Assembly (NCBI RefSeq): GCF_000964085.1
Contig: NZ_JZRB01000029.1
Location: 36,397-100,396 of the forward strand
Origin: Luteibacter yeojuensis
Lineage (GTDB): Bacteria; Pseudomonadota; Gammaproteobacteria; Xanthomonadales; Rhodanobacteraceae
DNA: 64,000 nucleotides
Reading direction: 5' to 3'
Shown: in pieces, positions 1 to 64,000 of the stretch
Numbering within the stretch: position 1 is the stretch's first letter
How the letters are laid out: the number at the start of each line of letters is the position of its first letter
Translations under genes and position numbers: made by a program
Notes under the pieces: model-generated
Seen by the model: only the letters and a program-made list of their open reading frames with translations
Told to the model about the DNA's origin: nothing
The model's database searches: none

Positions 1-428
1 GAGCGCGCGAAGGTGCTCCCTGATACCGTCAAATGCCTCTTCCCAGCTGCACCGGACATAGGTGTCGCTGTCCGTGGCGTAACGCATGGGTTCGGTGAGG
101 CGACCGGTCATTTCAAGGTCGTAGTCGGCCCATGTACGCAGTTCGGTAAGGGTATGTGCGCTGAAGAACTCTGGCGTACAGCGGTCGCTGGTGAGTTCCC
201 AGATGGTGGACTTGGCGCCGTTCTCGCAGAATTCGAACGCATGGGTGTGGGCGGGCTTTCCCCAGGCGCACGACGTGCACATGAAACCACGCGCCTTGTT
301 CTGGCGCCAGAGCGTGGACAACGTATGGTCTGGCCGTTCCCGCGCGAAGACCTTGGCCATGCCCGACACGGAGCCCCATCCGCCAGAAACGTGTTCTTCT
401 GGCTGCTCGTCTCGCCCGTCATCCGCCA
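1..428 (-). CDS. N-terminal ~142 codons of a FdhF/YdeP-family molybdopterin oxidoreductase. The gene continues past the window start, so it is absent from the ORF track, which has no in-window stop for it.
   Basis: My own translation of the minus strand from the ATG at 428: MADDGRDEQPEEHVSGGWGSVSGMAKVFARERPDHTLSTLWRQNKARGFMCTSCAWGKPAHTHAFEFCENGAKSTIWELTSDRCTPEFF... It is stop-free to position 1. The 'GGWG...' and 'F-x-C-x-x-C-A-W' pattern is typical of YdeP-family N-termini. Confidence 0.6.
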
Positions 429-564
429 TGGCCAATGCCCCGCATGAAAGATCTCATCATCCCGGCCGTCGCGTCGCCCCGGCGTCCGCATTCACCCACG
501 GCGCGTTCACGGCACGACGACTCCCATCACGTCGCAATGGGGGAAACTTAGCCAGAGCGCACCC

Positions 565-1671
565 ATGACGCCCCAGCCAGCATCCCCCGTCCGTTACTCG
601 CCCGCCCTTGAACATATCGACGATGACGAGGTGAGTGTGCACGCCGGTCTTGTCGAGCAGTTGGAGAAAATCGGCGATACCACCTACGCACACGGCCACC
701 ACGCCCTGCGCAGCGTGCACGCCAAGGGCCATGGGTTGCTCATCGGGTCGGTGACGATCCCCGACCACCTGCCGCCTGAACTCGCGCAGGGGCTGTTTGC
801 AAGCCCTGGCACGTATGACGCCGTGATTAGGCTTTCGACACCTGCCGGTGACGTACTCGACGACAACGTGTCGCTGCCGCGAGGCATGGCCGTGAAAATC
901 ATCGGGGTAGATGGAGAGCGCGTAGCCGCGTCGATGGAAGGGCGTACCCAGGATTTTGTCATGGTGAATGGCCCGGCCTTCGCCAAGCCCGACGCCAAGA
1001 GCTTCCTGCGCTCGCTTAAGCTGCTTGCAGCGACCACGGACAAGGGCGAGGTGCTCAAGCGTGCGTTGTCATCGACGCTGCGCGTGGTGGAGAAAGCGGT
1101 CGAGGGCGTTGGCGGAAAGAGCCCGGCACTCCTGACCATGGGCGGGCACCCCGAAACGCATATCCTCGGCGAGACGTTCTTCACGCAGGTCCCGCTGCGC
1201 TTTGGCGACTACGTTGCCAAGATCTCGTTTGCCCCCATCTCGCCGGCGCTGACGGCATTGACCGATGCACCGGTCGACCTGAAGGATCGGCCCGACGGGT
1301 TGCGGGAAGCGGTCGTGGACTTCTTCCGCGAAACAGGCGGCACGTGGGAAATCCGAGCGCAGCTCATGACCGATACCGAGAAAATGCCCGTTGAAGACGC
1401 GTCTGTGCCTTGGCCGGAGGACCACAGCCCCTACCGTGTCGTCGGCACCCTTACCGTGCCGCCGCAAGCCGCATGGGACGAGCAGAACATCCGCGCCATC
1501 GACGCCGCCACGTCGTTTAATCCCTGGCATGCCCTAGCCGCACACCAGCCGCTCGGTGGCGTGATGCGAGCGCGCCGAGTCGCATACGAAACCATGGCCC
1601 GCATCCGGCGCGAGCGCAATGGCACGCCTGTGCGGGAGCCCACGTCGCTTAATGACCTGCTCGCGACGTAA
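565..1671 (+). CDS. Catalase-related haem protein, a small catalase family protein.
   Basis: A 368 aa ORF with the 'LRSVHAKGHGLLIG' motif, which matches the catalase distal His/'HAKG' signature. Amino-acid composition is consistent with coding in a high-GC genome. Confidence 0.6.
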   Translation: MTPQPASPVRYSPALEHIDDDEVSVHAGLVEQLEKIGDTTYAHGHHALRSVHAKGHGLLIGSVTIPDHLPPELAQGLFASPGTYDAVIRLSTPAGDVLDDNVSLPRGMAVKIIGVDGERVAASMEGRTQDFVMVNGPAFAKPDAKSFLRSLKLLAATTDKGEVLKRALSSTLRVVEKAVEGVGGKSPALLTMGGHPETHILGETFFTQVPLRFGDYVAKISFAPISPALTALTDAPVDLKDRPDGLREAVVDFFRETGGTWEIRAQLMTDTEKMPVEDASVPWPEDHSPYRVVGTLTVPPQAAWDEQNIRAIDAATSFNPWHALAAHQPLGGVMRARRVAYETMARIRRERNGTPVREPTSLNDLLAT

Positions 1672-2177
1672 CGCCTCAAACGCGTCCGCAGCCGTTAACA
1701 AATCTTCTCGGCCAGGCTGACCATGGTCAGGGATATACGGCATCGACAGGCTACCTGCCGGCGGACGCCTGCTGGAAGGACCTAGGACGTCCCTGTGGCC
1801 TAACGACGGTGAGGCTGCGCTGTACCAATGCGTCGCTGGACCATGCTCGCAAGGCCTTCTGGTGAAGTGAAGGTGCGATCGATGGTTGCGGTGTGACAAA
1901 GCGCTGGTAACTCCCGTGACGCTTGGCGTCGCCGACCCTAGCCGCCACTGACACGCGCTAGCGCACGATGCCGCACTCTACCGTCGGCCGTCACCTGATT
2001 TTCATCGACGCTGGCTAGTCGGCGCCTATTGCTGCCTGGAAGGGTCAAGCTGCAATTGCTTGAGTTGGGATACACGGCTTAAGAATGTCCTCGTCGCCGC
2101 TCCCCTCCCTTAAAGACGTCCTCTTAGGCTGGATTATCTGCCGATCCCGGGGCGGATAGATTGATAAGCCTATGAAT

Positions 2178-2201
2178 TGATGACACATTTAAGTGTCATC
2201 A
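2178..2201. promoter_or_regulatory. Perfect 9-bp inverted repeat TGATGACAC-ATTTAA-GTGTCATCA in a low-GC non-coding stretch.
   Basis: Read directly from the sequence. It lies about 630 bp upstream of the PTH2-like gene start, in a region with no ORF. Confidence 0.35.
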
Positions 2202-2385
2202 ACGATGGACATCTTTAACTAGGTTCCGACATTGGCGCCAGAAACTAGGCCTCAAATCGAACGCCTGGCCAGCAACTCAACCGGATTGACTATGCATGCC
2301 AACGCCCCGCCCTGAACCTCGGTTGCGGTCGCCAAAGTTAGGCCGAGACGCTTCAGTTTTGGGCTGACATCGCCCGCAAGCAGCA

Positions 2386-2838
2386 TCACTTGATCATCGT
2401 ATAACGCTTCATGATGACCTCAACCTCATCGCGATATACCGGACCAACACCGAGCGCCGTCACAGTCGGCTCGCCGGTGAAGTGAGGCGGAACTTTGTGC
2501 CCGCGATCAATAACCAGGTGATGGGGCAGCTCTGCCTTCTGGAGGTCACGGTAAGCACGAACCAGAGTGGTTAGGCTTTTTGCATACATGACGAGCTTGG
2601 TGCCCTCACCGGTGCCCTTGTATTCCCCCGTGACCTCGGGACGTTGCATCAAGGCTTTCTCGTAAGCACTGGTGAACGCATGACCGCACTGAGCCGCCAG
2701 CTTCCCCGGACTCATTTCCAGATCGGCACGGCAGATGACATACATGTTCAGGGGCCGATAACCGGCGTGGAACTCAGCCATCGTGCGCTTGCGCTCTTCA
2801 AGCAGCTGCAGGATGTCGTCTTCGAGAGCAAGTTCCAT
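2386..2838 (-). CDS. PTH2-family peptidyl-tRNA hydrolase-like protein. The ORF-track entry extends to 2958, but the likely start is the internal Met at 2838.
   Basis: 'MSPGKLAAQCGHAFTSAY' matches the PTH2 'GKxAAQCxHA' core. The C-terminal 'HLVIDRGHK...PTVTALGVGP' matches the PTH2 C-terminus. The gene sits in a stretch of about 55% GC against a background of about 68%. Confidence 0.55.
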   Translation of the reverse strand: MELALEDDILQLLEERKRTMAEFHAGYRPLNMYVICRADLEMSPGKLAAQCGHAFTSAYEKALMQRPEVTGEYKGTGEGTKLVMYAKSLTTLVRAYRDLQKAELPHHLVIDRGHKVPPHFTGEPTVTALGVGPVYRDEVEVIMKRYTMIK

Positions 2839-3040
2839 GGCGTATGGCCTTCCCGGCAGTGTGTCGTTCCGTACATTAGCCGGACGCTGGAATTTATCCA
2901 GTCCAGTACCCGCAATCGATGCTAAGTTCGCCACCCGCGCAACCAACATTGAGACCACCCTGGTCGCTACATCACAAAATGCCCATCACCTTATTGCGAA
3001 TGATTCGCGTTCGCTATATCGTCCGCTTTTTACGCGCGGG

Positions 3041-3420
3041 CAATGCCAATGGCCTCGGTGGGTATTCTCAATTCGGTGCCCTCAGCCCTGCTCTGCGAGA
3101 TGTTCGGGGCCGCCGGCTTTGGCTTTGCCGTGCTTGATCTGGAGCATGTGCTCCTCTCACCAGGCGATCTGCAACATGTCATCCGGGCTTGCGAGCTCGG
3201 TGGTTACGAGCCATGAGTGCGGGTGCCGGAGGTCGATGCAAAGCTGATCGGCCGGGTGCTCGACGCCGGTGCCAGGGGCATCGTCATCCCACGACCGGAG
3301 ACCGCCGAGCAGGCCCACGCCGCGGTGCAGGCCGCGCACTTTCCGGCCCTGGGCACCCGCGGCATCAACCGCGGCGTGCTGCTGGCCGCCCGGCGCAGCC
3401 GCCGGCGTGAACTTGAACCC
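3041..3420 (+). pseudogene. Decayed HpcH/HpaI-family aldolase fragment, frameshifted and truncated.
   Basis: Two frames together give '...LCEMFGAAGFGFAVLDLEHVLLSPGDLQHVIRACELGGYEP*' followed by 'VRVPEVDAKLIGRVLDAGARGIVIPRPETAEQAHAAVQAAHFPALGTRG'. Joined, they recapitulate the HpcH/HpaI aldolase core (GFD..D.EH ... VRV ... LD.GA.GI.VP ... P.G.RG). There is an in-frame TGA near 3205, and the C-terminus is missing. Confidence 0.55.
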
Positions 3421-3442
3421 GTTAACCCTGAAGGATCGACCC

Positions 3443-5548
3443 GTGCGTGACACCCCCCGCCTGCTTGCCTTGAGCCTGGCCATCGCCTGTGCCCTGCCCG
3501 CCACCGCCCTCCGTGCCGCGGACGACGACCAGGCCATGCGCCAGAAAGCGAGCGACCTGCAGGCTATTACCGTGCAGGGCAATGTGCTGGGTGCATCGCG
3601 CACCGAAGACGTGCGCACCTACGCGGGCAGCCGCCAGGTCATCGCGCGCAAGGACCTCGACACCGGCGCCTACCGCTCGCTGGACGACGCCCTGCAGCAC
3701 GTGCCAGGCGTGAAGATCTTCGACGAGACCGGCACCGGTGTGCTGCCGCAGATCATGTTGCGCGGCCTTTACGAGAGCCGCAGTGGCCGCGTGCAGGTGC
3801 TCGAGGATGGCATACCGCTCTCGCTTGCCCCGTACGGCCAGACGAGCCTGTCGCTTTTCCCCGTGACGATGAACCAGATCGACCGCATCGACATCGTGCG
3901 CGGCGGCGCCGCCGTGCAGTACGGCCCGAACAACGTAGGCGGCGTGATCAACCTGGTAAGCAAGCCCATCCCGGAAACCTGGACCACCGTGCTTGGCGAG
4001 AAAGTGACGGCGGGTGGCAAGGGCAAATTCCTAAAGGACTCGTCGGTGAGCACCGGCGGCTACCTCACGCCGGATTTCGGCGTGCAAATGGATGCGGACT
4101 GGCTGAAGGGCCAGTACTGGCGCGACCACAGCGATACCGACGTGAAAAACGTGCGCCTGCGCACCGAGTGGTGGCTGGCCGATGACAAGGTGCTGAAGGC
4201 CGAGATCGGCCGCTACGTGGCCAACATGGATCTCGCGGGTGCCTTGTCGGTGGCCGATTACCGCGATAACCCCCGCGATGCGACACGCCCGCTGGATGAA
4301 TTCACCGGGCGCACCACGCGCAGCGCTGTTACCTACCAGCAGGACCTTGGGGCGTGGGCGCTGTTCGACAGTTCGCAGTTCGACTGGACGACGTTCGGCG
4401 CCGAGAGCACGCGCAATTTCGTCGTTGGCATGCGCCGGGCCTCCACGCAGACGTGGAGCCCCGACCTCCCGCCGCAGCTGCGCCAGAGCGCGCCGCGAGG
4501 GTTCAGCGTGTACGGCACGGAGCCACGCCTGTCGCTGCGCATCGACGGCGCCGTGAGCCAGCAATGGACCCTGGGCGTGCGCGCCGAGCGCGAGGATATC
4601 GACTTCCTTGTCGGCAACACGGGGCTGGATAACGGCGTCTACACCCTCGCGCGCAACTGGAAGTTCAGGGATCGTGCGTTCGCCGCCTATGTCAGCGATG
4701 CCATCGGTTTCATGGACGATCGCCTGACGGTGACGCCGGGCGTGCGCTTCGAGCACCTGGACTCGGATTACCACGACCTGGCCACGGGCCGCACCACGCA
4801 AAACAATATCCGCAACAGCCTGCCCGGCCTCACGGTGGGCTTCAAGGTATCGCCGCGCTGGTACGTCTATGCCGATGCGCAGCGCTCGCTGCGCGCGCCG
4901 CAGGTGACGCAGATCGTGTTCGGCGACAACCTGGATTCGGAACTGGCCTGGAACTACGAAGCGGGCATGCGATTCTTCCCGGCCGAAGGTACCAGCCTCA
5001 ACGTGGATGCCTACCGTATCGACTTCGACAAGCAGATCGCGCTGGACAACACCACGCGTACCTACGGCAACCTGGGCAAGACGCGCCACCAGGGTGTCGA
5101 AGCGCAGTTCGAGTGGTCGCCGGTGAAGGCGCTGAAGTTCGATCTCGGCTACGCCTATCTCGATGCGAAGCAGGAATCCGGGCAATACGCCGGCCAGCGC
5201 GTGCCGTATACCTCGCGTAACCAATACAACGTGGGCGCATCCTACGATCTCGGCGAGACCACGCTCGCGGTGAACGGCTACTACTTCAGCAAGGCGTTCA
5301 CCGACGCGGCGAACACGCCGGTGGAGAACGCCATCGCCTCGATCGGCCCCCTGCCCTCCTACGCGGTGTGGAACGCACAGGTGAGCCACGTCTTCCTGCG
5401 CGAAAAAACCAGCACCCTGAAGGGCACGCTGGCCGTGAACAACCTCGCCGACCACCGCTACTACTTCCGCGGCATCGACACCAGCCCCTGGGGTCGCGAG
5501 CCCGCACCGGGCCGCACCTTCACCGCAGGGGTGGAGCTGGCTTTCTAA
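3443..5548 (+). CDS. TonB-dependent outer-membrane receptor, siderophore/FecA-like. GTG start at 3443; the ORF-track N-terminal extension from 3269 is rejected.
   Basis: A signal peptide 'VRDTPRLLALSLAIACALPATALRA' preceded by AAGGA. The plug motif 'DRIDIVRGGAAVQYGPNNVGGVINLV' and a C-terminal aromatic '...GVELAF'. Confidence 0.8.
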   Translation: MRDTPRLLALSLAIACALPATALRAADDDQAMRQKASDLQAITVQGNVLGASRTEDVRTYAGSRQVIARKDLDTGAYRSLDDALQHVPGVKIFDETGTGVLPQIMLRGLYESRSGRVQVLEDGIPLSLAPYGQTSLSLFPVTMNQIDRIDIVRGGAAVQYGPNNVGGVINLVSKPIPETWTTVLGEKVTAGGKGKFLKDSSVSTGGYLTPDFGVQMDADWLKGQYWRDHSDTDVKNVRLRTEWWLADDKVLKAEIGRYVANMDLAGALSVADYRDNPRDATRPLDEFTGRTTRSAVTYQQDLGAWALFDSSQFDWTTFGAESTRNFVVGMRRASTQTWSPDLPPQLRQSAPRGFSVYGTEPRLSLRIDGAVSQQWTLGVRAEREDIDFLVGNTGLDNGVYTLARNWKFRDRAFAAYVSDAIGFMDDRLTVTPGVRFEHLDSDYHDLATGRTTQNNIRNSLPGLTVGFKVSPRWYVYADAQRSLRAPQVTQIVFGDNLDSELAWNYEAGMRFFPAEGTSLNVDAYRIDFDKQIALDNTTRTYGNLGKTRHQGVEAQFEWSPVKALKFDLGYAYLDAKQESGQYAGQRVPYTSRNQYNVGASYDLGETTLAVNGYYFSKAFTDAANTPVENAIASIGPLPSYAVWNAQVSHVFLREKTSTLKGTLAVNNLADHRYYFRGIDTSPWGREPAPGRTFTAGVELAF

Positions 5549-5562
5549 GCGCAAGCGACATC

Positions 5563-8500
5563 TCAGAAATCGTACGAGACGGCGACACGAACGTAACGCG
5601 GCTGCTGGCGGTAGACGACGCGTTGGTACGAATCCACCGGAACATCGTTGGTGCTGCCGTAACCGGAGTCGTACTGGATCGGGCGTTGTTTATTGAGGAT
5701 GTTGAACACGTAGAGGTTGAAAGCGAGTTTCTTCCCTGCCCATTCCGGACGGTACTCCAGGTTGCCCGACAACGTGTATTGCCACGGCGTGCGTCCAGCG
5801 CGGCCCGGCGGCTCGGGACGGCCATCGCAGAAGTAGTACGAGGTCTTGCCGTAGCCGGACGGGTCGCGATCCTCTGGCGGTAGATCAGGGCCACCAAAGG
5901 CGCCCAGGCAGCCCTTGGGCAGGCCCGACACGACGGCGAGGTTCGCGCCCAGCAGCCATTCCGACGCCATCTGCCAGTAGCCATTGAATTTGAACTGATG
6001 GCGCTGGTCGTTGGCCTGGTCGCCGTTGGAATACACCATCAGCGACGAGTAATCCCACGACGTCGTTGCGGCGATGTCGGACTGCCGGATATCCGATCGC
6101 ACCGGGCCCTCGGTGTTACCGAAGCTGTGCGAGTAGACGTAGTTGAACGAGCCGTACCACGTGCCGTCGAACGGGTGCTCGAGCGTGAACTCCAGGCCGG
6201 CGTACTTGCGCTTCAGATGCGGAAAGCCGAAATCGTCGTTGGTGACGTGCACGTTGTGGCGCGCGCCATCGTCGGTAAGCAGCGTGAAGTCGGAGGCCTT
6301 GCCCGGGTTGAAGATGTAGCAACTGGGGTTGGCATCGCTGAGCGCGTCGGTGTCCACGCCTTGCGCGCGGGCGGCCGCCTGGATGGTCCCCACGTCGCAT
6401 ACATCGTCCAGCGCGTTGCGCAGGTTGCGCACCACGCCCTTCACGCCGTAAACCCACTCCGGCCCCCACTGGTGCTGGAAGCCCAGCACGTATTCATCCT
6501 GGAATTCGGCCTTCAGGTGCCGCGCCGTCACCGTCTCCGGATCCGGCGCCGCGCCGGTCAATGCCGCGGCACTGCCGGCGACGGCGTGACCCGGCGGCAG
6601 GGCCGTCAGGCCACTTGGCGTGCCATCGGCGTTGATGCCGGTGTAGGTGAAGTACTCGTTGGTGAACAGGTTGCCACCGGCACCGCGAATGGCCACCGAG
6701 TTCGGCAGCGCGAGGTAGTAGCGTCCCACGTTGCCGAAGACCTTGAAGCTGGCATCGCCGCCGACGTCCCAGGCGAATCCGACACGCGGCGCCCACTGCG
6801 GCTTGGTCTGGCGGATGTACGCTTTGTGATCGGTGTTGTAGTTGGTGAACTGATCGTTGCGCAGGCCCAGCTTCAGGAGGAAGCGGTCGCTGACCTGCCA
6901 CGCGTCCTCGATGTACTGCGCCCGCTGCGTGGTCTGGGCCGAGGCCACCGCGCGATAACGGTAGCGCGAGACGTAATAGCCGTCCTCGCCGCCGGGGTAG
7001 CCAACCGGCGCCGGCACCCCGTTCTGGATGTCGATGGGCGCCGTCGGGTCGCCCGAGGCATTGGTGTAGATCCACCAGTAGCCGCCATCGGGACCGGACA
7101 CGATCGAGCCCTGGTCGGTGGCCACCGCCACCTGGTTGTCGATGCCGGCGCTGATGGTGTGGTCCCCCAGGTGCTCGCTCAGGTCGATGCGCAGGTTGCG
7201 CGTGCGGTTGGCGGCGGAGGGATCGTTCAAATACCCAAACGGCTGCGACCCGGGAAGCGGCACGCCGCCATTCAAGGCCGGGTTCTGGTTGCTCGCCCCG
7301 CTGATGAATACCTGGTCGGCGTCGTAGCCAGGGTACTGGGTGTAGTTCTTGTTCTTCAGCTTGCCGTACATCGCGCTCAACGTGAGGTCGTCGGTCAGGT
7401 AGCCGGTGTACTTCACGATGCCGATGTCGGTCGACGTCTTCGTGGGCGACGACTGCGCGCGGAAGGCGCCTTCGGTCTTGCTATCGTAGTCGTAGAAGAA
7501 CTGGTTGGCCTGGTAGGACTGCTTGCTCGACACCCCGGTGAATTCGAGGATGTGATTGTCGGTGATGTTCCAGTCGACCTTGGCGTACCAGCGCGGATCA
7601 CGGTAGCGGTATTCGGTCTCGTAGGGGCCGTCGATGCTGCCGATGCTGCTGCCCTGTTGCCGTTCGACCTCGTACGCGGCATAGAAGAACAGTTTGTCCT
7701 TGATCAGCGCGCCGCCGCCGTATCCGTTGATGATCTCCGACCAGCTCTTGTCCTCGCGGTTGTAGTCGTAGAGCTCGCCCTTTCGCTTGCCCTGGACGTA
7801 GTAACTATTCGCCGGCCCCGCGCGCAGTGAGCGCGGCAGCCACTGGATCTGTGCGCCGAAGTGCCACTCGTTGGTGCCATGCTTGCCCACCTGGCTGATC
7901 ACACCACCGTCGGAGCGCCCATATTGCGGACCGTAACCCGCGGTCAGGGTTTCCTGCTGATCGATGGCGCCATACGGAAGCTGCGTGCCACCCAAGTTGG
8001 TCAGTGGGTTCGAGGTGTTGAATCCGTTGATGTAATAGGCGTTCTCCGCGACCGACGAGCCGCTGAAGGCGACACCGCCGAACGCGGGATTGCCAGCCAC
8101 CGTGCCCGGGGCCAACAGGGCGACGGATTCGGCACTACGGGCGACGGGCAACTTGGCCAGCTCGGTGGCCGTGACGACGGAACGTGAGTCCACGCTGGTC
8201 GTATCGATCGCCGGGATGGCATTGGCCGAGACGGTTACCGCGGCGAGGTTTTCCGTCGAAGGGCCTGCGGCCGAGCTGGCTTCGGCGAAGGACACTTGCG
8301 TCGTCGTGCCCACGCGCAGCTGGATGTTGTCACGGGTTTCGACAGGCTTGCCATCGCGAAGCAACGTCACGCGGTAGATGCCGATGGGAAGCGATGCGGC
8401 CGTGAAGCGGCCACGCTCGTCCACGGGCACGTCGCGGCTGAAACCGGAACCCGGGTTTTCCACGCGAACGGATTCCCCGGCCGCCGCGGGCGCCGCGCCG

Positions 8501-8622
8501 CTGATGGTGCCGACCGTGGACTGGGCGAATACTGCCGGGCTTTCGATGCCCAGCAAGGCGACTGCGATGGCCGCGGCGATAACGCGCGCGCGGCAAGGCA
8601 TGGCATGGCGCATGGATGACAT
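5563..8622 (-). CDS. Oar-like TonB-dependent receptor with an N-terminal carboxypeptidase-regulatory-like domain.
   Basis: A 1019 aa protein with a signal peptide, followed by 'QSTVGTISG...VRVENPGSGFSRDVPVDERGRFTAASLPIGIYRVTLLRDGKPV' (CarbopepD_reg-like), a long β-barrel, and a C-terminal 'RVAVSYDF'. Confidence 0.8.
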   Translation of the reverse strand: MSSMRHAMPCRARVIAAAIAVALLGIESPAVFAQSTVGTISGAAPAAAGESVRVENPGSGFSRDVPVDERGRFTAASLPIGIYRVTLLRDGKPVETRDNIQLRVGTTTQVSFAEASSAAGPSTENLAAVTVSANAIPAIDTTSVDSRSVVTATELAKLPVARSAESVALLAPGTVAGNPAFGGVAFSGSSVAENAYYINGFNTSNPLTNLGGTQLPYGAIDQQETLTAGYGPQYGRSDGGVISQVGKHGTNEWHFGAQIQWLPRSLRAGPANSYYVQGKRKGELYDYNREDKSWSEIINGYGGGALIKDKLFFYAAYEVERQQGSSIGSIDGPYETEYRYRDPRWYAKVDWNITDNHILEFTGVSSKQSYQANQFFYDYDSKTEGAFRAQSSPTKTSTDIGIVKYTGYLTDDLTLSAMYGKLKNKNYTQYPGYDADQVFISGASNQNPALNGGVPLPGSQPFGYLNDPSAANRTRNLRIDLSEHLGDHTISAGIDNQVAVATDQGSIVSGPDGGYWWIYTNASGDPTAPIDIQNGVPAPVGYPGGEDGYYVSRYRYRAVASAQTTQRAQYIEDAWQVSDRFLLKLGLRNDQFTNYNTDHKAYIRQTKPQWAPRVGFAWDVGGDASFKVFGNVGRYYLALPNSVAIRGAGGNLFTNEYFTYTGINADGTPSGLTALPPGHAVAGSAAALTGAAPDPETVTARHLKAEFQDEYVLGFQHQWGPEWVYGVKGVVRNLRNALDDVCDVGTIQAAARAQGVDTDALSDANPSCYIFNPGKASDFTLLTDDGARHNVHVTNDDFGFPHLKRKYAGLEFTLEHPFDGTWYGSFNYVYSHSFGNTEGPVRSDIRQSDIAATTSWDYSSLMVYSNGDQANDQRHQFKFNGYWQMASEWLLGANLAVVSGLPKGCLGAFGGPDLPPEDRDPSGYGKTSYYFCDGRPEPPGRAGRTPWQYTLSGNLEYRPEWAGKKLAFNLYVFNILNKQRPIQYDSGYGSTNDVPVDSYQRVVYRQQPRYVRVAVSYDF

Positions 8623-8701
8623 ACGGTGAACCCCCGGATAAACCCCTGGACCGGCCCACGCCCCCTACGCGGTACCGACGGCCTGACGTGCGTGTTGGCA
8701 C

Positions 8702-8721
8702 CTCTCCGAATATTCGGAGAG
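8702..8721. promoter_or_regulatory. Perfect 20-bp palindrome CTCTCCGAATATTCGGAGAG upstream of the Oar-like TonB-dependent receptor gene.
   Basis: Read directly. It lies 80–100 bp upstream of the minus-strand start at 8622, in the 8623–8829 intergenic region. Confidence 0.4.
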
Positions 8722-8829
8722 TTACTATCGGATACCACGCAGTTTGCGGGAGCGCAACGGAGAGTTGTGAATCTGGGGCTATTAGTGCGTACCGCGTCTC
8801 AAGAAGCCAGGGGGTGCCGATGGCAGCAG

Positions 8830-9639
8830 CTACATGCCGGCGGAGTCGCGGGGCGCCCCAAATCGCTGGTGCAACAGCCGTTCACGCACGAAACGATAGG
8901 GAGGGCCGGCCCATCGTTTAAGCGGCTTCTTCACATTCCACTTGGCCCACTGCTTGAACCGGGCACCGCCGCCGGCGCCGGCAAGTGCCATGGCCACCGC
9001 AGGCGCATCGGCCTGCACCAGGGCGTAACGCCCCAAAACTGCGCAGCCACCGCGGCGCCATGCGCGCGTGGTGGGTTCCGACGTGAACAAGGTACGAATG
9101 CCGGAAGCCTCGGCCGCCTCTAGTACGGCCCTCGACATGAAACCACCTGGCACGGACGCTACCTGCACGCGCTCACCGAGTACGTCCTCCAGCGCCTCCA
9201 CGCTACGCCGCCACTCATCTCGCAGCGCGGCCGCATCGAGCCGGGAAATGTTCGCAGGATGCGTGTGCGAATGGCTGCCGACCAGGTGCCCTGCCCGGCG
9301 CAGCGCACGTAGGTCGTCGGCACTGACGAAGCCGGGCGTGCCGATGCGTGCTGTTGTGATGAAAAAACATCCACGCATTCCCCGCTCCACCATGGCCTCG
9401 CCCACGGCAACCGCGCTCGCACCGCCATCGTCGTAGGTCAGCAGGCAACCTTCGTAGCGCCCGGCGGCCACGGCTCCCGGCTCGGCAAACGTGGCGCCAA
9501 CAGCGCGAAGGCCGTCAAGATGGGCAAGGAAGTTGGTGGTATCGAGCTTGTAGTGCGCAGCCGCGCTGCCCAGGAACCCGCTGTCGTCCCAACGGCTGTC
9601 GGAAACCACGTCGTGGTACATCAGGCTGACGAGGCTCAT
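8830..9639 (-). CDS. Polysaccharide deacetylase (NodB-homology) family protein, ArnD-like.
   Basis: The motifs 'MYHDV', 'LTYDDG' and 'HSHTHP' are the NodB-domain metal and catalytic motifs. There is a 4-bp overlap with the upstream formyltransferase gene. Confidence 0.7.
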   Translation of the reverse strand: MSLVSLMYHDVVSDSRWDDSGFLGSAAAHYKLDTTNFLAHLDGLRAVGATFAEPGAVAAGRYEGCLLTYDDGGASAVAVGEAMVERGMRGCFFITTARIGTPGFVSADDLRALRRAGHLVGSHSHTHPANISRLDAAALRDEWRRSVEALEDVLGERVQVASVPGGFMSRAVLEAAEASGIRTLFTSEPTTRAWRRGGCAVLGRYALVQADAPAVAMALAGAGGGARFKQWAKWNVKKPLKRWAGPPYRFVRERLLHQRFGAPRDSAGM

Positions 9640-10448
9640 TCGGCGGCCACCGCAGCTGGTGCCGCCGTGCGGGCAGCACGTTTCCAGCGCAGGTAGCGGC
9701 TAAGCCACGGCTGGCCCCAGACGCCACTGGGGCGACCCGCCACATCGATCGGCCGCGCGGTACCCGCCACGATGTCGCGCATGCGCTGCGCCAGGGCATC
9801 GAGGTTATCGAGCACCACACGGTACTGCACGCGCACATGCGATTCGTTCGCTTCGTCGAAGGGATAGGTGTAGTAGCCGTAGATCGGACCGGTATCGATG
9901 CCGGCGTCGATGCGCAACAGCGTGAGCCCCACCTTGTCGAGGTCGCGCTCGGCCAGCGCCCAGAAGCACCCATGGGCGTTGCGGTATTCGGGGCAGATGC
10001 CGGGGTGCATCACCAGGCAGCCGTGCCGGGGCACGCGGTAGATCCGCTTCGAAAGAAGCTGCTTGCTGCGGGCGATCATGAGGTCGGGTTCGCACGCGGC
10101 GAGGAAACGGGCAACCTCCGGTGCATTGGCGCTGGAGACCCGTAGTTCCGGCACGCCCGCCACATCGTTGAAGCGCGCGCGAAGGTCGCCAAGGCGCTCG
10201 CCCATCCAGGCGTTGTCGGCCGCCGCCAACCGGAACCGGTAGTAGAACCGCATCGCAAGAACATCCAGGAAGCGCCATGGCCCTACCCGCTTGAGCTCGC
10301 GGCGCACGCGCGCGCGTTTCTGCTCGCCGGTTTCCTCGATCAGGACAAGGCCGGCCAGGTCGGAAAACGACGCCAGCCAGGCCGCCAGGCCCTGGCGGTC
10401 GAAGGCATCGTCGGCATGGCACATCAATACGGTGCGCATGGATCGCAC
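9636..10448 (-). CDS. Stand-alone formyltransferase-domain protein, Fmt/ArnA N-terminal-domain-like.
   Basis: 'LVMHPGICPEYRNAHGCFWAL' resembles the formyl-transferase 'H-P-S-L-L-P-x-x-R-G' region. At 270 aa it has no C-terminal dehydrogenase domain. It is translationally coupled to the deacetylase. Confidence 0.55.
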   Translation of the reverse strand: MRSMRTVLMCHADDAFDRQGLAAWLASFSDLAGLVLIEETGEQKRARVRRELKRVGPWRFLDVLAMRFYYRFRLAAADNAWMGERLGDLRARFNDVAGVPELRVSSANAPEVARFLAACEPDLMIARSKQLLSKRIYRVPRHGCLVMHPGICPEYRNAHGCFWALAERDLDKVGLTLLRIDAGIDTGPIYGYYTYPFDEANESHVRVQYRVVLDNLDALAQRMRDIVAGTARPIDVAGRPSGVWGQPWLSRYLRWKRAARTAAPAAVAAE

Positions 10449-10578
10449 TCAGTTTGGAGACGCCCTATTCTCGCGCCGCCCCGCCGGGCGCGCGATTGGT
10501 CGAAGGCACTATGCCGCGGCCATGGATGGCCCAAATGGCACTCCTGCCGCCCCGCCTCCATGGCCGAAGCTCAGCCCC

Positions 10579-11622
10579 ATGGCCCGCCGACCCGTCCTCC
10601 CACGCCTCGCGCTTACCGCCGCCACGCTGGTGGCCGTCACCGTCCTGGTGGTGCTTGCCGGCACCATCTACAACACCATCGCCCAGCACCGCCGGTTGGC
10701 CGAGGCACACGTGCCCGGGGCCTTCTACAAGATCCACGGGCACACGATGCATATTTACTGCACCGGCTCGGGGGAGCCGGCGATCGTGCTGGACACGGGC
10801 CTCGGCGATGATTTCACCAGCTGGCAGAAGGTGCAGCCCGAGCTGTCGAAGGTCACCCGGGTGTGCTCATACGATCGCAGCGGCTTTGGCTCCAGCGAAA
10901 TGACCGGCGGCCCCCACGATGCCGACACGCTCTCGGCCGCGCTGCACGACCTGGTCGCCGCGGCGGGCATCCGCAAGCCGTTCATCCTCATGGGCCACTC
11001 CATCGCCGGCATCTACCTCCGGAGCTACGCCAGCCATTACGAGGGCGACCTGGCCGGCCTGGTCTTCGTCGACGGCGCGACGCCGCTGCAGGATGAGCGG
11101 GTGCCACGAAGCGTCGTCGCCATCGAGGAGCACCAGCGCCGTGCCATGCCGTGGCAGAAGTTCCTGATGGCTATCGGGTGGTACCGGCTGCGGGGCGATT
11201 GCGACACCGTGCAATCCGGCTTCGAGGCCTTCGCGACCATCGTGCGCGCCTACAACTGCGCGCCGTCGCAATTCGACGCGATCGAGGCCGAGATTGACGC
11301 CGAACCCAGGTCAGGCCAGGAAACCGTGCACGCCGGCCCCTTCCCCCGCCTGCCCATCCTGATCTTTTCGCGCGACCCGGCGTCGCGGCCGCCGAACTGG
11401 CCCGAGCAGGTCGGCGCAGCCAACGCCAAGGTGTGGAACATCATGCAGGAGGAGACGAGGCAGCTCTCGCCGCAGAGTCGCCGCGTCATCGCCAGGGGCA
11501 GCGAGCACTACGTGCACGTGGACCGGCCCGAGCTGGTCATTGATGAAGTCAGGCGCTTCGTCGAATCCATCCGGGTGAAACGTATCCCGTATGCCGAGGC
11601 GCAGCCGACGGTCACCCGGTAG
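10579..11622 (+). CDS. Membrane-anchored α/β-hydrolase. The ORF-track start at 10291 is rejected; 10522 is an alternative start.
   Basis: An N-terminal TM helix 'LALTAATLVAVTVLVVLAGTIY', then 'IVLDTGLGDD', the nucleophile elbow 'GHSIAG', and a C-terminal His region. Confidence 0.65.
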   Translation: MARRPVLPRLALTAATLVAVTVLVVLAGTIYNTIAQHRRLAEAHVPGAFYKIHGHTMHIYCTGSGEPAIVLDTGLGDDFTSWQKVQPELSKVTRVCSYDRSGFGSSEMTGGPHDADTLSAALHDLVAAAGIRKPFILMGHSIAGIYLRSYASHYEGDLAGLVFVDGATPLQDERVPRSVVAIEEHQRRAMPWQKFLMAIGWYRLRGDCDTVQSGFEAFATIVRAYNCAPSQFDAIEAEIDAEPRSGQETVHAGPFPRLPILIFSRDPASRPPNWPEQVGAANAKVWNIMQEETRQLSPQSRRVIARGSEHYVHVDRPELVIDEVRRFVESIRVKRIPYAEAQPTVTR

Positions 11623-11786
11623 CCCACACGGCCGTAGAACGAAAGTCATATCGCCCCCTGCGCCATCGAGGCGTATGTTCCTGCGCTTGGGGGCGAACCA
11701 CCGCGCAGCCGCGGCAAGTGCGCCAAGCCAGCTGCCTCATCCACCGCTTACGATCGGCGCGGCACTACCGCGCGCCGCGGAGGCGC

Positions 11787-12485
11787 ATGGTGATGACACC
11801 GACCGCCGATAGTATGACGCGCAGCATATCAGTCCTGGGGCGCTTGGGCGTCTTTCCGGTGATGCGCTTGTCCCTTCCAGGCCGCCGCCTTCTTGCGTAC
11901 CTGGCATTGAAGCGGCAGCCGATGCCACGCGGCGTGGCCGCGGCGCAGCTCTGGCCCGACATGCCCGACGATGCGGCGCGTGCGAACCTGCGTCGCGCAC
12001 TCTGGCACGTTCCCGCTGGCTGGATCTGCGCACTCGGCGATGAGCTTGGCCTTGACGCCACCTGCGACCTCGCGACGGCACATGGGGTCGCCGCGCGTGC
12101 CCTCGCGGGCGATTCCGTGGCCCTTGGCGATATCGCCTTGTTGTCGAACGACATCCTGCCCGGGTGGTATGAAGAATGGGCCGTTGCCGAGCAGGATGCC
12201 TTCCACCTGCTGCGCGTACAGGCGCTCGAAGCGATCTGCCGGAGCATGTTGGCTGCCGGCCAGCTCGCCCTGGCGATCCAGGCCGGCGCGGCCGCGATTG
12301 CCGCGGATCCCTTGCGGGAATCGGCCGCGGAAGCCCTCATCGACGCGCACCTGGCGCAGCGCAACCGGTACGACGCGGTGCGGTGCTTTCGTTCACTCGC
12401 CGAGCGGCTTGACCGTGAGTTGGGCGTCGAGCCGGATCCGGCGCTAGCGGAGCGCGTCGTCGGTCTCGGCCGGGGTGGCTGTTAG
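11787..12485 (+). CDS. SARP-family transcriptional regulator, a winged-helix DNA-binding domain plus a BTAD domain.
   Basis: '...LLAYLALKRQPMPRGVAAAQLWPDMPDDAARANLRRALWHV' is the OmpR/SARP-type wHTH. The BTAD-like helical repeats end in '...RSLAERLDRELGVEPDPAL'. The likely start is ATG 11787. Confidence 0.55.
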   Translation: MVMTPTADSMTRSISVLGRLGVFPVMRLSLPGRRLLAYLALKRQPMPRGVAAAQLWPDMPDDAARANLRRALWHVPAGWICALGDELGLDATCDLATAHGVAARALAGDSVALGDIALLSNDILPGWYEEWAVAEQDAFHLLRVQALEAICRSMLAAGQLALAIQAGAAAIAADPLRESAAEALIDAHLAQRNRYDAVRCFRSLAERLDRELGVEPDPALAERVVGLGRGGC

Positions 12486-12646
12486 CGTTGCCGTGGACGG
12501 ATGGCGGACGCCAGGCGGACGCGACCGGCGGGTGGCGCGGACGGCGGGGCCACGTCGGTGGCACGTGCGGTTCACAACCGGGTGCATGGTCGTGGATGGC
12601 ACCTGTGATCGACTGCCTCCACCAGCCAAGGGCGTGGAGCGGTCCC

Positions 12647-15022
12647 ATGTCGATCGACCAGCAATCCGAGCGGAACCCGTTTGCCGAAGCCATCTACGCG
12701 CCGGAGGATGCGGCGCCTGCGACGGAATCGACCCCCTCGTTTGAAACGGGCCTCATGCCCTTCGCCGAATCGGGCGGCATGCCGGTCGCCGAGGCGGCGA
12801 CCGACCAGCGTCTCATGCAGGCCTTTGCGCAGCTTCGCGACGAGGCGTTTGACGAAGCGGTGGCCTTTCTCGCCGAAGAAACCGAGCAAGCGATTGCCGA
12901 TCGATTCACCGACGAATCCCCGGCATCCGTCGCCGAACGCGAGCGCTACGGCGACGCACAGCTCGCGGCCGTCCGCTTCGAGGCGCAGCAATACCTGTCG
13001 TCGCTCGAGGCTGGCCTCGCCGACGCCCACATCGACGCGCTCACCGACGAACAGCTCAGCGAAGCACTCGATCGCCTTGACCCGCAACCGGGCGAGCTGA
13101 CACCCGCGGGTGAAGAATTCCTCGGCTCGCTGATCAACAAGGCGAAGAGCGCGGTGAAGTTCGTCGCCAACGCCGCGAAGGGCGTGGGCTCGGTGGTGGG
13201 CAAGGTGGCGGGCACCTTGCTCGGGCCCGTGCTGCAAAAATTGCGTGGCCTCATCAACCCACTCCTGAAGCGCGTGCTTTCCATCGCCATCGGCCGCCTG
13301 CCCGCGGCCCTGCAGCCCAGTGCACGTGCACTGGCGAAGCAGATGGCATCGGAAACCTGGCAGGAAGGCCAGGCCGCCTACGAAGGCGATGCTTCGCCCG
13401 CCACGCTCGCGGATACCGCGGCACTGGCTGAATCCTTCGATGCCTCCCTCGCGGAAGCCCTCGTGGCGGACCCGGCCATGGGTTTCGCTGGCGAGAGCTA
13501 TGAGGATGCCGACCGCGAAGCCGCGCCCGATGGCCGCGCACTGGAGCGCCTTGCCGAAGCGCGCGGCGAACTCATCGACCGGATACGCACCGCCCAGGAC
13601 GAAGAGGACCTTGCCCCCGCGATCGAACAGTTCGTGCCAGCGCTTTTGGGTGCGCTTCGCATGGGCATCAAGCTCGTCGGACGGCCGAAGGTCGTGCAGT
13701 TCCTCGCGCGCTACCTTGGGCAGGTGATCCGCGGCTGGGTCGGCCCCACGCTGACGGGCCCCTTGTCCAACGCCATCGTCGACACCGGCCTGCGACTCGT
13801 GCAGCTGGAATCGTCGGAGGAAACGGGCGCCTCGCGTCGTGACGAGGCAGGCCCTGTCGCGCTGGCCAGTGTCGTCGAGGACACCACGCGGCGGCTGGCC
13901 GAAAGCGAGGAATACATCTTCGAGAACGAGGACCTCACGCAGCTGGCCACGGCCGCTGCGTTCGGCGAGGCCGTGGCCAGCCACTTCCCGCAGCGCTTCG
14001 TACGGCAGGCCTTGCGCCAGGCGCCGTCGCTGGGCGGCACGTTCATCAGCAAACGTCCGCGCAGCGTGCGCACGTACCGCAAGTACAGTCGCGTGCCGGA
14101 GGTGGAGGTCACGGCACAGATGGCCGATGCGCTGCCGAGCTTCGGCGGAACCACCGTCGGCGCCGTGCTGCGTGCGGCCGGCGCGACGTTCCCCGTGCGT
14201 GCGCGGATGCACATCTACGAGGCCGTCGCAGGTACCACGCTGCCGCGCATGTTGCGCGTGGACCGCGCCGGCGGCGGGACAAGCCATGCCGCGTCGTCAC
14301 AGGCACACCCGCTGACGCCCGAAGCCGCGGGCCTGCTGCTGCGCGAGCCGAAGCTGGGCGTCGCGACGGCGCCGGGCTTCCTTCAATCACGCCACAAGAT
14401 CGCCGTCGGCCAACGCTTCTACTTGCTCGAACCCACGGGTGCGGCCGGCGCGCTCGTGCTCTCCGAGGCCGCCACGCGAACGACGGCGGCACGGCTGGCC
14501 CCAAGCCGTGCGTGGACGGTCGTTAACCTGCGCCGCTCGAAGATCACGGTCGGCCTGTTCCTGTCCGAGGCCGACGCGCAGGGGATCGCCGAGGCGATCC
14601 GCCAGGGGCGTGGCCCCACCGCCCTGCTGCAGGCGTTGACCACCCTGTACCGCGCCGCGGCCCAACGCTCCGACGCCGCGCCGCACGGCCACCTGCGCAT
14701 CGTCCACGAGGACAGTGAAGACAACGAAGCACTCGCGCCGCCCGCCACCAGCGCCCTGCCCGCCCACCTCGTGGCCGTGTTGCGGCGGCGCCTCGAAAGC
14801 TGGGTGTTGCCCGCGCTTGCGGCGTGGGTGAAGGACAACAGCGAGGCGTTCGCCCGCGCGGCGGCGCACCCGGATGCGGGCGTCACCGTGAGGATCCGGC
14901 TGACGGCCGTGCCCGGCCTCGACGCCCTGGCGCAGGCCACGTCCCCCGCCGCGGCCGAGGCCGCGCTGCGTGGCTCGCCCGCCATCGCCATCAGCGTGGG
15001 TTCCGGGAGGGGCCAGAAATGA
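12647..15022 (+). CDS. Large hypothetical protein of 791 aa with no signal peptide, an acidic Ala/Glu-rich N-terminal third, and no recognisable domains.
   Basis: ATG at 12647 preceded by GGAGCGG. The ORF-track TTG start at 12488 adds an Arg/Gly-rich extension and is rejected. The stop overlaps the next start (ATGA at 15019–15022). Confidence 0.6.
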   Translation: MSIDQQSERNPFAEAIYAPEDAAPATESTPSFETGLMPFAESGGMPVAEAATDQRLMQAFAQLRDEAFDEAVAFLAEETEQAIADRFTDESPASVAERERYGDAQLAAVRFEAQQYLSSLEAGLADAHIDALTDEQLSEALDRLDPQPGELTPAGEEFLGSLINKAKSAVKFVANAAKGVGSVVGKVAGTLLGPVLQKLRGLINPLLKRVLSIAIGRLPAALQPSARALAKQMASETWQEGQAAYEGDASPATLADTAALAESFDASLAEALVADPAMGFAGESYEDADREAAPDGRALERLAEARGELIDRIRTAQDEEDLAPAIEQFVPALLGALRMGIKLVGRPKVVQFLARYLGQVIRGWVGPTLTGPLSNAIVDTGLRLVQLESSEETGASRRDEAGPVALASVVEDTTRRLAESEEYIFENEDLTQLATAAAFGEAVASHFPQRFVRQALRQAPSLGGTFISKRPRSVRTYRKYSRVPEVEVTAQMADALPSFGGTTVGAVLRAAGATFPVRARMHIYEAVAGTTLPRMLRVDRAGGGTSHAASSQAHPLTPEAAGLLLREPKLGVATAPGFLQSRHKIAVGQRFYLLEPTGAAGALVLSEAATRTTAARLAPSRAWTVVNLRRSKITVGLFLSEADAQGIAEAIRQGRGPTALLQALTTLYRAAAQRSDAAPHGHLRIVHEDSEDNEALAPPATSALPAHLVAVLRRRLESWVLPALAAWVKDNSEAFARAAAHPDAGVTVRIRLTAVPGLDALAQATSPAAAEAALRGSPAIAISVGSGRGQK

Positions 15023-16284
15023 CCCGCGTGGCGTCACTGGAGCACCACCTCGTCAGCGCCGACCTCGAGCGGCAGGTGGCGCACTGGCTGGCTGCGTCGC
15101 GCACGTTCCGCGATGCGGAGGATTTCGCTTCCCTCGGCGCGTGGCAGTCGGTCGAGCGCAACATCGGCATACCGCTACGGCGGCAGATGAACGCGACCGT
15201 CGAGGAACTCATCGCCCTGGGTGAAGCCACGGCCACGCTGATCGCAAAGGCACGCGCCAACCCTGCCTTGCTCGACGATGCGAAAGCCGCGGTGCAACGG
15301 TTCCGGCATCGCTACGTGCAGGTGGATACCACGCTCGATTTCCTCGGCGATGCCGTGAACTCACGCACCAGCCCATCGCTCTGCGCCACGTTATCGACCC
15401 TCGATCGCCTGGCCGTGGCAAGCATGGCGCCCGTGCTCCAGCGCGCGAACAAGCCCGTGCCGGCCGTGCTGGTGTACCAGGACAAAGGCACGGGTGCGTC
15501 GATCCTGCGTGCCGGGGTGCGCCTTTGGGCCCCTGGCACGATCATGCCCGTGGCCGCGATCAAGATCGTGCGCCACAACCTGTACCGGCCCACGTCGTTG
15601 TTCCACGAAACGGGGCACCAGGTGGCGTACCTCACGGGCTGGACGCCGGCCGTGCGGCAAGCCATCGCCGCCACCCTCGCCGACGACCCGCCCCTGCAGG
15701 CGATGTGGACGGCATGGGCGCCGGAGATCACGGCCGATGTGTATGCGTTCCTGCACACCGGGTACGCATCCGTGGCCGCGCTGTACGACGTCGTCGGGGA
15801 TGCACGGACGATCCTTGCGTGGCCCATCGGTGATCCACACCCGATAGGCTGGTTGCGCACGGCGCTGGGTTGTGCGTTTTCCAGGCAATGCTTCGGCGGC
15901 GACGGGCCCTGGACGCAGCTGCAGCGCGCGATGGAAGCCTGCCACCCGCTGGGCCACGCGGACGAGAGCGTGCAGCCCCTCCTTGCCCGGTCCATGGCGG
16001 CCATGCCCCGCATCGCCGCCGCGTGCCTTGCGGCACCCGTGCCCGCGCTGCGTGGCCGCCCCATGACCGATGTGCTCGACCCGCAGCGCGTTTCGCCCGC
16101 TGCGCTGGCCGAGCTTGAGCACTATGCCGGTGCCGCGCTGTGGACCTCCAGCCACTGGCGGCAGGCCGAGGGCATCCGCATCGTCGCCCTCGCCGGCTTG
16201 CGTGAGGCCGAACAACCTGAAACGGCGCCACGCTGGATCGAGCGGGCGCGCACCTGGTTCAACGCAGGAGCCCGCGCGGCATGA
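15019..16284 (+). CDS. HExxH-motif protein of 421 aa, a putative zinc metallopeptidase-like protein.
   Basis: 'LFHETGHQVAY' (H196-E-x-x-H200, nt 15604–15618) is the only recognisable motif. It is translationally coupled on both sides. Confidence 0.55.
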   Translation: MTRVASLEHHLVSADLERQVAHWLAASRTFRDAEDFASLGAWQSVERNIGIPLRRQMNATVEELIALGEATATLIAKARANPALLDDAKAAVQRFRHRYVQVDTTLDFLGDAVNSRTSPSLCATLSTLDRLAVASMAPVLQRANKPVPAVLVYQDKGTGASILRAGVRLWAPGTIMPVAAIKIVRHNLYRPTSLFHETGHQVAYLTGWTPAVRQAIAATLADDPPLQAMWTAWAPEITADVYAFLHTGYASVAALYDVVGDARTILAWPIGDPHPIGWLRTALGCAFSRQCFGGDGPWTQLQRAMEACHPLGHADESVQPLLARSMAAMPRIAAACLAAPVPALRGRPMTDVLDPQRVSPAALAELEHYAGAALWTSSHWRQAEGIRIVALAGLREAEQPETAPRWIERARTWFNAGARAA

Positions 16285-16634
16285 ACAAGCGAACGAGGAG
16301 AAGCGACATGCGACAGCAACCACCGGATGAGCCCCGCGCGGATAGCGTGGAAAGCCAGGAGCGACTGGCCGGCATGCAGCGCGAGATGGACGAGATGCGC
16401 GTGCTGGTACGCCAGCTGATCGGCACCAACGCCGTCGAGAACGTGCTGATCAACGGCTTCTGCAAGCTGTCGGCGCAGCTGGAACCACTCGCCGAACTGA
16501 CGCCGCCGCGACGCACCCCCATGGACCCGAAGGACATGGCGCGCCTGGCCCACGTTCGCGCGGAGCTGAAACGCCCGTCGTGGATCGGCACCGGCTCGCT
16601 CGAGCCCCCCCACCCATCCTGGAGCACGCCATGA
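16281..16634 (+). CDS. Small hypothetical protein of 117 aa, a possible chaperone or immunity-type partner.
   Basis: ATGA overlaps at both ends (16281–16284 and 16631–16634) place it inside the operon. It is charged and helical-looking. Confidence 0.45.
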   Translation: MNKRTRRSDMRQQPPDEPRADSVESQERLAGMQREMDEMRVLVRQLIGTNAVENVLINGFCKLSAQLEPLAELTPPRRTPMDPKDMARLAHVRAELKRPSWIGTGSLEPPHPSWSTP

Positions 16635-17737
16635 TCCAGCAGCTTATCCAGCGCATGGTCGACGCCGGCTACACCCAGAACGCCGCTGCGCTCGAAGTCC
16701 TGACCGCCGACCCGCTCGACCTCGCCCTGCACATGGAGCAGGTGTGGAACGCGGGCGGCCACCCTGTCGGCCCGGCCCGGCAAGCGCTGCTGGCCACCGG
16801 CAAGTTCGCCGCCTACGCGCCACCTGCCGGCAGCCGCGCCTGGGACCATCTCGGCTACAGCTATGCGCTGGAGAACACGCGGGCCGTGCAGATCCTGCGC
16901 CGCGTGGTGCGCGCCTTCCGTGCAGGCGAAACCCTCGGTATTCCGCTGGCGGATACGCAACGCTGGCTAGACGCCACGGAGTGCCTGCTGTTCGGTGCGG
17001 CGAACCCCCTCTCGCCGTGGCTGTCGACCAGCGAAGTGCGCCGCCCGGCCGAGGATGTGCGCCGCAACGCCTACGATCGCGTGTTCGGCGTGCAGCTCGC
17101 GTTCGGCACCGACGATAACCAGCCATCCACGTACGATCGGCCCAATGTCAGCAACGCCCAGTTCGTGCACCTTTTCGAAGAGCTGCTGTTCGAGGTGTGG
17201 CAGGCCATCTCCAACGTAAAAAACTCATCGGGCGTGAACTCGTCCGATGACGACCGCATCTACCGCATCGCCCAGGAACTGCAGTTCACGCTGCAATCGC
17301 GGCGGCAGCAGCAACTGCTCGACCGCGAGGAACTGGCCGCGGCAACCGCCCTTGGCTGGACCGAACTGAGCTTCAACGCCAACACGCCTTTCATCCGCGA
17401 TTGCGGGGTGACGGGCACGGACGAGGCCAGCCGCTGCAAGTCGCTCGGGCTGAAAGTGGGGTTGCCCGCGCACGGCAAGTCCGAGGCCATGTTTGCGATG
17501 GCACCGGACCTCTCGCTGTTCCTGCGTACCCTTGAATCCGATGTGGTGAAGAAAGGCACCGCGTGGGTGCTCTACCTCGACCAACCGCCTCCGGCGTCGC
17601 CACCCGGCGCGCCGACACCCATCGGCGAAGAGAGCCGTCGGCTTATCACCGAATGGGCCGCCGCGACGGGCAAGGACCTGAAAGTGCGTGCCAAGCCGGT
17701 CGATACCGCCCGTCCGCGGCTTGTCAGCGTGCAGTGA
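16631..17737 (+). CDS. Hypothetical protein of 368 aa.
   Basis: 'MIQQLIQRMVDAGY...'. It is coupled to the upstream small ORF and has no motif I recognise. Confidence 0.5.
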   Translation: MIQQLIQRMVDAGYTQNAAALEVLTADPLDLALHMEQVWNAGGHPVGPARQALLATGKFAAYAPPAGSRAWDHLGYSYALENTRAVQILRRVVRAFRAGETLGIPLADTQRWLDATECLLFGAANPLSPWLSTSEVRRPAEDVRRNAYDRVFGVQLAFGTDDNQPSTYDRPNVSNAQFVHLFEELLFEVWQAISNVKNSSGVNSSDDDRIYRIAQELQFTLQSRRQQQLLDREELAAATALGWTELSFNANTPFIRDCGVTGTDEASRCKSLGLKVGLPAHGKSEAMFAMAPDLSLFLRTLESDVVKKGTAWVLYLDQPPPASPPGAPTPIGEESRRLITEWAAATGKDLKVRAKPVDTARPRLVSVQ

Positions 17738-17750
17738 GGAATGACCCACC

Positions 17751-26782: not shown

Positions 26783-27879
26783 CGCGTCCGTTCAATAGCT
26801 GCACCGCCCTTGTGATGGCCCTCGGCCTCGCCCTCGCAACGCCCTCGCAGGCGCTCGCCGCCGAGGGTGGCAACCCGCTGATCCTCGATGCGAAGGAGAT
26901 CAAAGAAGACGGGATCACGCTAGGCCATGCCGAGGCGCGCACGATCACCGACCAGGTCCGCGCCCCCGGTGAGGTCACGGTGGATGCGTATTCCACCGCG
27001 TTGGTATCGCCGCGCGTCGCCTCGCAGGTGGTGGCCCGCAAGGTGAAGCTCGGCGATGTCGTCAAGGCAGGCCAGCCGCTCGTCGTGCTCTCCAGCGTCG
27101 ACGTCGCTGAAACCCAGGGCCAACTCATCGTCGCGAGCCAGGACTGGGCGCGCGTCGCGTCCCTCGGGCCGCAGGCCGTGTCCGCGCGCCGCTATAACGA
27201 AGCACTCGTGCAGCGCGACCAGGCAAGGGCGAAGCTGAAGGTCTATGGCATGTCCGATGGGCAGATCAGTGCACTCGTGAAACGAGGCTCGTCGGCGGCC
27301 GATGGCAGCTTCGAACTGCTCGCGCCGCGGGACGGCCGCGTCACGACCGACGATTTCGTGGTGGGCGAACGCATCGAACCCGGCCGCACGTTGTTCACCG
27401 TGGTCGCGGAATCCTCCGTGTGGGTGGAGGCACGGCTTGCCCCCGCCATGGCCGAGCAGGCCCGGCCCGACGCCGCGGCCACCATCGTTGCCCACGGCAT
27501 CGAGCTCAAGGGCACCGTCATCCAGCGCTCGCACCAGACGGACGAGAAGACCCGCACCGTCGCGGTTCGCATCAAGGTCACGAACGACAAGGACCTGTTG
27601 CACCCGGGCGAACTGGTCGAAGCCCGCATCGACATCGCCTCGCAGAGCCGGCCATTGGCGGTACCGGCCGAGGCCGTGGTGCTGCTGCAGAACCAGGCCA
27701 CCGTGTTCGTGAAGGGCAAGGCACCGGGCCAGTTCGAGCCGCTGGCGATCGAGGTGGGCGAAACCCGTGACGGTTGGACGGAAGTAAAGGCGGGCCTTCA
27801 GGCCGGCACGCCCTACGTCACCAAGGGAGCGTTCGCGCTCAAGGCACGCATCCTGCGCGCGCAGCTGGGGGACGAGTGA
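26779..27879 (+). CDS. czcB: RND efflux membrane-fusion (periplasmic adaptor) protein, CzcB-like.
   Basis: 'MTRPFNSCTALVMALGLALA...' is a signal/anchor sequence. It has HlyD-type composition and ATGA coupling on both sides. Confidence 0.7.
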   Translation: MTRPFNSCTALVMALGLALATPSQALAAEGGNPLILDAKEIKEDGITLGHAEARTITDQVRAPGEVTVDAYSTALVSPRVASQVVARKVKLGDVVKAGQPLVVLSSVDVAETQGQLIVASQDWARVASLGPQAVSARRYNEALVQRDQARAKLKVYGMSDGQISALVKRGSSAADGSFELLAPRDGRVTTDDFVVGERIEPGRTLFTVVAESSVWVEARLAPAMAEQARPDAAATIVAHGIELKGTVIQRSHQTDEKTRTVAVRIKVTNDKDLLHPGELVEARIDIASQSRPLAVPAEAVVLLQNQATVFVKGKAPGQFEPLAIEVGETRDGWTEVKAGLQAGTPYVTKGAFALKARILRAQLGDE

Positions 27880-30800
27880 TGCTCGAACGCCTCGTTGCCC
27901 TCGCCCTTAAGTACAAGGTCCTCGTCGTCATCGCCTTCGTGGTGGTCGCCGCCCTCGGCTACCAGGCGGTGCGGACGCTTCCCATCGACGCCTTCCCGGA
28001 TGTGACCCCAGTGCAGGTCAACGTCTACACCGAGGCCTCCGGGCTTGCCTCGGAGGACGTGGAACAGCTGCTCACCACGCCGGTCGAATCGGCGCTCGCC
28101 GGCCTGCCCAAGGTGCAGGACATACGCTCGGTGAGCCTGTTCGGGCTGTCGTATGTCTCCGTCTATTTCGATGACGACATGGACATCTACTTCGCCCGCC
28201 AGCTCGTGAATGAGCGCCTGCAGCAGGTCGGCGAGCGGCTACCGGCCGGCTACGGCAAGCCCGAGATGGGCCCCAACACGTCCGGTCTTGGCCAAGTGTT
28301 CTGGTACACGGTCGAACGCGCCGATGAAACGTTGAAGCACCAGCCGTCGGACATGGACCTGCGCACGCTGCAGGACTGGACCGTTCGCCTCATCCTGCGC
28401 ACCGCGCCGGGCGTCGACGATGTCACCTCGTGGGGCGGCCAGGAAAAGCAGTACCAGGTGCGCATCGACCCGCTGAAGCTCATCGCGCATGGGCTTGGCT
28501 TCAAGGACGTGATGCAGGCGCTCGAAGCGAACAATGCCCAGGTCGGCGGCAATGTCATCGATGTTGGCCGCGAGCAATACCTCGTGCGCGGCCTGGGCCT
28601 GGTAAAGAACAGCAGAGACATCGGCAACATCGTGCTGACGAGCGACGATGGCACGCCCATCTATGTACGCGACGTCGCTACCGTGACCGAAGCCGGCGCG
28701 CCGCGTACCGGCGCCGTCACCCGCGATGGCAAGGAGGTGGTGATGGGCCAGGCGCTCTCCCGCATCGGCGAGAACGCCAAGAGCGTGGTCGATGCCGTGA
28801 AGGCCAGGCTCGATACCGTGAAGCAAGCCTTGCCCGAAGGCACCGTGGTGAAGCCGGTCTACGAACGCACCGACCTGGTCAACGCGGCCGTCGGCACGGC
28901 GGTACGCGCGCTGGTCGAGGGCTCGGTCCTCGTCGCACTCATCCTGTTCCTGTTCCTGGGCGAACTGCGCAGCGCGCTGATCGTGGTGGTGACGCTGCCG
29001 CTGGCGATGCTCATCGCCTTCATCTGCATGGAGAAGGCCGGTCTCTCCGCCAACCTGATGTCGCTGGCAGGCCTGGCCATCGGTATCGGCATGATGGTGG
29101 ATGGCGCGGTGGTGATGGTGGAGAACGCCTTCCGCATCATGGCCGAGCGGATGGCGCACGGGGAGAAAGTCGACAAGACGGCCGCCGTGCTGCAGGCCGC
29201 CCGCGAAGTGGCGGCACCCATCGCCTTCGCCATCCTCATCATCATCGTGGTGTTCCTGCCCCTGTTCAGCCTGCAGGGTCTGGAGGGCAAGATGTTCAAG
29301 CCCATGGCCTTCAACATCAGCTTCGCCATGGCCGGCTCGCTGCTCCTGGCCCTGACCCTCATCCCGGTGCTGGCCGCCGTCGTCCTGAAGCCGAAGGCGG
29401 AAAAAGACACCCGGCTGGTTACCTACCTGAAGCGGGGCTATGCGAGGGTGCTGGCGTGGTCGCTCGGCCATCGCAAGGCGGTGATCGGCATGGCCGCCGC
29501 CGCGCTCGTCGGTGCGCTCGCCCTCTTCCCGTTCCTCGGCAAGGAGTTCATGCCGAACCTGCGGGAAGGCGCGATCATGTGGCGCATCACGTCGATCCCT
29601 TCGGCGTCGCTCGAGGAATCGATCGACATCTCCCGGCGCGTGGCCGACCGGATCAAGGCGACGTTCCCTGAAGTGGACACGACACTGGCGATGATCGGCC
29701 GCGCCGAAAAAGGCGAGACCGCCGACGTGAATTACATGGAGGTGTACACGCCGCTCAAGCCCAGGGAACAATGGCGTGACGGCGAAACCATCGAGTCGAT
29801 CCAGCAGGCCATGCAGCGGGAACTGGAGGCGAGCCTGCCGACCGCCGTGGTGAGCTACACCCAGCCGATCCAGATGCGCATCGAGGAGCTGATCTCCGGC
29901 GTGCGTGCCACCCTGGCGTTGAAGCTCTATGGGAACGACCTCGGCGAGCTCGACCGCTTGGGCGCGAAAGCGAAGGGCGTGCTCGCCAGCGTGCCCGGCG
30001 TCGCGGACCTGGCCCTGGAGGCCAACATTGGCAAGCCACAGGTGCGCATCGAGGTCGACCGCGATGCGCTGGCCCGCTACGGCCTGAATGCCGAAAACAT
30101 CCTCACGGTGGTGCGCAACGGCATCGGCGGCGAGCCCATCGGCGCGGTGCTCGATGGCGTGAAGCGTTTCGACATGACGGTGCGGCTGGACGACGCCAGC
30201 AAGGCATCCGTCCAGGCCATCGAACGCATCCCGTTGCGCACCCCGTCCGGCGCGCTCGTGCAGCTCAGCCAGGTGGCGACGATCAGCACGGCCGAAGGCT
30301 ACTCATTCATCCGCCGTGAGCAGCTGCAGCGGTACGCGGTGATCCAGATGGACGTGCGCGGCCGCGACATCGATGGCTTCGTGCAGGAAGCCAACGCGGC
30401 GCTGGCGAAGGCCGTGCCACTGCCCGCGGGCTACTACACCGCATGGGGCGGCGCCTTCGAAAACCAGCAACGCGCCTTGAAGCGGCTGGCGATCATCGTG
30501 CCCGCGACCATCTTCTTCATCTTCATCCTGCTGTACACCGCCTTCAACTCGGTGCGCTACGCCGGCCTCATCCTGGCCAACGTACCGTTCGCTACCATCG
30601 GCGGCATCGTCGGCCTGTTCGTGACCGGGCAGTACCTGTCCGTGCCCTCTGCCATCGGCTTCATCGCCGTGTTCGGCGTGGCCATGCTCAATGGCATCGT
30701 CCTGGTCAGCTTCCTCAATGAGCAGCAGGCGGCTGGCTTTTCGGTACGGGAGTCGGTGGTCCGCGGCACGGCCCTTCGCTTGCGGCCCGTGCTGATGACC

Positions 30801-30983
30801 GCCAGCGTCGCGATCCTGGGCCTGGTGCCCATGCTGCTTTCCAGCGGCGTGGGGGCCGAAACACAGCGCCCCCTGGCAACCGTGGTGGTCGGTGGCCTCA
30901 TCACGTCCACGCTGTTGACGCTGGTGCTGCTGCCCGTGCTGTACGACTGGATGGAAGGCAAGCGCACCGGGCGCCGCGACTAG
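27879..30983 (+). CDS. czcA: Heavy-metal efflux RND pump, CusA/CzcA family.
   Basis: 'MLERLVALALKYKVLVV...' is the CzcA-type N-terminus. It is a 1034 aa protein with a 12-TM RND architecture. Confidence 0.8.
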   Translation: MLERLVALALKYKVLVVIAFVVVAALGYQAVRTLPIDAFPDVTPVQVNVYTEASGLASEDVEQLLTTPVESALAGLPKVQDIRSVSLFGLSYVSVYFDDDMDIYFARQLVNERLQQVGERLPAGYGKPEMGPNTSGLGQVFWYTVERADETLKHQPSDMDLRTLQDWTVRLILRTAPGVDDVTSWGGQEKQYQVRIDPLKLIAHGLGFKDVMQALEANNAQVGGNVIDVGREQYLVRGLGLVKNSRDIGNIVLTSDDGTPIYVRDVATVTEAGAPRTGAVTRDGKEVVMGQALSRIGENAKSVVDAVKARLDTVKQALPEGTVVKPVYERTDLVNAAVGTAVRALVEGSVLVALILFLFLGELRSALIVVVTLPLAMLIAFICMEKAGLSANLMSLAGLAIGIGMMVDGAVVMVENAFRIMAERMAHGEKVDKTAAVLQAAREVAAPIAFAILIIIVVFLPLFSLQGLEGKMFKPMAFNISFAMAGSLLLALTLIPVLAAVVLKPKAEKDTRLVTYLKRGYARVLAWSLGHRKAVIGMAAAALVGALALFPFLGKEFMPNLREGAIMWRITSIPSASLEESIDISRRVADRIKATFPEVDTTLAMIGRAEKGETADVNYMEVYTPLKPREQWRDGETIESIQQAMQRELEASLPTAVVSYTQPIQMRIEELISGVRATLALKLYGNDLGELDRLGAKAKGVLASVPGVADLALEANIGKPQVRIEVDRDALARYGLNAENILTVVRNGIGGEPIGAVLDGVKRFDMTVRLDDASKASVQAIERIPLRTPSGALVQLSQVATISTAEGYSFIRREQLQRYAVIQMDVRGRDIDGFVQEANAALAKAVPLPAGYYTAWGGAFENQQRALKRLAIIVPATIFFIFILLYTAFNSVRYAGLILANVPFATIGGIVGLFVTGQYLSVPSAIGFIAVFGVAMLNGIVLVSFLNEQQAAGFSVRESVVRGTALRLRPVLMTASVAILGLVPMLLSSGVGAETQRPLATVVVGGLITSTLLTLVLLPVLYDWMEGKRTGRRD

Positions 30984-31004
30984 CGGCGCCCGGGCACCCA
31001 CCCG

Positions 31005-32996
31005 TCAGGCCTGGGTGGCCGGCGGGTGGTCGGCGTCCAGCACGCCGGCATCCACCCGCTGGGCCAGCAACGAGCTGGCCAGCTGGATCAGCGAACCCAG
31101 CCCCGAACCAGCGGCATCGCCACCGCCCAGCGCGATCTTCGGCACGATGGCGATCTTGCCGTCGCGGATGGCGTCGGCGAACTGGGCACCCAGCGTGTTG
31201 ATAAGCTGCAGGCGTGCGCCCTCGCCCGTCAACGCCTGCGACTTGGCCTGGATGGCCTCGGCTTCCGCCTTACCCACCGCGGCGATGGCCGACGCACGGC
31301 CGTCACCCTCGGCGGACAAGCGGCGGCGCTCGGCGTCGGCATCGATGCCGATGACGTTCGCGCGCTTGGTCGCTTCCACCACGTTGGCCTCGCCGACGTT
31401 CTTCTTGATTTCGATGTGGATCATCGAATTGGTGAGCTCGGCCTGGATATCCGTCTTGGCACGCGCCTCGCGCAGCGAGCGCTCCTTGGCCGCCGACTGC
31501 TCCTGCAGCTCAAACGTCGCCACCTGCTCGATCGCCACCTGGCGGTCGCGCAGCTGGTTGAGGATCGCGTCGATGCGCGCGCCCGATGCGTTTCCACCGC
31601 TGCCGTGCGGCGTACCGATCAGTACTTCCTGCAGTTCCAGGTTGTAGGCCGCGAAGCGGCCCATCATCTCGACGCCCGCCACCTGCTGGATATCGGCACG
31701 GTTCTGGATCAGCTCGATAAGCGTCTTGGTCTGGCCGATATTCTTGAAGTAGGCGCTGACCATCGGGTCGAGCGTCTGGTCGACAAGGCGCTTGATGTCG
31801 CCGAAGCGTTGCACCACCAGCGGAGCCTTGCGGTAGTCGATATGCACGACGACCGACAGCGGCAGCAACGGCTCGAACGCATCCTTCGTGATCAGGGACA
31901 CCTCCGACAGGTTCTCGTCGAACTTATGCAGGTTGGTCACCTCCGGCGTCCATTTCAGGATGAAGTTGGTGGTCGGCACGAGCTGGATCTTGCCGGCGTA
32001 GGTGTTGAACGCGTACTTGCCCGGCAGCAGCGGCTCCTTCCACACGCCGCGGCACGTGTTGTCGACCAGCTCGCCGTGCGAATAGCCCTCGCCCGAACGG
32101 TCGGTGCCGATGGTGCCGATGTACGACACCACCACGCCGACGAAGCCCACGGGCACGACGGTCTTGGCGATGTAGTCCACGGTGGCGAACAGGCGGTTGA
32201 TGTAATACGTGCCTTCCACCAGCACCTGGTGCTGGCGGCCACGGTTGCCGCCGGCGCGCAGGAACGCGTCGATGTTCTGGAAGTTGTTGTGGAAGGTGGC
32301 CTTGTCCGCGGTGTCCTGGCCCACGCGCGGGGCCACGATCTCGTCCGGCGGCAGCACCGGGCCGTCGTGTACCGTGACCACGCCGAGCATGTCGTTGCTG
32401 CTGTCGTCGGCTTGCGCGGCGGCGTTCTGGCGGCGGCCGCCGATGATGACCGGCTCGAAGCCGCCGCGCTCGGCCAGCACGCTGCCCATGCGGTCGATGG
32501 TGCCGCGCTCTTCTTCGGAGAGCAGCAGGCCATGCACGCGCGACGCCGTGATGATGGCGAACTGCGCTACGTTGATGGCATAGGTACCTTCGCGCAGCAC
32601 CATGCGCTGCGGGCCCTTCTGGCCACCGTTGCGCAGGAAGGCGTCCACGTCGCCGATGCCGGCAGGCACGGTGCGGCCCAGCGCCTGGCCTTCTTCCAGG
32701 TCGAGGCCGTCGCGGGCGAACACGTAGCCGAGCTCACCCTGCGGGATGGTGACGAGGTCCACCTTGTGCACGCGCCACTGGAACGGCACGAAGTAGTGCA
32801 GGCCACCGCGCAGCACGGTGGGCTGGTAGCCCACCTCGCCGTTGAGCGCGATCAGGCCCTGCTTGACCGAGGGGGCACCCCACAGGCGTTCGACGACGCC
32901 GACGCGGTCGTTGGGGATGTAGACGATGACATTGGAGATAAGAACGAGCGCGATCAGTAAGACGACGGCAACTGCGATTGCAATAAGCCAGGTCAT
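31005..32996 (-). CDS. Flotillin-family (SPFH/band-7) protein, YqiK-like.
   Basis: An N-terminal TM segment, the SPFH domain, and a long C-terminal coiled-coil with Ala/Glu repeats. Confidence 0.7.
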   Translation of the reverse strand: MTWLIAIAVAVVLLIALVLISNVIVYIPNDRVGVVERLWGAPSVKQGLIALNGEVGYQPTVLRGGLHYFVPFQWRVHKVDLVTIPQGELGYVFARDGLDLEEGQALGRTVPAGIGDVDAFLRNGGQKGPQRMVLREGTYAINVAQFAIITASRVHGLLLSEEERGTIDRMGSVLAERGGFEPVIIGGRRQNAAAQADDSSNDMLGVVTVHDGPVLPPDEIVAPRVGQDTADKATFHNNFQNIDAFLRAGGNRGRQHQVLVEGTYYINRLFATVDYIAKTVVPVGFVGVVVSYIGTIGTDRSGEGYSHGELVDNTCRGVWKEPLLPGKYAFNTYAGKIQLVPTTNFILKWTPEVTNLHKFDENLSEVSLITKDAFEPLLPLSVVVHIDYRKAPLVVQRFGDIKRLVDQTLDPMVSAYFKNIGQTKTLIELIQNRADIQQVAGVEMMGRFAAYNLELQEVLIGTPHGSGGNASGARIDAILNQLRDRQVAIEQVATFELQEQSAAKERSLREARAKTDIQAELTNSMIHIEIKKNVGEANVVEATKRANVIGIDADAERRRLSAEGDGRASAIAAVGKAEAEAIQAKSQALTGEGARLQLINTLGAQFADAIRDGKIAIVPKIALGGGDAAGSGLGSLIQLASSLLAQRVDAGVLDADHPPATQA

Positions 32997-33102
32997 GGCT
33001 GCATGTCCTCATGCGGTGGGTGGAAAACAAGGCGCACGAAACCGGCCCGCGCCATGCAAGGCGCGGCGGCGTGCGTGGGAATCAGGGATGGGGCGCTACG
33101 CG

Positions 33103-33786
33103 TTACCCGATGAAGTCGGCGAGCGAAGCCTGCGCGTCGATCACGTTGCGCCCCATCACGTCGAGTTCCTCGACGATATTGGCAAGCGGCGAGCGCGCGG
33201 AAAGCTGGCCGAACAGGATGTACTGCGAACCCACCAGGCCGATGTTGGTCAGCGGCATGTCGGGGCCCAGCCTCAGGCAGGCTTCGTTGAAACGCAGCGG
33301 ATCCGACACCGCGCGCTGCTCGCACAGCGGCGCGGTCATCAGGATTTCGAACTCGGATACCACCAGATGCACGCGCTGGCCGGCATGGCTCGCGAGTGCC
33401 AGCTCGATGAAGGCCGGCGTGGCGTGCAGCCACACGCCCGAGAACTGCGGCTGCTTTGCGGCGTGATCCTGGAGCGCCTCGTAGAGACGCTGGGTTGTCC
33501 ACTTGTGGTTCATGGCCTGCGTATCCATGCCAGCGACCAGACGCTCGGTCTGCTCGTTGCGTTGGTGGCGCAGGAACTCACGAACCAGCCCCTGCTCCCG
33601 TTCGGTCATGTAGATCCGGGGGATCGTCATGCCCAGTTGCGCCATCCTGTCGCGGAACGCCTTCTGGCGTTTCGCACCGGTGGTCGCTGGCTTCGTGGGT
33701 GGCATGGGGTTAGTGGATCGGCTCGTGGTGGAAGGCGTTACGCCTAACGTGACGCGTAACATACGCCGACCTTGGGTGCTACACAA
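33103..33786 (-). CDS. Hypothetical protein upstream of the flotillin gene; the start is uncertain.
   Basis: An ORF of reasonable composition, '...AKRQKAFRDRMAQLGMTIPRIYMTEREQGLVREFL...'. Confidence 0.4.
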   Translation of the reverse strand: MCSTQGRRMLRVTLGVTPSTTSRSTNPMPPTKPATTGAKRQKAFRDRMAQLGMTIPRIYMTEREQGLVREFLRHQRNEQTERLVAGMDTQAMNHKWTTQRLYEALQDHAAKQPQFSGVWLHATPAFIELALASHAGQRVHLVVSEFEILMTAPLCEQRAVSDPLRFNEACLRLGPDMPLTNIGLVGSQYILFGQLSARSPLANIVEELDVMGRNVIDAQASLADFIG

Positions 33787-33854
33787 TCACATCCATGACG
33801 CCGCGGGCGCCCGGGTGCTAACGTCGCCGCCAACCACCTGCTCAAGGACCGACG

Positions 33855-35099
33855 ATGGGCCTCCTCGACCTGTTCAAGCGCAAGCTGACCCACGACGATT
33901 TCGCGGCCATGGTGATCCGGCGCGCCCGTGAAAAGGGCAACCCGAGGAAGGCGGACTACGATGCGCCAGGCTTCTGCATCGCGTTCGAGCTCGCCGATGG
34001 CCGGCCCTTCACGATGAACCTGCACAACGCCTACCGCGACACGCTCGCGGTAGCGCCGGGCAAGCGCAACGCTGTGATCGACACCTACCTGGCAAGCCTC
34101 CTCGAGGCCCCGCGGGAAGAAAGCCCCGAAGAGACCATCGCGAGCCTCATGCCCACCATCCGCGACACGGCCATGTTCGCGTGGGGCGCGTTGCAGGGCC
34201 GGCTGGCTGGCTTCCCGGCGGGCGATAACGACACGTGCCTGCGCGAGTTCGTTGGCGATCTCTCGGTCGCCCTCGTCGTCGATTCCGAACACGCCACGCG
34301 CTCGGCCAACCGCGCCACCCTCGAAAAATGTGGCCTGGGCCTCGATGCCGCCTTTGCGCAAGCGCTCGCCAACCTGCGCGAGCGCACCGACGACGCCGGC
34401 ATGCAACGCCATGGCAACGTGTGGACCTCGTCGTGGCACGACGTCTTCGATGCCTCGCGCCTGCTGCTCACCGACATGATCCACCGCCTGCCCGTGCGTG
34501 GCGCGCCGGTCGCCGCTATTCCCACGCGTAACCATCTGTTCGTTACCGGCAGCCTGGATGACGAGGGTATCGCGGCCATGGCCTCGGTCGCGGCGGATGT
34601 CCTGGAGAACGACACACGCCCCTTGAGCGAGCAACTTCTCGTGCTCAGGGACGGCACCTGGTACCCCTACGAGGGCGCGCTGCCTTCGGCCACCGCCGCA
34701 CGCCTCACCATGGCACGCTACAAGCGGCTCGACGGCATCCACGCCGACCAGAAGGCGCTGCTCGAGAAGATCCACGAAAAAGAGGGAGAGGACGTCTTTG
34801 TCGCGTCCTTCCGCGCCGTGCAGGACACCACGACGGGGGAAATCTCCAGCTCGGGGCAATGGACGCGGGGCGTGGCGACACTCCTGCCGCACGCGGATTA
34901 CCTGCGCCTGTGGTGCAAGGAGCGCCACGAAATGATGGATGTGCCCTGGGCTGCCGCGGCGGAGCTGATCCCCGCGCTCACCACGCCGGAGCCGGCGCTT
35001 TCGCCGCGCCGCTACAGGGTCAGCGTGTTCCCCGACGACGCCACGTACGCCGCATTGAAAGCCAGGGCCGCGGTGGTCCGGGAAATCCAGCCGGGCTAG
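33855..35099 (+). CDS. DUF1444/UPF0354-family protein.
   Basis: 'MGLLDLFKRK...' is the family-typical N-terminus. The composition is balanced. The opposite-strand ORF 33744..34928 is Arg/Gly-rich and rejected. Confidence 0.55.
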   Translation: MGLLDLFKRKLTHDDFAAMVIRRAREKGNPRKADYDAPGFCIAFELADGRPFTMNLHNAYRDTLAVAPGKRNAVIDTYLASLLEAPREESPEETIASLMPTIRDTAMFAWGALQGRLAGFPAGDNDTCLREFVGDLSVALVVDSEHATRSANRATLEKCGLGLDAAFAQALANLRERTDDAGMQRHGNVWTSSWHDVFDASRLLLTDMIHRLPVRGAPVAAIPTRNHLFVTGSLDDEGIAAMASVAADVLENDTRPLSEQLLVLRDGTWYPYEGALPSATAARLTMARYKRLDGIHADQKALLEKIHEKEGEDVFVASFRAVQDTTTGEISSSGQWTRGVATLLPHADYLRLWCKERHEMMDVPWAAAAELIPALTTPEPALSPRRYRVSVFPDDATYAALKARAAVVREIQPG

Positions 35100-35123
35100 G
35101 CGCCCGGCTGGATCCCTGCCCGC

Positions 35124-35630
35124 TTACTCGAGGTCGCCCAGCTTCGCGTTCTTGCCCGGCTCCTTGAGCCATTCGCCGACGTCTTCGCCGATTTCGTTCG
35201 TGATGCGCGACAGCACCGCGCAGCTGCCCTTGAAGCCGCCGAACGCGCCGCCCATGGAAATGCGGCGATCCTTGAAGCTACCGACGACCTGGCCGTCGAC
35301 AACCAGCTTGCCCTTCACGCCCATGGACTTGTGGTGGCCCATGAATGCGTTGCCATCGGCCACGGCCTCGTAGATCTCCAGCTCCATGACACGGCCCTGC
35401 GCCGGCGCCGCGTCGGTGGCCGCGTAGGACACCTCGATGCCGTTTTCCTTCGCATGCTTCGCAATGGCCGCGGGCAGCTCGTCGTCGAGCTTGCACTCGT
35501 CGAGCACGGACTTGGGGATATCGGCGTCTTCGTTGAAGGTCACCGGCTTCTTGATCGTGACGGCATCGCCTGCGAATGCGGCCGGGGCCACCACCAGCAT
35601 CGCCATCGCGGCGACGAACTGCTTCCTCAT
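35124..35630 (-). CDS. Small periplasmic hypothetical protein.
   Basis: A signal peptide 'MRKQFVAAMAMLVVAPAAFAGDA'. The likely start is the internal Met at 35630, not the ORF-track start at 35783. Confidence 0.5.
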   Translation of the reverse strand: MRKQFVAAMAMLVVAPAAFAGDAVTIKKPVTFNEDADIPKSVLDECKLDDELPAAIAKHAKENGIEVSYAATDAAPAQGRVMELEIYEAVADGNAFMGHHKSMGVKGKLVVDGQVVGSFKDRRISMGGAFGGFKGSCAVLSRITNEIGEDVGEWLKEPGKNAKLGDLE

Positions 35631-35749
35631 GTACTTCTCCTTGTCTTCGATACACGCCAGCTTGACGTAGCGCCCTCGCCCTATCGGCTGGGGCGCGTTG
35701 AACTTTAAAGTTTCTTCGGGCTCTTCGGGCACTGCGGAGAATGCGGGGG

Positions 35750-36545
35750 GCGTGGGTCGGTTCATTCGCGTTCGCGAATGCATGGCTTTAGCGGCTTGCG
35801 CCGCCTCAAGCTGGTGGGTGGCCGCGGGTCGGGGGCGGGCAGGCCCTTGGGGCCGCCAGTCGCGGACCTACGGACCGGGCCGTAGCGACGCTTTGGCGAT
35901 AACCGTTGCGCATGGCGGCCCTCCGCTCATGTCGGCCCCAAGGGCCTGCCCGCCCCCGAGTCGGTACGCCGCGTTTCGTGTGGCACAAGCCGGTGCTGCG
36001 TAGTGCCTGGCAGTTTAGCCACGGCGCGTCTTAGCGAGCGTCGTCGCATACGTGCGTGACGAGACCGGCGCGCGCGGCGTGGACCACGACGTATCGTGCG
36101 GCGGTCCCGACACCGCATCGCAAAACTCACCCGTGTGTCTGCGCTGTTCCCGGCGTTCGATGGCGCTGTTGGCACAGGGGCCCCAAGAGAATTTCGCGCC
36201 ATCGAGCATGGCCATCGTCGCCTCCCGCCGCAATCACGATGTCGCCCGACTTGGGAGATACGCTCCGAGACACATGCTTGTGCCCCACGAAACCGGGCGC
36301 GTGGACTCGGTGGCGGGTGGGTTCCTGGGGCCGACATGAGCGGAGGGCCGCGCAACGTCGCGTCATGGCGATAGCGCCGCTACCGCCCGGTCCGAAGGTC
36401 CGCGACTGGCGGACCCAGGGGCCCACCCGCCGCCGACTCGCGACACGCCACCAGCCTTAGGCGGCGCAAGCCGCTCAACGCACGCATTCGCTTCAGCGAA
36501 TGAACCGGTAAAGAAGCATCGCCAGCAAGCTGGCTCCTACAGGTG
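35750..36545. repeat. Complex nested imperfect palindrome. Two inverted arms of about 240 bp (35753–36000 and 36270–36490) sit around a roughly 270-bp core. Each arm starts with the palindromic unit TTCATTCGCnnnnGCGAATGAA, and a REP-like tail follows at 36485–36545. The whole looks like a MITE or REP cluster.
   Basis: I compared the two arms by reverse-complementing them by eye. Long matching blocks include 'GGCGGCCCTCCGCTCATGTCGGCCCC' and 'GCTTGTGCC(A/C)CACGAAAC'. The left arm also contains an internal inverted pair, GGGCGGGCAGGCCCTTGGGGCCG / CGGCCCCAAGGGCCTGCCCGCCC. Confidence 0.6.
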
Positions 36546-36575
36546 AGGCGGTGCGCGAATGCACGGCGGACTGCG

Positions 36576-37589
36576 TTAGAGCCTCGTGGTGCCGCGTGGA
36601 ACCAGGCGGCATGGCACCGTGATGCGCGGGTTGGCGGGTTCGTCCACGAGCAGCTCCACGCTACCCCGCGCCAGTGCCTCCATGTCCTGGTGGAACGTGG
36701 TGAGCTCGTACGCGCGCCACCCGGCCATCGGGATATCGTCGAAGCCCACCACCTGGATATCGCCGGGCACGCTGAGTCCGAACGCCTGGCGGATGGCATC
36801 CATGGCGCCCAGCGCGACAAGGTCGTTGACGCAGAACATGCCGTCCGGGCGGCTGCCGGCCGACAGCAGCTCGACGGCCGCGGCATGGCCTTCCTCGTAG
36901 CTGAAGCCGGCGAGCACGCGCTCGGGTTTCCGCCGGCCCCGCTCCTCGAGGCGCTTGAGGAAGCCGCGCTCACGCTCGCTCTGCGCCTGGCTGTCGCGTC
37001 CCGCGAGGTAGGCGATGCGCTTGCAACCACCGTCGACCAGCACGTCGGCCGCGACGCCGCCGGCGGCGCGGTTGTCGGTGGAAACCGTGCGCATGTTGCC
37101 CACCCGCTTGGAATTCACCGCGACGATGGGAATGCCGGCGCTTTCCAGCTTCCGCGCGACCTTTGCCGAATGGATCGCCATGGCGCTGATCACGCCATCG
37201 ATGCGGTAGCGGGAGAGCTCGCCCACGATGTCGTTGAGGTTGTCGTCGCTGGCCGTGTCTACCAGCATGATCTCCAGCCGGCGCTCGCGCAGCAGCCCGG
37301 TAACGCAGCGCAGGAACTCGGTGAAGAACGGGTTGTAGAAGCCACCCACCACCACCGCGATGATGCCGGAACGCCCCGTCTGCAGGATGCCCGGCAGCGC
37401 GTTGGGGCGGTAGTTGAGCTCGGCGGCGGCTTTCATGACGCGCTCACGCACCGGGGCGGAAACTGCGGCCGCGCCCGCACTGAAGACGCGCGACACCGTG
37501 GACTGCGAGACCCCGGCAAGGCGCGCGACGGCGGTGGACGAAGCCTGGGGGCGCGTGGCGCCAGGCGGGTTCGGCGGGGTGCGTGACAT
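36576..37589 (-). CDS. LacI-family transcriptional regulator.
   Basis: An N-terminal HTH 'VARLAGVSQSTVSRVF' and a periplasmic-binding-fold C-terminus. It is divergent from the PQQ dehydrogenase gene. Confidence 0.8.
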   Translation of the reverse strand: MSRTPPNPPGATRPQASSTAVARLAGVSQSTVSRVFSAGAAAVSAPVRERVMKAAAELNYRPNALPGILQTGRSGIIAVVVGGFYNPFFTEFLRCVTGLLRERRLEIMLVDTASDDNLNDIVGELSRYRIDGVISAMAIHSAKVARKLESAGIPIVAVNSKRVGNMRTVSTDNRAAGGVAADVLVDGGCKRIAYLAGRDSQAQSERERGFLKRLEERGRRKPERVLAGFSYEEGHAAAVELLSAGSRPDGMFCVNDLVALGAMDAIRQAFGLSVPGDIQVVGFDDIPMAGWRAYELTTFHQDMEALARGSVELLVDEPANPRITVPCRLVPRGTTRL

Positions 37590-37697
37590 GTGACGAGGTT
37601 AGCATTTCCTTGCCTACGAACCTTCTCAGGCGTATCGTTGAATAGCTATGCAGGGGCGTAACGCCTCCCCTCTATCCACTCCTCAACGAGGAACGAC

Positions 37698-40163
37698 ATG
37701 AACACATACGAAGGTGCCCTCGCACGCTGGGGCAGGCGTTTGCTTGCGCTCGTGCTGGGCGTATTTGGCCTCTTCATGGTCATCGGCGGCGTCCAGCTGA
37801 TCACCCTTGCCGGCAACTGGTACTACGCCATCGCCGGCCTGCTCAGCCTGGCCAGCGCCATTGCCCTGGGCCGTCGCCGCACCAGCGCCACGCTCTGGTT
37901 CGGCATCCTTTTCGTCCTTACGCTCGTCTGGACGATCTGGGAAGCGGGCACGGACTACTGGGGCTGGGTGCCGCGTTTCGCGCTCATGCTCATCTTCGCC
38001 ATCTGGTTCTCGCTGCTGCTGACGAACCTTCACCACGGCCTGTCGCGCGCCACCGCCCGCGCAGCCACCACCGTGCTCGTGCTCGCCTTCCTCGTGGCCG
38101 GTGGCCTGGCGTTCGTGCCGCACCATGTCACGCCGGCGAGCAACATGCCGGCCGCGGGCGCCGACCCGTTCGTGGCCGACACCGGCCCGAGCACCGAGAG
38201 TGGCATCCCCTCCACCGACTGGCCCGCCTACGGTGGCAACCAGGCGGCGCAGCGCTACACCTCGGCCACGCAGATCACCCCGGCCAACGTGAAAGACCTG
38301 AAGGTGGCGTGGACCGCCCAGGTGGGCGACGTGCCGACCGATACGCGCTGGGGCGTGCAGAACACCCCGCTGAAGATCGGCAACATGCTGTATGTGTGCG
38401 GCTACCTCAACAAGGTGGAAGCGCTGGACGCCGCCACGGGCGAAAAGAAGTGGGAATTCGACCCGGGCATCACGCCCAAGTCGGTGCCCTACACCCCGTC
38501 GTGCCGCTCGATGAGCTTCTGGCAGGACCCGGCCAGCACCACGGCTGCGGCCACCACCGGCACGCCCGATGCCGCCGCGCCCGCCACCGCGGCCGGCGCC
38601 ATGTGTGGCCGCCGCATCATCGTCGGCACGCTCGACGCCCGCGTCATCGAACTCGATGCGCAGACCGGCAAGCGCTGCACCGACTTCGGCACCAACGGCG
38701 AAGTGAGCCTCACCGTCGACATGGGCAAGGTCTACCACGGCTACGTGGCCATCACCTCGCCGCCTGTCGTCATCCGCGACACCATTGTCGTGGGCCACAC
38801 CACGGTCGACGGCCAGCGCGCGTTCGGCCCCGCCGGCGTCACCAAGGCGTACAACGTCAAGACGGGTGAGCTGAAGTGGGCATGGGATGCGGCCGACCCG
38901 ATGAACCCGGCCCCGCGCCAGGGCGACGACCTGTACAAGCGCGGTTCGCCCGATGTGTGGACCTCGTTCACCGGTGACAACAAGCTGGGCCTCGTCTTCC
39001 TGCCGGTGGCCAACGCCTCGGGCGATTACTACTCCAGCAGCCGCACGCCGGACGAGCTGAAGTACTCACCGTCGCTGACCGCGCTGGATGTCGAAACCGG
39101 CATGCCGCGCTGGACGTTCCAGAACACGCACCACGACGTGTGGGACTACGACCCGGGCTCGCCGCCCACTCTGCTCGACTACCCGCAGGCCGATGGCACC
39201 AAGGTGCCGGCGATCATCTTCCCGACGAAGAACGGCGAGTTCTACGTGCTCAACCGCGAGACCGGCAAATCGCTGTTCGGTGTCGAAGAGCGCCCGGTGC
39301 CGCAGGGCGGCCTGGAGCCGGCCGCGCGCAGCGCCACGCAACCGTTCTCGAAGTTCAACTCGGTGGCCCAACCGGACCTGAAGCCCGAGAACATGTGGGG
39401 CATCACGCCGCTCGACCAGTTGGTGTGCCGCATCCAGTTCGCGCAGGCCGACTACCGCGGCAAGTTCACGCCGCCGGATACCAAGCACCCGATCATCGAC
39501 TACCCGGGCTACAACGGTGGCGTCGACTGGGGTGGCGTGTCGTTCGACCCGGCTCGCGGCGTCATCATCGCGAACTACAACGACATGCCTAACTACGTGA
39601 AGCTCGTGACCCGCGCCGAAGCCGACAAGCGCGGCTGGAAGGCCCGTGACATCCTCAACGACCCGGTGCAGGAAGCGCGTGCCGAAGGCGCGGGCGATCC
39701 GCAGGAAGGCATCCCTGTAGCGGTGGACGTCAACGCCGGCTGGCAGCTACCCGCCACGGGCATGCTCTGCAAGGAGCCGCCGTACGGTGGCATCCGCGCC
39801 ATCGATATCCGCGACGGCCGCACCGTATGGGACCGCCCGTTCGGCACCGCGCGTGAGAACGGCCCGTTCGGCCTGCCCACCGGCCTGCCGATCCAGATCG
39901 GTACGCCGAACAACGGCGGCTCGGTCATCACGAAGTCGGGCCTGGTGTTCATCGCCGCGGCTACCGACAACCTGATCCGCGCCATCGACATCACGACGGG
40001 CGAGACGATCTGGTCGGCGCCGCTGCCGGCGGGTGCCCAGGCGATGCCGATGGTGTACGAGCAGGATGGCCGTGAGTTCGTGGTCATCACGGCCACGGGC
40101 CACCACTTCATGCATACCCCGAAGGGCAACTTCGTCGTCGCGTACGCGCTGCCGAAGCACTAA
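37698..40163 (+). CDS. Membrane-bound PQQ-dependent dehydrogenase, glucose/quinate dehydrogenase family.
   Basis: Five N-terminal TM helices, then β-propeller PQQ repeats ('W..D...G...W', 'DG..VPAIIFPTKNGEFYVLNRETGK'). It is an 821 aa protein. Confidence 0.8.
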   Translation: MNTYEGALARWGRRLLALVLGVFGLFMVIGGVQLITLAGNWYYAIAGLLSLASAIALGRRRTSATLWFGILFVLTLVWTIWEAGTDYWGWVPRFALMLIFAIWFSLLLTNLHHGLSRATARAATTVLVLAFLVAGGLAFVPHHVTPASNMPAAGADPFVADTGPSTESGIPSTDWPAYGGNQAAQRYTSATQITPANVKDLKVAWTAQVGDVPTDTRWGVQNTPLKIGNMLYVCGYLNKVEALDAATGEKKWEFDPGITPKSVPYTPSCRSMSFWQDPASTTAAATTGTPDAAAPATAAGAMCGRRIIVGTLDARVIELDAQTGKRCTDFGTNGEVSLTVDMGKVYHGYVAITSPPVVIRDTIVVGHTTVDGQRAFGPAGVTKAYNVKTGELKWAWDAADPMNPAPRQGDDLYKRGSPDVWTSFTGDNKLGLVFLPVANASGDYYSSSRTPDELKYSPSLTALDVETGMPRWTFQNTHHDVWDYDPGSPPTLLDYPQADGTKVPAIIFPTKNGEFYVLNRETGKSLFGVEERPVPQGGLEPAARSATQPFSKFNSVAQPDLKPENMWGITPLDQLVCRIQFAQADYRGKFTPPDTKHPIIDYPGYNGGVDWGGVSFDPARGVIIANYNDMPNYVKLVTRAEADKRGWKARDILNDPVQEARAEGAGDPQEGIPVAVDVNAGWQLPATGMLCKEPPYGGIRAIDIRDGRTVWDRPFGTARENGPFGLPTGLPIQIGTPNNGGSVITKSGLVFIAAATDNLIRAIDITTGETIWSAPLPAGAQAMPMVYEQDGREFVVITATGHHFMHTPKGNFVVAYALPKH

Positions 40164-40183
40164 GCACAAGGCTTGGGAAGAAC

Positions 40184-40228
40184 GCCCCGGCGGCCAGGCA
40201 CATGCCTGGTCGCCGGAGCGTTTTTTTA
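40184..40228 (+). terminator. Rho-independent terminator after the PQQ dehydrogenase gene.
   Basis: GC-rich stem CCGGCGGCCAGGCA-catg-TGCCTGGTCGCCGG followed by TTTTTTTAT. Confidence 0.7.
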
Positions 40229-40249
40229 TGCGTTCGCGCACCGCCCTAA

Positions 40250-40310
40250 CTGTGGGAGCCAGCTTGCTGGCGATGCTTCTTTACCGGTTCATTCGCGAAC
40301 GCGAATGAAC
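40250..40310. repeat. REP-like palindromic element, CTGTGGGAGCCAGCTTGCTGGCGATGC...GGTTCATTCGCGAACGCGAATGAACC. It is a copy of the unit at 36485–36545 in reverse orientation.
   Basis: Direct comparison with 36485–36545. The 'GGAGCCAGCTTGCTGGCGA' core resembles Pseudomonas/Xanthomonas REP. Confidence 0.6.
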
Positions 40311-40360
40311 CGATGCCACGCACGCGGCTAACCCGATGGTTCGCGTAGACCCTTACTTCG

Positions 40361-41086
40361 CTAACGCTTCGCCACGTACCCCTTACGCGCCATCGTTGCC
40401 TCAACCGCGGCCTCGACATCCGCGATGACCTTCGCCAGCGGCTGGTCCGCATCGATGTCGACGACATGCGCGCCGCTGTACTTCAGCAGTGGTGTCACTT
40501 CGATCTTGCGCCGCAGGGCGTCGCGGCGATGGTCGGGCTTGCGCTGGCACGCGACATCGAGGCTGACGTTGAGGCGAAGCACCAGGTCGGGCCTGTAGCC
40601 CGCCATCCAGTCGAACACCTTGCGCTCATGGCGTGCCATGCGCACGACGGCCCACGAGCCTTGCGTGGTGTCGGGGAAGCCGGGGCCGTCGTAGGCACCG
40701 GGGATCTCCACCTGCGGGAAGCGATCGGTGACGACGATGAGGCCGCGTTTGCGCATGGCCAGCATGCGCTTGAAGCGGCGCTGGCGGCGCAGGGTGAACG
40801 CACTGATGACCAGCGAGGGCAGGAATTCCGGCTGCTTGCCGTCCTTGATGCGATCGTTGACGCCATCGGATTTGCGGCGGATGAGGCGATCGATGGCAGG
40901 CCCGATGAGCGGCCACCTTGCCATCGCCCGGCCGATGTTGCCTGACTGCTTGCCGAGATGCGCCTGCCCGGCGGGGCCATAGCGGGTGATCCACTGGGCG
41001 ACGTGTTCGGACACGGTCGATTTGCCCGAGCCATCGGTACCGATGATGGCGATGAGGGGCGCGAGGGTGTCAGCGTTCGCCGGCAT
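40361..41086 (-). CDS. P-loop nucleotide-kinase-like protein (Tmk/CoaE-like), paralog 1 of 3.
   Basis: Walker A 'IIGTDGSGKSTV' and 'VVTDRFPQVE' (DR[YF] motif), 241 aa. Confidence 0.55.
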   Translation of the reverse strand: MPANADTLAPLIAIIGTDGSGKSTVSEHVAQWITRYGPAGQAHLGKQSGNIGRAMARWPLIGPAIDRLIRRKSDGVNDRIKDGKQPEFLPSLVISAFTLRRQRRFKRMLAMRKRGLIVVTDRFPQVEIPGAYDGPGFPDTTQGSWAVVRMARHERKVFDWMAGYRPDLVLRLNVSLDVACQRKPDHRRDALRRKIEVTPLLKYSGAHVVDIDADQPLAKVIADVEAAVEATMARKGYVAKR

Positions 41087-41197
41087 GCATGTTCCACGTT
41101 CAAGAGGGAGTCAAAACGCCTCGCTGCGTGGACGAACCCGCCAGCCGGGGCATAACATAACTGTCATCTTAAGCAATCAAGCCACGGTAGGCCTAGC

Positions 41198-41914
41198 GTG
41201 TCGCAACGCCCCCCACCCTCTTCCCGCCTGCCCATCATCGCCCTAACCGGTTGCGATGGCTCGGGAAAATCCACGCTGGCGGCCGGCCTTGTCGACCACC
41301 TCGGCCGCTCCGTGCGCGTCGAGCAGGTGTACCTGGGCCAGGCCTCGGGGCGCATCGGCGAGTGGGTTCGCGGGTTGCCGCTCATCGGTGGGCCCGTGGG
41401 CCGTTACCTTGTCGGCAAGTCCGACAAGGTGCATGACAAGCCGAAGCTCGCGCCGGGCGCCGTCACCGCGCTGGCCATCTACCTGCTATCGCGCGGGCGT
41501 GCCCGCCATCTCCGCCGCGCGCTTGCGCTTTGCGAAGCCGGCACCGTGGTGGTCACCGACCGCTACCCGCAGGATGAAGTGCCTGGCTTCCTGTTCGACG
41601 GCCCGGAGCTTGCGAAGACCACCGGCGGCAGCTGGTGGGTGCGTTGGCTGCGCGAGCGCGAGCGCCGCCTTTACGCATGGATGGTGGGCTACGTGCCCGC
41701 GCTTGTCATCCGCCTCAACGTGGATGAGGCCACCGCGCACGCGCGCAAGCCCGACCACAAGCTCTCGTCGCTGCGGGCCAAGATCGCCACCCTACCCGGC
41801 CTCACGTTCAACGGCGCAAGCATCCTCGACCTTGATGGGCGCGATAGCGCACCCCATGTGCTGGATGCCGCATTGCGCGCCGCGCACGCGGCACTCGCCC
41901 CAGCGCCGCACTGA
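41198..41914 (+). CDS. P-loop nucleotide-kinase-like protein, paralog 2.
   Basis: 'IALTGCDGSGKSTLA' and 'VVTDRYPQDE'. It aligns colinearly with paralogs 1 and 3. Confidence 0.55.
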   Translation: MSQRPPPSSRLPIIALTGCDGSGKSTLAAGLVDHLGRSVRVEQVYLGQASGRIGEWVRGLPLIGGPVGRYLVGKSDKVHDKPKLAPGAVTALAIYLLSRGRARHLRRALALCEAGTVVVTDRYPQDEVPGFLFDGPELAKTTGGSWWVRWLRERERRLYAWMVGYVPALVIRLNVDEATAHARKPDHKLSSLRAKIATLPGLTFNGASILDLDGRDSAPHVLDAALRAAHAALAPAPH

Positions 41915-41921
41915 ACGCCCC

Positions 41922-42650
41922 ATGGACATGCCTAGCCAAGACGCCCCGTTCCCGCCTGTCGCCGGCCTCATCGCCGTCGTCGGTTGCGATGGCACGGGCA
42001 AATCGACCATCACGCACGAACTCGTGGCGCGCCTCGCGCCGCGCACGCGCGTGGTGCGCCGTTACCTGGGGCTTATTTCCGGCGAGAGCGGCGCGAAGAT
42101 CAAGGAGCTGCCGCTCATCGGCCCGCGCCTTGAAAAGCGCCTGGCCGCCAAGGCCGCGCACGCACAGGACATGAAGAACGCCGCGCCCGGGTTCTGGGGC
42201 GCGCTCATCATGGTGGGCCTCTCCTACTGGCGCGCCGCGCACCTGCGCCGCGTCTGCCGCCTGGCCGAATCGGGCACGCTCGTCATCACCGATCGCTACC
42301 CGCAAGCCGAGGCCAGCGGTTTCCGCTACGACGGCCCCGGCCTGGGCGTGGCGCGCAGCAACTCGTGGCTGGTGCGCAAGCTGGCCGAACGCGAGGTGCG
42401 CCTGTACCAGCGCATGGCGCGCTACCGCCCCAGCCTCGTCATCAAGCTCAACATCGACGTGGCCACGGCGTATGCGCGCAAGCCCGACCACAGCCGCTCG
42501 GAACTCGCCGACAAGATCGCCGTGATGGCGCGCCTGCGTTACAACGGCGCGCCGCTGGTCGAGATCGATACGCGCGCGCCGCTCGCCGACGTGCTGCACC
42601 ACGCGCTGGATGCCGTCACGCGTGCCACCCCTGCCCTCGAGACGCCATGA
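41922..42650 (+). CDS. P-loop nucleotide-kinase-like protein, paralog 3. It is the internal segment of ORF-track entry 41256..42650, whose upstream part is an out-of-frame artefact over paralog 2.
   Basis: 'VVGCDGTGKSTI' and 'VITDRYPQAE'. ATG at 41922, 8 bp after the stop of paralog 2. Confidence 0.55.
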   Translation: MDMPSQDAPFPPVAGLIAVVGCDGTGKSTITHELVARLAPRTRVVRRYLGLISGESGAKIKELPLIGPRLEKRLAAKAAHAQDMKNAAPGFWGALIMVGLSYWRAAHLRRVCRLAESGTLVITDRYPQAEASGFRYDGPGLGVARSNSWLVRKLAEREVRLYQRMARYRPSLVIKLNIDVATAYARKPDHSRSELADKIAVMARLRYNGAPLVEIDTRAPLADVLHHALDAVTRATPALETP

Positions 42651-43402
42651 ACACCACACCGATGGAAACCCCGCAGGCGCCGCTGTGGCGCCGGTTGCTG
42701 ATCCGCGGCGGCAAGCGTTTCCTGCGCTGGAGCGGCGATTTCGAGGCGAAGCATTCGCTGGTGGCCACCACGCCCGTGCTCGACAACGGCACGTTCGACT
42801 GGGTGCCCCGCCTGGAAGCCGCATGGCCCGAGATCCGCGCCGAACTCGACCATATCCTCGAGCACCCCGAGGACATCCCGGCTTTCCATCAGATATCCCC
42901 CGACCAGAAGCGCATCTCCAAGGGCGATAACTGGAAAACCTTTGGTTTCTACGTCTACGGCAAGCGCGTGGACGAGAACTGCGCCGTGTGCCCCAGGACG
43001 GCCGCCGTACTCGATACGCTGCCCGGCATGCGCAGCGCGATGTTCTCGATCCTGAAGCCCGGGTACCACATCGCCCCCCACAAGGGGCCCACCCGGGCGG
43101 TCATCCGGGCCCACCTCGGCGTCATGGTGCCGAAAGACTGGCGTAACGTTTGGATCAGGGTCCACGACCAGTTCCTGCACTGGCACGAGGGCAAGGTCGT
43201 GCTATTCGACGACAGTTATGAGCACGAGGTTAAGAACGACACGGACGAGCTCCGGGCCGTGCTTTTCATCGATATCGACCGCCCCATGGACAAGCTCGGA
43301 ACCGCCTTTAACCGATTGATTTTCTGGCTTATCCAGGCATCGCCGTATGTGCGCCAGCCGCTGAAGAACATCCAGGCCTGGGGCCGTGCCAGGGGCCGGT
43401 GA
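42647..43402 (+). CDS. Aspartyl/asparaginyl β-hydroxylase-family Fe(II)/2OG dioxygenase, LpxO/OlsC-like lipid hydroxylase.
   Basis: 'SILKPGYHIAPHKGP' and a later His, matching the Asp β-hydroxylase His-x-Asp...His region. ATGA coupling to paralog 3 of the kinases. Confidence 0.6.
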   Translation: MNTTPMETPQAPLWRRLLIRGGKRFLRWSGDFEAKHSLVATTPVLDNGTFDWVPRLEAAWPEIRAELDHILEHPEDIPAFHQISPDQKRISKGDNWKTFGFYVYGKRVDENCAVCPRTAAVLDTLPGMRSAMFSILKPGYHIAPHKGPTRAVIRAHLGVMVPKDWRNVWIRVHDQFLHWHEGKVVLFDDSYEHEVKNDTDELRAVLFIDIDRPMDKLGTAFNRLIFWLIQASPYVRQPLKNIQAWGRARGR

Positions 43403-43591
43403 TTCGGCTTCCCCTAGGCAGCGGTTCACAAAAAAAATACAATTTTTGCCCTGAAAGACTTGCGAAACTCTGAGTAAATTCTTAGCATACGTCTAATTAG
43501 AGGACCGCTGGGTTTAGTAATGCCCACGTAACACCTCGGTCTTTTTCCGGATCACCGGCGAGACGTTCGCAGAGAAGCAAGCGAAAAGCCC

Positions 43592-45352
43592 ATGAGTGCA
43601 GACGGTTCCATCCCGAATCGTGGCGTCAGCGCCACGCCCACGCACAACACGGTGCCCCTGCGCCGTGCTGACTTCGCGACGCTCGCCGACGCGCTCGATT
43701 ACGCGGCGAAGGGTGTCACGGGTGCGAATTTCCATGCCGGCGGCAAGCTGGTCACAGCCATGCCCTATCGCGCCCTGCGCGTGCAGGCCATGGACCTGGC
43801 CCGCCGCCTCGCATCGCTGGCCTTGCCGCGCGGTTCGCGCGTCGCCATCGTCGCGGAAACCTCGCCCGAATTCGTCAGGTTCTTCTTCGCCTGCCAGTAC
43901 ATCGGCCTCGTGCCGGTGGCGCTGCCGTCGACGATCAACCTGGGCGGCCACGATGCCTTCGTGCACAAGATGCGCGGCATGCTCGAAGCGTGCGGCGCCG
44001 CCGTGGCCGTGGCGTCGGAGTCGTTCCAGCGTTTCCTCGAGGAAGCCGTGCGCGGCCTCGACATCGTGATGTGGGGCGAGCCGTCGGCCTTCGATAGCCT
44101 GCCGCTCGACAGCGCGCCGCTGCAGCCCACCGGCGAAGACGAAGTGGCCTACCTGCAGTTCACCTCGGGCAGCACCGGCACGCCCAAGGCGGCGGTGATC
44201 ACCGAGCGCGCGCTGATGGCCAACCTGCGTGGCTCCAGCGACGATGGCCTGGCGTTGCGCGACGACGATCGCTTCGTGTCGTGGCTGCCGTTCTACCATG
44301 ACATGGGCCTGGTCGGCTGCCTGCTCACCGTGATGGCCGCGCAGCGCTCCATCGACTACCTCGATACGCGCGAATTCGCGATGCGCCCGCGCCGCTGGCT
44401 CGAACTCATGAGCCAGTCGAAGGCCACCATCGCCTACAGCCCGCCGTTCGGCTACGACATGTGCGCGCGCCGCGTGCGCCCGGGCGACATCGCCTCGTAC
44501 GATCTCTCGCACTGGCGTGCCGCCGGCATCGGTGCCGAGCCGATCATGCCGAACGTGCCCGCGCGTTTCGCCGAGCTGCTCGCGCCTGCCGGCTTCGACG
44601 CGAAGGCGTTCGTGCCGTCCTATGGCATGGCCGAAGCGTCGCTGGCCGTCAGCTTCGCACCGGTGGGCCGTGGCGTCGTCGTCGACTGGCTCGACCCCGT
44701 CGAGCTATCTGAAAACCTGCGCGCCCGGCCGATGCCGGAGGGCCGCGGCACGCCGTTCGTGCGCTGCGGCGCCGCCATCGCGGGCCACGCCATGGAGATT
44801 CGCGACGACGCGGGCAACGTGCTTGCCGAGCGCCGCGTGGGCCGCATCATGGTGCGTGGCCCCAGCCTCATGTCGGGCTATTTCCTGCAGCCGGCCAAGT
44901 CGGCGCAGGTGCTGTCGGCCGATGGCTGGCTCGATACCGGCGATGTCGGCTACATGGTCGACGGCGAAGTGGCGATCACGGGCCGGCACAAGGACATGAT
45001 CATCATCAACGGCCGCAACATCTGGCCGCAGGATATCGAGCACATCGTGGAACGCCAGCCCGAGCTGCGTTCGCAGGATGCCTCGGCGTTCGGCGTGCCC
45101 GGCGCGAATGGCACCGAGACCGCCGTGGTGGTCGTCCAGTGCAACACCGACGATGTGGCCGTCCGCACCGCCCTCGTGCAGCGCGTGCGCCGCGAGATCT
45201 TCGAGGCCCTGGCCATCGACTGCATCATCGAGCTGGTGCCGCGCCACACGCTGCCACGCACCTCGTCGGGCAAGCTCTCGCGCTCGGCCACGCGTAGCGG
45301 TTACCTCGAGCGCCAGGCACTCATGCAGGTACCGTTGGCCTCTGGGGCGTGA
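43592..45352 (+). CDS. Fatty acyl-AMP ligase / acyl-ACP synthetase (ANL superfamily).
   Basis: 'YLQFTSGSTGTPKAAVIT' (AMP-binding motif I), 'YGMAEA' and 'SSGKLSR'. An AT-rich promoter region lies upstream. Confidence 0.75.
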   Translation: MSADGSIPNRGVSATPTHNTVPLRRADFATLADALDYAAKGVTGANFHAGGKLVTAMPYRALRVQAMDLARRLASLALPRGSRVAIVAETSPEFVRFFFACQYIGLVPVALPSTINLGGHDAFVHKMRGMLEACGAAVAVASESFQRFLEEAVRGLDIVMWGEPSAFDSLPLDSAPLQPTGEDEVAYLQFTSGSTGTPKAAVITERALMANLRGSSDDGLALRDDDRFVSWLPFYHDMGLVGCLLTVMAAQRSIDYLDTREFAMRPRRWLELMSQSKATIAYSPPFGYDMCARRVRPGDIASYDLSHWRAAGIGAEPIMPNVPARFAELLAPAGFDAKAFVPSYGMAEASLAVSFAPVGRGVVVDWLDPVELSENLRARPMPEGRGTPFVRCGAAIAGHAMEIRDDAGNVLAERRVGRIMVRGPSLMSGYFLQPAKSAQVLSADGWLDTGDVGYMVDGEVAITGRHKDMIIINGRNIWPQDIEHIVERQPELRSQDASAFGVPGANGTETAVVVVQCNTDDVAVRTALVQRVRREIFEALAIDCIIELVPRHTLPRTSSGKLSRSATRSGYLERQALMQVPLASGA

Positions 45353-46287
45353 CAACGGTCGCGCTCACGGGCGCCACCGGGTTCATCGGCGCGGCCCTTT
45401 GCGATGCCCTGGTGCAGGCGGGTTACCACGTCCGCGCGTTGTACCGTCCGCGCAATGGCCGGGTGATGCACAGCACGCCCGGCGTGAAATGGGTCGCGGG
45501 TGACCTCGGGGACGATGACGCGCTGGCCGCCCTCGTGCAGGATGCCGAGGTGGTGGTCCATTGCGCGGGCAGTGTCCGCGGGGCCACCCGGGACGCGTTC
45601 GACCGAGTGAACGAACAGGGCACGCTGCGCGTGGCGCAGGCCGCCGTGCGCGGTGGCGCGGCCCGGCGTTTCCTGCTCATCTCGTCGCTGGCCGCGCGCG
45701 AGCCGCAGTTGTCGGATTACTCGCGCAGCAAGCACCTCGGCGAACAGGCGCTGGCCGCGAACGCGGGCGCGATGCAGTGGGCGGCGATCCGCCCGCCTGC
45801 CGTCTACGGCCCCGGCGACAAGGAGATGCTGCCGCTGTTCGAGGGCATGGCCAAGGGCCTGGCGCCGATCCCCGGCGACGGCAAGGGCCGCTTCTCGATG
45901 ATCCACGTGGCGGACCTGGCCTCGGCGGTCTGCGCGTGGGTCGGCCAGCCCGGGGCAAGCGGCGCGATCTACGAGATCGACGACGGCCACCCGCGCGGGT
46001 ACGACTGGGACACGGTGCTCGCCACCGCGTCGGCCGTGTTGCGCGGCGGCGCGCCCATCCGCCGGCTCACCATCCCGGTGCCCGTGCTGCGCACCATCGC
46101 GGCGGTGAACCGCACCGCGGCCCGCGTGTTCGGCTACGCGCCCATGCTGACGCCGGGGAAGGTGCGCGAGGTGACCCACGCCGATTGGGTGGGCCACGAC
46201 AACAACATATTCATGCAAGCGACGGGGTGGCACCCCGTCGTCTCATTCGAACAAGGTCTAGCGGCATTGAGTGGAGTATCCCGGTGA
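45349..46287 (+). CDS. NAD-dependent epimerase/dehydratase (SDR) family protein, a CerR-like ketoreductase candidate.
   Basis: 'VALTGATGFIGAALCDAL' (Rossmann). 4-bp overlap with the FAAL. Confidence 0.7.
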   Translation: MTTVALTGATGFIGAALCDALVQAGYHVRALYRPRNGRVMHSTPGVKWVAGDLGDDDALAALVQDAEVVVHCAGSVRGATRDAFDRVNEQGTLRVAQAAVRGGAARRFLLISSLAAREPQLSDYSRSKHLGEQALAANAGAMQWAAIRPPAVYGPGDKEMLPLFEGMAKGLAPIPGDGKGRFSMIHVADLASAVCAWVGQPGASGAIYEIDDGHPRGYDWDTVLATASAVLRGGAPIRRLTIPVPVLRTIAAVNRTAARVFGYAPMLTPGKVREVTHADWVGHDNNIFMQATGWHPVVSFEQGLAALSGVSR

Positions 46288-46535
46288 ACCATCAGGACGT
46301 CGTGGCACAGCTCGTCGACATCGTCACCCCCATGGCCGAAGGGCGCGTGGCCAACATCACCGCGGACACCGGGCTCACCGGTGAGCTCGCGTTCGATTCG
46401 CTGAAGGTCATGGACCTGATGCTGGCGGTGGAAGACCATTTCGATATTTCCGTGCCGGTGAACGCGCTGGCCGATATCCGCACCGTGGGTGAGCTGGCCA
46501 CGCTTATCGAAACCGTGGCGGGCAAGCACGCATGA
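46284..46535 (+). CDS. Acyl carrier protein, GTG start.
   Basis: 'LAFDSLKVMDLM' carries the DSL phosphopantetheine site. It is an 83 aa protein coupled at both ends. Confidence 0.65.
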   Translation: MNHQDVVAQLVDIVTPMAEGRVANITADTGLTGELAFDSLKVMDLMLAVEDHFDISVPVNALADIRTVGELATLIETVAGKHA

Positions 46536-47716
46536 GGGAGAACCCGCGGCTGCAGGCGGTGCGTGCCGTGCGCCAGGAACTGGCCACGCTGGGCATCGAC
46601 CCGTTCGGCACCCAGATCGACGAGATCATCACCCCAACCGAAGGGCTGATCCACGGGCGCCGCACCATCCTCGCCGGCACCAACAACTACCTCGGGCTCA
46701 CGTTCGACGCCGATACCATCGGCGCGGCGCGCGAGGCGCTGGACCACGCGGGCACGGGCACCACGGGCTCGCGCATGGCCAACGGCAGCTACGCCGGCCA
46801 CCGTGCGCTCGAGACCGAGCTGGCCGAGTACTACGGCAAGCGCGACGGCATCGTGTTCTCCACGGGCTACCAGGCCAACCTGGGCATGATCTCGGCGCTG
46901 GCCGGCCCGGGCGATACGGTGATGATCGACGCCGACAGCCACGCCAGCATCTACGATGGCTGCAAGCTGAGCGGCGCCGACACCATCCGCTTCCGCCACA
47001 ACGACGCCGCCGACCTGGGCAAGCGCCTGCGCCGCCTTGGCGACAAGGCCGCCGGCACGCTGGTGGTGGTCGAGGGCGTGTACAGCATGCTCGGCGATCG
47101 CGCGCCGCTGCGCGAATTCGTCGACGTGGCGAAGCAGTACGGTGCCGTGCTGATGGTCGACGAGGCCCACTCGCTGGGCGTGCTCGGCGCGAAGGGCCGC
47201 GGCGTGGCCGAAGAAGCCGGCGTGCTCGACGAGGTGGATTACATCGTCGGCACCTTCAGCAAGAGCCTCGGCAACACCGGCGGCTTCTGCGTGGGCGATT
47301 CGGCCGACATGGACGTGCTGCGCTACGCCAGCCGCCCCTACGTGTTCACCGCCTCGCTGCCGCCGGCGACCATCGCCGCGACGCGCCAGGCGCTGCGCAA
47401 GCTGGCCGCGGCGGACGACCTCCGCCAGCGCCTGCGCGAGAACGCCGAACGCCTGCATGCCGGCCTGGCGAAGCTGGGCTTCCGCCTCGGCGCGGCCCCC
47501 AATGCCGTCGTCGCCGTGCTGGCGGGCGAGAAGCTCGAGGCCCTGCGCTTCTGGGACCACCTGCTGAAGCAGGGCGTGTACGTGAACGTGATGGTGCCGC
47601 CGGCCACGCCCAGCGACGAATCCCTGCTCCGCTGCAGCGTCAGCGCCGCCCACACCCCGGCGCAGATCGACGCCATTTGCGCCGCGTTTGCCAGCTGGCC
47701 GGGCGCGAGAGTGTAA
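46532..47716 (+). CDS. Serine palmitoyltransferase-like α-oxoamine synthase, PLP-dependent.
   Basis: 'GTFSKSLG' is the PLP lysine. It is a 394 aa protein with the AOS-family layout (BioF/KBL/Spt). Its context with ACP, acyl-ACP synthetase and SDR favours Spt. Confidence 0.7.
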   Translation: MRENPRLQAVRAVRQELATLGIDPFGTQIDEIITPTEGLIHGRRTILAGTNNYLGLTFDADTIGAAREALDHAGTGTTGSRMANGSYAGHRALETELAEYYGKRDGIVFSTGYQANLGMISALAGPGDTVMIDADSHASIYDGCKLSGADTIRFRHNDAADLGKRLRRLGDKAAGTLVVVEGVYSMLGDRAPLREFVDVAKQYGAVLMVDEAHSLGVLGAKGRGVAEEAGVLDEVDYIVGTFSKSLGNTGGFCVGDSADMDVLRYASRPYVFTASLPPATIAATRQALRKLAAADDLRQRLRENAERLHAGLAKLGFRLGAAPNAVVAVLAGEKLEALRFWDHLLKQGVYVNVMVPPATPSDESLLRCSVSAAHTPAQIDAICAAFASWPGARV

Positions 47717-47744
47717 TAACCATGGTCCACGCCGCGATCCGACG

Positions 47745-49082
47745 ATGAAGCACTGGTTCTCCGACGGCGCGTTCCGCGCCATCGTGCGCAACGCGACTTA
47801 CCTGGGTTCGAGCAACGTCATTGGCGCGCTGCTCGGCCTGCTTGCGCTCGCGTGCGCGGGCCGGGCCATGACGCCCGAGCTGTTCGGCACCCTTGTGGTG
47901 GTGCAGGCCTACGCCAAGAGCGTCAGCGATTTCGTCAAGTTCCAGACCTGGCAGTTTGTCGTCCAGTTCGGCACCCCCGCCCTCGCCCACCGCGACCTCG
48001 GCCGCTTCCGCGACGTAGCCAGTTTCTCGTTCGGCCTGGACCTCGCCAGTGGCGTCATCGCCATGGTCGGCGGCATGGCCCTGCTGCCGCTGCTGGGCCA
48101 TGCGGTGGGCATCACGCCGCAGGATTTCTGGTGGGCGCTGGGCTACTGCACGCTCATCCCCACGATGACCGCGGCGACGCCCACCGGCATACTGCGCGCC
48201 ATCGACCGCTTCGACCTCATCGCCGTACAGCAGGGCATCACGCCGTTCCTGCGCGCCATCGGCAGCGTCATCGCCTACTACGGCCACCTCGGTTTCCCGG
48301 GTTTTATCGCCACGTGGTATGTCTCGAGCCTGGCGGGCGACGGCACGCTGTGGTGGTTCGCGGTGCGCGAACTGCGCCGCCAGGATATCCACCATGCGTT
48401 GCGCCCGGGCCTGTTCGGCGTGGCGCGCCGCATCAAGGGCGCGTGGGATTTCGTCTGGACCACCAACTTCGCGCACTCGATCTGGTCGGCGCGCAACGCG
48501 GGCACCAACGTGCTCGTGGGCATCGTGCTGGGCCCGGCCGCCGCGGGTGTGTTCAAGGTGGCGCTGACCTTCTTCGATGCCGCCGGCACGCCGGCCTCGC
48601 TGATGCAGAAAAGCTTCTACCCCGAGGTGCGCCGCCTCGACCCCACCACCACGCGCCCGTGGAAGCTCGGCCTGCGCTCGGCGGCGCTCGCCGGCGGCCT
48701 GGGCATCCTCGTCGCGTTGCTGGTCATCCTGGTGGGCAAGCCACTCATCGGCGGCGTGTTCGGCAAGCAATACCTCGAGGCGTACGACATCCTCCAGGTG
48801 ATGTCCGCCGCGCTGGTCGTCTCCATGGCCGGCTTCCCGCTCGAATCGCTGCTCTACATCGCCAGCCGCCAGCGTGCCGCGCTGGTGGCCCAGGCCCTCG
48901 CCGCCGTGGTGTACGTCGTGCTGCTGGTCGCCCTCGCCCACGCCATGGGCATCATGGGCGCCGCCATCGCGTACTTCGCGGGCCAGTGCCTCGAGGCCGG
49001 CTTCTCGCTCATACCCACGGTGGCCGCCTACCGGCGGCGCCACACGCTGTCGTACTACTCGCCCGGGGAGGCCCGCCCATGA
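47745..49082 (+). CDS. Polytopic membrane protein, Wzx/MurJ-like oligosaccharide or lipid flippase family (MOP superfamily).
   Basis: About 12 hydrophobic helices and 445 aa. ATG at 47745. Confidence 0.5.
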   Translation: MKHWFSDGAFRAIVRNATYLGSSNVIGALLGLLALACAGRAMTPELFGTLVVVQAYAKSVSDFVKFQTWQFVVQFGTPALAHRDLGRFRDVASFSFGLDLASGVIAMVGGMALLPLLGHAVGITPQDFWWALGYCTLIPTMTAATPTGILRAIDRFDLIAVQQGITPFLRAIGSVIAYYGHLGFPGFIATWYVSSLAGDGTLWWFAVRELRRQDIHHALRPGLFGVARRIKGAWDFVWTTNFAHSIWSARNAGTNVLVGIVLGPAAAGVFKVALTFFDAAGTPASLMQKSFYPEVRRLDPTTTRPWKLGLRSAALAGGLGILVALLVILVGKPLIGGVFGKQYLEAYDILQVMSAALVVSMAGFPLESLLYIASRQRAALVAQALAAVVYVVLLVALAHAMGIMGAAIAYFAGQCLEAGFSLIPTVAAYRRRHTLSYYSPGEARP

Positions 49083-49918
49083 ACGCGTACCAGGGCCTTC
49101 GCTGGCAACGGTTCCCGAAAGAAACGCTGCGCCGCCTGTTCGACGCCGTGGACACCGACGATGTGGTCGATGCCCACACCGCGCTGCCCGACCCCATCGT
49201 CCTGGCGTGCCCGCAGGAATGGATCGAGCGCTGCTACGCCCTGTGCCTGCAGTTCTGGGAAGACGGCTTCACCCGCGCCGAGCTGCTCCAGCTCGTGGAG
49301 AAACTGCTGCGCAACGAAGGCCTCAGCGCCGATGAGCGCCTGCAGTACAAGCACATCCGCGCCCGCTACAAGCACCTGCGCTTCGCGCAGCGCCTGTACG
49401 GCAAGCACCACCGGTCGGGCTTCGTGTTCGACCTCACCACGCGGGTGATGGGCCACCTGCAGGATGCGTTCCGCGGCGGCAACCGCGGCGGCGTGGTGCG
49501 CCAGGGCCTGAAGCTGAAGCTGCTGCTCTCGCGGCCGGTGTGGCGCATGGTGCGCCGCGGCCTCGTCAACACGGTGCTCGACGACGAGGCCGGCTTCGTC
49601 GCGTTCCAGCAGGCCGAGATGCGCCGGTTGCGCAAGGCCATGGTGCGCACCTCGTTCGCCGGCGACCAGTTCCACACCGTGCGCAAGATCGTCAGCATGC
49701 AGGTGTCGTACTACGACACGCTGCGCTCGTTCGGCCCGAACGAGCACGCGTTCCGCATGTCACGCTTCCTCGCGGCCATCAACGGCCTCATGGGCTACCG
49801 CCATGACGAGATGGTGGCCGACGACATGTCGGGGCGGCGCGACTACAACACGCCCACGCCGCTGGCCACGCAGACGCGGACGCGCATCGAAACCCTTATC
49901 GCGCACTACCCGCTCTAG
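49079..49918 (+). CDS. Hypothetical protein of 279 aa, the last gene of the lipid operon.
   Basis: ATGA overlap with the flippase stop. It is Arg-rich and helical, with no recognised motif. Confidence 0.45.
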   Translation: MNAYQGLRWQRFPKETLRRLFDAVDTDDVVDAHTALPDPIVLACPQEWIERCYALCLQFWEDGFTRAELLQLVEKLLRNEGLSADERLQYKHIRARYKHLRFAQRLYGKHHRSGFVFDLTTRVMGHLQDAFRGGNRGGVVRQGLKLKLLLSRPVWRMVRRGLVNTVLDDEAGFVAFQQAEMRRLRKAMVRTSFAGDQFHTVRKIVSMQVSYYDTLRSFGPNEHAFRMSRFLAAINGLMGYRHDEMVADDMSGRRDYNTPTPLATQTRTRIETLIAHYPL

Positions 49919-51231
49919 GGCTGCCAGCCGCCACCCAGGGCCAGGATGAGGTCCACGCTGGCGCCGAGGCGCCGGCGGCGCAGCTCGAAGTCCCCACGGC
50001 CTGCCGTAACCGCGGCATTGGCGGCATCGACCACGGTGGTGTAATCGGCCACGCCCTCGCGGTACTGGTTCTGCACGACGCGATCGGATTCGGCCGCGGC
50101 CGCCGCGGCTTTCGCTTGCAGCTCCGCGGCGCTTGCCAGGGTCGAGGTATCGACGAGGCCATCCTCCACTTCGCGGTAGGCGTCGAGCACCGTCTGCCGG
50201 TAATTGGCCACGGCTTCGTCGTATGCGGCGTTGGCGTGCTGCTCGTTGCCCTCGAGGCGGCCACCGGCGAACAGCGGTGCCTTCGCGTCCACGGTGCCGG
50301 TCGGGCCCCGGCGCACGCCGATGCCGGCCGCAAGGCTGATCGACGGCAGGGTCTGCGCCTTGGCGACGCCACGGCCCGCGCTGGCGGCGGCCATGCGCCG
50401 TTCGCTGGCCACCACGTCAGGGCGGCGTTCGAGCAGCGTGGCCGGCACGCCCGCGGGGATCTCGGGCACGGCCGTATCGAACGGCGCGGGGGCGATCGTA
50501 AATGACTCCGGTGGCTGGCCCAGCATCACGGCGATGGCATGCTCGAGCTTGGCGCGCGCGCTGCGCGCATCGGCCAGCTGCAGCTGCGCATTGCTCGCGC
50601 GCACCAGCGCGTCGGCCACGTTGGCGCGGGAGACCTGGCCCTGCGCGTACTGGTTCTGCGCCATCTCGTGCCACTTCAGGCCCGCCTCGGCGGCGTGCTC
50701 GAGCAGCGGCAGCGCCGCGTCCTCGGCCCGCAGCGCGAAGTAGCTCTGCACCACGCGCGCCTGCATCGACAGCGTGGCACCGGCGAGGTCCGCACTGCTT
50801 GCCTGCGCGAGCGCGCGATGGGCTTCGACATCGCGGCGGATGCGGCCCCACAGGTCGAGGTCCCAGCTCACGCCGACGCCGAAGTCGTTCTCGTTGCGGC
50901 GGCCGGATTTGAGCGAGCCCAGGCCCACCTCGGGGTACGCGGCGCCCTGCGCTTCCTTCACCAGCGCATCGGCCTCGCGCACGCGCGCGGCCGCGGCGGC
51001 AAGCGACGGGTTGTTCACGGCCACCTGGGCGACCAGGGCATCGAGTGCCGGGTCGTGGTAGATGGCCCACCACGTGCCCGCGGGTAGCGGCGTCGCGGTG
51101 GCCGCGGCCTGCGCTTCCTTGAACGCGGCGGGCGTCGCGACGCCCGGCCGCACATAGTCGGGGCCGACCGTGCAGGCGCCGAGCGCGACGACCGAGCCGG
51201 CCACCAGCCAGGGGCGGAGGAAGGTCTTCAT
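49915..51231 (-). CDS. RND efflux outer-membrane lipoprotein, NodT/OprM family.
   Basis: The lipobox 'VVALGAC' and OEP repeats. It overlaps the upstream pump gene by 4 bp. Confidence 0.75.
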   Translation of the reverse strand: MKTFLRPWLVAGSVVALGACTVGPDYVRPGVATPAAFKEAQAAATATPLPAGTWWAIYHDPALDALVAQVAVNNPSLAAAAARVREADALVKEAQGAAYPEVGLGSLKSGRRNENDFGVGVSWDLDLWGRIRRDVEAHRALAQASSADLAGATLSMQARVVQSYFALRAEDAALPLLEHAAEAGLKWHEMAQNQYAQGQVSRANVADALVRASNAQLQLADARSARAKLEHAIAVMLGQPPESFTIAPAPFDTAVPEIPAGVPATLLERRPDVVASERRMAAASAGRGVAKAQTLPSISLAAGIGVRRGPTGTVDAKAPLFAGGRLEGNEQHANAAYDEAVANYRQTVLDAYREVEDGLVDTSTLASAAELQAKAAAAAAESDRVVQNQYREGVADYTTVVDAANAAVTAGRGDFELRRRRLGASVDLILALGGGWQP

Positions 51232-54200
51232 GCGGGGCGGCGGGCGCCGGACTGCTGCAGCCATTGGCTTGTCCATCTGCTGAAACGATCAAGGTAGAGG
51301 TACACCACCGGCGTGGTGTAAAGGGTGAGGAGCTGGCTCACCACCAGGCCACCGCCCATGGCGATGCCCAGGGGCTGGTGCATCTCGGCGCCGTTGCCGC
51401 GCGAGACCGCGAGCGGCACGGCGGCCACCATCACCGCCAGCGTGGTCATCAGGATGGGCCGGAAGCGCAGGCGGCACGCTTCCTGGATGGCCTCCAGCGG
51501 TGCCAGGCGGCCGTCGCGGCTCGCCACCAGGGCGAAGTCCACCATCATGATGGCGTTCTTCATGACGATGCCGGTGAGCGCGAAGATGCCGACAAGGGCG
51601 ATCACGTCCAGGTCGGTGCCGAACAGCAGCAGCGCGAACACCGCGCCCACCGCCGCCGAAGGCAAGGTCGAGAGGATGGTCACCGGGTGCATGCAGCTCT
51701 CGTAGAGGATGCCGAGCACGATGAACAGCGTCAGGAAGGCGGCCACGATGAGCGCTGGCTCGCTGTCCGCCACCTGGCGCGCCGCGCCGGCCGAACCCTG
51801 GAAGCTGCCACGCACCGCGCTCGGCACCGCGAGCGACCCCACGGCACGTTCGATGGCCTGCGAGGCCCTGGCCAGCGAAACCCCGGGCGCACGGTCGAAC
51901 GACACGGTCGCGGCGACAGCCTGCCCGTAGTGCGCGATATCCAGCGGCGTGTCGAAGGCACGCACGCTGCCGACGGCGAGCAGCGGCACGCTGCCACCCC
52001 CGGCCGCGGGCACGCGCAGCGCGTCGAACGCCTGCGCCGAACGCGCCTGCCCGGCGGCGACACCCATCAGCACGGGCACCTGGTCGGCGGCCGTGAACAC
52101 GGTCGCGACGCGGCGGTCGGCGAAGGCGTCGTGCAGCACCCCGTCGATGCCGGCCACCGTGAGGCCGGCCAGCGCAGCGGCGTCACGGTCGATGTCGATG
52201 GAGGTGGCGGCACCCGTGGCGCCTGCGCCGCCATGCACGTTGCGCAGCTCGGGCAGGCGTGCCATGGCCTCGACGATGCGCGGCGCCCACTGGCGCAGCA
52301 ATGCCGCGGAATCAGCCTGGATGGTGTACTCGCTGGAGGCGCGGCTGCGGCGGCCACCCACGCGGATGTTCTGCACCGAGGTGACGGTGGCGACGCCCCC
52401 TGCCCCCCCGGCGAGTTTCTGGTTTAGGCGCGCGGCGACATCGTCGGCGCTGGCATCGCGCTCGCCGACCGGCTTCAGGGTGACGAATAACGAGCCCTCG
52501 CCCCCTTCGAGGTAGCCGCCCACGGCGCCCACGGCGGGGTCGGCGCGCACGGTGGCGACGAAGCGCGCGAAGCCTGCCTTCGCCACGTCGAAGGCGGCGC
52601 TGCCGCCCGCGTCGAAGTCACCCGTCAGCTCGCCGGTATCCTGGCGCGGGAAGAAGCCCTTCGGCACCACGACATAGAGCCACACGCTGAGCACGATGAC
52701 GCCCAGCAACGAAAGCATCGTGAGTGGCGCGTGGCGAAGGGCCCGCGCCAGCGAGCGCATGTAGGCCGCCTGCAGGCGCGCGAGTGTGTCGTTGACCCGG
52801 CGGAACACCAGGCCATGCGCGGGCGTGGCACGCGACGGGCGCAGCCACAGGGCGCAGGCCATGGGCACGACGGTGAGCGAGACCACCAGCGAGACGGCGA
52901 TGACGGTGGCGATGGTGACCGAGAATTCGCGGACGAACAGGCCCACGTACCCGCCCATGAACAGCAGCGGGATGAAGACGGCGATGAGCACCGCGCTCAT
53001 CGAGACGACCGTGAGCCCCACCTCGCCGGCGCCGATGCGCGCGGCATCCCGCGGCGGCACGCCCGCCTCGAGGTGGCGGGCGATGTTCTCGACCACCACG
53101 ACGGCATCATCGACGGCAAAGCCCACGGCGATGGTCAGCGCCATCAGCGAGAGGATATCGAGGCTGTAGCCCAGCGCCTGCATCACCACCATGGCGCCGA
53201 GCAGCGCGATGGGCGCGACGGCGCTGGCAATGAGCGCGGCGCGCCAGTCGCGCAGGAAAACCAGCATGACGACCACCACCAGCACCACGGCCAGGGCCAG
53301 CGTGTGCTCCGCGGAACGCAGCGAGGCCCGCACGGTGGTGGCACGGTCGACGATGACACCCACGTGCATGTCGCCCGGCAGCGACGCGCGCAGCGCGGGC
53401 AGGCGCTGCGTGACGCCGTCGATCACGGCGATGGTGTTCGCCCCCGGCTTGTGCCGCACCAGGGCCAGCACCGCCGGTTCGCCGTTGGCGACGCCGAGCG
53501 TGCGCGGGTCGCGCACATCGTCCGCCACGCTCGCGATATCGCCCAGGCGCACGCTGGCGCCACCGTGGTGGGCGACGACCAGGCCGCGGAAGGCCTGCGC
53601 CGAATCGAGCTGGCCGTTCATGGCCACCTGCAACGCGCGGCCACCGGCCTCGACCACGCCGGTGGGGGTATGCGTGACGGCACCGCCCACGGCGCGGCGC
53701 ACGTCGGCGAACGACACGCCGCGCTGGTCCATCGCCGCCGGGTCCAGGGCGATGCGGAACGCGGGTACCGAGCTGCCGACGAGTTCCACGTCGCCGACGC
53801 CGTCGACCTGGGCCAGCGCCTGCGTGAACGTCGTGGACGCCACCGCGTACATCTGCGCGGGCGTGGCCTGCCGCGACGTCAGCGACAGCACCAGCACCGG
53901 CGCGTCGGCCGAGCTCACTTCGCGGTAGGCCGGGCTGCCGGCCATGTCCGGCGGCAGGTCGCCGCGCGCGGCGTTGAGCGCCGCCTGCACGTCGCGTGCG
54001 GCACCCACGCTGCTGCGCGAGAGATCGAAGGCCAGGCGGATATCGGTCTGCCCCGCCGTGTTCACCGAGGTCATCTCGGTGAGCCCCGCGATGCGCCCCA
54101 GCGAGCGCTCGAGCGGGGTCGCCACGGCGGCCACCATCGTCGCGGGGCTCGCGCCAGGCAGCGACGCCGAGACCTTGATGGTCGGCACGTTCACTTCAGG

Positions 54201-54311
54201 CATCGAGGCGATGGGCAGCAGGCGCCACGCCACCGCACCGGCGATCACCAGGCCCAGGCACAGCAGCGTCGTCGCCACCGGCCGGTCGATGAACAGCCGC
54301 GAGAGGTTCAC
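51228..54311 (-). CDS. mdtC: RND multidrug efflux permease, MdtC-like.
   Basis: 'MNLSRLFIDRPVATTLL' and 1027 aa. Confidence 0.8.
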   Translation of the reverse strand: MNLSRLFIDRPVATTLLCLGLVIAGAVAWRLLPIASMPEVNVPTIKVSASLPGASPATMVAAVATPLERSLGRIAGLTEMTSVNTAGQTDIRLAFDLSRSSVGAARDVQAALNAARGDLPPDMAGSPAYREVSSADAPVLVLSLTSRQATPAQMYAVASTTFTQALAQVDGVGDVELVGSSVPAFRIALDPAAMDQRGVSFADVRRAVGGAVTHTPTGVVEAGGRALQVAMNGQLDSAQAFRGLVVAHHGGASVRLGDIASVADDVRDPRTLGVANGEPAVLALVRHKPGANTIAVIDGVTQRLPALRASLPGDMHVGVIVDRATTVRASLRSAEHTLALAVVLVVVVMLVFLRDWRAALIASAVAPIALLGAMVVMQALGYSLDILSLMALTIAVGFAVDDAVVVVENIARHLEAGVPPRDAARIGAGEVGLTVVSMSAVLIAVFIPLLFMGGYVGLFVREFSVTIATVIAVSLVVSLTVVPMACALWLRPSRATPAHGLVFRRVNDTLARLQAAYMRSLARALRHAPLTMLSLLGVIVLSVWLYVVVPKGFFPRQDTGELTGDFDAGGSAAFDVAKAGFARFVATVRADPAVGAVGGYLEGGEGSLFVTLKPVGERDASADDVAARLNQKLAGGAGGVATVTSVQNIRVGGRRSRASSEYTIQADSAALLRQWAPRIVEAMARLPELRNVHGGAGATGAATSIDIDRDAAALAGLTVAGIDGVLHDAFADRRVATVFTAADQVPVLMGVAAGQARSAQAFDALRVPAAGGGSVPLLAVGSVRAFDTPLDIAHYGQAVAATVSFDRAPGVSLARASQAIERAVGSLAVPSAVRGSFQGSAGAARQVADSEPALIVAAFLTLFIVLGILYESCMHPVTILSTLPSAAVGAVFALLLFGTDLDVIALVGIFALTGIVMKNAIMMVDFALVASRDGRLAPLEAIQEACRLRFRPILMTTLAVMVAAVPLAVSRGNGAEMHQPLGIAMGGGLVVSQLLTLYTTPVVYLYLDRFSRWTSQWLQQSGARRPA

Positions 54312-57300
54312 GGCGCGGCCCTGCCCTGGCGGCGCGCATGCAGCACGCGCTCGAACGCGAGGTAGATGACCGGCGTGGTGAACAGGGTCAGCAGCTGGCT
54401 CACCACCAGGCCCCAGAACACGCCCACGCCCAGCGGGTGGCGCAGCTCGGCGCCCATGCCGCCGCCCAGCATGAGCGGCAGCGCGCCGACCATGGCCGCG
54501 AGCGTGGTCATGATGATGGGCCGGAAGCGCAGCAGGCTGGCCTGCACGATGGCGTCGCGCGGGCTGAGCCCCTGGCGGCGCTGCGCATCGATGGCGAAAT
54601 CGATGAGCATGATCGCGTTCTTCTGCACGATGCCGATAAGCAGGATCACGCCGATGAGGGAGATCACGTCGAGCTCGAAGCCGCCGATCAGCAGCGCCAG
54701 CAGCGCGCCGATGGCCGCCGGCGGCAGCGTGGAGAGGATGGTCAGCGGGTGGATGAAGCTCTCGTAGAGCACGCCCAGCACGATGTAGACGGTGATAAGC
54801 GTCGCCAGGATGAGCCAGGCCTGGCCCTGCCGTGACGCCGCGAAGGCCTCGGCCGCGCCCTGCCAGCGCAACTGCACGTTATCAGGCAGCTTCATGCCGC
54901 GCCGCGCGCCGTCGACCACCTTCATGGCACCGCCCAGCGACGTGCCACCAGCGAGATCGAACGACACCATGGCCGACGGCACCTGGTCGAGGCGCGTGAC
55001 GATGAGCGGCGCCGTGCGCTCGCTGACACTGGCGATGGACGTGAGCGGCACGAGCGTGGCCGCGCCGTCGTCGGCCTTGCCCGGCACGTACACGCCGTTC
55101 ATGGCCGACGCGGCGTCGCCAGCCGCGGGCTGCGCCTCGAGGACCACCCGGCGGGGATGGGGCAGCGACAGCAACGAGCCGACCTGGCGCTGGCCGAAGG
55201 CGTCGTACAACGCATCGCCCACGGCCGCCGCGGTGATGCCGTAGCGGCTGGCCAGGTCCTGGTCCACGTCGACGTAAAGCTGCAGGCCGCGATCCTGCTG
55301 GTCGGTGGCGACATGGCCGAGCGCGCCTTCGCGGCCCAGCCGCTCGACCACCCTGGGCACCGCGGCGGCCAGCTGCGCGGGATCGGCGCTTTCCAGCGAA
55401 AAGACATACTGGCCGCGGCTCACGCGGTCGTCCAGGGTCAGCTCGGGCACGGGTTGCAGGTGGAGGCTGATGCCCCCTACCTTCCGCGCCGCTTCGTCGA
55501 GGCGCCGGATAACCGCGCCGGCGCGGTCGCGCTCGCTGAGCGGCTTCAGGTGCACCAGCAGTTCACCGGTGTTGGGTGCCGCCGCGCCGCCCGTGCCGCC
55601 GATGAACGAGGCGACGCCCGCCACGGCGGGATCCTTGCGGATGGCCTCGGCCAGCGCACGCTGGCGCTGGCCCATGGCCTGGAACGACACGCCCGGCGCC
55701 GCCTGCGCGATGCCCTGCAGGTCGCCGCTATCCTGCGCGGGGAACAGGCCGCGCGGCATCACCACGAACAACACGATGGCGAGCACGGTCATGCCGCCGA
55801 CGAGCAGCAAGGTGGCCGGCTGCCGCGCGAGCACCCACGCCAGGCCGCGCTCGTAGCGCGCCAGGATGCCGTCCACCCACGTGCGGCGGCCGGGCACGGC
55901 ATGGCCCTCGGCGTTGGCCAGCGGCTTGCGCAGCAGGCGCGCGCACATCATCGGCGTGAGCGTCAGCGACACCACGCCGGAAATGAGGATGGCCACGGCC
56001 AGGGTCACCGCGAACTCGCGGAACAGCCGGCCCACCAGGCCACCCATGAACAGCAGCGGGATCAGCACCGCGACGAGCGAGACGGTGAGCGACACGATGG
56101 TGAACGCGATCTGCCGCGAGCCCGCGAGCGCCGCGGCCAGCGGTGTTTCGCCCGCTTCGATATAGCGCGAGATGTTCTCGATCATGACGATGGCGTCGTC
56201 GACCATGAAGCCCGTGGCCACGATCAGCGCCATGAGGGTGAGGTTGTTGATCGAGAAACCGGCCAGGTACATCACCGCGAACGTGCCGATGAGCGACAAT
56301 GGCACCACCACGCCCGGGATGATCGTGGCCGCGCCACCGCCCAGGAACGCGTAGATGACCAGCACCACGAGCACGACGGCGAACAGCAGTTCCACCTGCA
56401 CGTCGCGGACGGCCGCGCGGACGGTTTCGGTGCGATCGGTGACCACGGCCACGTCGACGGCCGCGGGCAGCGTCGTCTTCAACTGCGGCAGCACGCGCTG
56501 GATGCGGTCGACCACGTCGACGACGTTGGCGCCCGGCTGGCGGCGGATGCGCAGCACGATGGCCGGGGCGCCATCGGTCCACGCACCCACGCGCGCATCT
56601 TCCGCGCCATCGCTGACGCGCGCGACATCGCCCAGGCGCACCACGGCGCCCTCGTGGTGGCCGACCACGAGGGCGCGGAACCCCTCCACCGTGTCTACCG
56701 GGTGGTTCAGCGCGATAGCCGAGGAGCGCTCCGGGCCCTCGAGCGTGCCCTTGGCCTGGTTCGAGTTGGCGGCGCGGATGGCTTCGCGCACGTCGCCCAG
56801 CGACATGTCGTGCGAGCGCAGCCGGATCGGGTCGGCCTGCACCACCACGGCGGGCTGCTGGCCGCCGTCGATGCCGACCAGGCCGACGCCGCCCACCTGC
56901 GAGAGCTTTGGCACAAGGCGCGTTTCCGCCAGTTCGCGCACGGTGCGCAGCGGCAGCGTGGGCGAGGTGAGCGCGAGCGTCATCACCGGCGCGTCGGCGG
57001 GGTTCACCTTGCGGTAGATGGGCGGCTGCGCCACGTCCGGCGGCAGCAGCGGCGTCGCCGCGTTCAGGGCCGCCTGCACTTCCTGTTCGGCCACGTCCAG
57101 CGGCAAGTCGAGGTTGAAGCGCAGCGTGATGCTCGATGCGCCCGGCGCGCTCGTCGATGCCATCTGGCCAAGGCCCGGCATCTGGCCGAGCTGGCGTTCC
57201 AGCGGCGCCGTGATCGATGTGGCCACCACCTGGGGGCTGGCGCCCGGGTATGTCGTGGCCACTTCGATCGTGGGGAAGTCGACCTCGGGCAGTGCCGAGA

Positions 57301-57400
57301 CGGACAGGAACCGGTAGCCGAACAGGCCCACGAGCAGCACGGCGAGGGCCAGCAGCGACGTCGCCACCGGCCGGTCGATGAAGAGGCGCGACGGGTTCAC
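54308..57400 (-). CDS. mdtB: RND multidrug efflux permease, MdtB-like, GTG start.
   Basis: 'VNPSRLFIDRPVATSLL'. The GTGA overlap with the mdtA stop argues against the ORF-track Met 15 codons upstream. Confidence 0.75.
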   Translation of the reverse strand: MNPSRLFIDRPVATSLLALAVLLVGLFGYRFLSVSALPEVDFPTIEVATTYPGASPQVVATSITAPLERQLGQMPGLGQMASTSAPGASSITLRFNLDLPLDVAEQEVQAALNAATPLLPPDVAQPPIYRKVNPADAPVMTLALTSPTLPLRTVRELAETRLVPKLSQVGGVGLVGIDGGQQPAVVVQADPIRLRSHDMSLGDVREAIRAANSNQAKGTLEGPERSSAIALNHPVDTVEGFRALVVGHHEGAVVRLGDVARVSDGAEDARVGAWTDGAPAIVLRIRRQPGANVVDVVDRIQRVLPQLKTTLPAAVDVAVVTDRTETVRAAVRDVQVELLFAVVLVVLVIYAFLGGGAATIIPGVVVPLSLIGTFAVMYLAGFSINNLTLMALIVATGFMVDDAIVMIENISRYIEAGETPLAAALAGSRQIAFTIVSLTVSLVAVLIPLLFMGGLVGRLFREFAVTLAVAILISGVVSLTLTPMMCARLLRKPLANAEGHAVPGRRTWVDGILARYERGLAWVLARQPATLLLVGGMTVLAIVLFVVMPRGLFPAQDSGDLQGIAQAAPGVSFQAMGQRQRALAEAIRKDPAVAGVASFIGGTGGAAAPNTGELLVHLKPLSERDRAGAVIRRLDEAARKVGGISLHLQPVPELTLDDRVSRGQYVFSLESADPAQLAAAVPRVVERLGREGALGHVATDQQDRGLQLYVDVDQDLASRYGITAAAVGDALYDAFGQRQVGSLLSLPHPRRVVLEAQPAAGDAASAMNGVYVPGKADDGAATLVPLTSIASVSERTAPLIVTRLDQVPSAMVSFDLAGGTSLGGAMKVVDGARRGMKLPDNVQLRWQGAAEAFAASRQGQAWLILATLITVYIVLGVLYESFIHPLTILSTLPPAAIGALLALLIGGFELDVISLIGVILLIGIVQKNAIMLIDFAIDAQRRQGLSPRDAIVQASLLRFRPIIMTTLAAMVGALPLMLGGGMGAELRHPLGVGVFWGLVVSQLLTLFTTPVIYLAFERVLHARRQGRAAP

Positions 57401-58599
57401 GGGTGGCCGGCGGAGGCGGCCGTGGCGGGGGCGTCGGCGGGGCACGCGATGGCCGCGGCGGGCGCCGGGGCCGCTTCGGCCGCGGCCGTGGCGTTTACCG
57501 GGGTGCCGTTACGCAGGCGGTCCGCGCCTTCGACGACGACCTGCGCACCAGCGGCGAGGCCGGCGCGGATGACGGTGGCCCCGGTATCGCCCGGGCCGGT
57601 TTCGACGGCCACGGTCTTCACGGTCTTGTCGGGCTGCACCACGTAGACAAACGCGCCCTGGGCACCCTGCTGGATGGCCGCGGTGGGCACGAGGACCGCC
57701 GATGGCACGGCCTCCACCACCAGCTTCGCGGTGACGAACTGGTTTGCCAGCAACGTGTTATCGGTGTTTGCGAAACCGGCTTCGAGGCGCACCGTGCCCG
57801 TGGCGGGGTCGACCTGGTTATTGGCGGCGAGCAGCCGGCCGGTGGCCAACGGGCGCGTGGTGTCGTCGCCGTACGCGGCCACCGGGATGCAGGCGCCCTC
57901 GCGCAGGCGGGCCAGTACGTGCGGGGCGTCCTGGACCGATACGGCGAAGGTGACCTTGCTGGGCTGCGACTGCGTGATGGTGGCGATGCCCTGTGCATCA
58001 CCCGGGCCCACGAGGTTGCCCGGGTCGACGCGGCGCAGGCCCACCGTGCCGCTGATGGGCGCGGTGATGCGCGCGCCCGACACCTGCAGGTTGGCCGTGC
58101 CGATGCGGCCCTGCGCGGATTTCACCTCGCCGGCGTACTGCCGCACCAATGCCTGCTGGTCGGCGACGCGCTGGCGCGAGATGGAATCCTGCGTGAGCAG
58201 CGCCTGGTAATGCTTCAAGGTCTCCTGCGCATTGGCCAGCTGGGCCTGGCTGCGGGCCAGGTCGCCGTTGGCCAGTTCCAGCTGCGCCTGCGACGAGCGC
58301 GGGTCGAGTTCGGCCAGCACGTCGCCCTTCTTCACCTGCTGGCCACCCGTGAACGCCACGCGGGTGAGCTCGCCATCCACGCGGCTGCGCACCACCACGC
58401 TGTTCGACGGCACGACGGTGCCCGGCTGCGAGCGCGTCACGTCGAACCGGCCCTCGCGGGCGGCGGCGGTGGTGACGGGCACGGCCTGGGCATCGGCCGC
58501 GCCGCTGGACGCCGAGCGGTGCGTGAGCCACCACGCCAGCGCCGCCACGATGACGACGATGATGACGATGACGCCGGCGCGCGGGGATGCTTTGCTCAT
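57397..58599 (-). CDS. mdtA: RND efflux membrane-fusion protein, MdtA-like.
   Basis: An N-terminal anchor, an HlyD-family coiled-coil and a β-barrel. Confidence 0.75.
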   Translation of the reverse strand: MSKASPRAGVIVIIVVIVAALAWWLTHRSASSGAADAQAVPVTTAAAREGRFDVTRSQPGTVVPSNSVVVRSRVDGELTRVAFTGGQQVKKGDVLAELDPRSSQAQLELANGDLARSQAQLANAQETLKHYQALLTQDSISRQRVADQQALVRQYAGEVKSAQGRIGTANLQVSGARITAPISGTVGLRRVDPGNLVGPGDAQGIATITQSQPSKVTFAVSVQDAPHVLARLREGACIPVAAYGDDTTRPLATGRLLAANNQVDPATGTVRLEAGFANTDNTLLANQFVTAKLVVEAVPSAVLVPTAAIQQGAQGAFVYVVQPDKTVKTVAVETGPGDTGATVIRAGLAAGAQVVVEGADRLRNGTPVNATAAAEAAPAPAAAIACPADAPATAASAGHP

Positions 58600-59800
58600 G
58601 GCAGGGTCTTCTCGTAGACGCGGTAGCGCTTGTAGTCACGGCCGCCGATGGTCTCGACGATGTTCCGCATGCCTTCGTTATCCTCGAGGATCCACGACAG
58701 CTCCACCTGTTCCACGCCGCGCGCGACAAGGTGGTGGCGCACGGCGTCGATGACGAGGAAGGCCAGGCCCGGGCCGAGCGGCGTGTTGTGGAAGGCGCGG
58801 CGGACGCCCATGAGCGGCACGCGCGAGCTCTTGGGGAAACGCTTCTTCAGGCCCCACAGCAGCTTCACCCAGTTGAAGGGCAGCAGCTTGCCGTCGAAAT
58901 CCCGGATCACCTCGTTGACGTTGGGCAGCGCGGCGATGAACGCGGCCGGCTTGCCATCCACCTCGGCGATCTGGATGAGTTCCGGCGCGATGAGCAGCTT
59001 CAGGCTGTGCCCGAGGTCCTTGAACTCGGCCTCGGTGAACGGCACGAAGCCCCAGTTATCGGCCCACGCATCGTTGAAGATCTCGCGCAGCGTGGCCAGC
59101 TCCTCGTCGTAGCGCGAGGCATCCAGCGGGCGCACGCGCACCGGCTGCTTCGAGCTGCGCAGCAGGCGGTCCATGACCTTCGGCGCCGGGAAATCCGGCG
59201 CGATCATGTAGGCCAGCATGTCCTTGGCCTTGGTGAAGCCGTGGCGCTCGATGTGCTTGCCGTAGTACGGCTTGGCGTGGCCCATCATGAACACCGGCGG
59301 CGTGTCGAAGCCATCGACCAGCAGGCCTACCTCATCGTTGATGGAAAGGCTAAGCGGGCCGCGCACGCGCTTGATGCCTTCCTGGCGCAGCCAGCCCTCG
59401 GCCGCTTCGAACAGGGCACCGAAGGTCTCGGCGTTGTCTTCGGCATCGAGCATGCCGAAGAAACCGGTGGCGTCCTCGTAGCGCTCGAGGTGGAGGTAAT
59501 CGATCTGCGCGCTGATGCGCCCCACCGGCGTGTCGCCGCGGTAGGCCACCCAGCCCATCCACCGCGCGTGCTGGAACCAGGGGTTCGTCTTGGCGCCGAG
59601 GTGCAGCCGGCGCTCGAGCAGCAGCGGCGAGACCCATGCCGGGTCGGAACCGAGGATGGCGCCGGGGACTTTCAGGAACGGCCCCAGGCCCGACTTCTTC
59701 GTGACCGGGGTGATACGCAATGGGGCGGGTGTGTTCAAGGCCAGGGTTCCGTGGATAAAGCGGACGACGCAATGACACACAAGTGTAATCAGCGCCGCGC
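58596..59800 (-). CDS. FemAB/GNAT-like acyltransferase (Acetyltransf_6-like) with an uncertain N-terminus. It is the first gene of the mdtABC-OMF operon.
   Basis: '...PLMGVRRAFHNTPLGPGLAFLVIDAVRHH...ELSWILEDNEGM' looks like a GNAT core. ATGA overlap with mdtA. The ORF-track start at 59966 would overlap the divergent gene at 59902. Confidence 0.45.
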
Positions 59801-59901
59801 CGAATTGGTACACCCATGGGTATAGGAAACTCGGGAACCAACGACCACGCCACGCGTTCTCAGCTCCATCGCCACGGAATGCTTCGGCCAGGGAAGGGGT
59901 T

Positions 59902-60585
59902 ATGACGCAACGGGAACGTCGTTTCTCGATCCGCCGCACGGCGGCCATCGCCACCGCCACCGCCATCCACGCCGCCCTCCTGATCGCCCTGCTCCGGCCG
60001 GCCCCTTACCGGATCGACATCGTCCGCCTGGCACGCGAATCGTCCTCGACACTCGCGTTGCGGTTCGTCGCCAGGGCCCGGCCAATCACCGTGCACCCAT
60101 ACCTGCCAGCCAAGGCACCGCACGCGACGACCACGATAGCCAGGTCGCTACGCACGCGGCAGCCCGCGGCCACCAGCGCTGCACCCCCCACGGTGAGTTC
60201 GCTGGCGCCCGCATCGCCATCGGCGCCCGTGCCCATGCCCATGCTCATGCCCATGCGAACGGAGACCGCGCCACCCCTGGGCGACGGCGGCTTCCAGCAG
60301 CGCCTGCAGGCGGCGCAACACGCGGGCGACGTGCGCGGCGTACCCGGCTCCGGCCGCCAGCGCGCACCTGGCCTTGCCCTCGTCGACCCACGCACGCAGG
60401 GCGTGGCTGGCGCGGTGCGGACGTTGCAGCGCCTCTTTGGCGTGAAGGAGAAAGCCTGCGTGGATGTCGACCGTCTCGGCACGTTGACCATCGATGAGCT
60501 GGTCGCACGGCATGTCACGCCGACCGAACTGAAAACCATGGTGGAAAAGTACGGCTGCAACGAGCCGCCCGGCCTGCACTTCTAG
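59902..60585 (+). CDS. Hypothetical membrane-anchored Ala/Pro-rich protein.
   Basis: The RBS GGGAAGGGG, one TM segment, a 'PMPMLMPM' low-complexity stretch and a structured-looking C-terminus. Confidence 0.4.
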   Translation: MTQRERRFSIRRTAAIATATAIHAALLIALLRPAPYRIDIVRLARESSSTLALRFVARARPITVHPYLPAKAPHATTTIARSLRTRQPAATSAAPPTVSSLAPASPSAPVPMPMLMPMRTETAPPLGDGGFQQRLQAAQHAGDVRGVPGSGRQRAPGLALVDPRTQGVAGAVRTLQRLFGVKEKACVDVDRLGTLTIDELVARHVTPTELKTMVEKYGCNEPPGLHF

Positions 60586-60609
60586 GGATCGCGCCCGAAA
60601 TGCGTCACC

Positions 60610-61503
60610 ATGCGCGGCATGAATGACGCCAAAGCCCCAACCGGCGCCCTCGCGGCGCTGGGCGCCACCGTCGTGATCTGGGCCTTCAGCTGGATCGTGA
60701 TGAAGCTCGTGCTTCAGTACGCGGGCCCCTTCGACTTTTCCGCGCTGCGCTACACGCTGGGCGCCGCGGTGTTGTTCGTCGTGCTCGTGGTGACGCGCCG
60801 ACCGCTCGCGCCGCCGCCGCTGGCCGGCACCGTCGTCACCGGCGTGGCGCAGACCGCGGCGTTCCAGGGCCTCGGTCAGTTCGCACTGACCGCCGGCGGT
60901 ACGGGCCACGTGGTGTTGCTCGCGTATGCCATGCCGTTCTGGGCGGTGCTGCTCGCCTGGCTGTTGCTCGGCGAACGGCCACTCCGTCGGCACTGGCTCG
61001 GGCTGGCGCTTGCCGCGGTGGGGCTGACGTGTGTCATCGCCCCGTGGGCCGGCCTCGGCAACCCGGCAAGCACGGCCTATGCCCTGCTCGGCGGCGTCTG
61101 CTGGGCACTCGGCACCGTCACCAGCAAGCGCATGTTCCAGCGCCACCAGCCTGATCCGCTCACCTTCACGGCATGGCAGATGGCGTTCGGCGCCCTGGCG
61201 CTTGCCATCGTCGCGTTCCTCGTGCCGCAGCGGACGATCGCCTGGACGCCCGCGTTCATCGCCGGCCTGGCCTATTCCGTGATCCTCGCAACCAGCGTGG
61301 CCTGGACGTTGTGGCTGCTCGTCGTCCGCAAGTTGCCTACTGCCGTGGCCTCGGTATCGTCGCTGGCCGTGCCGGTGCTGAGCGTGCTGATGGCATGGGT
61401 GGTTCTCGACGAGAAGCCCACGCCCAGCGAGTGGCTGGGCATGGGCTTCATCGTGGCGGGCCTCGTCGCGGTCAGCGGCGTGGTAGTGAAGCGGCGCGCG
61501 TGA
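60610..61503 (+). CDS. DMT-superfamily (EamA) transporter.
   Basis: Ten hydrophobic helices and the duplicated EamA layout. Confidence 0.7.
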   Translation: MRGMNDAKAPTGALAALGATVVIWAFSWIVMKLVLQYAGPFDFSALRYTLGAAVLFVVLVVTRRPLAPPPLAGTVVTGVAQTAAFQGLGQFALTAGGTGHVVLLAYAMPFWAVLLAWLLLGERPLRRHWLGLALAAVGLTCVIAPWAGLGNPASTAYALLGGVCWALGTVTSKRMFQRHQPDPLTFTAWQMAFGALALAIVAFLVPQRTIAWTPAFIAGLAYSVILATSVAWTLWLLVVRKLPTAVASVSSLAVPVLSVLMAWVVLDEKPTPSEWLGMGFIVAGLVAVSGVVVKRRA

Positions 61504-61509
61504 GCTCGA

Positions 61510-62823
61510 TCACGGCGTGGCCGAGCTCACCCGCCACACCGTGTTGCCCACGTCGTCGGCGATCAGCAGCGCGCCGTCCTTGTCGAACACCACGCCCACG
61601 GGCGCGCCATACAGTTCCTTCTCGTCCTTCGAATGGAAGCCGCTGACCAGGGTTTCCGGCTTGCCGACGGGCTTGCCGCCCTGGAACGCGACGAACACCA
61701 CTTCGTAGCCGCTAAGCGGTGACCGGTCCCAGCTGCCGTGCTCGCCGATGAAAGCGCCCTGCTGGTACTTCGCCGGCAACGCGTTCTTCTGCGACAGCAG
61801 CACGCCAAGCGCCGCGACGTGCGACCCGAGGGCGTAATCCGGCCGGATGGCGGATGCCACCTTGGCGGGATCCTGCGGCATGACGCGGGTATCGACGTTC
61901 TGGCCGTAGTAGCTGTAGGGCCAGCCGTAGAACGCGCCCTCCTTCACCGAGGTGAGGTAATCGGGCACCAGGTCGGCGCCGATCTCGTCGCGCTCGTTGG
62001 CGATGGCCCACAGCGTGTTCGTCGTCGCGTCCCACGCCAGGCCCGTGGGGTTGCGGATGCCCGAAGCGAAGATGCGGCTGCCCCGCGAGGCCACGTCCAC
62101 CTCCAGCACGTTCGCGCGGCGGTACTCGATCTCCATGCCGTTCTCGGTGATGTTGCTGTTCGAGCCCACGCCCACGTAGAGCTTGGTGCCATCGGCATTG
62201 GCCTGCAGCGCCTTGGTCCAGTGGTGGTTGACGGTCGATGGCAGGTCGGTGAAGAACGTGCCCGGCGCTTTGATTTCCGTCTCGCCCTCCTGGTAGGGGA
62301 AGGTCACGATGGCATCGGTGTTGGCGACGTAGAGCGTGTTGCCGATCAGCTGGATGCCGAACGGCGAGTGCAGGCCCTGGATGAAGGTGTGCTTCTCCCA
62401 CTCGCCCGCCCCGCCCTTGCGCAGCAGCGTGACCTGGTTGCCACCCTTGGCGCCCTTGCCCGATTCGTTCTTCACCATGCCGGCGATGAGCTGCTTCGGC
62501 GTGGTCACGGCCTCTTCCCCGGGCCCGTTCGATTCCACCACGAGCACGTCGCCATTGGGCAGGGTCAGCAACTGGCGGGGGTGCTTGAGGTCGCCGGCGA
62601 TCTTCTCGATCTTCAGGCCCGGCGCCACGGTGGGCATGGCGCCCTGCTTCCACCCCACGTACTTCGGCACCTGCATCGGCGGTACCAGGAAGCGCTGGGC
62701 CTTGGGCAACGAGGGGTCGCCACCGGATTGCTGGGCGGCGGTCTGTGAGGCCTTCTCGTCGCAGGCGCCCAACAGGGCGGCACAGGCCATGGCGATGGCG
62801 TAACAGGCGAGGCGCTTAGACAT
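61510..62823 (-). CDS. Soluble PQQ-dependent sugar dehydrogenase (sorbosone/glucose dehydrogenase-B family) lipoprotein.
   Basis: The lipobox 'LLGAC' and β-propeller repeats ('GDVLVVESNGPGE', 'GLAWD', 'HVAALG'). The start is at the internal Met, 62823. Confidence 0.7.
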   Translation of the reverse strand: MSKRLACYAIAMACAALLGACDEKASQTAAQQSGGDPSLPKAQRFLVPPMQVPKYVGWKQGAMPTVAPGLKIEKIAGDLKHPRQLLTLPNGDVLVVESNGPGEEAVTTPKQLIAGMVKNESGKGAKGGNQVTLLRKGGAGEWEKHTFIQGLHSPFGIQLIGNTLYVANTDAIVTFPYQEGETEIKAPGTFFTDLPSTVNHHWTKALQANADGTKLYVGVGSNSNITENGMEIEYRRANVLEVDVASRGSRIFASGIRNPTGLAWDATTNTLWAIANERDEIGADLVPDYLTSVKEGAFYGWPYSYYGQNVDTRVMPQDPAKVASAIRPDYALGSHVAALGVLLSQKNALPAKYQQGAFIGEHGSWDRSPLSGYEVVFVAFQGGKPVGKPETLVSGFHSKDEKELYGAPVGVVFDKDGALLIADDVGNTVWRVSSATP

Positions 62824-63259
62824 GGCGGTACTCCCGGCGGGCCGGGAAGCGCACGGCGATGATGACCTGGCCAATGGCGATCAGCAGCACGGTGAGGGCC
62901 GAGAGCCACACACCGCCCGGGATGATGGCGTAGGCGTCCCGGCTGTGCACGAAAGCATTGAGGATGGCGGCCACGATGGCGACGAAGTTCAGCCAGAAGT
63001 CGACGTGGTCGGCGTGGGTGCTGGTGCGCCGGGAGGTAATCCACACCTGGGTGAGGTTGACGAGCCGCGGGATGATGGCGAAAACCAGGCCCATGGCCAC
63101 GAGCCACGCCGCCCCCTTGGCCCACAGGATGGTGCCCGACCTGGCGTAGATGATGTCGAAGACCAGGCCGGCCACGAAGAAGCCGAAGGGTATGGGGTTG
63201 AGCACGCTGTACACAGCGTTGGCCACGGCCGAGCGGCCGGGCGCGACAGGAACGTTCAT
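62816..63259 (-). CDS. Small integral membrane protein, DUF2231-like.
   Basis: The likely start is the Met at 63259 (MNVPVAPGRSAVANAVYSVLNPIPFGFFVAGLVF...), giving four TM helices. Confidence 0.45.
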   Translation of the reverse strand: MNVPVAPGRSAVANAVYSVLNPIPFGFFVAGLVFDIIYARSGTILWAKGAAWLVAMGLVFAIIPRLVNLTQVWITSRRTSTHADHVDFWLNFVAIVAAILNAFVHSRDAYAIIPGGVWLSALTVLLIAIGQVIIAVRFPARREYRHV

Positions 63260-63393
63260 GGGGCGACCTCTCCGTGCGGGCCGCCGGCGGCGGCGCCATC
63301 GGGTTGGTGTAACGCCCGCCATGTGCAGGCTCTGTATGGGCGGCGGGAAGCGCCAGGCCGGGGAAACCGCCAACCCCGTCACACCTTTGGCCG

Positions 63394-63441
63394 TCTATAC
63401 CTCCGAAAAATTCGTATTACAAATTCGTATAGACATACGAA
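63394..63441. promoter_or_regulatory. Overlapping palindromes TCTATAC...GTATAGA and TTCGTAT-AGAC-ATACGAA in the AT-rich promoter region of the second Oar-like TonB-dependent receptor.
   Basis: Read directly. It lies about 175 bp upstream of the ATG at 63616. Confidence 0.35.
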
Positions 63442-63615
63442 CTGGCCTACGGTAAATCTCAATGACGTCTATTTGGATCGTGATAAATAGGCGTTTCCAT
63501 GATGGAGCCGGGGGACGGGAGCCTGAAAGCTCTTACATAACGCATTGCCATGCGAGGGGCGTGGCGATACGGCCCCGTGCTGCCATTTTCCAGGGGTTTT
63601 GCATTCGGGGAACGC

Positions 63616-64000
63616 ATGAAGAAGCACGTTGGCTATAGCACGCTCTGTCGCAGGACCACCCTGGCCGCCGCCGTCCTGGCCGGCCTCGCGACCGCACCGG
63701 CCGCCTTCGCACAGTCCACCACCGGCAACATCAGCGGTACCGTGCCGGCCGGTGCCAACCAGACCATCGTGGTCGAAGGCTCCACCGGCGTCCGCCGTGA
63801 AGTGCAGCCCGATCCGCGTGGTAAGTATTCCGCCTCCAACCTGCCGCTCGGCAGCTACACGGTCACCCTGCTGCGTGACGGCACGGCCGTCGATACCCGC
63901 AAGAACGTGGGCCTGCGCGTGGGCCAGAGCACCGACGTGAGCTTCGACGCGGCCACGGCCAATGCCGGGGATGCCACGTCGCTGTCTGGCGTCACCGTCA
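63616..64000 (+). CDS. Oar-like TonB-dependent receptor. The N-terminus is partial because the gene runs off the window end. It is a paralog of 5563..8622.
   Basis: 'MKKHVGYSTLCRRTTLAAAVLAGLATAPAAFAQSTTGNISGTVPAG...GSYTVTLLRDGTAVDTR' aligns with the N-terminus of the other Oar-like receptor. Confidence 0.7.
   Translation, partial: MKKHVGYSTLCRRTTLAAAVLAGLATAPAAFAQSTTGNISGTVPAGANQTIVVEGSTGVRREVQPDPRGKYSASNLPLGSYTVTLLRDGTAVDTRKNVGLRVGQSTDVSFDAATANAGDATSLSGVTV

Follow-up and report, generated by a model that had tools for sequence, protein, structure and literature searches.

Why does a solitary gene for an archaeal-type peptidyl-tRNA hydrolase (PTH2) stand in a GC-poor patch of the Luteibacter yeojuensis chromosome, directly beside a decayed aldolase gene? 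The first-pass annotation of the 64-kb stretch of DNA analysed here, which we call the window, had joined the two in a single event, a horizontal insertion that disrupted a resident gene. The reading that we consider probable keeps them apart: the PTH2 gene is an intact accessory gene of a mobile type and an old acquisition, and the aldolase decayed separately, together with the loss of the xss siderophore genes. The features on which the argument turns are listed below.

1672..2385, no strand: non-coding spacer of 714 bp, GC 57.7% overall and 53% in 2100-2385
2110..2218, no strand: structured element of ~110 nt, a 12-bp outer stem (2110-2121 / 2207-2218) around two hairpins
2177..2202, no strand: perfect 10-bp inverted repeat TTGATGACAC-ATTTAA-GTGTCATCAA with a 6-nt loop, inside the 2110-2218 fold
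2386..2838, minus strand: intact gene for a PTH2-type peptidyl-/aminoacyl-tRNA hydrolase of 150 aa, ATG at 2838, stop at 2386-2388
2839..2990, no strand: divergent intergenic DNA 5' of PTH2, with no conservation in any relative (alignment, left of ~2988)
2991..3012, plus strand: Fur-box-like operator of the xss operon, TTATTGCGAATGATTCGCGTTC, with the palindrome GCGAAT-g-ATTCGC at 2996-3008
3043..3450, plus strand: mhpE-like HpcH/HpaI aldolase pseudogene, first gene of the xanthoferrin (xss) cluster, native ATG at 3043 kept
3443..5548, plus strand: intact gene for an xsuA-like TonB-dependent siderophore receptor with Plug and TonB_dep_Rec_b-barrel domains

The PTH2 gene starts at ATG 2838, which gives 150 aa, rather than at GTG 2958, and a ribosome-binding site (GGGAAGG) lies 9 nt 5' of this ATG. 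Its product is an exact match of L. yeojuensis WP_052697935.1 (150 aa); GenBank annotates the gene as a 119-aa hypothetical protein, and the RefSeq annotation (150 aa) is the correct one. The PTH2-type domain proposed in the first-pass annotation holds up with its family motifs in a profile search, PF01981 scoring 78.2 bits (cut-off 23, E 7.1e-22) over profile positions 2-112 of 115, and the protein also matches phrog_1866 (E 7.5e-22) and, in a PDB sequence search, human Bit1 and archaeal Pth2. The AF2 model (pLDDT 90.7, pTM 0.83) predicts that it adopts the four-strand/four-helix alpha/beta Pth2 fold; all 14 Foldseek PDB matches at E up to 0.001 are Pth2 or Bit1 chains, with TM-scores of 0.77-0.93 for most of these chains (normalised by target length). 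K46, D111 and the KLAAQ..H motif do not vary across an alignment of 22 homologs. In solved Pth2 structures the counterparts of K46 and D111 lie in the GK and DxG motifs, whose Lys and Asp (S. solfataricus K18 and D86) were reportedly given catalytic roles by Fromant et al. in 2005.

The protein belongs to the same Pfam family as the archaeal and eukaryotic enzymes (MJ0051 of M. jannaschii, 2zv3; 1wn2 of P. horikoshii; 1xty of S. solfataricus; human PTRH2/Bit1, 1q7s) and shares with them the alpha/beta fold, at target-normalised TM-scores of 0.83-0.93 for most chains, the R-D-L-x-M-x-x-G-K-x-x-A-Q-x-x-H motif and the conserved Asp-x-Gly. It differs from them in a ~30-residue extra N-terminal segment with a helix at 7-20 in the AF2 model and in a five-residue PPHF insertion after the Asp, at an identity of 26-31%, and its subfamily is carried by bacteria and mobile elements and is not a housekeeping enzyme. 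The NCBIfam equivalogs for archaeal Pth2 stay below their cut-offs (NF003314 / TIGR00283: 74.5 vs 126 and 55.7 vs 82), and judged by its sequence the window protein represents a divergent subfamily and no ortholog of the archaeal housekeeping Pth2. The Thr of the archaeal DAGxT is not conserved in the family, which carries a specific DRGHx-xPPHF insertion at that place, so that its substrate choice could differ. The gene has evolved under purifying selection, with dN/dS of 0.06-0.18 against five homologs and 0.07 against the related contig L218 described below. The enzyme would set tRNA free from peptidyl-tRNA or N-acyl-aminoacyl-tRNA once these are off the ribosome, by hydrolysing the ester bond, and would supplement the Pth1 of the host. 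Bacterial Pth1 would perform the same reaction, the release of tRNA from peptidyl-tRNA or N-acyl-aminoacyl-tRNA; it also reverses TacT acetylation (PMC9241777), is unrelated to Pth2 in sequence and fold (PMC3488237, PMC11202043) and, set against PTH2, is the essential resident enzyme.

The base composition of the locus is unusual for the window. The 1-kb bin at 2001-3000 has 55.1% GC, the lowest among 64 bins, and windows of 450, 700 and 1200 bp place the minimum at ~1976-3200, with z ~ -4.1 against the window mean of 67.7%. GC stays under 60% across ~1900-3150, a dip to 55% vs 67.7% for the window, with 60-61% at 1672-2100 and a trough of 51-52% at 2001-2400; the drop described earlier for 1680-2960 is therefore real and is the window minimum, but its limits are ~1900-3150. 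About two-thirds of the low-GC stretch is non-coding, which includes the aldolase's own AT-rich Fur-box promoter. GC3 is 0.66 in the PTH2 gene vs 0.85-0.87 in the neighbouring genes, and the sliding-GC and codon-usage check suggested in the first-pass annotation thus marks the gene as compositionally foreign.

The spacer at 1672-2385 separates convergent genes, a catalase-related gene (565-1671, plus strand) and PTH2 on the minus strand. It was rightly described as ORF-free, since the longest ORF wholly within it is at most 67 aa. Rfam gave no match in the spacer even at E up to 10 and a chance-level match only in 2839-3042 at the same threshold, and neither pseudogene remnants nor known RNAs turned up in these two intervals when they were compared by BLASTn and tBLASTx with the PTH2 loci, the full set of 217 loci, plasmids and phages; the same searches, together with Rfam at E up to 10, found no tRNA remnant there. 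Neither plasmids and phages nor 2.7 Mb of fetched loci contain DNA similar to the spacer. The folding energy of 2095-2235 is -55.5 kcal/mol, with strand z-scores of -5.4 (minus) and -3.9 (plus), which puts the 2110-2218 fold in the tail, though not at the extreme, of the window's distribution of 141-nt z-scores. The inverted repeat that had been reported as 9 bp at 2178-2201 exists, but is 10 bp long and lies at 2177-2202; TTGATGACAC/GTGTCATCAA is single-copy in the window when up to 3 mismatches are allowed, and it is one of 8 separate perfect hairpins in the window with stems of 10 bp or more (14 overlapping calls) vs ~2 calls expected from Markov simulations. A terminator was rejected for want of a T-run after the hairpin on either strand, and a MITE or other repeat family because the element has one copy in the window and no exact match in viral contigs. 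We also rejected an integron cassette attC, for which RYYYAAC and GTTRRRY boxes 3' of an ORF were the criterion, as the arms TTAAAGACGTCC / GGACATCTTTAA, compared by eye, fit the R''/R' boxes in neither orientation.

Outside the window, the relatives of this gene are found in mobile surroundings. PTH2 homologs adjoin integrase, KfrA, HipA, Phd, OLD, SIR2, ISL3 and Tn3 genes and lie in integrative elements; others are on megaplasmids of 0.7-1.3 Mb, in 65 viral contigs, one of which (L153) encodes a homolog of full length with 63% identity across residues 5-150, and in jumbo phages (Atu_ph07, Phosso, XacN1 and others; 29-36% identity by tBLASTn). The family is rare: an indexed search gave 35 matches, and among 1.84 billion, 5 cluster representatives matched with an E of 1e-30 or less. 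Pth2 is known to have been laterally acquired by select bacteria, most bacteria having Pth1 only (PMC4929431, PMC7824862), and the earlier remark that PTH2 is uncommon in bacteria agrees both with these papers and with the patchy spread on mobile elements, megaplasmids and phages. Homology between the PTH2 locus and those of its relatives stops at the ORF borders (2383-2842). Together, the low GC3, the homology confined to the ORF and the mobile-element relatives support a lateral origin of the gene. There is no integrase among the neighbouring ORFs scanned, no tRNA target in the window and no significant flanking direct repeat, so we do not class the locus as a genomic island or an integrated element, and what indicates its foreign origin is composition and distribution. 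Synteny via the catalase-related gene was uninformative, its homologs being 52-61% identical and scattered through Proteobacteria with no shared neighbours.

PTH2 has been described in jumbo phages (Iyer et al., 2021, PMC7824862) and in mycobacteriophage cluster C (PMC5966550), and the genes of jumbo phages and tRNA-array phages (phrog_1866) belong to the same family as ours. Amber-suppressor tRNAs and tmRNAs are frequent neighbours of the PTH2 relatives on viral contigs, a suppressor tRNA lying within 6 kb of PTH2 in 29 of 55 viral loci. Recoding of TAG in the loci with tRNA-CUA was rejected, as standard-code ORF coverage is 0.88 there and the same in loci without tRNA-CUA, and a literature search for PTH2 with suppressor tRNAs found nothing. 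Unlike the phage genes, the one in the window lies alone in a chromosome, with no gene for a tRNA, tmRNA or RNA repair nearby, and the whole window holds no tRNA.

The age of the acquisition can be approached through L218, one 19-kb contig of a related genome with ~82% nucleotide identity, which matches the window at 8837-11714 (82%), at 20680-21329 (90%) and within PTH2 at 2382-2733 (81%). Its PTH2 is a pseudogene, frameshifted and without 28 N-terminal codons, and has the same orientation relative to the conserved gene block as in the window. Between the two, pS is 0.66 for PTH2 and 0.63 for the adjacent polysaccharide deacetylase. The presence of PTH2 by the same block, with matching synonymous divergence, argues for an old, shared acquisition and not a recent strain-specific insertion. 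An ancestral arrangement in relatives, named earlier as something that would speak against horizontal insertion, is thus found in part, with the copy in L218 a pseudogene. From this one 19-kb contig we infer that PTH2 was acquired before L. yeojuensis and L218 split; the pseudogene also means that PTH2 is dispensable in at least one lineage. Independent insertion of the two copies at a hot spot downstream of the polysaccharide-deacetylase gene would also account for the shared position, and would fit a family that is mobile, flanks abutting the ORF that are unrelated on both sides, and a region that appears plastic, the window having 6 kb (2839-8836) where L218 has ~440 bp and an extra 9 kb further on (11715-20679). 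We regard it as unlikely, given that the family is rare, that each copy has the other as its nearest relative (both fall in one 90% cluster), that they share their orientation, and that the pS of PTH2 is close to that of the deacetylase.

On the other side of the PTH2 gene, the ORF at 3217-3450 scores 29.6 bits against PF03328 (cut-off 25), and an NCBIfam HpaI-type model matches as well. The gene had been called a frameshifted and truncated aldolase; it is indeed a pseudogene, but with neither a frameshift nor a cut end: it was hit by a nonsense codon and by an internal deletion that keeps the reading frame. The former is TGG to TGA at 3214-3216, where homologs have a conserved Trp. The latter removed ~348 bp (~116 codons) between CGCGGC repeats, with its junction at 3368-3376: window 3054-3374 and 3368-3396 correspond to 7206-7494 and 7836-7864 of the related locus L098. 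The tail RGVLLAARR aligns with RGLLLAALRDR of intact proteins of ~245 aa, and no second piece of the aldolase was found anywhere in the window. A frameshift near 3055 was rejected, as aldolase homologs from Xanthomonadales begin MxxxxG[IL]LNS, just as does the ORF from ATG 3043. Upstream, the operator TTATTGCGAATGATTCGCGTTC aligns with TTATTGATAATGATTCTCATTA, found at the same position ahead of the intact aldolase in six relatives, and with TTGATAATCATT of Xanthomonas-type loci; we take it to be a Fur box, in line with the known consensus.

That the aldolase was broken by a recent insertion of the PTH2 islet is suggested by the low-GC patch, which directly adjoins the pseudogene, and by the PTH2 gene being missing from all of the 8 or more relatives whose xss-locus aldolase is intact (the comparison with relatives that the first-pass annotation had proposed, in which the intact gene stands ahead of the receptor); none of the loci L095-L109 has PTH2 within 8 kb of the aldolase-receptor locus. 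Yet the aldolase promoter (2991-3012) and start, both facing PTH2, are intact and stand between the two genes, the lesions lie 330 bp or more from the islet and consist of a nonsense codon and a deletion between short repeats, no aldolase fragment lies beyond the islet, the downstream xss biosynthesis genes are likewise missing from the window, and L218 has PTH2 at a syntenic place. Disruption by the islet is therefore very improbable, and of the original proposal the lateral origin stands, but not the damage to its neighbour.

The surroundings of the aldolase point to another history. The cluster composition mhpE-xsuA-xssA-E has been described (PMC6804348), and the window shows the order of the Xanthomonas mhpE-xsuA-xssABCDE cluster, in which an mhpE-like gene comes first, behind a Fur-box promoter, and a receptor of xsuA type directly follows; it differs in that mhpE is a pseudogene, xssA-E are absent from the window and the receptor alone is intact. 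That receptor is 63% identical to the one in the Xanthomonas-type cluster L094 and 68-81% identical to those of 8 or more relatives, each behind an intact aldolase. In the relatives L095-L109 the intact aldolase and the receptor are followed, where the contig permits, by homologs of the 408-aa, IucA/IucC and MFS proteins of L094. With these three proteins as queries, tBLASTn found no xssA-E homologs in the 64-kb window, and homology of the receptor locus to relatives ends at 5548-5550. An orphan receptor resembling the state of xsuA in the window is also seen in L105. On this comparison, we read the locus as a relic of the xss/xanthoferrin cluster, in which mhpE has decayed, xssA-E are absent from the window and xsuA is intact. 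Since the Fur-box promoter and start are intact, the lesions internal and xssA-E lacking in the window, the aldolase would have decayed as the pathway was lost, by a nonsense codon and a deletion between short repeats, while xssA-E were lost and xsuA kept.

As to what the PTH2 protein does, the phage relatives beside suppressor tRNAs, tmRNAs and tRNA arrays point to a role in translation rescue. A toxin that strips amino acids or peptides from tRNA and arrests growth, as the remainder of a toxin-antitoxin or effector-immunity pair, was also considered: in Dyella Tek66A03 PTH2 has a Phd-type antitoxin gene 160 bp upstream, in Variovorax a 99-aa gene overlaps its start, and PTH2 homologs often stand among defence and toxin-antitoxin genes. 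But the upstream neighbour is different in every locus (Phd, HAD_SAK_2, the 99-aa unknown, DUF1737, KfrA or none), so that there is no conserved partner elsewhere, and the window has no adjacent partner at all; a solitary, intact gene would be intolerable for a toxin, and the phage copies adjoin tRNAs and tmRNAs, not immunity genes. PADLOC matched no model, on which ground we reject membership of a defence system, and a literature search found no link between PTH2 and toxins. The toxin is thus hardly credible, and the toxin/effector fusions mentioned in the first-pass annotation find no support in these results.

An inert relic of a decayed mobile element, intact by chance and unexpressed or unused, would be in keeping with a solitary gene that has no recognisable promoter (a promoter is presumed in 2839-2990, where no sigma-70 consensus matched), with the 714 bp of orphan non-coding DNA on its flank, with the lack of integrase, tRNA or flanking repeats, and with an L218 ortholog that is already a pseudogene. 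Still, an ORF of 150 codons free of constraint would be expected to gather stops or frameshifts, as has happened in L218, and the window gene has kept its ORF and family residues over a pS of ~0.66 from L218, with pN/pS of ~0.07-0.15, which leaves the relic improbable. About equally tentative is the idea that the 150-aa subfamily is a counter-measure of mobile elements against attack on charged tRNA or translating ribosomes, forming a phage module with amber-suppressor tRNA and tmRNA of which the Luteibacter gene would be a domesticated survivor. It might for example clear the N-acetyl-aminoacyl-tRNA of GNAT toxins, or peptidyl-tRNA from abortive-infection systems, and the phage module, if it exists, would be one not described before that controls translation termination during infection. 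The reading that we prefer remains that of an intact accessory gene, acquired long ago and independent of the decay next to it.

The PTH2 gene is then a further case of a laterally acquired bacterial Pth2, in a locus that is otherwise mostly ordinary. For the window, the main value of the analysis is a corrected annotation, with a PTH2 of 150 aa, an aldolase that is the mhpE-like gene of xss, and an orphan xsuA. The last suggests that L. yeojuensis takes up a siderophore that it possibly no longer makes itself. For the family, the gene belongs to a small, uncharacterised subfamily, marked by an N-terminal helix and the DRGH..PPHF motif, which moves among islands of Xanthomonadales and Burkholderiales, megaplasmids and large phages, and the strong linkage of the phage PTH2 genes with suppressor tRNAs and tmRNAs offers a concrete starting point, open to test, for explaining the presence of an archaeal-type PTH2 in phages.

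The minus-strand ORF in the low-GC islet of the window was identified in the first-pass annotation as a PTH2-type peptidyl-tRNA hydrolase gene, and we find the same, since it matches Pfam PTH2 with 78 bits (cut-off 23), shares the fold and keeps both K46 and D111. At both the nucleotide and the protein level, homology to six other loci is bounded by positions 2383–2842, which places the start at ATG 2838, preceded by a GGGAAGG ribosome-binding site, and gives a deduced product of 150 aa. RefSeq is concordant (WP_052697935.1, aminoacyl-tRNA hydrolase, Luteibacter yeojuensis), and GenBank lists the same gene as a 119-aa hypothetical protein (KJV31342.1). The locus is laid out as follows.

Features around the PTH2 gene (window positions)
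565–1671, plus strand: catalase-related gene
1672–2385: non-coding spacer of 714 bp, between the stops of the catalase-related and PTH2 genes
2177–2202: perfect inverted repeat with 10-bp arms, TTGATGACAC-N6-GTGTCATCAA, occurring once in the window
2386–2838, minus strand: PTH2 gene
3043–3450, plus strand: mhpE-like HpcH/HpaI aldolase pseudogene
3443–5548, plus strand: xsuA-like receptor gene

The protein can be aligned to the structures of human Bit1 and archaeal Pth2, and its AlphaFold model (pLDDT 90.7) reaches TM-scores of 0.83–0.93, normalised by target length, against most Bit1 and archaeal Pth2 chains. K46, D111 and a KLAAQxxH motif are invariant in an alignment of 22 homologs, and K46 and D111 correspond to the Lys and Asp reported to be catalytic in the S. 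solfataricus enzyme (Fromant et al. 2005). Compared with archaeal Pth2, the 150-aa subfamily has an extra N-terminus of ~30 residues with a helix at 7–20 and a conserved DRGHx-xPPHFxGxP segment with a five-residue insertion, and it lacks the Thr found in the archaeal DAGxT motif; the window protein does not reach the archaeal Pth2 cut-offs of the NCBIfam equivalogs. In pairwise comparisons with five homologs, dN/dS is 0.06–0.18.

GC content averages 67.7% over the window and is lowest, among 64 bins of 1 kb, in bin 2001–3000 (55.1%). Sliding windows of 450, 700 and 1200 bp agree on a minimum at ~1976–3200 (z ~ −4.1); GC stays below 60% over ~1900–3150, bottoms out at 51–52% in 2001–2400, and is only slightly reduced (60–61%) at 1672–2100. 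The reported drop is thus genuine, but it extends over ~1900–3150 rather than 1680–2960. The spacer is free of genes as described, holding no ORF longer than 67 aa; it has no Rfam match even at E up to 10 and no counterpart among plasmids, phages or 2.7 Mb of fetched loci. Its inverted repeat exists and is perfect, with arms of 10 bp instead of 9. However, it is one of 8 distinct such hairpins in the window (14 overlapping calls, where simulation predicts ~2) and so unremarkable when taken alone. The repeat sits within a ~110-nt fold at 2110–2218, whose z on the minus strand (−5.4) belongs to the tail of the window distribution, where more extreme values exist. The strongest predicted RNA/DNA structure of the window lies between convergent genes at 40163–40361 (z −10.6 for 40186–40326, minus strand) and comprises a 16-bp hairpin (GGTTCATTCGCG..CGCGAATGAACC) and a classic bidirectional terminator with A- and T-runs on either side; its appearance is that of ordinary terminators.

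Homologs of the aldolase fragment come from Xanthomonadales and begin with MxxxxG[IL]LNS, which makes ATG 3043 the native start and leaves the reading frame unbroken. The first lesion is a TGA at 3214–3216 in place of a conserved Trp codon. Homology breaks off at 3375; positions 3368–3396 match the 3′ end of intact aldolase genes in two receptor-bearing relatives (L098 7836–7864 and L101 7899–7927), and the tail RGVLLAARR aligns with RGLLLAALRDR in ~245-aa proteins. The second lesion is therefore an internal deletion that keeps the frame and removes ~348 bp between CGCGGC repeats, and truncation is rejected because the 3′ end is kept. The gene has decayed, as the first-pass annotation held, but is neither frameshifted nor truncated. 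Among database copies, the aldolase of the Xanthomonas-type contig L094 (7001–7674) is split by a frameshift into parts of 106 and 118 aa, and others (proteins P0039–P0041) are split or truncated into fragments of 79–106 aa; this could reflect decay of the mhpE-like gene in further lineages or errors of assembly.

In a Xanthomonas-type contig the aldolase is directly followed by a TonB-dependent receptor 63% identical to that at 3443–5548, then by a 408-aa protein, IucA/IucC, MFS and a second IucA/IucC gene, an order that matches the xss cluster mhpE, xsuA, xssA–E (PMC6804348). A receptor scan of metagenomes added at least eight relatives (68–81% identity), and an intact aldolase precedes the receptor at the xss locus in all of them; where the contig is long enough, homologs of the L094 408-aa protein, IucA/IucC and MFS come next. 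Of the window, these relatives share only 3004–5550, and both PTH2 and the catalase-related gene are missing within 8 kb in every one of them. The Fur-box sequence TTATTGATAATGATTCTCATTA upstream of their aldolase is conserved; the window has TTATTGCGAATGATTCGCGTTC at the same position (2991–3012), and Xanthomonas loci have TTGATAATCATT. With Fur box and ATG 3043 both kept, the resident promoter and aldolase start are intact, facing the PTH2 gene. The window has no homologs of the L094 408-aa protein, IucA/IucC or MFS. Homology to the relatives ends at the receptor stop codon, after which lies a convergent CarboxypepD_reg/OMP barrel gene (5563–8622), and in another lineage (L105) a receptor is found without the aldolase. 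In X. perforans (L093), three minus-strand genes (189 aa, 441-aa phospholipase-like and 210 aa; 4159–6657) lie between a Na+/H+ exchanger and the xss promoter, where L094 has only ~190 bp, so that insertions seem to recur in Xanthomonadales just 5′ of the xss Fur box.

The first-pass annotation had explained the locus by a horizontal insertion, carrying the PTH2 gene, that broke the aldolase. This step fails, as promoter and start are intact, both lesions are internal and no aldolase piece is found beyond the islet; the features noted are real, and the causal story is wrong in this key step. The xanthoferrin operon relic appears instead to have decayed independently of PTH2, the aldolase probably along with loss of the siderophore pathway, leaving an apparently orphaned receptor that would serve a siderophore of other producers.

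The 90%-identity cluster of the window PTH2 includes an 87-aa fragment from a Logan assembly. Its source contig (L218, 19 kb) matches window 8837–11714 at 82% (abhydrolase, formyl transferase, polysaccharide deacetylase), 20680–21329 at 90% and the PTH2 ORF (2382–2733) at 81%, and PTH2 is oriented alike in both with respect to the conserved block. The L218 copy lacks its first 28 codons and has a frameshift near codon 126, and is thus a pseudogene. PTH2 and deacetylase are ~440 bp apart in L218 versus 6 kb in the window, which has the aldolase relic, xsuA and the second outer-membrane receptor (5563–8622) in between. Synonymous difference between the two is 0.66 for PTH2, 0.63 for the adjacent deacetylase and 0.31–0.44 for three other flanking genes. 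The most economical interpretation puts PTH2 beside the conserved block already in their common ancestor; independent insertions at a hot spot would fit the differing immediate flanks of PTH2 but are not favoured over this common ancestry. The whole region is structurally plastic. Window 11715–20679 is ~9 kb extra relative to L218 (651–884), between two conserved blocks, and encodes a BTAD-domain regulator, large proteins without Pfam domains and a VanY-domain protein, its sole L218 match being 85 bp (16467–16551). The catalase-related protein (368 aa) has a weak Pfam Catalase match below cut-off (20.8 bits); its best relatives (52–61% identity) are scattered in Alpha-, Beta- and Gammaproteobacteria with no neighbours in common, and with a GC3 of 0.77 the gene may itself be an older lateral acquisition.

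PTH2 is an archaeo-eukaryotic enzyme (PMC3488237) that select bacteria gained laterally, most having only Pth1 (PMC4929431). An indexed search returned 35 homologs, from Luteibacter, Dyella and Variovorax where named, and among 1.84 billion cluster representatives, searched exhaustively, 1006 matched at E up to 1e-3 and just 5 at E up to 1e-30. The 150-aa subfamily is therefore small. The genes nearby are of the sort found in variable or mobile DNA. Dyella Tek66A03 has integrase, KfrA, HipA, Phd and an OLD nuclease; elsewhere the neighbours include SIR2 with DUF87, ISL3, Tn3 and part of an integrase, or NADAR and DUF1737, or KfrA. More distant relatives reside on 0.7–1.3 Mb plasmids of Variovorax, Bosea, Pseudomonas, Vibrio and Rhizobium, in jumbo or large phages including Atu_ph07, Phosso, XacN1, Xoo-sp13, SCTP-2, phiM12-like and phiCbK-like, and in 65 further viral contigs, mostly of 100–600 kb. 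The window protein matches phrog_1866 (E 7.5e-22) and no PADLOC model. Viral contig L153 has a full-length homolog (63% identity across residues 5–150) and a second, short paralog; in this contig (43% GC) the 152-aa long form (5992–6450) and the 109-aa short form (8180–8509) are 1.7 kb apart, with a thioredoxin-reductase-like gene between them and a permuted tmRNA upstream. PTH2 is widespread in jumbo phages, where ribosome rescue following tRNA damage was proposed (PMC7824862), and is present in mycobacteriophage tRNA arrays (PMC5966550).

ARAGORN was run over 55 viral loci with a PTH2 relative (L153–L207). A CUA-anticodon (amber-suppressor) tRNA lies on the PTH2 strand within 6 kb in 26 of them, often 30–400 bp upstream of PTH2, and is the sole tRNA within 12 kb in ~15; UUA occurs in 1, UCA in 2, and a tmRNA is also nearby in 8.

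Examples of CUA tRNAs (PTH2 starts at 6001 in each)
L182: 5897–5971
L199: 5881–5954
L174: 5890–5964
L171: 5816–5887

These viral tRNAs are divergent cloverleaves with compensatory changes, ten having Rfam support (60–70 bits) with no other RNA matches in those loci. No TAG recoding is visible in the surrounding genes, our literature search found no paper on a PTH2–suppressor tRNA linkage, and there is no tRNA near PTH2 in the window or in five tested chromosomal or plasmid loci of the 150-aa subfamily.

The window PTH2 thus has an intact fold, keeps the conserved Lys and Asp, has evolved under purifying selection and belongs to a family whose distribution is mobile and linked to phages. A role as a toxin is unlikely, since the loci share no conserved partner gene and PTH2 is solitary in the window. 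Since TacT-type acetylation of aminoacyl-tRNA is reversed by Pth1 (PMC9241777), a counter-toxin role is conceivable by analogy. We read the gene as a laterally acquired, phage-type gene of some age that is probably functional. The enzyme would hydrolyse peptidyl-tRNA or N-acyl-aminoacyl-tRNA and so refill the tRNA pool as an accessory to host Pth1, and in mobile elements and phages it may sustain translation under stress or attack.

Follow-up and report, generated by a model that had tools for sequence, protein, structure and literature searches.

A long intergenic palindrome of Luteibacter yeojuensis as a probable degenerate copy of an ISL3-type non-autonomous element with a conserved hairpin

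What kind of DNA is the long palindrome that separates a LacI-family gene from the gene of a 168-aa secreted protein in Luteibacter yeojuensis? An initial annotation, made on the letters of a 64,000-nucleotide stretch (hereafter the window), had described an ~800-bp nested imperfect palindrome built from REP-like units and had proposed either a MITE or a structured RNA. We analyzed the layout of the palindrome, its homologues in genomes and metagenomes, its termini and the constraint acting on its hairpins.

Layout of the palindrome and its surroundings

A repeat search of the window recovered the inverted arms in two pieces, 35758-35903/36362-36507 (146 nt, 82%) and 35915-35995/36271-36351 (81 nt, 81%), and BLASTN of the region against the window joined them into a single inverted match of 237 nt (79.3% identity, E 3e-55). 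The nested imperfect palindrome is confirmed as two 237-nt inverted arms with a centre of 281 nt between them; the arm length of ~240 bp given earlier also holds, but the identity of the arms is 79-82% rather than 85–90%. The internal inverted pair reported in the left arm is present (35829-35866/35922-35959, 89%) and the right arm, for which none had been reported, has one too (36304-36344/36399-36439, 78%). Both arms begin at their outer end, as had been seen, with TTCATTCGC-N4-GCGAATG, a motif that a scan of the window matched 6 times against 0.08 expected. The REP tail GGAGCCAGCTTGCTGGCGA is located at 36519-36537 and its inverted recurrence at 40255-40273; the recurrence had been placed at 40250–40310 after a terminator, and in fact BLASTN aligned 36485-36559 with 40307-40233 in inverted orientation (90.7% identity), just past the terminator T-run. 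Folding of both strands, suggested earlier as a check, gave each arm a far better fold than shuffled sequence (z -4.4 to -5.7). The lack of a transposase was verified as well, since Pfam matched none of the ORFs within the region or next to it to a transposase.

Other parts of that first description had to be revised. The flanking genes, taken as convergent/divergent, are both on the minus strand, so that the element lies between tandem genes. The palindrome assigned to 35750-36545 is real, but the element that contains it is larger (Table 1). Moreover, the arms are not built from REP-like units: each is one conserved module of 200-240 nt, and the GTAG-type REPs are only accessory.

Table 1. 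Parts of the element in the window and neighbouring features
Feature	Position	Strand	Remarks
Whole element	~35710-36564 (855 bp)		between the LacI-family gene and the 168-aa gene
Left terminal segment, ISL3-like terminal inverted repeat	35710..35756	+	GTTTCTTCGGGC at 35710; motif scan, 79-end alignment
Outside flank of left terminus			AT-rich ACTTTAAA
Left arm, A-type unit	35757..35994	+	~80% identical to ~80 Luteibacter units; subtype from alignments
Left-arm head hairpin	35763-35780	+	within left arm
Left-arm second hairpin	35791-35804	+	within left arm
Left-arm long hairpin	35829..35959	+	stem ~25 bp; conserved internal loops GCCGCCAGTCGCGGACCTACGGACCGGGCCGTAG, GGCGGCCCTCCGCTCATGTCGGCC; variable apical loop
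Left-arm A-type extension	35960-35994	+	within left arm
Unique centre	35995..36275 (281 nt)	.	apparently non-coding
Right arm, A-type unit, inverted	36276..36508	-	repeat search, BLASTN, fold
Right-arm long hairpin	36304-36439		within right arm
Right-arm head hairpin	36485-36502		within right arm
Right terminal segment	36509..36564	-	ends 11 nt from LacI stop codon
GTAG-type REP	36516-36542		CTGTAGGAGCCAGCTTGCTGGCGATGC; in right terminal segment
Degenerate right terminal repeat	36547-36564		GTGCATTCGCGCACCGCC; placed by analogy with the 40220 fragment
LacI-family gene	36576-37589	-	flanks element
Gene of 168-aa secreted protein	35124-35630	-	no Pfam match; flanks element
Solo end fragment of a second element (putative)	40220..40312	+	terminal repeat, GTAG-type REP and head hairpin

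The arms of the left long hairpin are 89% complementary and its fold z-score is -5.5. The left terminus falls into the terminal-repeat columns of the alignment of 79 family ends described below and, as in other copies, is 47 nt outward from the head. Within it 9 nt are duplicated, which yields a second, perfect GGCTCTTCG at 35719. The right terminus was set where Table 1 gives it because the same sequence, at 40220, directly follows a terminator T-run. The PQQ glucose dehydrogenase gene has a terminator whose T7 run lies directly against the fragment at 40220-40312. Such a run is the typical target of the family, and the fragment is likely to be the solo end of another copy.

Some smaller features were observed around the left end. 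The 9-nt tandem duplication is TCTTCGGGC twice. The sequence GCGCGTTGAAC at 35695-35705 is the reverse complement of a terminus start. Only 4 nt (TTTAAA overlap) separate it from the left terminus at 35710, which places two termini back to back; this arrangement at 35695-35719 may be what is left of a second insertion, or it may be chance. The head start CGGTTCATTCGC (35758-35769), ~47 nt further inward, nearly repeats the terminal motif GGTTCATCGCG.

A coding function of the centre was considered and rejected. ORFs inside the element have no Pfam match, and the 281-nt centre shows no similarity to any family locus compared, including the centres of other elements. Its 66-aa ORF (36015-36215, minus strand) has a strong GGGAGG Shine-Dalgarno sequence 5 nt before the ATG, but neither a homologue among 5.8 billion proteins nor a Pfam match, and it is probably not a gene. 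The 168-aa neighbour, in turn, is 100% identical to a Luteibacter yeojuensis protein in the homology search.

Copies, termini and family assignment

One genome per species was scanned with the 19-mer CTCCGCTCATGTCGGCCCC taken from the arm, which returned 16 stretches from three Luteibacter assemblies. It also hit 7 scattered stretches in other genomes; none of these matches the arm over its full length, and in three of them there are matches of just 21-29 nt. Metagenome contigs were scanned with a second conserved block, the 21-mer CGCGGACCTNCGGACCGGGCC, giving 52 stretches; in 14 of these the block occurs as a pair, first on the plus and then on the minus strand, at a distance of 350-960 nt. 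BLAST with the arm collected ~80 units at ~80% identity from Luteibacter genomes and metagenome contigs; the count of further copies by BLASTN, which the initial annotation had named as a check, thus yields ~80 units at other Luteibacter loci. Distant BLASTN against 72,556 plasmids found nothing relevant to the element or its terminal segment, and a 15-mer scan of viral contigs gave 120 chance matches without real homology, the pattern being too short. As far as these scans show, the family is specific to Luteibacter.

Every unit is intergenic, and no recurrent protein was found beside the units. Two subtypes, A and B, differ in their spacer and 3' extension. At 32 loci two units are arranged head-out, always one A with one B, the A/A pair of the window being the sole exception. 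Three long contigs of one metagenome (L159, L199 and L200) have only the element in common, at ~90% over 830-943 nt, which indicates that the whole element is dispersed.

The anatomy of the canonical element was derived from alignments of ten complete pairs, their outer flanks and 79 ends. The element measures 0.8-0.92 kb. Outward of each arm there are a further ~47 nt, which end in the terminus GG(C/T)TC(T/A)TCGCG(C/T)ATTTCCGGGG, inverted at the two ends. The terminal consensus is GGTTCTTCGCGCATTTCCGGGG, with the variant GGCTCTTCGCGG in one locus (L167) and GGCTCTTCG at position 35719 of the window. Of the 79 ends, 28 have a GGTTCWTCGCG-like motif at 45-50 nt outward from the head, so that ~35% have a clear terminal repeat; 22 of these 28 termini adjoin an A- or T-rich 8-mer, often the T-run just after an intrinsic terminator hairpin. 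Repeats flanking the element were found as AAAGAAAA on both sides in L159 (8/8), as A8/A8 in L124, as a 7/8 match that includes one non-T base in L153, and as T7 in L184 and L188. Most of these duplications are homopolymer runs, which are expected beside terminators even without duplication, and only those of L159 and L153 are informative.

Each unit, of 200-240 nt, consists of a head hairpin, a second small hairpin and a long hairpin of 130 nt. The start of the head hairpin, GGTTCATTCGC, echoes the terminus, and the head motif resembles a further binding site, in subterminal position, for the same putative protein. In most canonical copies the variable centre is also framed by two inner GTAG-type REPs in inverted orientation, CCCTGTAGGAGCGCGCTTGCGCGCGA. 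No transposase gene was found inside or beside any copy, among interiors of 222 nt to 3.97 kb. The family therefore shows the characters by which MITEs are recognized, that is terminal inverted repeats, small size without transposase, and dispersed copies with presence/absence polymorphism, its 0.8-0.92 kb being at the upper end of MITE size.

The termini suggest which transposase family is involved. The inverted repeats of ISL3 elements begin GGCTCTTCG(CG) and their direct repeats are of 8 bp (PMC6305408, PMC5337628); for example, in ISArsp7 the inverted repeat is GGCTCTTCGCGG..., with CCTTTGCC as direct repeat (PMC6305408), and the inverted repeat of IS1096 is GGCTCTTCGCAC... (PMC5337628). 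AT-rich targets are preferred by ISL3 members (PMC12554700, PMC1590026), and a MITE of Microcystis aeruginosa has been put in ISL3 on the basis of its inverted repeat start and 8-bp repeats (PMC11448079). The ends of the Luteibacter family have these same marks: an inverted repeat beginning GGCTCTTCG, 8-bp direct repeats and an A/T-rich target. On the strength of its termini, duplication length and target preference, we consider it probable that the feature in the window is a degenerate copy of a Luteibacter-specific, ISL3-type family of non-autonomous elements (MITEs). Compared with ISArsp7, IS1096, IS31831 and the Microcystis MITE, the family end GG(C/T)TCTTCGCG corresponds to GGCTCTTCG(CG), and the 8-bp duplication, the A/T-rich targets and the MITE form without transposase gene are shared; in contrast, the inverted end region is ~270 nt long rather than 15-39 bp, a conserved 130-nt hairpin with a covarying stem is present at each end, there is an inner pair of GTAG-type REPs, and the element measures 0.8-0.92 kb. 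The ISL3-type MITE is a known kind, and this family of it is new; a family of ~0.9-kb transposase-less mobile elements such as this one has apparently not been described before.

In the mechanism that we propose, an ISL3-family DDE transposase supplied in trans would bind to the termini, perhaps also to the repeated head motif, and would move the element, making target duplications of 7-8 bp in A/T-rich DNA, mostly in the T-tracts of terminators. The cognate transposase gene (PF01610, DDE_Tnp_ISL3) would be bounded by GGTTCWTCGCGCATTTCC.

Correia, ERIC and RUP elements are of 100-200 bp with short terminal repeats, transposase-less, near-palindromic and intergenic, and they are often co-transcribed, so that their transcripts can fold into long hairpins. 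The Luteibacter family is likewise transposase-less, nearly palindromic and intergenic; we know of no MITE of the Correia/ERIC/RUP type with two distinct subterminal hairpin modules so constrained.

For the copy in the window, an empty site was found in a relative. Contigs L144/L145 from JGI metagenomes have the same gene order (PQQ glucose dehydrogenase / LacI / 168 aa / 414 aa), with the neighbour protein 86% identical, and the spacing between the LacI gene and the 168-aa gene is 50 nt there against 945 nt in the window; the window thus holds ~0.85-0.9 kb more at the orthologous site. Another candidate terminus, GGCTCTAACGCAG, overlaps the LacI stop codon and was rejected: the LacI gene of the relative ends at the same position, and the likeness is probably a coincidence. 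The copy itself is not canonical. Both of its ends are A-type, a pairing seen nowhere else, and it has no target duplication, with ACTTTAAA on one side and GGCGGACT on the other; the inner REP pair is absent from it. These traits, together with the foreign centre, suggest that it is probably a rearranged, immobile fossil. Its membership in the family rests on the homology of the arms and of the left terminus, the right terminus being degenerate. The MITE proposed at the outset is consequently supported by the further copies, by the terminal inverted repeats and 7-8-bp duplications of the family and by the empty site in the relative; the target-site duplication that was also to be looked for exists in family members, but not in the window copy.

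RAYT is a Y1 tyrosine transposase of the IS200/IS605 superfamily, and REP-like doublets spread by it via single-stranded DNA can persist vertically for a long time. The palindrome could accordingly be a REP/BIME cluster or a giant REPIN, a reading to which the true GTAG-type REPs at 36516-36542 and 40250-40275 and the inner inverted pair CCCTGTAGGAGCGCGCTTGCGCGCGA of canonical copies lend themselves; moreover, the long hairpin is made of a 38-nt sequence and its inverted counterpart, each arm with a small palindrome of its own, GGCCCTTGGGGCC. The hairpin, however, was never seen apart from the head and terminal segments, unless cut by contig ends or deletions, and the conserved core GTAG (CCGTAG) is not followed by a conserved palindrome. 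The family elements also have terminal inverted repeats and target duplications of 7-8 bp, and to our knowledge Y1 transposition of the IS200/IS605 superfamily yields neither. With REPINs (PMC3337134, PMC3733652) the elements share conserved arms with a variable spacer. The likeness to RAYT-associated REPINs and BIMEs (GTAG-type REP dimers, Di Nocera et al. 2013) extends to a location between genes, inverted doublets that form hairpins and have a variable spacer, GTAG-type REPs within, mosaic palindromic units, long persistence and conserved cores; the Luteibacter family differs in that it has terminal inverted repeats and target duplications, a unit 5-10 times the length of a REP, and a hairpin that is no independent repeat. 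We regard this origin as quite unlikely.

Conservation of the long hairpin

The set used for covariation comprised 66 distinct units, which are not independent copies. Its consensus structure pairs 99% of cells, and 12 of the 17 pairs of the long stem have changes on both sides (103 cells), a result that 0 of 500 shuffles reached and no slid control came near. The A and B units differ at stem positions, and the pairing proper to each is kept; from this we infer that the local hairpin is the maintained structure. A fold-back of the whole element as the selected structure was considered and is unlikely, since the stems of A and B differ and yet pair internally.

The loops vary remarkably little. 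In 20 independent nearest-neighbour pairs the core loops have 0.013 differences per site, against 0.116 in the spacer and 0.131 in the apical loop, that is they change ~10-20 times less than either. Blocks that were not used for finding copies differ from the consensus by 0.014-0.025 per site, compared with 0.28-0.30 in variable segments, and the constancy of the loops holds in copies with decayed termini. Internal hairpin loops that are better conserved than the termini are not predicted by simple transposon decay. On sequence grounds, the hairpin could have a role at the DNA level (binding of the transposase or of a host protein, or palindrome-templated repair) or at the RNA level.

Two further ideas about the hairpin were discarded. 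A structured apical loop was rejected, the fold energy of its 33 nt being equal to that of shuffled inner sequence (z near 0). An integron attC site was considered on account of the bulged hairpin and variable loop, but the hairpins are inverted and not arrayed one way, and the alleles described below break at different bases. As a separate observation, in the window (35866-35878) and in all units (alignment A4, columns 109-121) the most variable base of a 33-nt block that is otherwise almost invariant is the N of CCTNCGG; this N is the centre of a possible mini-hairpin GGACC-TNC-GGACC, with a GNA triloop on the other strand.

The same data bear on the structured-RNA candidate, in which each arm is the gene of a structured RNA of ~130-200 nt that acts as RNA, or a cis-acting copy of it, and the palindrome is formed by two inverted copies. 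The compensatory changes in 12 of 17 stem pairs, the 99% of cells paired, controls of both kinds far from these values, the 10-20-fold smaller change of the loops compared with spacer and apical loop, the single-sequence fold (z -4.4 to -5.7) and the position of the most variable base at a possible triloop centre all agree with an RNA. Compensatory change can, however, also be gained by DNA palindromes through templated repair, and the apical region is unstructured. The units lie at transposon ends, in both orientations relative to host genes. Rfam 15 gave no match at gathering score in the whole window and, with E up to 10, only a chance miRNA match in 35500-36800; no promoter-like site was found in the element, and its only terminator-like site is the REP. 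Variable G-U pairs number 7 against 20 A-C mismatches, a weak bias towards the opposite strand that comes from non-independent copies. As for the original RNA proposal, the hairpin does show compensatory changes, but a match in Rfam, promoter or terminator signals and a clear strand bias in wobble pairs were not found, and we consider an RNA origin very unlikely.

A local, immobile inverted duplication private to the locus, to which the missing target duplication, the unique centre and the only A/A pair would point, is refuted as the origin of the units by ~80 homologous units at unrelated loci of several genomes and by arms that are 20% diverged from each other, the same as from copies elsewhere; extremely improbable as a whole, it could survive only as an account of the facing A-type ends in the window.

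A variable defence-gene locus and the significance of the family

Copies of the ISL3-type family also differ in what lies between their units. One chromosomal locus was recovered from four sources (L138:3410-7813; L180:17-2302; L171:13494-13641 with L151:1-457; L173), with flanks 96-98% identical and the same orthologous B and A units, but with three contents. The first allele has 222 nt between the units (contig Ga0157369_10001976); the second has 1.95 kb (L180), encoding a DUF6988 protein and a TIR-domain protein; the third has 3.97 kb (L138, L173), with two small ORFs and the gene of an ATPase-TOPRIM nuclease of the OLD family (PADLOC Old, 3.6e-55). The alleles cease to be homologous close to the foot of either hairpin on its inner side, and the exact base varies. 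At another locus (L169:1521-3504) a head-out B/A pair encloses 1.5 kb with the gene of a 309-aa secreted protein, for which Pfam and PADLOC gave no match.

Long facing inverted repeats are fragile, and this fragility may be enough to explain the variable interior. Among orthologous copies, ~330 nt between the two long hairpins is deleted in L131:2602-2873 relative to L196:5241-5852, and the A unit present in L195 is lost in L165; these inverted repeats are recombination-prone. A bolder idea is that the 130-nt hairpins are a selected cis-element, a protein-bound junction of folded DNA or RNA, framing a recombination-prone capture slot for foreign genes, notably those of anti-phage defence; we hold it to be unlikely, and if it were true the family would be one of portable cassette sites as well as of MITEs. 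TIMEs and MITE-framed composites (PMC4133298) offer a comparison, because there too non-autonomous ends frame unrelated DNA, as at the Luteibacter locus with 0.22, 1.95 or 3.97 kb. TIMEs are derived from Tn3, with 38-bp inverted repeats and 5-6-bp duplications (PMC4133298); in Luteibacter no cargo-bearing copy was seen at a second locus.

For the annotation of these genomes, the odd 0.9-kb intergenic palindrome and similar gaps in Luteibacter can be read as a MITE family that targets the T-tracts of terminators. In L. yeojuensis the main present effect of the window copy would be to place 0.85 kb of hairpin-rich DNA and RNA between the LacI-family regulator gene and the downstream gene, where it is a likely source of polar or insulating effects. 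The ~80 diverged copies are moreover a clean natural data set on a transposon-borne hairpin with compensatory change and strong loop constraint. A conserved, covarying hairpin of this kind is unusual and worth follow-up; its structure appears to be read by the transposition machinery or by the host. If the defence-gene slot proved general, variable defence loci would gain a new kind of landmark in these elements.

What the first reader, a model, noticed from the sequence alone, without database searches (positions are those of the whole stretch)
40361..43402. Three divergent paralogous Tmk/CoaE-like P-loop kinases coupled to an LpxO/OlsC-like hydroxylase
Three proteins of about 240 aa share a GxDG(S/T)GKST Walker A and a conserved TDR(Y/F)PQ motif, and are only moderately similar to each other (old duplications). 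One is divergently oriented. The other two sit in tandem 8 bp apart, and the last is ATGA-coupled to an Asp-β-hydroxylase-family dioxygenase, the family that includes the lipid A and ornithine-lipid hydroxylases LpxO and OlsC. The set lies directly upstream of the sphingolipid-like cluster. P-loop small-molecule kinases in triplicate next to lipid-modifying enzymes is not a combination I know. They could phosphorylate a lipid head-group or intermediate, or form a nucleotide-modifying system.
Basis: partly seen in the sequence, partly recalled or inferred. Interest (0 to 1): 0.7.

Follow-up and report, generated by a model that had tools for sequence, protein, structure and literature searches.

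The report
Three sphingolipid-cluster kinases (YghT/S/R)
The three look-alike ATP-binding proteins are the counterparts of E. coli's uncharacterised YghT, YghS and YghR, and they travel with the sphingolipid-making genes across many bacteria, so they most likely add phosphate groups to a membrane sphingolipid, though nobody has tested this.

Summary
Three paralogous P-loop proteins of 238-242 aa (37-48% identical to each other) sit as one divergent gene plus a tandem pair. The last is ATGA-coupled to an Asp/Arg-hydroxylase-family gene, directly upstream of a genuine serine palmitoyltransferase (Spt) cluster. The window matches Luteibacter yeojuensis.

In 80 related loci from gamma- and betaproteobacteria the triad keeps its orientation (68 of 71). 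Spt lies within 10 kb in 58 of the 66 loci with full flanks. The gene after K3 is either the YghQ-type flippase (34 loci) or the hydroxylase (23 loci).

Other conserved neighbours:
- a CHAD-fold protein (a polyphosphate-binding fold) coupled to the flippase;
- a DgkA-family lipid kinase in 27 loci;
- PAP2 phosphatases;
- LptF2/G2 or an RND pump.

Best reading (untested): these are the head-group kinases of a sphingolipid pathway that lacks the Caulobacter Cpg enzymes, and they may build an oligophosphate on ceramide. The hydroxylase is an accessory acyl 2-hydroxylase. I found no published function.

The parts
40361..41086 (-). K1, the YghT ortholog: a Tmk-fold P-loop kinase, divergently transcribed from K2
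   Evidence: ORF. 53% identical to E. coli YghT. 100% identical to a Luteibacter yeojuensis 'ATP-binding protein'. Walker A, DRxPQ and RKPDH motifs conserved across 71 orthologs.
41087..41197 (.). 111-bp divergent intergenic region between K1 and K2, a presumed bidirectional promoter region
   Evidence: Read directly from the sequence. The simple consensus scan found no sigma-70-like site here.
41198..41914 (+). K2, the YghS ortholog: a Tmk-fold P-loop kinase with a GTG start
   Evidence: 58% identical to E. coli YghS. Motifs conserved in 76 orthologs.
41922..42650 (+). K3, the YghR ortholog: a Tmk-fold P-loop kinase, starting 7 nt after the K2 stop
42647..43402 (+). Asp/Arg-hydroxylase-family dioxygenase (OlsC/LpxO-like), ATGA-coupled to K3; probably a sphingolipid acyl 2-hydroxylase
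   Evidence: Pfam PF05118 at 175.5 bits. NCBIfam OlsC 225.5 bits against a cut-off of 450, and LpxO 113 bits against 500. Directly follows K3 in 23 of 80 related loci.
43592..45352 (+). AasR-type fatty acyl-AMP ligase (acyl-ACP synthetase of the sphingolipid pathway)
   Evidence: Pfam AMP-binding; NCBIfam NF006624 at 752 bits against a cut-off of 600. Role assigned by homology to the E. coli and Caulobacter AasR described in PMC9386255.
45349..46287 (+). CerR-type NAD-dependent reductase (epimerase/dehydratase family)
   Evidence: Pfam Epimerase. Conserved synteny.
46284..46535 (+). AcpR-type dedicated acyl carrier protein
   Evidence: Pfam PP-binding. Conserved synteny.
46532..47716 (+). Serine palmitoyltransferase (Spt)
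   Evidence: NCBIfam NF047599 at 614 bits against a cut-off of 500.
47688..49082 (+). YghQ-type MOP (Wzx-like) flippase; the start codon is uncertain
   Evidence: Pfam Polysacc_synt. 65% identical to full-length E. coli YghQ.
49079..49918 (+). CHAD-fold protein (279 aa), ATGA-coupled to the flippase
49915..58599 (-). RND efflux system: MFP 57397-58599, two ACR_tran pumps 54308-57445 and 51228-54311, and OEP 49915-51276, downstream of and coupled to yghO
   Evidence: ORFs. The OEP and ACR_tran family names come from Pfam hits precomputed on the orthologous genes of the syntenic Dyella locus; the two large ORFs are 42% identical to each other and 24% identical to the window's other pump, which Pfam calls ACR_tran. 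The 400-aa ORF is called MFP from its position in the operon only; Pfam was not run on it. OEP adjacency in 13 of 80 related loci, and in Burkholderia and Methylotenera.
58596..59966 (-). YghO ortholog (bacterial ceramide synthase, acyl-CoA N-acyltransferase), ATGA-coupled to the MFP gene; the start codon is uncertain, and homology begins at about 59720
   Evidence: 48% identical to E. coli YghO. ATGA junction. yghO is listed as the CC_1154 counterpart needed for dihydroceramide synthesis in PMC9386255.

Best explanation
K1, K2 and K3 are the orthologs of E. coli YghT, YghS and YghR. They form an ancient, co-inherited trio of thymidylate-kinase-fold ATP-dependent kinases, and the trio is the head-group-modifying module of the gamma/betaproteobacterial sphingolipid pathway.

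Proposed pathway:
1. Ceramide is made by AasR, AcpR, Spt, CerR and YghO.
2. At the cytoplasmic face of the inner membrane the three kinases each add a phosphate at a different step.
3. Most likely they act after a DgkA-type lipid kinase has made ceramide-1-phosphate, so they would extend or multiply the phosphates, in the way Tmk converts a phosphomonoester to a diphosphate.
4. The anionic product is flipped by the YghQ-type MOP flippase, whose translationally coupled CHAD-fold partner may bind the phosphate-rich head group.
5. The lipid is delivered to the outer membrane by LptF2/G2 (Enterobacterales) or by the RND pump coupled to yghO (this window).

The ATGA-coupled hydroxylase is an accessory, lineage-specific enzyme that most likely 2-hydroxylates an acyl chain of the same lipid.

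Shown: orthology, fold, conservation of catalytic motifs in all three paralogs, and synteny. Inferred: kinase activity, lipid substrate, order of steps and the nature of the product.
For: Orthology and distribution
- The three proteins are 53%, 58% and 56% identical to E. coli YghT, YghS and YghR, in the same gene order.
- The triad sits in the K1(-) K2(+) K3(+) arrangement in 68 of 71 loci. Spt lies within 10 kb in 58 of the 66 loci with full flanks. The gene after K3 is the flippase in 34 loci and the hydroxylase in 23.
- Between this window and Serratia the kinases are as conserved as Spt: 54-60% for the kinases, 57% for Spt, 45% for AasR and 43% for CerR.

Active-site conservation and fold
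- All three orthogroups keep the Walker A Lys-Ser-Thr, the Asp-Arg of DRxPQ, the YDG Asp, Glu158, RKPDH and Lys198. None looks like a dead paralog.
- The invariant DR-motif Arg is, in Tmk, the residue that binds the acceptor phosphate (established knowledge of Tmk).
- All three are strongly basic, with pI 9.7-10.0 and net charge +10 to +13.5, which suits anionic lipid or membrane surfaces.

Gene context
- The E. coli-type cluster has no glycosyltransferase, CDP-alcohol transferase or Cpg homolog. The kinases are the only candidate head-group enzymes.
- A DgkA-family lipid kinase is encoded in 27 of 80 loci, and it lies directly beside the kinase genes in Burkholderia, Carnimonas and Cernens.
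- A CHAD-fold protein is coupled to the flippase.
- PAP2 lipid-phosphate phosphatases flank K1 in Methylophilaceae and lie near the cluster in Serratia.

Fusions and relatives
- A natural K2-K3 fusion protein exists.
- Relatives of the kinase domain are fused to MOP flippases and to a GT4 glycosyltransferase, or follow a flippase gene.
Against: - There is no biochemical or genetic evidence for any member. I found no functional paper on yghR, yghS or yghT.
- No sphingolipid product of this cluster type has been described in the papers I could read.
- The kinases have no predicted transmembrane segment, and the hydrophobic-moment analysis gave no clear membrane anchor.
- The cluster DgkA is missing from most loci, including this window. 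The ceramide-1-phosphate step therefore rests on a housekeeping enzyme or on one of the three kinases.
- Eight of the 66 full loci have no Spt within 10 kb.
- E. coli K-12-like strains keep the triad after losing spt, which could point to an spt-independent role.
- The motif set DRYPQ/RKPDH is shared with relatives found in polysaccharide contexts, so the acceptor group may not be specific to ceramide.
Confidence: 0.55

Rival explanations
1. The three kinases act on soluble small molecules (a nucleotide, sugar, glycerate-like acid or similar). They would supply a phosphorylated or activated head-group precursor, which another protein then attaches to ceramide.
For: - The closest solved folds all act on soluble nucleotides or nucleosides.
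- The proteins have no transmembrane segment.
- Sister proteins carry an N-terminal nucleotidyltransferase-like domain, which resembles kinase-plus-nucleotidyltransferase activation pairs.
- Caulobacter uses an activated donor, CDP-phosphoglycerate, made by CpgD (PMC12275187, abstract seen).
Against: - The E. coli and Serratia clusters encode no transferase that could attach such a precursor to ceramide.
- Three paralogous kinases for a single soluble precursor would be unusual.
- The proteins are strongly basic.
- The kinase domain is fused or adjacent to flippases, which points to a membrane-proximal substrate.
Confidence: 0.2
2. The proteins are not kinases. They are accessory or regulatory P-loop ATPases that assemble with the MOP flippase or the export machinery, for example to gate or energise hand-over of the lipid.
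For: - The kinase genes are constantly adjacent to the flippase, and domain fusions to flippases exist.
- All three are always inherited together, and a K2-K3 fusion suggests a complex.
Against: - The motifs conserved beyond the P-loop (the DR motif and the LID-like RKPDH) are those of phosphotransfer to an acceptor in the Tmk/NMP-kinase fold.
- From general knowledge, MOP flippases are not ATP-driven.
- In Caulobacter, LptF2/G2 use LptB (bioRxiv 10.64898/2026.04.12.717747).
Confidence: 0.1
3. They are ordinary dTMP kinases or nucleotide-salvage paralogs, as the automatic annotation says ('dTMP kinase', 'nucleoside/nucleotide kinase family protein').
For: - PGAP and JGI use these names.
- The fold and the P-loop and DRY motifs resemble Tmk.
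Against: - Scores are far below the family cut-offs. TIGR00041 gives 23-27 bits against 83.25, and PF02223 gives 16-25 bits against 27. Most of the matched stretches cover little more than the P-loop.
- About 80 of the 242 residues do not superpose on Tmk.
- In the hhalign mapping the thymine and deoxyribose contacts of E. coli Tmk (F74, T105, Y108) fall on aliphatic, Phe and Asp residues (low-confidence mapping).
- The genes are triplicated and syntenic with spt.
- K-12 knockout strains of yghR, yghS and yghT exist, whereas tmk is an essential gene elsewhere in the chromosome (my own knowledge).
Confidence: 0.02
4. They belong to a nucleotide-modifying or anti-phage defence system that merely lies next to the lipid genes.
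For: - P-loop kinases do occur in defence systems.
- Weak PADLOC hits to PDC-M51B and VakA.
Against: - The PADLOC hits cover only about 20 P-loop residues at E of 1e-4 to 1e-2.
- Synteny with spt is conserved across families and classes, unlike a mobile defence island.
- GC content is uniform across the region.
Confidence: 0.02

Closest known systems
E. coli YghT, YghS and YghR (uncharacterised ATP-binding proteins) within the yghT / yghS-yghR-yghQ ... lptF2-lptG2 / spt-acpR-cerR-aasR / yghO locus
   Same: One-to-one orthologs (53-58% identity) with the same gene order and orientation and the same flanking flippase and Spt genes.
   Different: The Luteibacter locus adds the hydroxylase after K3. 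It lacks the YtfJ-like and LptF2/G2 genes, and it couples yghO to an RND efflux operon instead.
Thymidylate kinase (Tmk; PF02223, TIGR00041)
   Same: Same P-loop NMP-kinase fold. Shares the GxDGxGKST P-loop, the DR(Y/F) motif and a LID region.
   Different: 17-21% identity and below the family thresholds. Has an insertion of about 30 residues between the P-loop helix and the DR strand. The nucleoside-contacting residues are not conserved. The proteins are very basic, triplicated and syntenic with lipid genes.
Caulobacter CpgA/B/C/D ceramide (di)phosphoglycerate pathway, including the ceramide kinase CpgB
   Same: Genes that decorate ceramide with anionic phosphate-containing groups. They are encoded between spt and the transport genes and are needed for an LPS-like outer-membrane lipid (PMC10331486, PMC11324152).
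   Different: CpgB has a DAG-kinase/LCB5 fold with a GGDG motif, not a P-loop. The Pfam scans of K1-K3, the flippase, the CHAD-fold protein, YghO and the ligase, reductase, ACP and Spt genes, and the precomputed Pfam hits in the Serratia, Dyella and Burkholderia loci, show no DAG-kinase catalytic domain or cytidylyltransferase; direct homology to the Cpg proteins was not tested. The chemistry here is probably phosphorylation only.
OlsC (ornithine-lipid acyl 2-hydroxylase) and LpxO (lipid A acyl 2-hydroxylase)
   Same: The hydroxylase has a full-length Asp_Arg_Hydrox domain, and its best NCBIfam hits are OlsC and LpxO.
   Different: It scores half the OlsC cut-off and a quarter of the LpxO cut-off. 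It is embedded in a sphingolipid cluster, so it is probably a distinct subfamily acting on ceramide.
CHAD domains (polyphosphate-binding modules; PDB 6qv5, 3e0s, 6rn5)
   Different: The Pfam scan returned no CHAD match, even at E up to 10. It is coupled to a lipid flippase rather than to polyphosphate enzymes.

Membership tests
dTMP kinase (Tmk; TIGR00041 / PF02223) | Scores above the curated family cut-off over the full length | tested here: not met
   TIGR00041 gives 23.4, 23.5 and 27.4 bits against a cut-off of 83.25. PF02223 gives 16.8, 16.3 and 24.9 bits against 27. Most of the matched stretches cover little more than the P-loop.
dTMP kinase (Tmk; TIGR00041 / PF02223) | P-loop GxxGxGK(S/T) and DR(Y/F/H) motif | tested here: met
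   GxDG(S/T)GKST and DR(Y/F)PQ are invariant in all three orthogroups.
dTMP kinase (Tmk; TIGR00041 / PF02223) | Thymine- and deoxyribose-contacting residues (E. coli F74, T105, Y108) | tested here: inconclusive
   hhalign places aliphatic, Phe and Asp residues at these positions, while R78 and R100 align with invariant Arg residues.
dTMP kinase (Tmk; TIGR00041 / PF02223) | dTMP to dTDP activity; a housekeeping, essential role | not testable with these tools
   Indirect evidence only: K-12 knockout strains of yghR, yghS and yghT exist, and the genes are triplicated inside a lipid cluster.
Tmk-like / NMP-kinase P-loop fold (superfamily level) | Three-dimensional fold similarity to solved members | tested here: met
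   [not shown]
YghR / YghS / YghT orthologous groups | Best match to one E. coli paralog each, plus conserved synteny | tested here: met
   K1 best matches YghT (53%; 42% and 38% to the other two window paralogs). K2 best matches YghS (58%). K3 best matches YghR (56%). Gene order is the same.
CpgB-type bacterial ceramide kinase (LCB5 / DAG-kinase catalytic domain) | DAG-kinase catalytic domain with a GGDG ATP-binding motif | tested here: not met
   CpgB features are taken from PMC10331486. K1-K3 show only P-loop families in Pfam and a Tmk fold.
Polyphosphate kinase 2 (PPK2) | Family-level sequence match, or the best structural match | tested here: not met
   [not shown]
Asp/Arg beta-hydroxylase family (PF05118) | Full-length domain match above the gathering score | tested here: met
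   175.5 bits against 22.6, covering model positions 1-157 of 157.
OlsC / LpxO equivalogs | Score above the NCBIfam equivalog cut-off | tested here: not met
   OlsC 225.5 bits against 450; LpxO 113.3 bits against 500.
Asp/Arg beta-hydroxylase family (PF05118) | Fe(II)-binding histidines intact; hydroxylase activity on a lipid acyl chain | not tested
   Residue-level check not done. Activity cannot be tested here.
Rhodobacteria-type sphingolipid cluster (Spt, AcpR, AasR, CerR, bCerS/YghO) | All five ceramide-synthesis genes present | tested here: met
   Spt passes NF047599. The ligase, SDR and ACP are identified by Pfam and NCBIfam. The YghO ortholog lies at 58596-59966. The gene set is as defined in PMC9386255.
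CHAD domain (for the 279-aa neighbour) | CHAD fold; Pfam CHAD model match | tested here: inconclusive
   [not shown]

The most novel reading that the evidence does not exclude
Most E. coli, together with Serratia, Erwinia, Pantoea, Rhodanobacteraceae, Methylophilaceae and others, may make a so-far undescribed lipid class: a ceramide carrying a pyro-, tri- or oligophosphate head group.

In this reading a DgkA-type kinase makes ceramide-1-phosphate. The three Tmk-fold kinases YghT, YghS and YghR then each add one further phosphate, using NMP-kinase-like chemistry on a lipid phosphomonoester. A CHAD-fold protein recognises the oligophosphate and hands the lipid to the YghQ flippase. PAP2 enzymes trim it in the periplasm. 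The product would serve as an LPS-like anionic lipid of the outer membrane.
Probability: 0.2. Interest if true: 0.9.

Novelty: new variant of a known kind. Interest (0 to 1): 0.66.

Why it matters
Three of the remaining y-genes of E. coli (yghR, yghS, yghT) have no known function. Automatic annotation labels them dTMP kinases, which the family scores do not support. This analysis places them, with strong comparative evidence, in the sphingolipid pathway. About three quarters of complete E. coli genomes carry that pathway, and its final product is unknown.

If the kinases build the head group, this is a second route to anionic bacterial sphingolipids, chemically different from the Caulobacter ceramide-phosphoglycerate route. 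Such lipids affect outer-membrane stability, polymyxin sensitivity and virulence in Caulobacter.

The hypothesis can be tested directly with knockouts and lipidomics in standard laboratory strains such as BL21.

Tried and rejected
- I first suspected that the kinases were homologs of the Caulobacter ceramide kinase CpgB. This was rejected: CpgB has a DAG-kinase/LCB5 fold.
- The other Cpg proteins are described as a CDP-DAG-synthase-like protein, a phosphoglycerate transferase and a cytidylyltransferase. None is a P-loop kinase.
- Defence-system membership: PADLOC gives only P-loop-level hits.
- PPK2 membership: no sequence hit, and a weaker structural match than Tmk.
- A search of solved structures by sequence found only weak Tmk and ABC P-loop hits.
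- The afdb50 fold library was not available.
- A neighbour-joining tree of 231 paralogs timed out. Orthogroups therefore rest on best-hit assignment and identity ranges, and a few loci were clearly misassigned (a K2-K3 maximum identity of 1.00).
- The hydrophobic-moment analysis of the insertion helices gave no clear amphipathic membrane anchor.
- The metagenome scan for the longer sister family returned only 17 loci, few with useful flanks.
- The window contains no cluster-linked DgkA, PAP2, LptF2/G2 or YtfJ homolog, and no canonical tmk.
The paper by Stankeviciute et al. (2022) was not held.


Full report
**What is there**

The region holds four genes exactly as described:
- K1: 40361-41086, minus strand, 241 aa.
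- K2: 41198-41914, plus strand, 238 aa, GTG start.
- K3: 41922-42650, plus strand, 242 aa, starting 7 nt after the K2 stop.
- A 251-aa hydroxylase: 42647-43402, whose ATG overlaps the K3 TGA as ATGA.

The three kinase-like proteins are clear paralogs. BLASTP gives K1-K2 2e-49 (42% identity), K1-K3 4e-45 (37%) and K2-K3 1e-63 (48%). They share GxDG(S/T)GKST, DR(Y/F)PQ and a third invariant motif, RKPDH.

The hydroxylase matches Pfam Asp_Arg_Hydrox over the whole model (175.5 bits). Its nearest NCBIfam models are OlsC (225.5 bits, cut-off 450) and LpxO (113 bits, cut-off 500). It therefore belongs to the family but is not either named enzyme.

The genes immediately downstream form a genuine sphingolipid cluster:
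- a fatty acyl-AMP ligase;
- an SDR reductase;
- a dedicated ACP;
- serine palmitoyltransferase (NF047599, 614 bits against a cut-off of 500);
- a MOP flippase.

K1 is 100% identical to a protein of Luteibacter yeojuensis, which identifies the source organism.

**What the three proteins are**

They are not dTMP kinases in the family sense. TIGR00041 gives 23-27 bits against a cut-off of 83, and PF02223 gives 16-25 bits against 27. Most of the matched stretches cover little more than the P-loop.

A profile of the family aligns with E. coli Tmk over 191 columns at 90% probability. In this alignment the P-loop, the DR motif and the LID correspond. The residues that contact thymine and deoxyribose in Tmk do not appear to be kept, but the alignment is weak at those positions.

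There is an extra segment of about 30 residues between the P-loop helix and the DR strand, modelled with lower confidence.

All three proteins are very basic, with pI about 10 and net charge +11 to +16 here, and +10 to +13.5 on average across orthologs. E. coli Tmk has pI 5.3.

**They are the E. coli y-genes yghT, yghS and yghR**

A scan of one genome per species with an alignment of K3 orthologs returned 80 loci. Several are from Escherichia.

In annotated E. coli genomes the locus reads: pitB | yghT (divergent) | yghS-yghR-flippase (full-length yghQ)-hypothetical-YtfJ-like-lptF-lptG | spt-ACP-reductase-acyl-AMP ligase (opposite strand) | yghO.

K1, K2 and K3 are 53%, 58% and 56% identical to YghT, YghS and YghR, each clearly closer to its own ortholog than to the other two.

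In E. coli:
- 4605 of 5426 complete genomes carry at least 80% of the yghTSR DNA.
- 4068 of 5426 carry at least 80% of the block from spt to the ligase.

PGAP labels yghS and yghT 'dTMP kinase', which the family scores above do not support.

From the literature:
- The E. coli B Spt, AcpR and AasR have been shown to work, and yghO is listed as the ceramide-synthase counterpart (PMC9386255).
- A 2026 preprint draws the E. coli UTI89 'sphingolipid operon' and shows that LptF2/G2 are needed for sphingolipid transport in Caulobacter (10.64898/2026.04.12.717747).
- None of the papers I could search says what YghR, YghS and YghT do.
- Knockout strains of all three exist in K-12.

**Linkage to the lipid genes**

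I used tblastn with the window proteins against the 80 loci:
- All three paralogs are present in 71 loci.
- The arrangement K1(-) K2(+) K3(+) holds in 68 of those 71.
- Among the 66 loci with full 10-kb flanks, 58 have Spt within 10 kb and 62 have the full triad.
- The gene following K3 is the flippase in 34 loci and the hydroxylase in 23.

The taxa include Rhodanobacteraceae, Serratia, Erwinia, Pantoea, Citrobacter, Escherichia, Mangrovibacter, Tatumella, Rahnella, Sodalis, Carnimonas, Methylophilaceae and several MAG lineages.

Between this window and Serratia the kinases are 54-60% identical. That is as conserved as Spt (57%) and more conserved than the ligase (45%) or the reductase (43%).

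In every orthogroup the Walker A Lys-Ser-Thr, the DR motif, the YDG Asp, a Glu, RKPDH and a Lys are at least 96% conserved. All three therefore look catalytically competent. A few positions are fixed differently in each group, such as HLGK, YLGQ and YLGL after the second strand, which suggests different acceptors.

A natural K2-K3 fusion protein exists.

The hydroxylase occurs in only 26 of the 80 loci. It is present in Rhodanobacteraceae, Methylophilaceae, Carnimonas, Burkholderia and a few others. It is an accessory gene, not a fixed partner.

**Other conserved neighbours that bear on mechanism**

2. DgkA-family lipid kinase. A PF01219 gene (105-108 bits) lies in 27 of 80 loci. It is next to yghO in Serratia, Erwinia and Pantoea, directly after the hydroxylase in Carnimonas and Cernens, and directly before K2 in Burkholderia. 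From my own knowledge, E. coli DgkA phosphorylates ceramide in vitro.

3. PAP2 lipid-phosphate phosphatases. These flank K1 in Methylophilaceae and some Lysobacterales MAGs, and lie near the cluster in Serratia.

4. Export genes. Enterobacterales have the YtfJ-like gene plus LptF2/G2 (35-43 loci). In this window, yghO (58596-59966, minus strand) is instead ATGA-coupled to an MFP-RND-RND-OEP efflux operon. An OEP or RND gene adjoins the cluster in 13 loci, and in Burkholderia and Methylotenera.

5. No alternative head-group enzymes. The E. coli-type cluster has no glycosyltransferase, CDP-alcohol transferase or Cpg homolog.

**The wider family**

A profile search of 1.84 billion representative proteins found 2849 relatives at E up to 1e-3, and 305 at E up to 1e-30.

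Many are proteins of about 500 aa with the kinase domain at the C-terminus, carrying the same DRYPQ and RKPDH motifs, preceded by a nucleotidyltransferase-like domain. Some are fused to a MOP flippase or to a GT4 glycosyltransferase. One such gene follows a flippase gene in a metagenomic contig, and weaker relatives lie in polysaccharide clusters, judged from reading the ORF translations by eye rather than from a family search.

The family as a whole is therefore tied to lipid-linked or exported envelope molecules and their flippases.

**Most likely mechanism**

The best-supported reading is that YghT, YghS and YghR are the head-group kinases of this sphingolipid pathway. They would replace the Caulobacter CpgA-D chemistry, in which the ceramide kinase CpgB has a DAG-kinase fold.

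Two lines of evidence suggest that the three kinases add successive or multiple phosphates to ceramide phosphate:
- The closest fold relatives transfer phosphate to a phosphomonoester, and the Arg that binds that phosphate is invariant here.
- A DgkA-type kinase, a CHAD-fold protein and PAP2 phosphatases recur in the clusters.

The product would be a highly anionic lipid that is flipped by YghQ and exported.

Orthology, fold, motif conservation and synteny are shown. Kinase activity, the lipid substrate, the order of steps and the product are inferred. I put 0.55 on the general statement and about 0.2 on the specific oligophosphate version.

By analogy with OlsC and LpxO, the hydroxylase probably 2-hydroxylates an acyl chain of the same lipid.

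**Rivals**

- Kinases for a soluble head-group precursor (0.2). The fold relatives and the nucleotidyltransferase fusions favour this. The absence of any attaching transferase in the E. coli-type cluster counts against it.
- Non-kinase ATPases that assist the flippase (0.1). The conserved acceptor-side motifs count against this.
- Ordinary dTMP kinases (0.02). Family scores, triplication and synteny count against this.
- A nucleotide-modifying or defence system (0.02). PADLOC gives P-loop-only hits, and the synteny is stable across classes.

**Caveats**

- Eight of the 66 full loci have no Spt within 10 kb. K-12-like E. coli keep the triad although spt is deleted.
- Whole genomes were not examined, so co-occurrence is measured only within 10 kb.
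- I could not test whether the triad and the cpg genes are mutually exclusive.
- The residue-level comparison with Tmk rests on a weak alignment to a sequence recalled from memory.

**Verdict**

The finding is real and the lipid linkage is strong. Their function is nevertheless undescribed in everything I could search, and the context points to a head-group chemistry different from the one known bacterial phosphosphingolipid pathway. I rate it a new variant of a known kind, with interest 0.66.

Noticed in passing
[not shown]
   Followed up: yes
window 49915-59966 (-): The ceramide-synthase homolog yghO is ATGA-coupled to an MFP-RND-RND-OEP efflux operon. OEP or RND genes adjoin the sphingolipid cluster in Dyella, other Rhodanobacteraceae, Burkholderia and Methylophilaceae, where LptF2/G2 are absent. 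The pump is a candidate sphingolipid exporter.
   Followed up: partly
L019 1515-1895, L025 11078-11389, L043 11526-11858, L024 11783-12115, L088 8566-9105: A small DgkA-family integral-membrane lipid kinase (PF01219) is encoded in 27 of 80 related loci, often directly beside yghO or the kinase genes. None is present in this window.
   Followed up: partly
L087 10726-12434; also L037, L052, L055, L063, L083-L085: Pairs of PAP2 lipid-phosphate phosphatase genes flank the K1 ortholog in Methylophilaceae and Lysobacterales MAGs. A PAP2 gene also lies at the edge of the Serratia cluster (L001).
   Followed up: no
L086 (E. coli NZ_CP104123.1) and the E. coli genome collection: About 85% of complete E. 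coli genomes carry yghTSR and about 75% carry the block from spt to the ligase. PGAP names yghS and yghT 'dTMP kinase', which the family scores do not support. Some strains (L054, L056) have a deletion that removes the segment from the 3' part of the flippase gene (yghQ) through spt up to yghO, leaving yghTSR, a truncated flippase gene and yghO; from memory, K-12 has a similar deletion.
   Followed up: partly
P0361 (492 aa); P0399 and P0403 (about 500 aa); P0482 and P0499; P0451: A natural YghS-YghR fusion protein exists. There is also a large sister family with an N-terminal nucleotidyltransferase-like domain, and further fusions of the kinase domain to MOP flippases and to a GT4 glycosyltransferase.
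   Followed up: partly
window 35758-36507: A large imperfect inverted repeat (146-nt arms at 82% complementarity, plus 81-nt arms and two hairpins of about 40 nt) fills the intergenic region between a 219-aa ORF and a 337-aa ORF (36576-37589, minus strand) that looks like a LacI-type regulator by eye (no family search run). It may be two copies of a small repeat element.
   Followed up: no
window 37698-40163 (+) and 40187-40216: An 821-aa ORF that I take, from its translation and from memory, to be a membrane-bound PQQ glucose dehydrogenase (no family search was run) ends just before a strong terminator-like hairpin (13 bp, 11 G-C pairs). The hairpin separates it from the kinase genes, so the ORF is unrelated to the cluster.
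   Followed up: no
L009 17282-18979 and L012 17291-19068: Two Luteibacter genomes carry a tandem duplication of the CHAD-fold gene after the flippase.
   Followed up: no

Follow-up and report, generated by a model that had tools for sequence, protein, structure and literature searches.

A predicted ceramide-synthesis cluster of known type in a Luteibacter-like bacterium, with its ceramide synthase gene joined to an efflux-pump operon

The stretch of DNA analysed here (64,000 nucleotides; hereafter, the window) carries a gene cluster predicted from its sequence to be complete for ceramide synthesis, of a kind already known from Caulobacter and E. coli B and now seen in a soil bacterium resembling Luteibacter. 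The cluster's single unusual trait is that the ceramide synthase gene and an efflux pump lie in one operon. The sphingolipid unit spans positions 40361 to 59738 (~19.4 kb), far exceeding the interval 43592–49918 that the original prediction had treated as the unit. We regard it as highly probable that 40361–59738 is a beta/gamma-proteobacterial "ygh"-type sphingolipid island in a Luteibacter-like Rhodanobacteraceae genome, carrying the core pathway together with proposed accessory steps. The unit contains the following features:

40361–41086, minus strand: kinA, P-loop kinase with dTMP-kinase fold, orthologue of E. coli YghT, divergent from kinB; Walker A GTDGSGKST, with DRFPQ and RKPDH
41198–41914, plus strand: kinB, paralogous P-loop kinase, orthologue of E. 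coli YghS, motifs kept; 58% identity to yghS of locus L083 and 60% to the Serratia gene
41922–42650, plus strand: kinC, paralogous P-loop kinase, orthologue of the E. coli gene adjoining yghS (YghR position)
42647–43402, plus strand: OlsC/LpxO-like lipid hydroxylase of the Fe/2-oxoglutarate Asp/Asn beta-hydroxylase family; PF05118, 175 bits
43403–43591, plus strand: AT-rich intergenic leader before aasR, 189 nt
43592–45352, plus strand: aasR, predicted fatty acyl-AMP ligase (FAAL)/acyl-ACP synthetase; NF006624, 752 bits (cutoff 600)
45349–46287, plus strand: cerR-like extended SDR (putative 3-keto reductase); PF01370, 97 bits; GATGFIG and YSRSK
46284–46535, plus strand: acpR, dedicated ACP; PF00550 (PP-binding); DSL motif at residue 38
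46532–47716, plus strand: spt, predicted serine palmitoyltransferase; NF047599 (NCBIfam "serine palmitoyltransferase"), 614 bits (cutoff 500)
47745–49082, plus strand: MOP/Wzx-type flippase, E. coli YghQ position; PF01943, 38 bits (cutoff 28.2)
49079–49918, plus strand: divergent CHAD-domain protein, 279 aa, soluble and basic
49915–51231, minus strand: NodT-family outer-membrane channel (OMP) lipoprotein, last gene of the cerS operon; TIGR01845, 309 bits (cutoff 210); lipobox ALGAC
51228–54311, minus strand: rnd1, MdtC-like RND permease; NF007905, 1118 bits (cutoff 1774); PF00873
54308–57400, minus strand: rnd2, MdtB/MuxB-like RND permease; NF007798, 1321 bits (cutoff 1584)
57397–58599, minus strand: mfp, MdtA/MuxA-like periplasmic adaptor; NF008589, 308 bits (cutoff 391); TIGR01730, 235 bits (cutoff 95)
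58596–59738, minus strand: cerS, predicted N-acyltransferase of the bCerS/YghO family, 380 aa, TTG start; heads the cerS-MFP-RND-RND-OMP operon

The genes that the original prediction placed in 43592–49918 all lie where it put them: their coding signature is strong (GC3 0.8–1.0), and the family matches are clear. The translational coupling that it proposed is likewise present, with 4-nt GTGA or ATGA overlaps at the FAAL/SDR, SDR/ACP, ACP/Spt and flippase/279-aa junctions and, upstream, at kinC/hydroxylase; the gap between spt and the flippase gene is 28 nt. The order aasR-cerR-acpR-spt is that of CC_1165–CC_1162 (PMC11324152), in keeping with the Caulobacter-type assignment. The core set stood; the original prediction had overlooked the three kinase paralogues, had not seen that the 279-aa protein is CHAD-like, and had left out the efflux genes that share an operon with cerS. 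The leader before aasR contains a σ70-like site (43415–43443), the sole one in 40.2–60.1 kb, a count that is not above chance, and the position alone is suggestive.

We assign the alpha-oxoamine synthase (AOS) encoded at 46532–47716 as Spt, predicted to make 3-oxosphinganine. Among solved structures, its closest relatives are the SPTs of Sphingomonas wittichii and S. paucimobilis (PDB 2x8u and 2jg2; 447 and 424 bits), followed by KBL (231), BioF (183) and CqsA (143); ALAS and cysteate acyltransferase structures also rank well below SPT. Motifs DSHASI (H137), DEAHS (D210, H213), TFSKS (K244) and LLRCS (R367) have aligned counterparts in S. paucimobilis SPT, so that the catalytic set, comprising the PLP-binding lysine and the His, Asp and Arg residues, is present. 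The Sphingomonas enzymes differ from the Luteibacter protein in sharing only ~54–55% identity with it and in forming a separate clade in the Spt tree. The nearest Spt sequences are from Rhodanobacter, Dyella and Luteibacter (81–85%), which bears out the proposed Xanthomonadales-like origin of the DNA. In addition, bacterial Spt of the "Rhodobacteria" subgroup is recognized by a dedicated ACP gene preceding spt and an acyl-ACP synthetase gene nearby (PMC9386255); here acpR precedes spt with a 4-nt overlap, and aasR is found two genes upstream of spt. It is exceedingly improbable that the AOS instead makes another alpha-oxoamine (a biotin precursor, aminoketobutyrate, a CAI-1-type signal or a capnine-type sulfonolipid base), for although these enzymes all have a common fold and give significant matches, the protein exceeds the Spt equivalog cutoff while the BioF, KBL, ALAS and CqsA models all stay under theirs, against solved structures SPT reaches 447 bits and the others 231, or 188 or less, and the neighbouring genes are aasR, cerR and acpR, with cerS a short distance away. 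Thus, by both the NF047599 score and the structure ranking, the AOS falls with Spt and not with BioF, KBL or CqsA, the outcome that had been anticipated.

The partners of Spt are assigned by the same kind of comparison. AasR belongs to the FAAL subfamily and is a predicted orthologue of ECD_02851 and CC_1165 and the putative loader of AcpR; it shares 46% identity with the E. coli ECD_02851 homologue and 68% with the Burkholderia gene. The CerR-like SDR contains the NAD(P)-binding motif and YxxxK, and shares 45% identity with the E. coli ECD_02852 homologue and 38% with the Rhizorhabdus gene at the Swit_3897 position. Its gene lies between aasR and acpR, a position identical to that of CC_1164, to which its probable tie is transitive, through position and the E. 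coli homologue. AcpR scores below the cutoff of every housekeeping ACP equivalog model. For E. coli ECD_02851–02854, biochemistry shows that 3-oxosphinganine is formed via acyl-AcpR (PMC9386255).

The original prediction had found no ceramide synthase beside spt and offered a GNAT-like gene at 58596–59800 as a weak, distant candidate. The gene's correct extent is that listed above, and it proves a far better candidate: we assign it as the missing ceramide synthase, a predicted full-length orthologue within the YghO/Swit_3908/CC_1154 family. CerS shares 47% identity with E. coli YghO over its full length (1e-116), 48% with the Serratia gene and 42% with the Rhizorhabdus gene at the Swit_3908 position (2e-100). 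YghO is a homologue of CC_1154 (aca) (PMC9386255), and the link of CerS to CC_1154 is transitive. We found more than 7900 CerS homologues, with a length of 379–380 aa; in about 45 of 80 genomes or loci, among them alpha, beta and gamma loci, one is found no more than 10 kb from spt. cerS is reported always to occupy a separate operon from spt (PMC11324152), and the gene obeys this rule of proximity to spt in another transcription unit, heading a convergent operon 11 kb from spt. The protein has no NCBIfam model and only a marginal Pfam GNAT match (18.9 bits), as would suit an unrelated acyltransferase, with ceramide synthesis halting at the long-chain base or using another enzyme; nevertheless, the full-length identity of 42–48% to YghO and to the Swit_3908-position protein, the abundance of homologues and the linkage to spt in three proteobacterial classes make this very improbable.

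These assignments, which rest on orthology to experimentally studied genes, suggest a core pathway to dihydroceramide. AasR would adenylate a free fatty acid and load it onto the dedicated carrier AcpR, Spt would condense acyl-AcpR with L-serine to give 3-oxosphinganine, CerS, from its separate operon, would N-acylate 3-oxosphinganine, and the CerR-like SDR would reduce the 3-keto group to yield dihydroceramide. Further steps are drawn from conserved gene linkage and fold. The OlsC-like hydroxylase may place a 2-hydroxyl on an acyl chain; the three kinases and the CHAD-like protein may build or handle a phosphorylated head group at the cytoplasmic face; the MOP flippase may carry the lipid across the inner membrane; and the MdtABC/MuxABC-like pump with its NodT channel, encoded on the same message as CerS, may deliver either the finished lipid or one of its intermediates to the outer membrane, replacing the LptF2/LptG2 pair of the E. 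coli, Serratia and Caulobacter clusters. A literature search found no lipid data for the cluster's organism or its family.

The cluster is far from isolated. The original prediction held that sphingolipid genes are rarely documented outside Sphingomonadales, Bacteroidota and a few alpha/delta-proteobacteria; instead, published work describes conservation of the five-gene set across the alpha-, beta- and gamma-proteobacteria (PMC9386255, PMC11324152), and the aasR–spt block of the same kind of cluster matches 4142 of the 5426 complete E. coli genomes. NCBI holds a dedicated Spt model, which the Luteibacter protein passes. The cluster of E. coli B and BL21(DE3), yghO (ECD_02850) with ECD_02851–02854 and yghQ/R/S/T-type genes alongside, has the same core set (cerS/YghO, aasR, cerR, acpR and spt), and the core and accessory genes recur together in E. 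coli, Serratia and Burkholderia. In the first two, the accessory genes (flippase, CHAD-like protein and three kinases) have 1:1 orthologues at 52–65% identity, with kinA/YghT divergent from kinB/YghS in E. coli as in Luteibacter. The E. coli and Serratia clusters differ from the Luteibacter cluster in having LptF/LptG paralogues and YtfJ and no pump, whereas LptFG and YtfJ are missing from the window, where pump and OMP genes are joined to cerS; moreover, the enterobacterial clusters lack the OlsC-like hydroxylase, and E. coli Spt is only 58% identical to Luteibacter Spt. The Caulobacter cluster (CC_1168–CC_1152) shares with Luteibacter, besides the core order, a separate cerS operon and a PF01943 flippase (CC_1166) adjoining the core. 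CpgA (PgsA-like), CpgB (a DAGK-type kinase), CpgC (CC_1161-like) and LptF2/G2 are all absent from the window; CpgA/B/C homologues are also absent from every ygh-type locus, and most alpha loci have them. Alpha-type loci have LptF2/G2 as well. The head-group chemistry must therefore differ from that of Caulobacter.

The hydroxylase, kinases and flippase belong to recognizable families. The hydroxylase upstream of aasR was correctly called OlsC/LpxO-like: the PF05118 domain is complete, with scores below the equivalog cutoffs for OlsC (225 bits, cutoff 450) and LpxO (113 bits, cutoff 500). Rhodanobacteraceae, Methylotenera and Burkholderia loci have it at the corresponding place. The three kinase paralogues are soluble and basic, and resemble dTMP kinase only in fold and in having P-loop and DR motifs. 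KinA, 53% identical to YghT in L083, gives weak Thymidylate_kin and TIGR00041 matches, and the kinases fall short of the dTMP kinase equivalog (TIGR00041, 23–27 bits, cutoff 83). RefSeq names YghS and YghT "dTMP kinase" despite the sub-cutoff scores of their Luteibacter orthologues, and a literature search found no function described for yghQRST. The flippase has at least six hydrophobic segments and shares 65% identity with the protein encoded at 19102–20451 of L083.

We assign the 279-aa protein as a divergent CHAD domain by fold and by a sequence link. It has no Pfam or NCBIfam match, and it has the two four-helix-bundle fold of CHAD. None of the 37 close members of its family matches Pfam CHAD (PF05235), in which they differ from the CHAD proteins of Ricinus (6qv5) and Streptomyces (PptA, 6rn5); distant members reached with the family profile score 30.7–40.9 bits (cutoff 25.6), and in P0463 and P0431 the CHAD hit falls within the region that the profile matches. 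The family's gene always directly follows that of a MOP flippase and does not accompany CYTH or polyphosphate genes.

The three kinases, the flippase and the CHAD-like protein form a five-gene module present here and in Burkholderia, Sphingobium, E. coli and Serratia. CHAD domains bind polyphosphate, the folds nearest to the kinases are dTMP and dNK kinases, and in Sphingobium cloacae the module lies beside an integrase with no spt in the locus. From these points it could be argued that the kinases and the CHAD-like protein have soluble nucleotides or inorganic polyphosphate as substrates in place of the lipid, and are linked to spt as a shared mobile module. We consider this unlikely: the module is joined by overlapping genes to a MOP lipid flippase in every context examined, we found it only in taxa that have spt or produce sphingolipids, its proteins are strongly basic, as is often the case for peripheral membrane proteins, and more remote CHAD-like proteins carry fused domains of the choline/aminoglycoside-kinase type. 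A lipid substrate is the reading adopted in the pathway above.

The pump is an MdtABC/MuxABC subfamily member, its three proteins remaining below the NCBI cutoffs for orthology to MdtA, MdtB and MdtC. It has the same parts in the same order as MdtABC and MuxABC-OpmB (adaptor, two different RND permeases and NodT-type channel), and differs in that the Luteibacter operon starts with the ceramide synthase gene. Each junction is a 4-nt overlap (ATGA at cerS/mfp, GTGA at mfp/rnd2, GTGA at rnd2/rnd1 and ATGA at rnd1/OMP). The cerS-pump block is intact in three arrangements (this window and L084; L085/L086; L012/L013), and is kept in Luteibacter, a Rhodanobacter MAG and betaproteobacteria while its place relative to spt shifts.

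It is possible, though we are inclined to doubt it, that this operon encodes an ordinary multidrug or metabolite pump that shares only the cerS promoter and has no part in sphingolipid transport. The top family matches are indeed multidrug pumps, the pump is absent from the Methylotenera and enterobacterial clusters and hence not universal in the system, and a literature search found no paper tying RND pumps to bacterial sphingolipids. Set against this are the overlaps joining all five genes, the persistence of the block despite its shifting position, the sub-cutoff scores of all three pump proteins, and the absence from pump-bearing clusters of the LptF2/G2 pair that others have at the same place. 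Export by the pump, as predicted above, would recall the HpnN or MmpL-type RND lipid transporters. A more specific proposal, which we put forward as a long shot, is that the five-gene module builds a ceramide head group not so far described and carrying several phosphates, such as a CHAD-held ceramide oligophosphate, and that, in Rhodanobacteraceae and some betaproteobacteria, the MdtABC-like RND pump co-translated with CerS then moves the product to the outer membrane. If true, the pump route would be an Lpt-independent form of lipid export.

Two loci, known from genome annotations alone, reproduce this organization. Burkholderia sp. 22PA0106 (L087) and Luteibacter aegosomaticola (L084) have the same order of kinB, kinC, hydroxylase, aasR, cerR, acpR, spt, flippase and CHAD-like genes, together with a convergent OMP-RND operon. 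Spt of the former is 77% identical, and cerS of the latter 91% identical, to that of the window, and Burkholderia sp. 22PA0106 has a DgkA-type kinase where Luteibacter has kinA.

Between positions 43592 and 49918, six genes lie on the plus strand, all with a strong coding signature (GC3 ~0.8–1.0), and they are preceded by a hydroxylase-family gene:

42647–43402, upstream of the FAAL gene: Asp/Asn-beta-hydroxylase-family gene; the nearest models are OlsC and LpxO, each below cutoff
43592–45352, plus strand: fatty acyl-AMP ligase (FAAL, aasR); NF006624, 752 bits against a cutoff of 600
45349–46287, plus strand: extended SDR (cerR-like); PF01370, motifs GATGFIG and YSRSK
46284–46535, plus strand: carrier protein (acpR), 83 aa; PF00550, DSL motif
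46532–47716, plus strand: alpha-oxoamine synthase (AOS, spt)
47745–49082, plus strand: MOP/Wzx-type membrane protein (flippase); PF01943
49079–49918, plus strand: 279-aa ORF; no Pfam or NCBIfam match

Overlaps of 4 nt (GTGA/ATGA) occur at the FAAL/SDR, SDR/ACP, ACP/AOS and flippase/279-aa junctions. With these family matches and the four overlapping junctions, the original prediction, which had read this stretch as a translationally coupled sphingolipid-type gene set followed by a flippase and a 279-aa protein, describes the genes accurately. No Rfam family, tRNA or terminator was detected when the cluster was scanned.

The alpha-oxoamine synthase is predicted to be a serine palmitoyltransferase (SPT). 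It scores 614 bits with the NCBI equivalog model for this enzyme (NF047599, cutoff 500) and falls below cutoff for each of the BioF, KBL, ALAS and CqsA-type models. Compared with all solved structures, it matches SPT of Sphingomonas wittichii (447 bits) and S. paucimobilis (424 bits) best, followed by Sphingobacterium SPT (283 bits), KBL (231 bits), cysteate acyltransferase (188 bits), BioF (183 bits) and CqsA (143 bits). In addition, the motifs containing the PLP lysine and the catalytic His, Asp and Arg align with those of S. paucimobilis SPT. The model score, the structure ranking and the aligned motifs thus place the protein with Spt, as had been proposed, and not with BioF or CqsA. In a scan of one genome per species, the closest Spt proteins are those of Rhodanobacter sp. 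L36 (85%), Dyella sedimenti (84%) and several Luteibacter (81–83%), and the next closest, at ~70%, belong to Burkholderiaceae and Methylotenera. A neighbour-joining tree puts the window within a Rhodanobacteraceae group beside a betaproteobacterial group, with the enterobacterial and alphaproteobacterial groups standing apart.

The GNAT-like gene at 58596–59738 on the minus strand had been regarded as a weak, distant candidate for the ceramide synthase; the evidence says the opposite. In about 45 of the 80 fetched loci, spread over alpha-, beta- and gammaproteobacteria, a homologue of this gene (cerS) is found no more than 10 kb from spt. Its product is 47% identical to E. coli YghO (1e-116), which Padilla-Gomez et al. 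name as the pathway N-acyltransferase alongside CC_1154 and Swit_3908 (PMC9386255). Furthermore, it aligns over its full length (42% identity, 2e-100) with the Rhizorhabdus argentea protein encoded where S. wittichii has Swit_3908, which is the orthologue of CC_1154, the Caulobacter CerS, and the Rhizorhabdus neighbours (a DAGK-type kinase and LptF/G) agree with the published Swit_3897–3908 order. The start codon is most likely TTG 59738, because the homologues are 379–380 aa long. Against Pfam, the protein gives only a marginal GNAT match, and against PDB sequences only one weak, unrelated match (calcium-dependent protein kinase, 20.9 bits). The gene is reported always to occupy a different transcription unit from aasR-cerR-acpR-spt (PMC11324152), and the window cerS, which sits in its own operon, matches this rule. 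With cerS identified beside aasR, cerR, acpR and spt, the window holds predicted counterparts of all five genes required for dihydroceramide in Caulobacter, the link to the Caulobacter proteins being transitive. CerS is 91% identical to its counterpart in Luteibacter aegosomaticola.

Comparison with related loci indicates that the unit spans 40361–59738. Left of the hydroxylase gene lie three paralogous 240-aa P-loop proteins, kinA on the minus strand and kinB and kinC on the plus strand, and kinC overlaps the hydroxylase gene by 4 nt. Right of the 279-aa gene lies a convergent operon, cerS-MFP-RND-RND-OMP, with 4-nt overlaps at all junctions. At 49915–49918 the 279-aa and OMP genes overlap in their stop codons, and no terminator-like hairpin was seen between the convergent flippase and cerS-pump operons. 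To the left, at 37698–40163, the unit is flanked by a PQQ glucose dehydrogenase gene; to the right, 59902–61503 encodes a 227-aa membrane protein and an EamA transporter. No counterpart of the PQQ dehydrogenase was found upstream of the cluster in the compared loci L001–L011, and the cerS side in L. aegosomaticola is occupied by a two-component system, so the cluster appears as an island in different neighbourhoods across related genomes. Accessory content is likewise variable within Luteibacter, since Luteibacter sp. CQ10 (L003) carries an insertion of ~5 kb between the 279-aa and OMP genes and the hydroxylase is missing from an uncultured Luteibacter (L010).

The cluster also occurs in other bacteria. 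A Serratia liquefaciens locus, reached via a kinC homologue, contains cerS, aasR, cerR, acpR, spt, three kinases, a flippase and a 278-aa protein, together with YtfJ and two LptF/LptG paralogues. Of 5426 complete E. coli genomes, 4142 contain a blastn match to the Serratia aasR-to-spt DNA, and RefSeq already names the E. coli gene spt, "serine palmitoyltransferase"; an Enterobacteriaceae MAG contig compared with E. coli by megablast gave only a tRNA match. In E. coli AR_0017 (NZ_CP024886, 9894–22867), the full cluster lies between glcC and pitB, in the order yghO; FAAL, epimerase, ACP, spt; lptG, lptF, ytfJ; hypothetical, "LPS biosynthesis protein", hypothetical, yghS; then yghT. For each window protein a single E. 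coli protein matches best: YghT for KinA (53%), YghS for KinB (58%), the product of the gene beside yghS for KinC (57%), and one each for the flippase (65%) and the 279-aa protein (52%). From K-12 gene order, we take the kinC partner to be at the yghR position.

Gene order in Burkholderia sp. 22PA0106 is exactly that of the window, including the hydroxylase and the convergent OMP-RND genes. In contrast, Sphingobium cloacae (AP017655, 1927–10834) has only the three kinases, the flippase and the 279-aa homologue, with no spt in 20 kb of the locus. This five-gene block adjoins a phage-type integrase and a DDE transposase, which suggests that the module is portable. Alphaproteobacterial loci lack all five module genes; their head-group genes are of the Caulobacter type, a DAGK-type kinase and one resembling CC_1161.

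All three kinases retain the Walker A, DR(Y/F)PQ and RKPDH motifs. They reach only 23–27 bits with the dTMP kinase equivalog model (cutoff 83), and this wide failure makes it unlikely that the RefSeq name "dTMP kinase" for the orthologues YghS and YghT describes their function. CpgB-type ceramide kinase can be rejected as an identity, since the domain of CpgB is DAGK/LCB5 and genes with it are confined to alpha-type loci. A DgkA-type kinase (PF01219) is absent from the window, though this small membrane kinase adjoins cerS or the kinases in Serratia (L081, 1407–1769), a Rhodanobacter MAG (L085, 9459–9821) and Burkholderia (L087, 8566–9105).

Pfam and PDB sequence searches with the 279-aa protein gave no match, and none of its close family members reaches Pfam CHAD. 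A family profile searched against 1.8 billion representatives recovered 361 clusters. Several distant matches carry Pfam CHAD above cutoff, in two of them inside the profile-matched region, and we therefore call the protein a putative divergent CHAD-domain protein. CHAD domains are known to bind polyphosphate. Some distant relatives are fused to aminoglycoside/choline-kinase-type or cytidylyltransferase-like domains; specifically, P0466, P0469 and P0483 join CHAD-like domains to aminoglycoside/choline-kinase-type phosphotransferase domains, and one such CHAD-like domain lies in a 2531-aa protein that has a cytidylyltransferase-like domain. The kinases and the CHAD-like protein are predicted to be soluble and strongly basic.

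Among the pump components, the adaptor resembles MdtA/MuxA, the two permeases MdtB/MuxB and MdtC, and the channel NodT-family proteins, the first three scoring below equivalog cutoffs. An ordinary drug pump that merely shares a promoter with cerS is a real possibility, though the less probable one. The cerS-MFP-RND-RND-OMP block is kept intact in L. aegosomaticola, where, as in the window, it converges on the flippase operon; in a Rhodanobacter MAG, directly upstream of aasR on the same strand; in two betaproteobacterial MAGs, after the kinases; and in Burkholderia. Moreover, the LptF/LptG pair present in enterobacterial and Caulobacter clusters is absent where the cluster has the pump. Conservation in four settings and the absence of that pair argue for a functional link to the sphingolipid cluster, for which delivery of the lipid to the outer membrane would be the simplest reading. 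A search of openly accessible papers found none that connects RND pumps with bacterial sphingolipids.

By orthology to studied genes, AasR would load a fatty acid onto AcpR, Spt would condense serine with acyl-AcpR, CerS would N-acylate the product, and the SDR would reduce the 3-keto group; which of the last two reactions comes first is disputed in the literature. Judging only from linkage and fold, the OlsC-like enzyme may 2-hydroxylate the lipid, the three kinases with the CHAD-like protein may perform phosphorylation chemistry at the cytoplasmic face, the MOP protein may flip the lipid, and the pump may export it. A PF04116 fatty acid hydroxylase adjoins cerS in alpha-type clusters (L075, 18108–18971), and a non-homologous PF05118 hydroxylase adjoins kinC in beta/gamma clusters (window 42647–43402); the two may be analogous enzymes for the same modification.

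The pathway and gene set are already known: published work reports them to be conserved across alpha-, beta- and gammaproteobacteria (PMC9386255, PMC11324152), and predicted sphingolipid producers span many phyla (PMC11334938). Among openly accessible papers, we found none that ties Luteibacter, Rhodanobacter, Dyella, other Rhodanobacteraceae or Xanthomonadales to sphingolipid synthesis (Luteibacter or Rhodanobacter appear with sphingolipids in microbiome papers only), nor one giving a function for yghQRST. Rhodanobacteraceae (Luteibacter, Dyella, Rhodanobacter), common soil and plant-associated bacteria, would join the predicted producers, and E. coli yghO, yghS, yghT and the genes at the yghQ/yghR positions would form one conserved sphingolipid module. 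Its transport part appears interchangeable, some lineages having LptF2/G2 and others an RND pump. How bacteria complete and export their sphingolipids becomes a concrete question here, one within reach of genetics; what the kinase/CHAD/flippase module makes and what the cerS-fused pump does are of moderate interest.

Elsewhere in the window, three large ORFs encode an 805-aa protein with no Pfam match (12605–15022), a 967-aa protein whose sole domain is a VanY peptidase (17751–20654) and a 663-aa SPFH/Band-7 protein (31005–32996, minus strand); none is conserved beside the cluster in relatives. A second, unrelated efflux system, consisting of a TolC-like protein, an adaptor and an AcrB-family permease, is encoded at 25547–30983.
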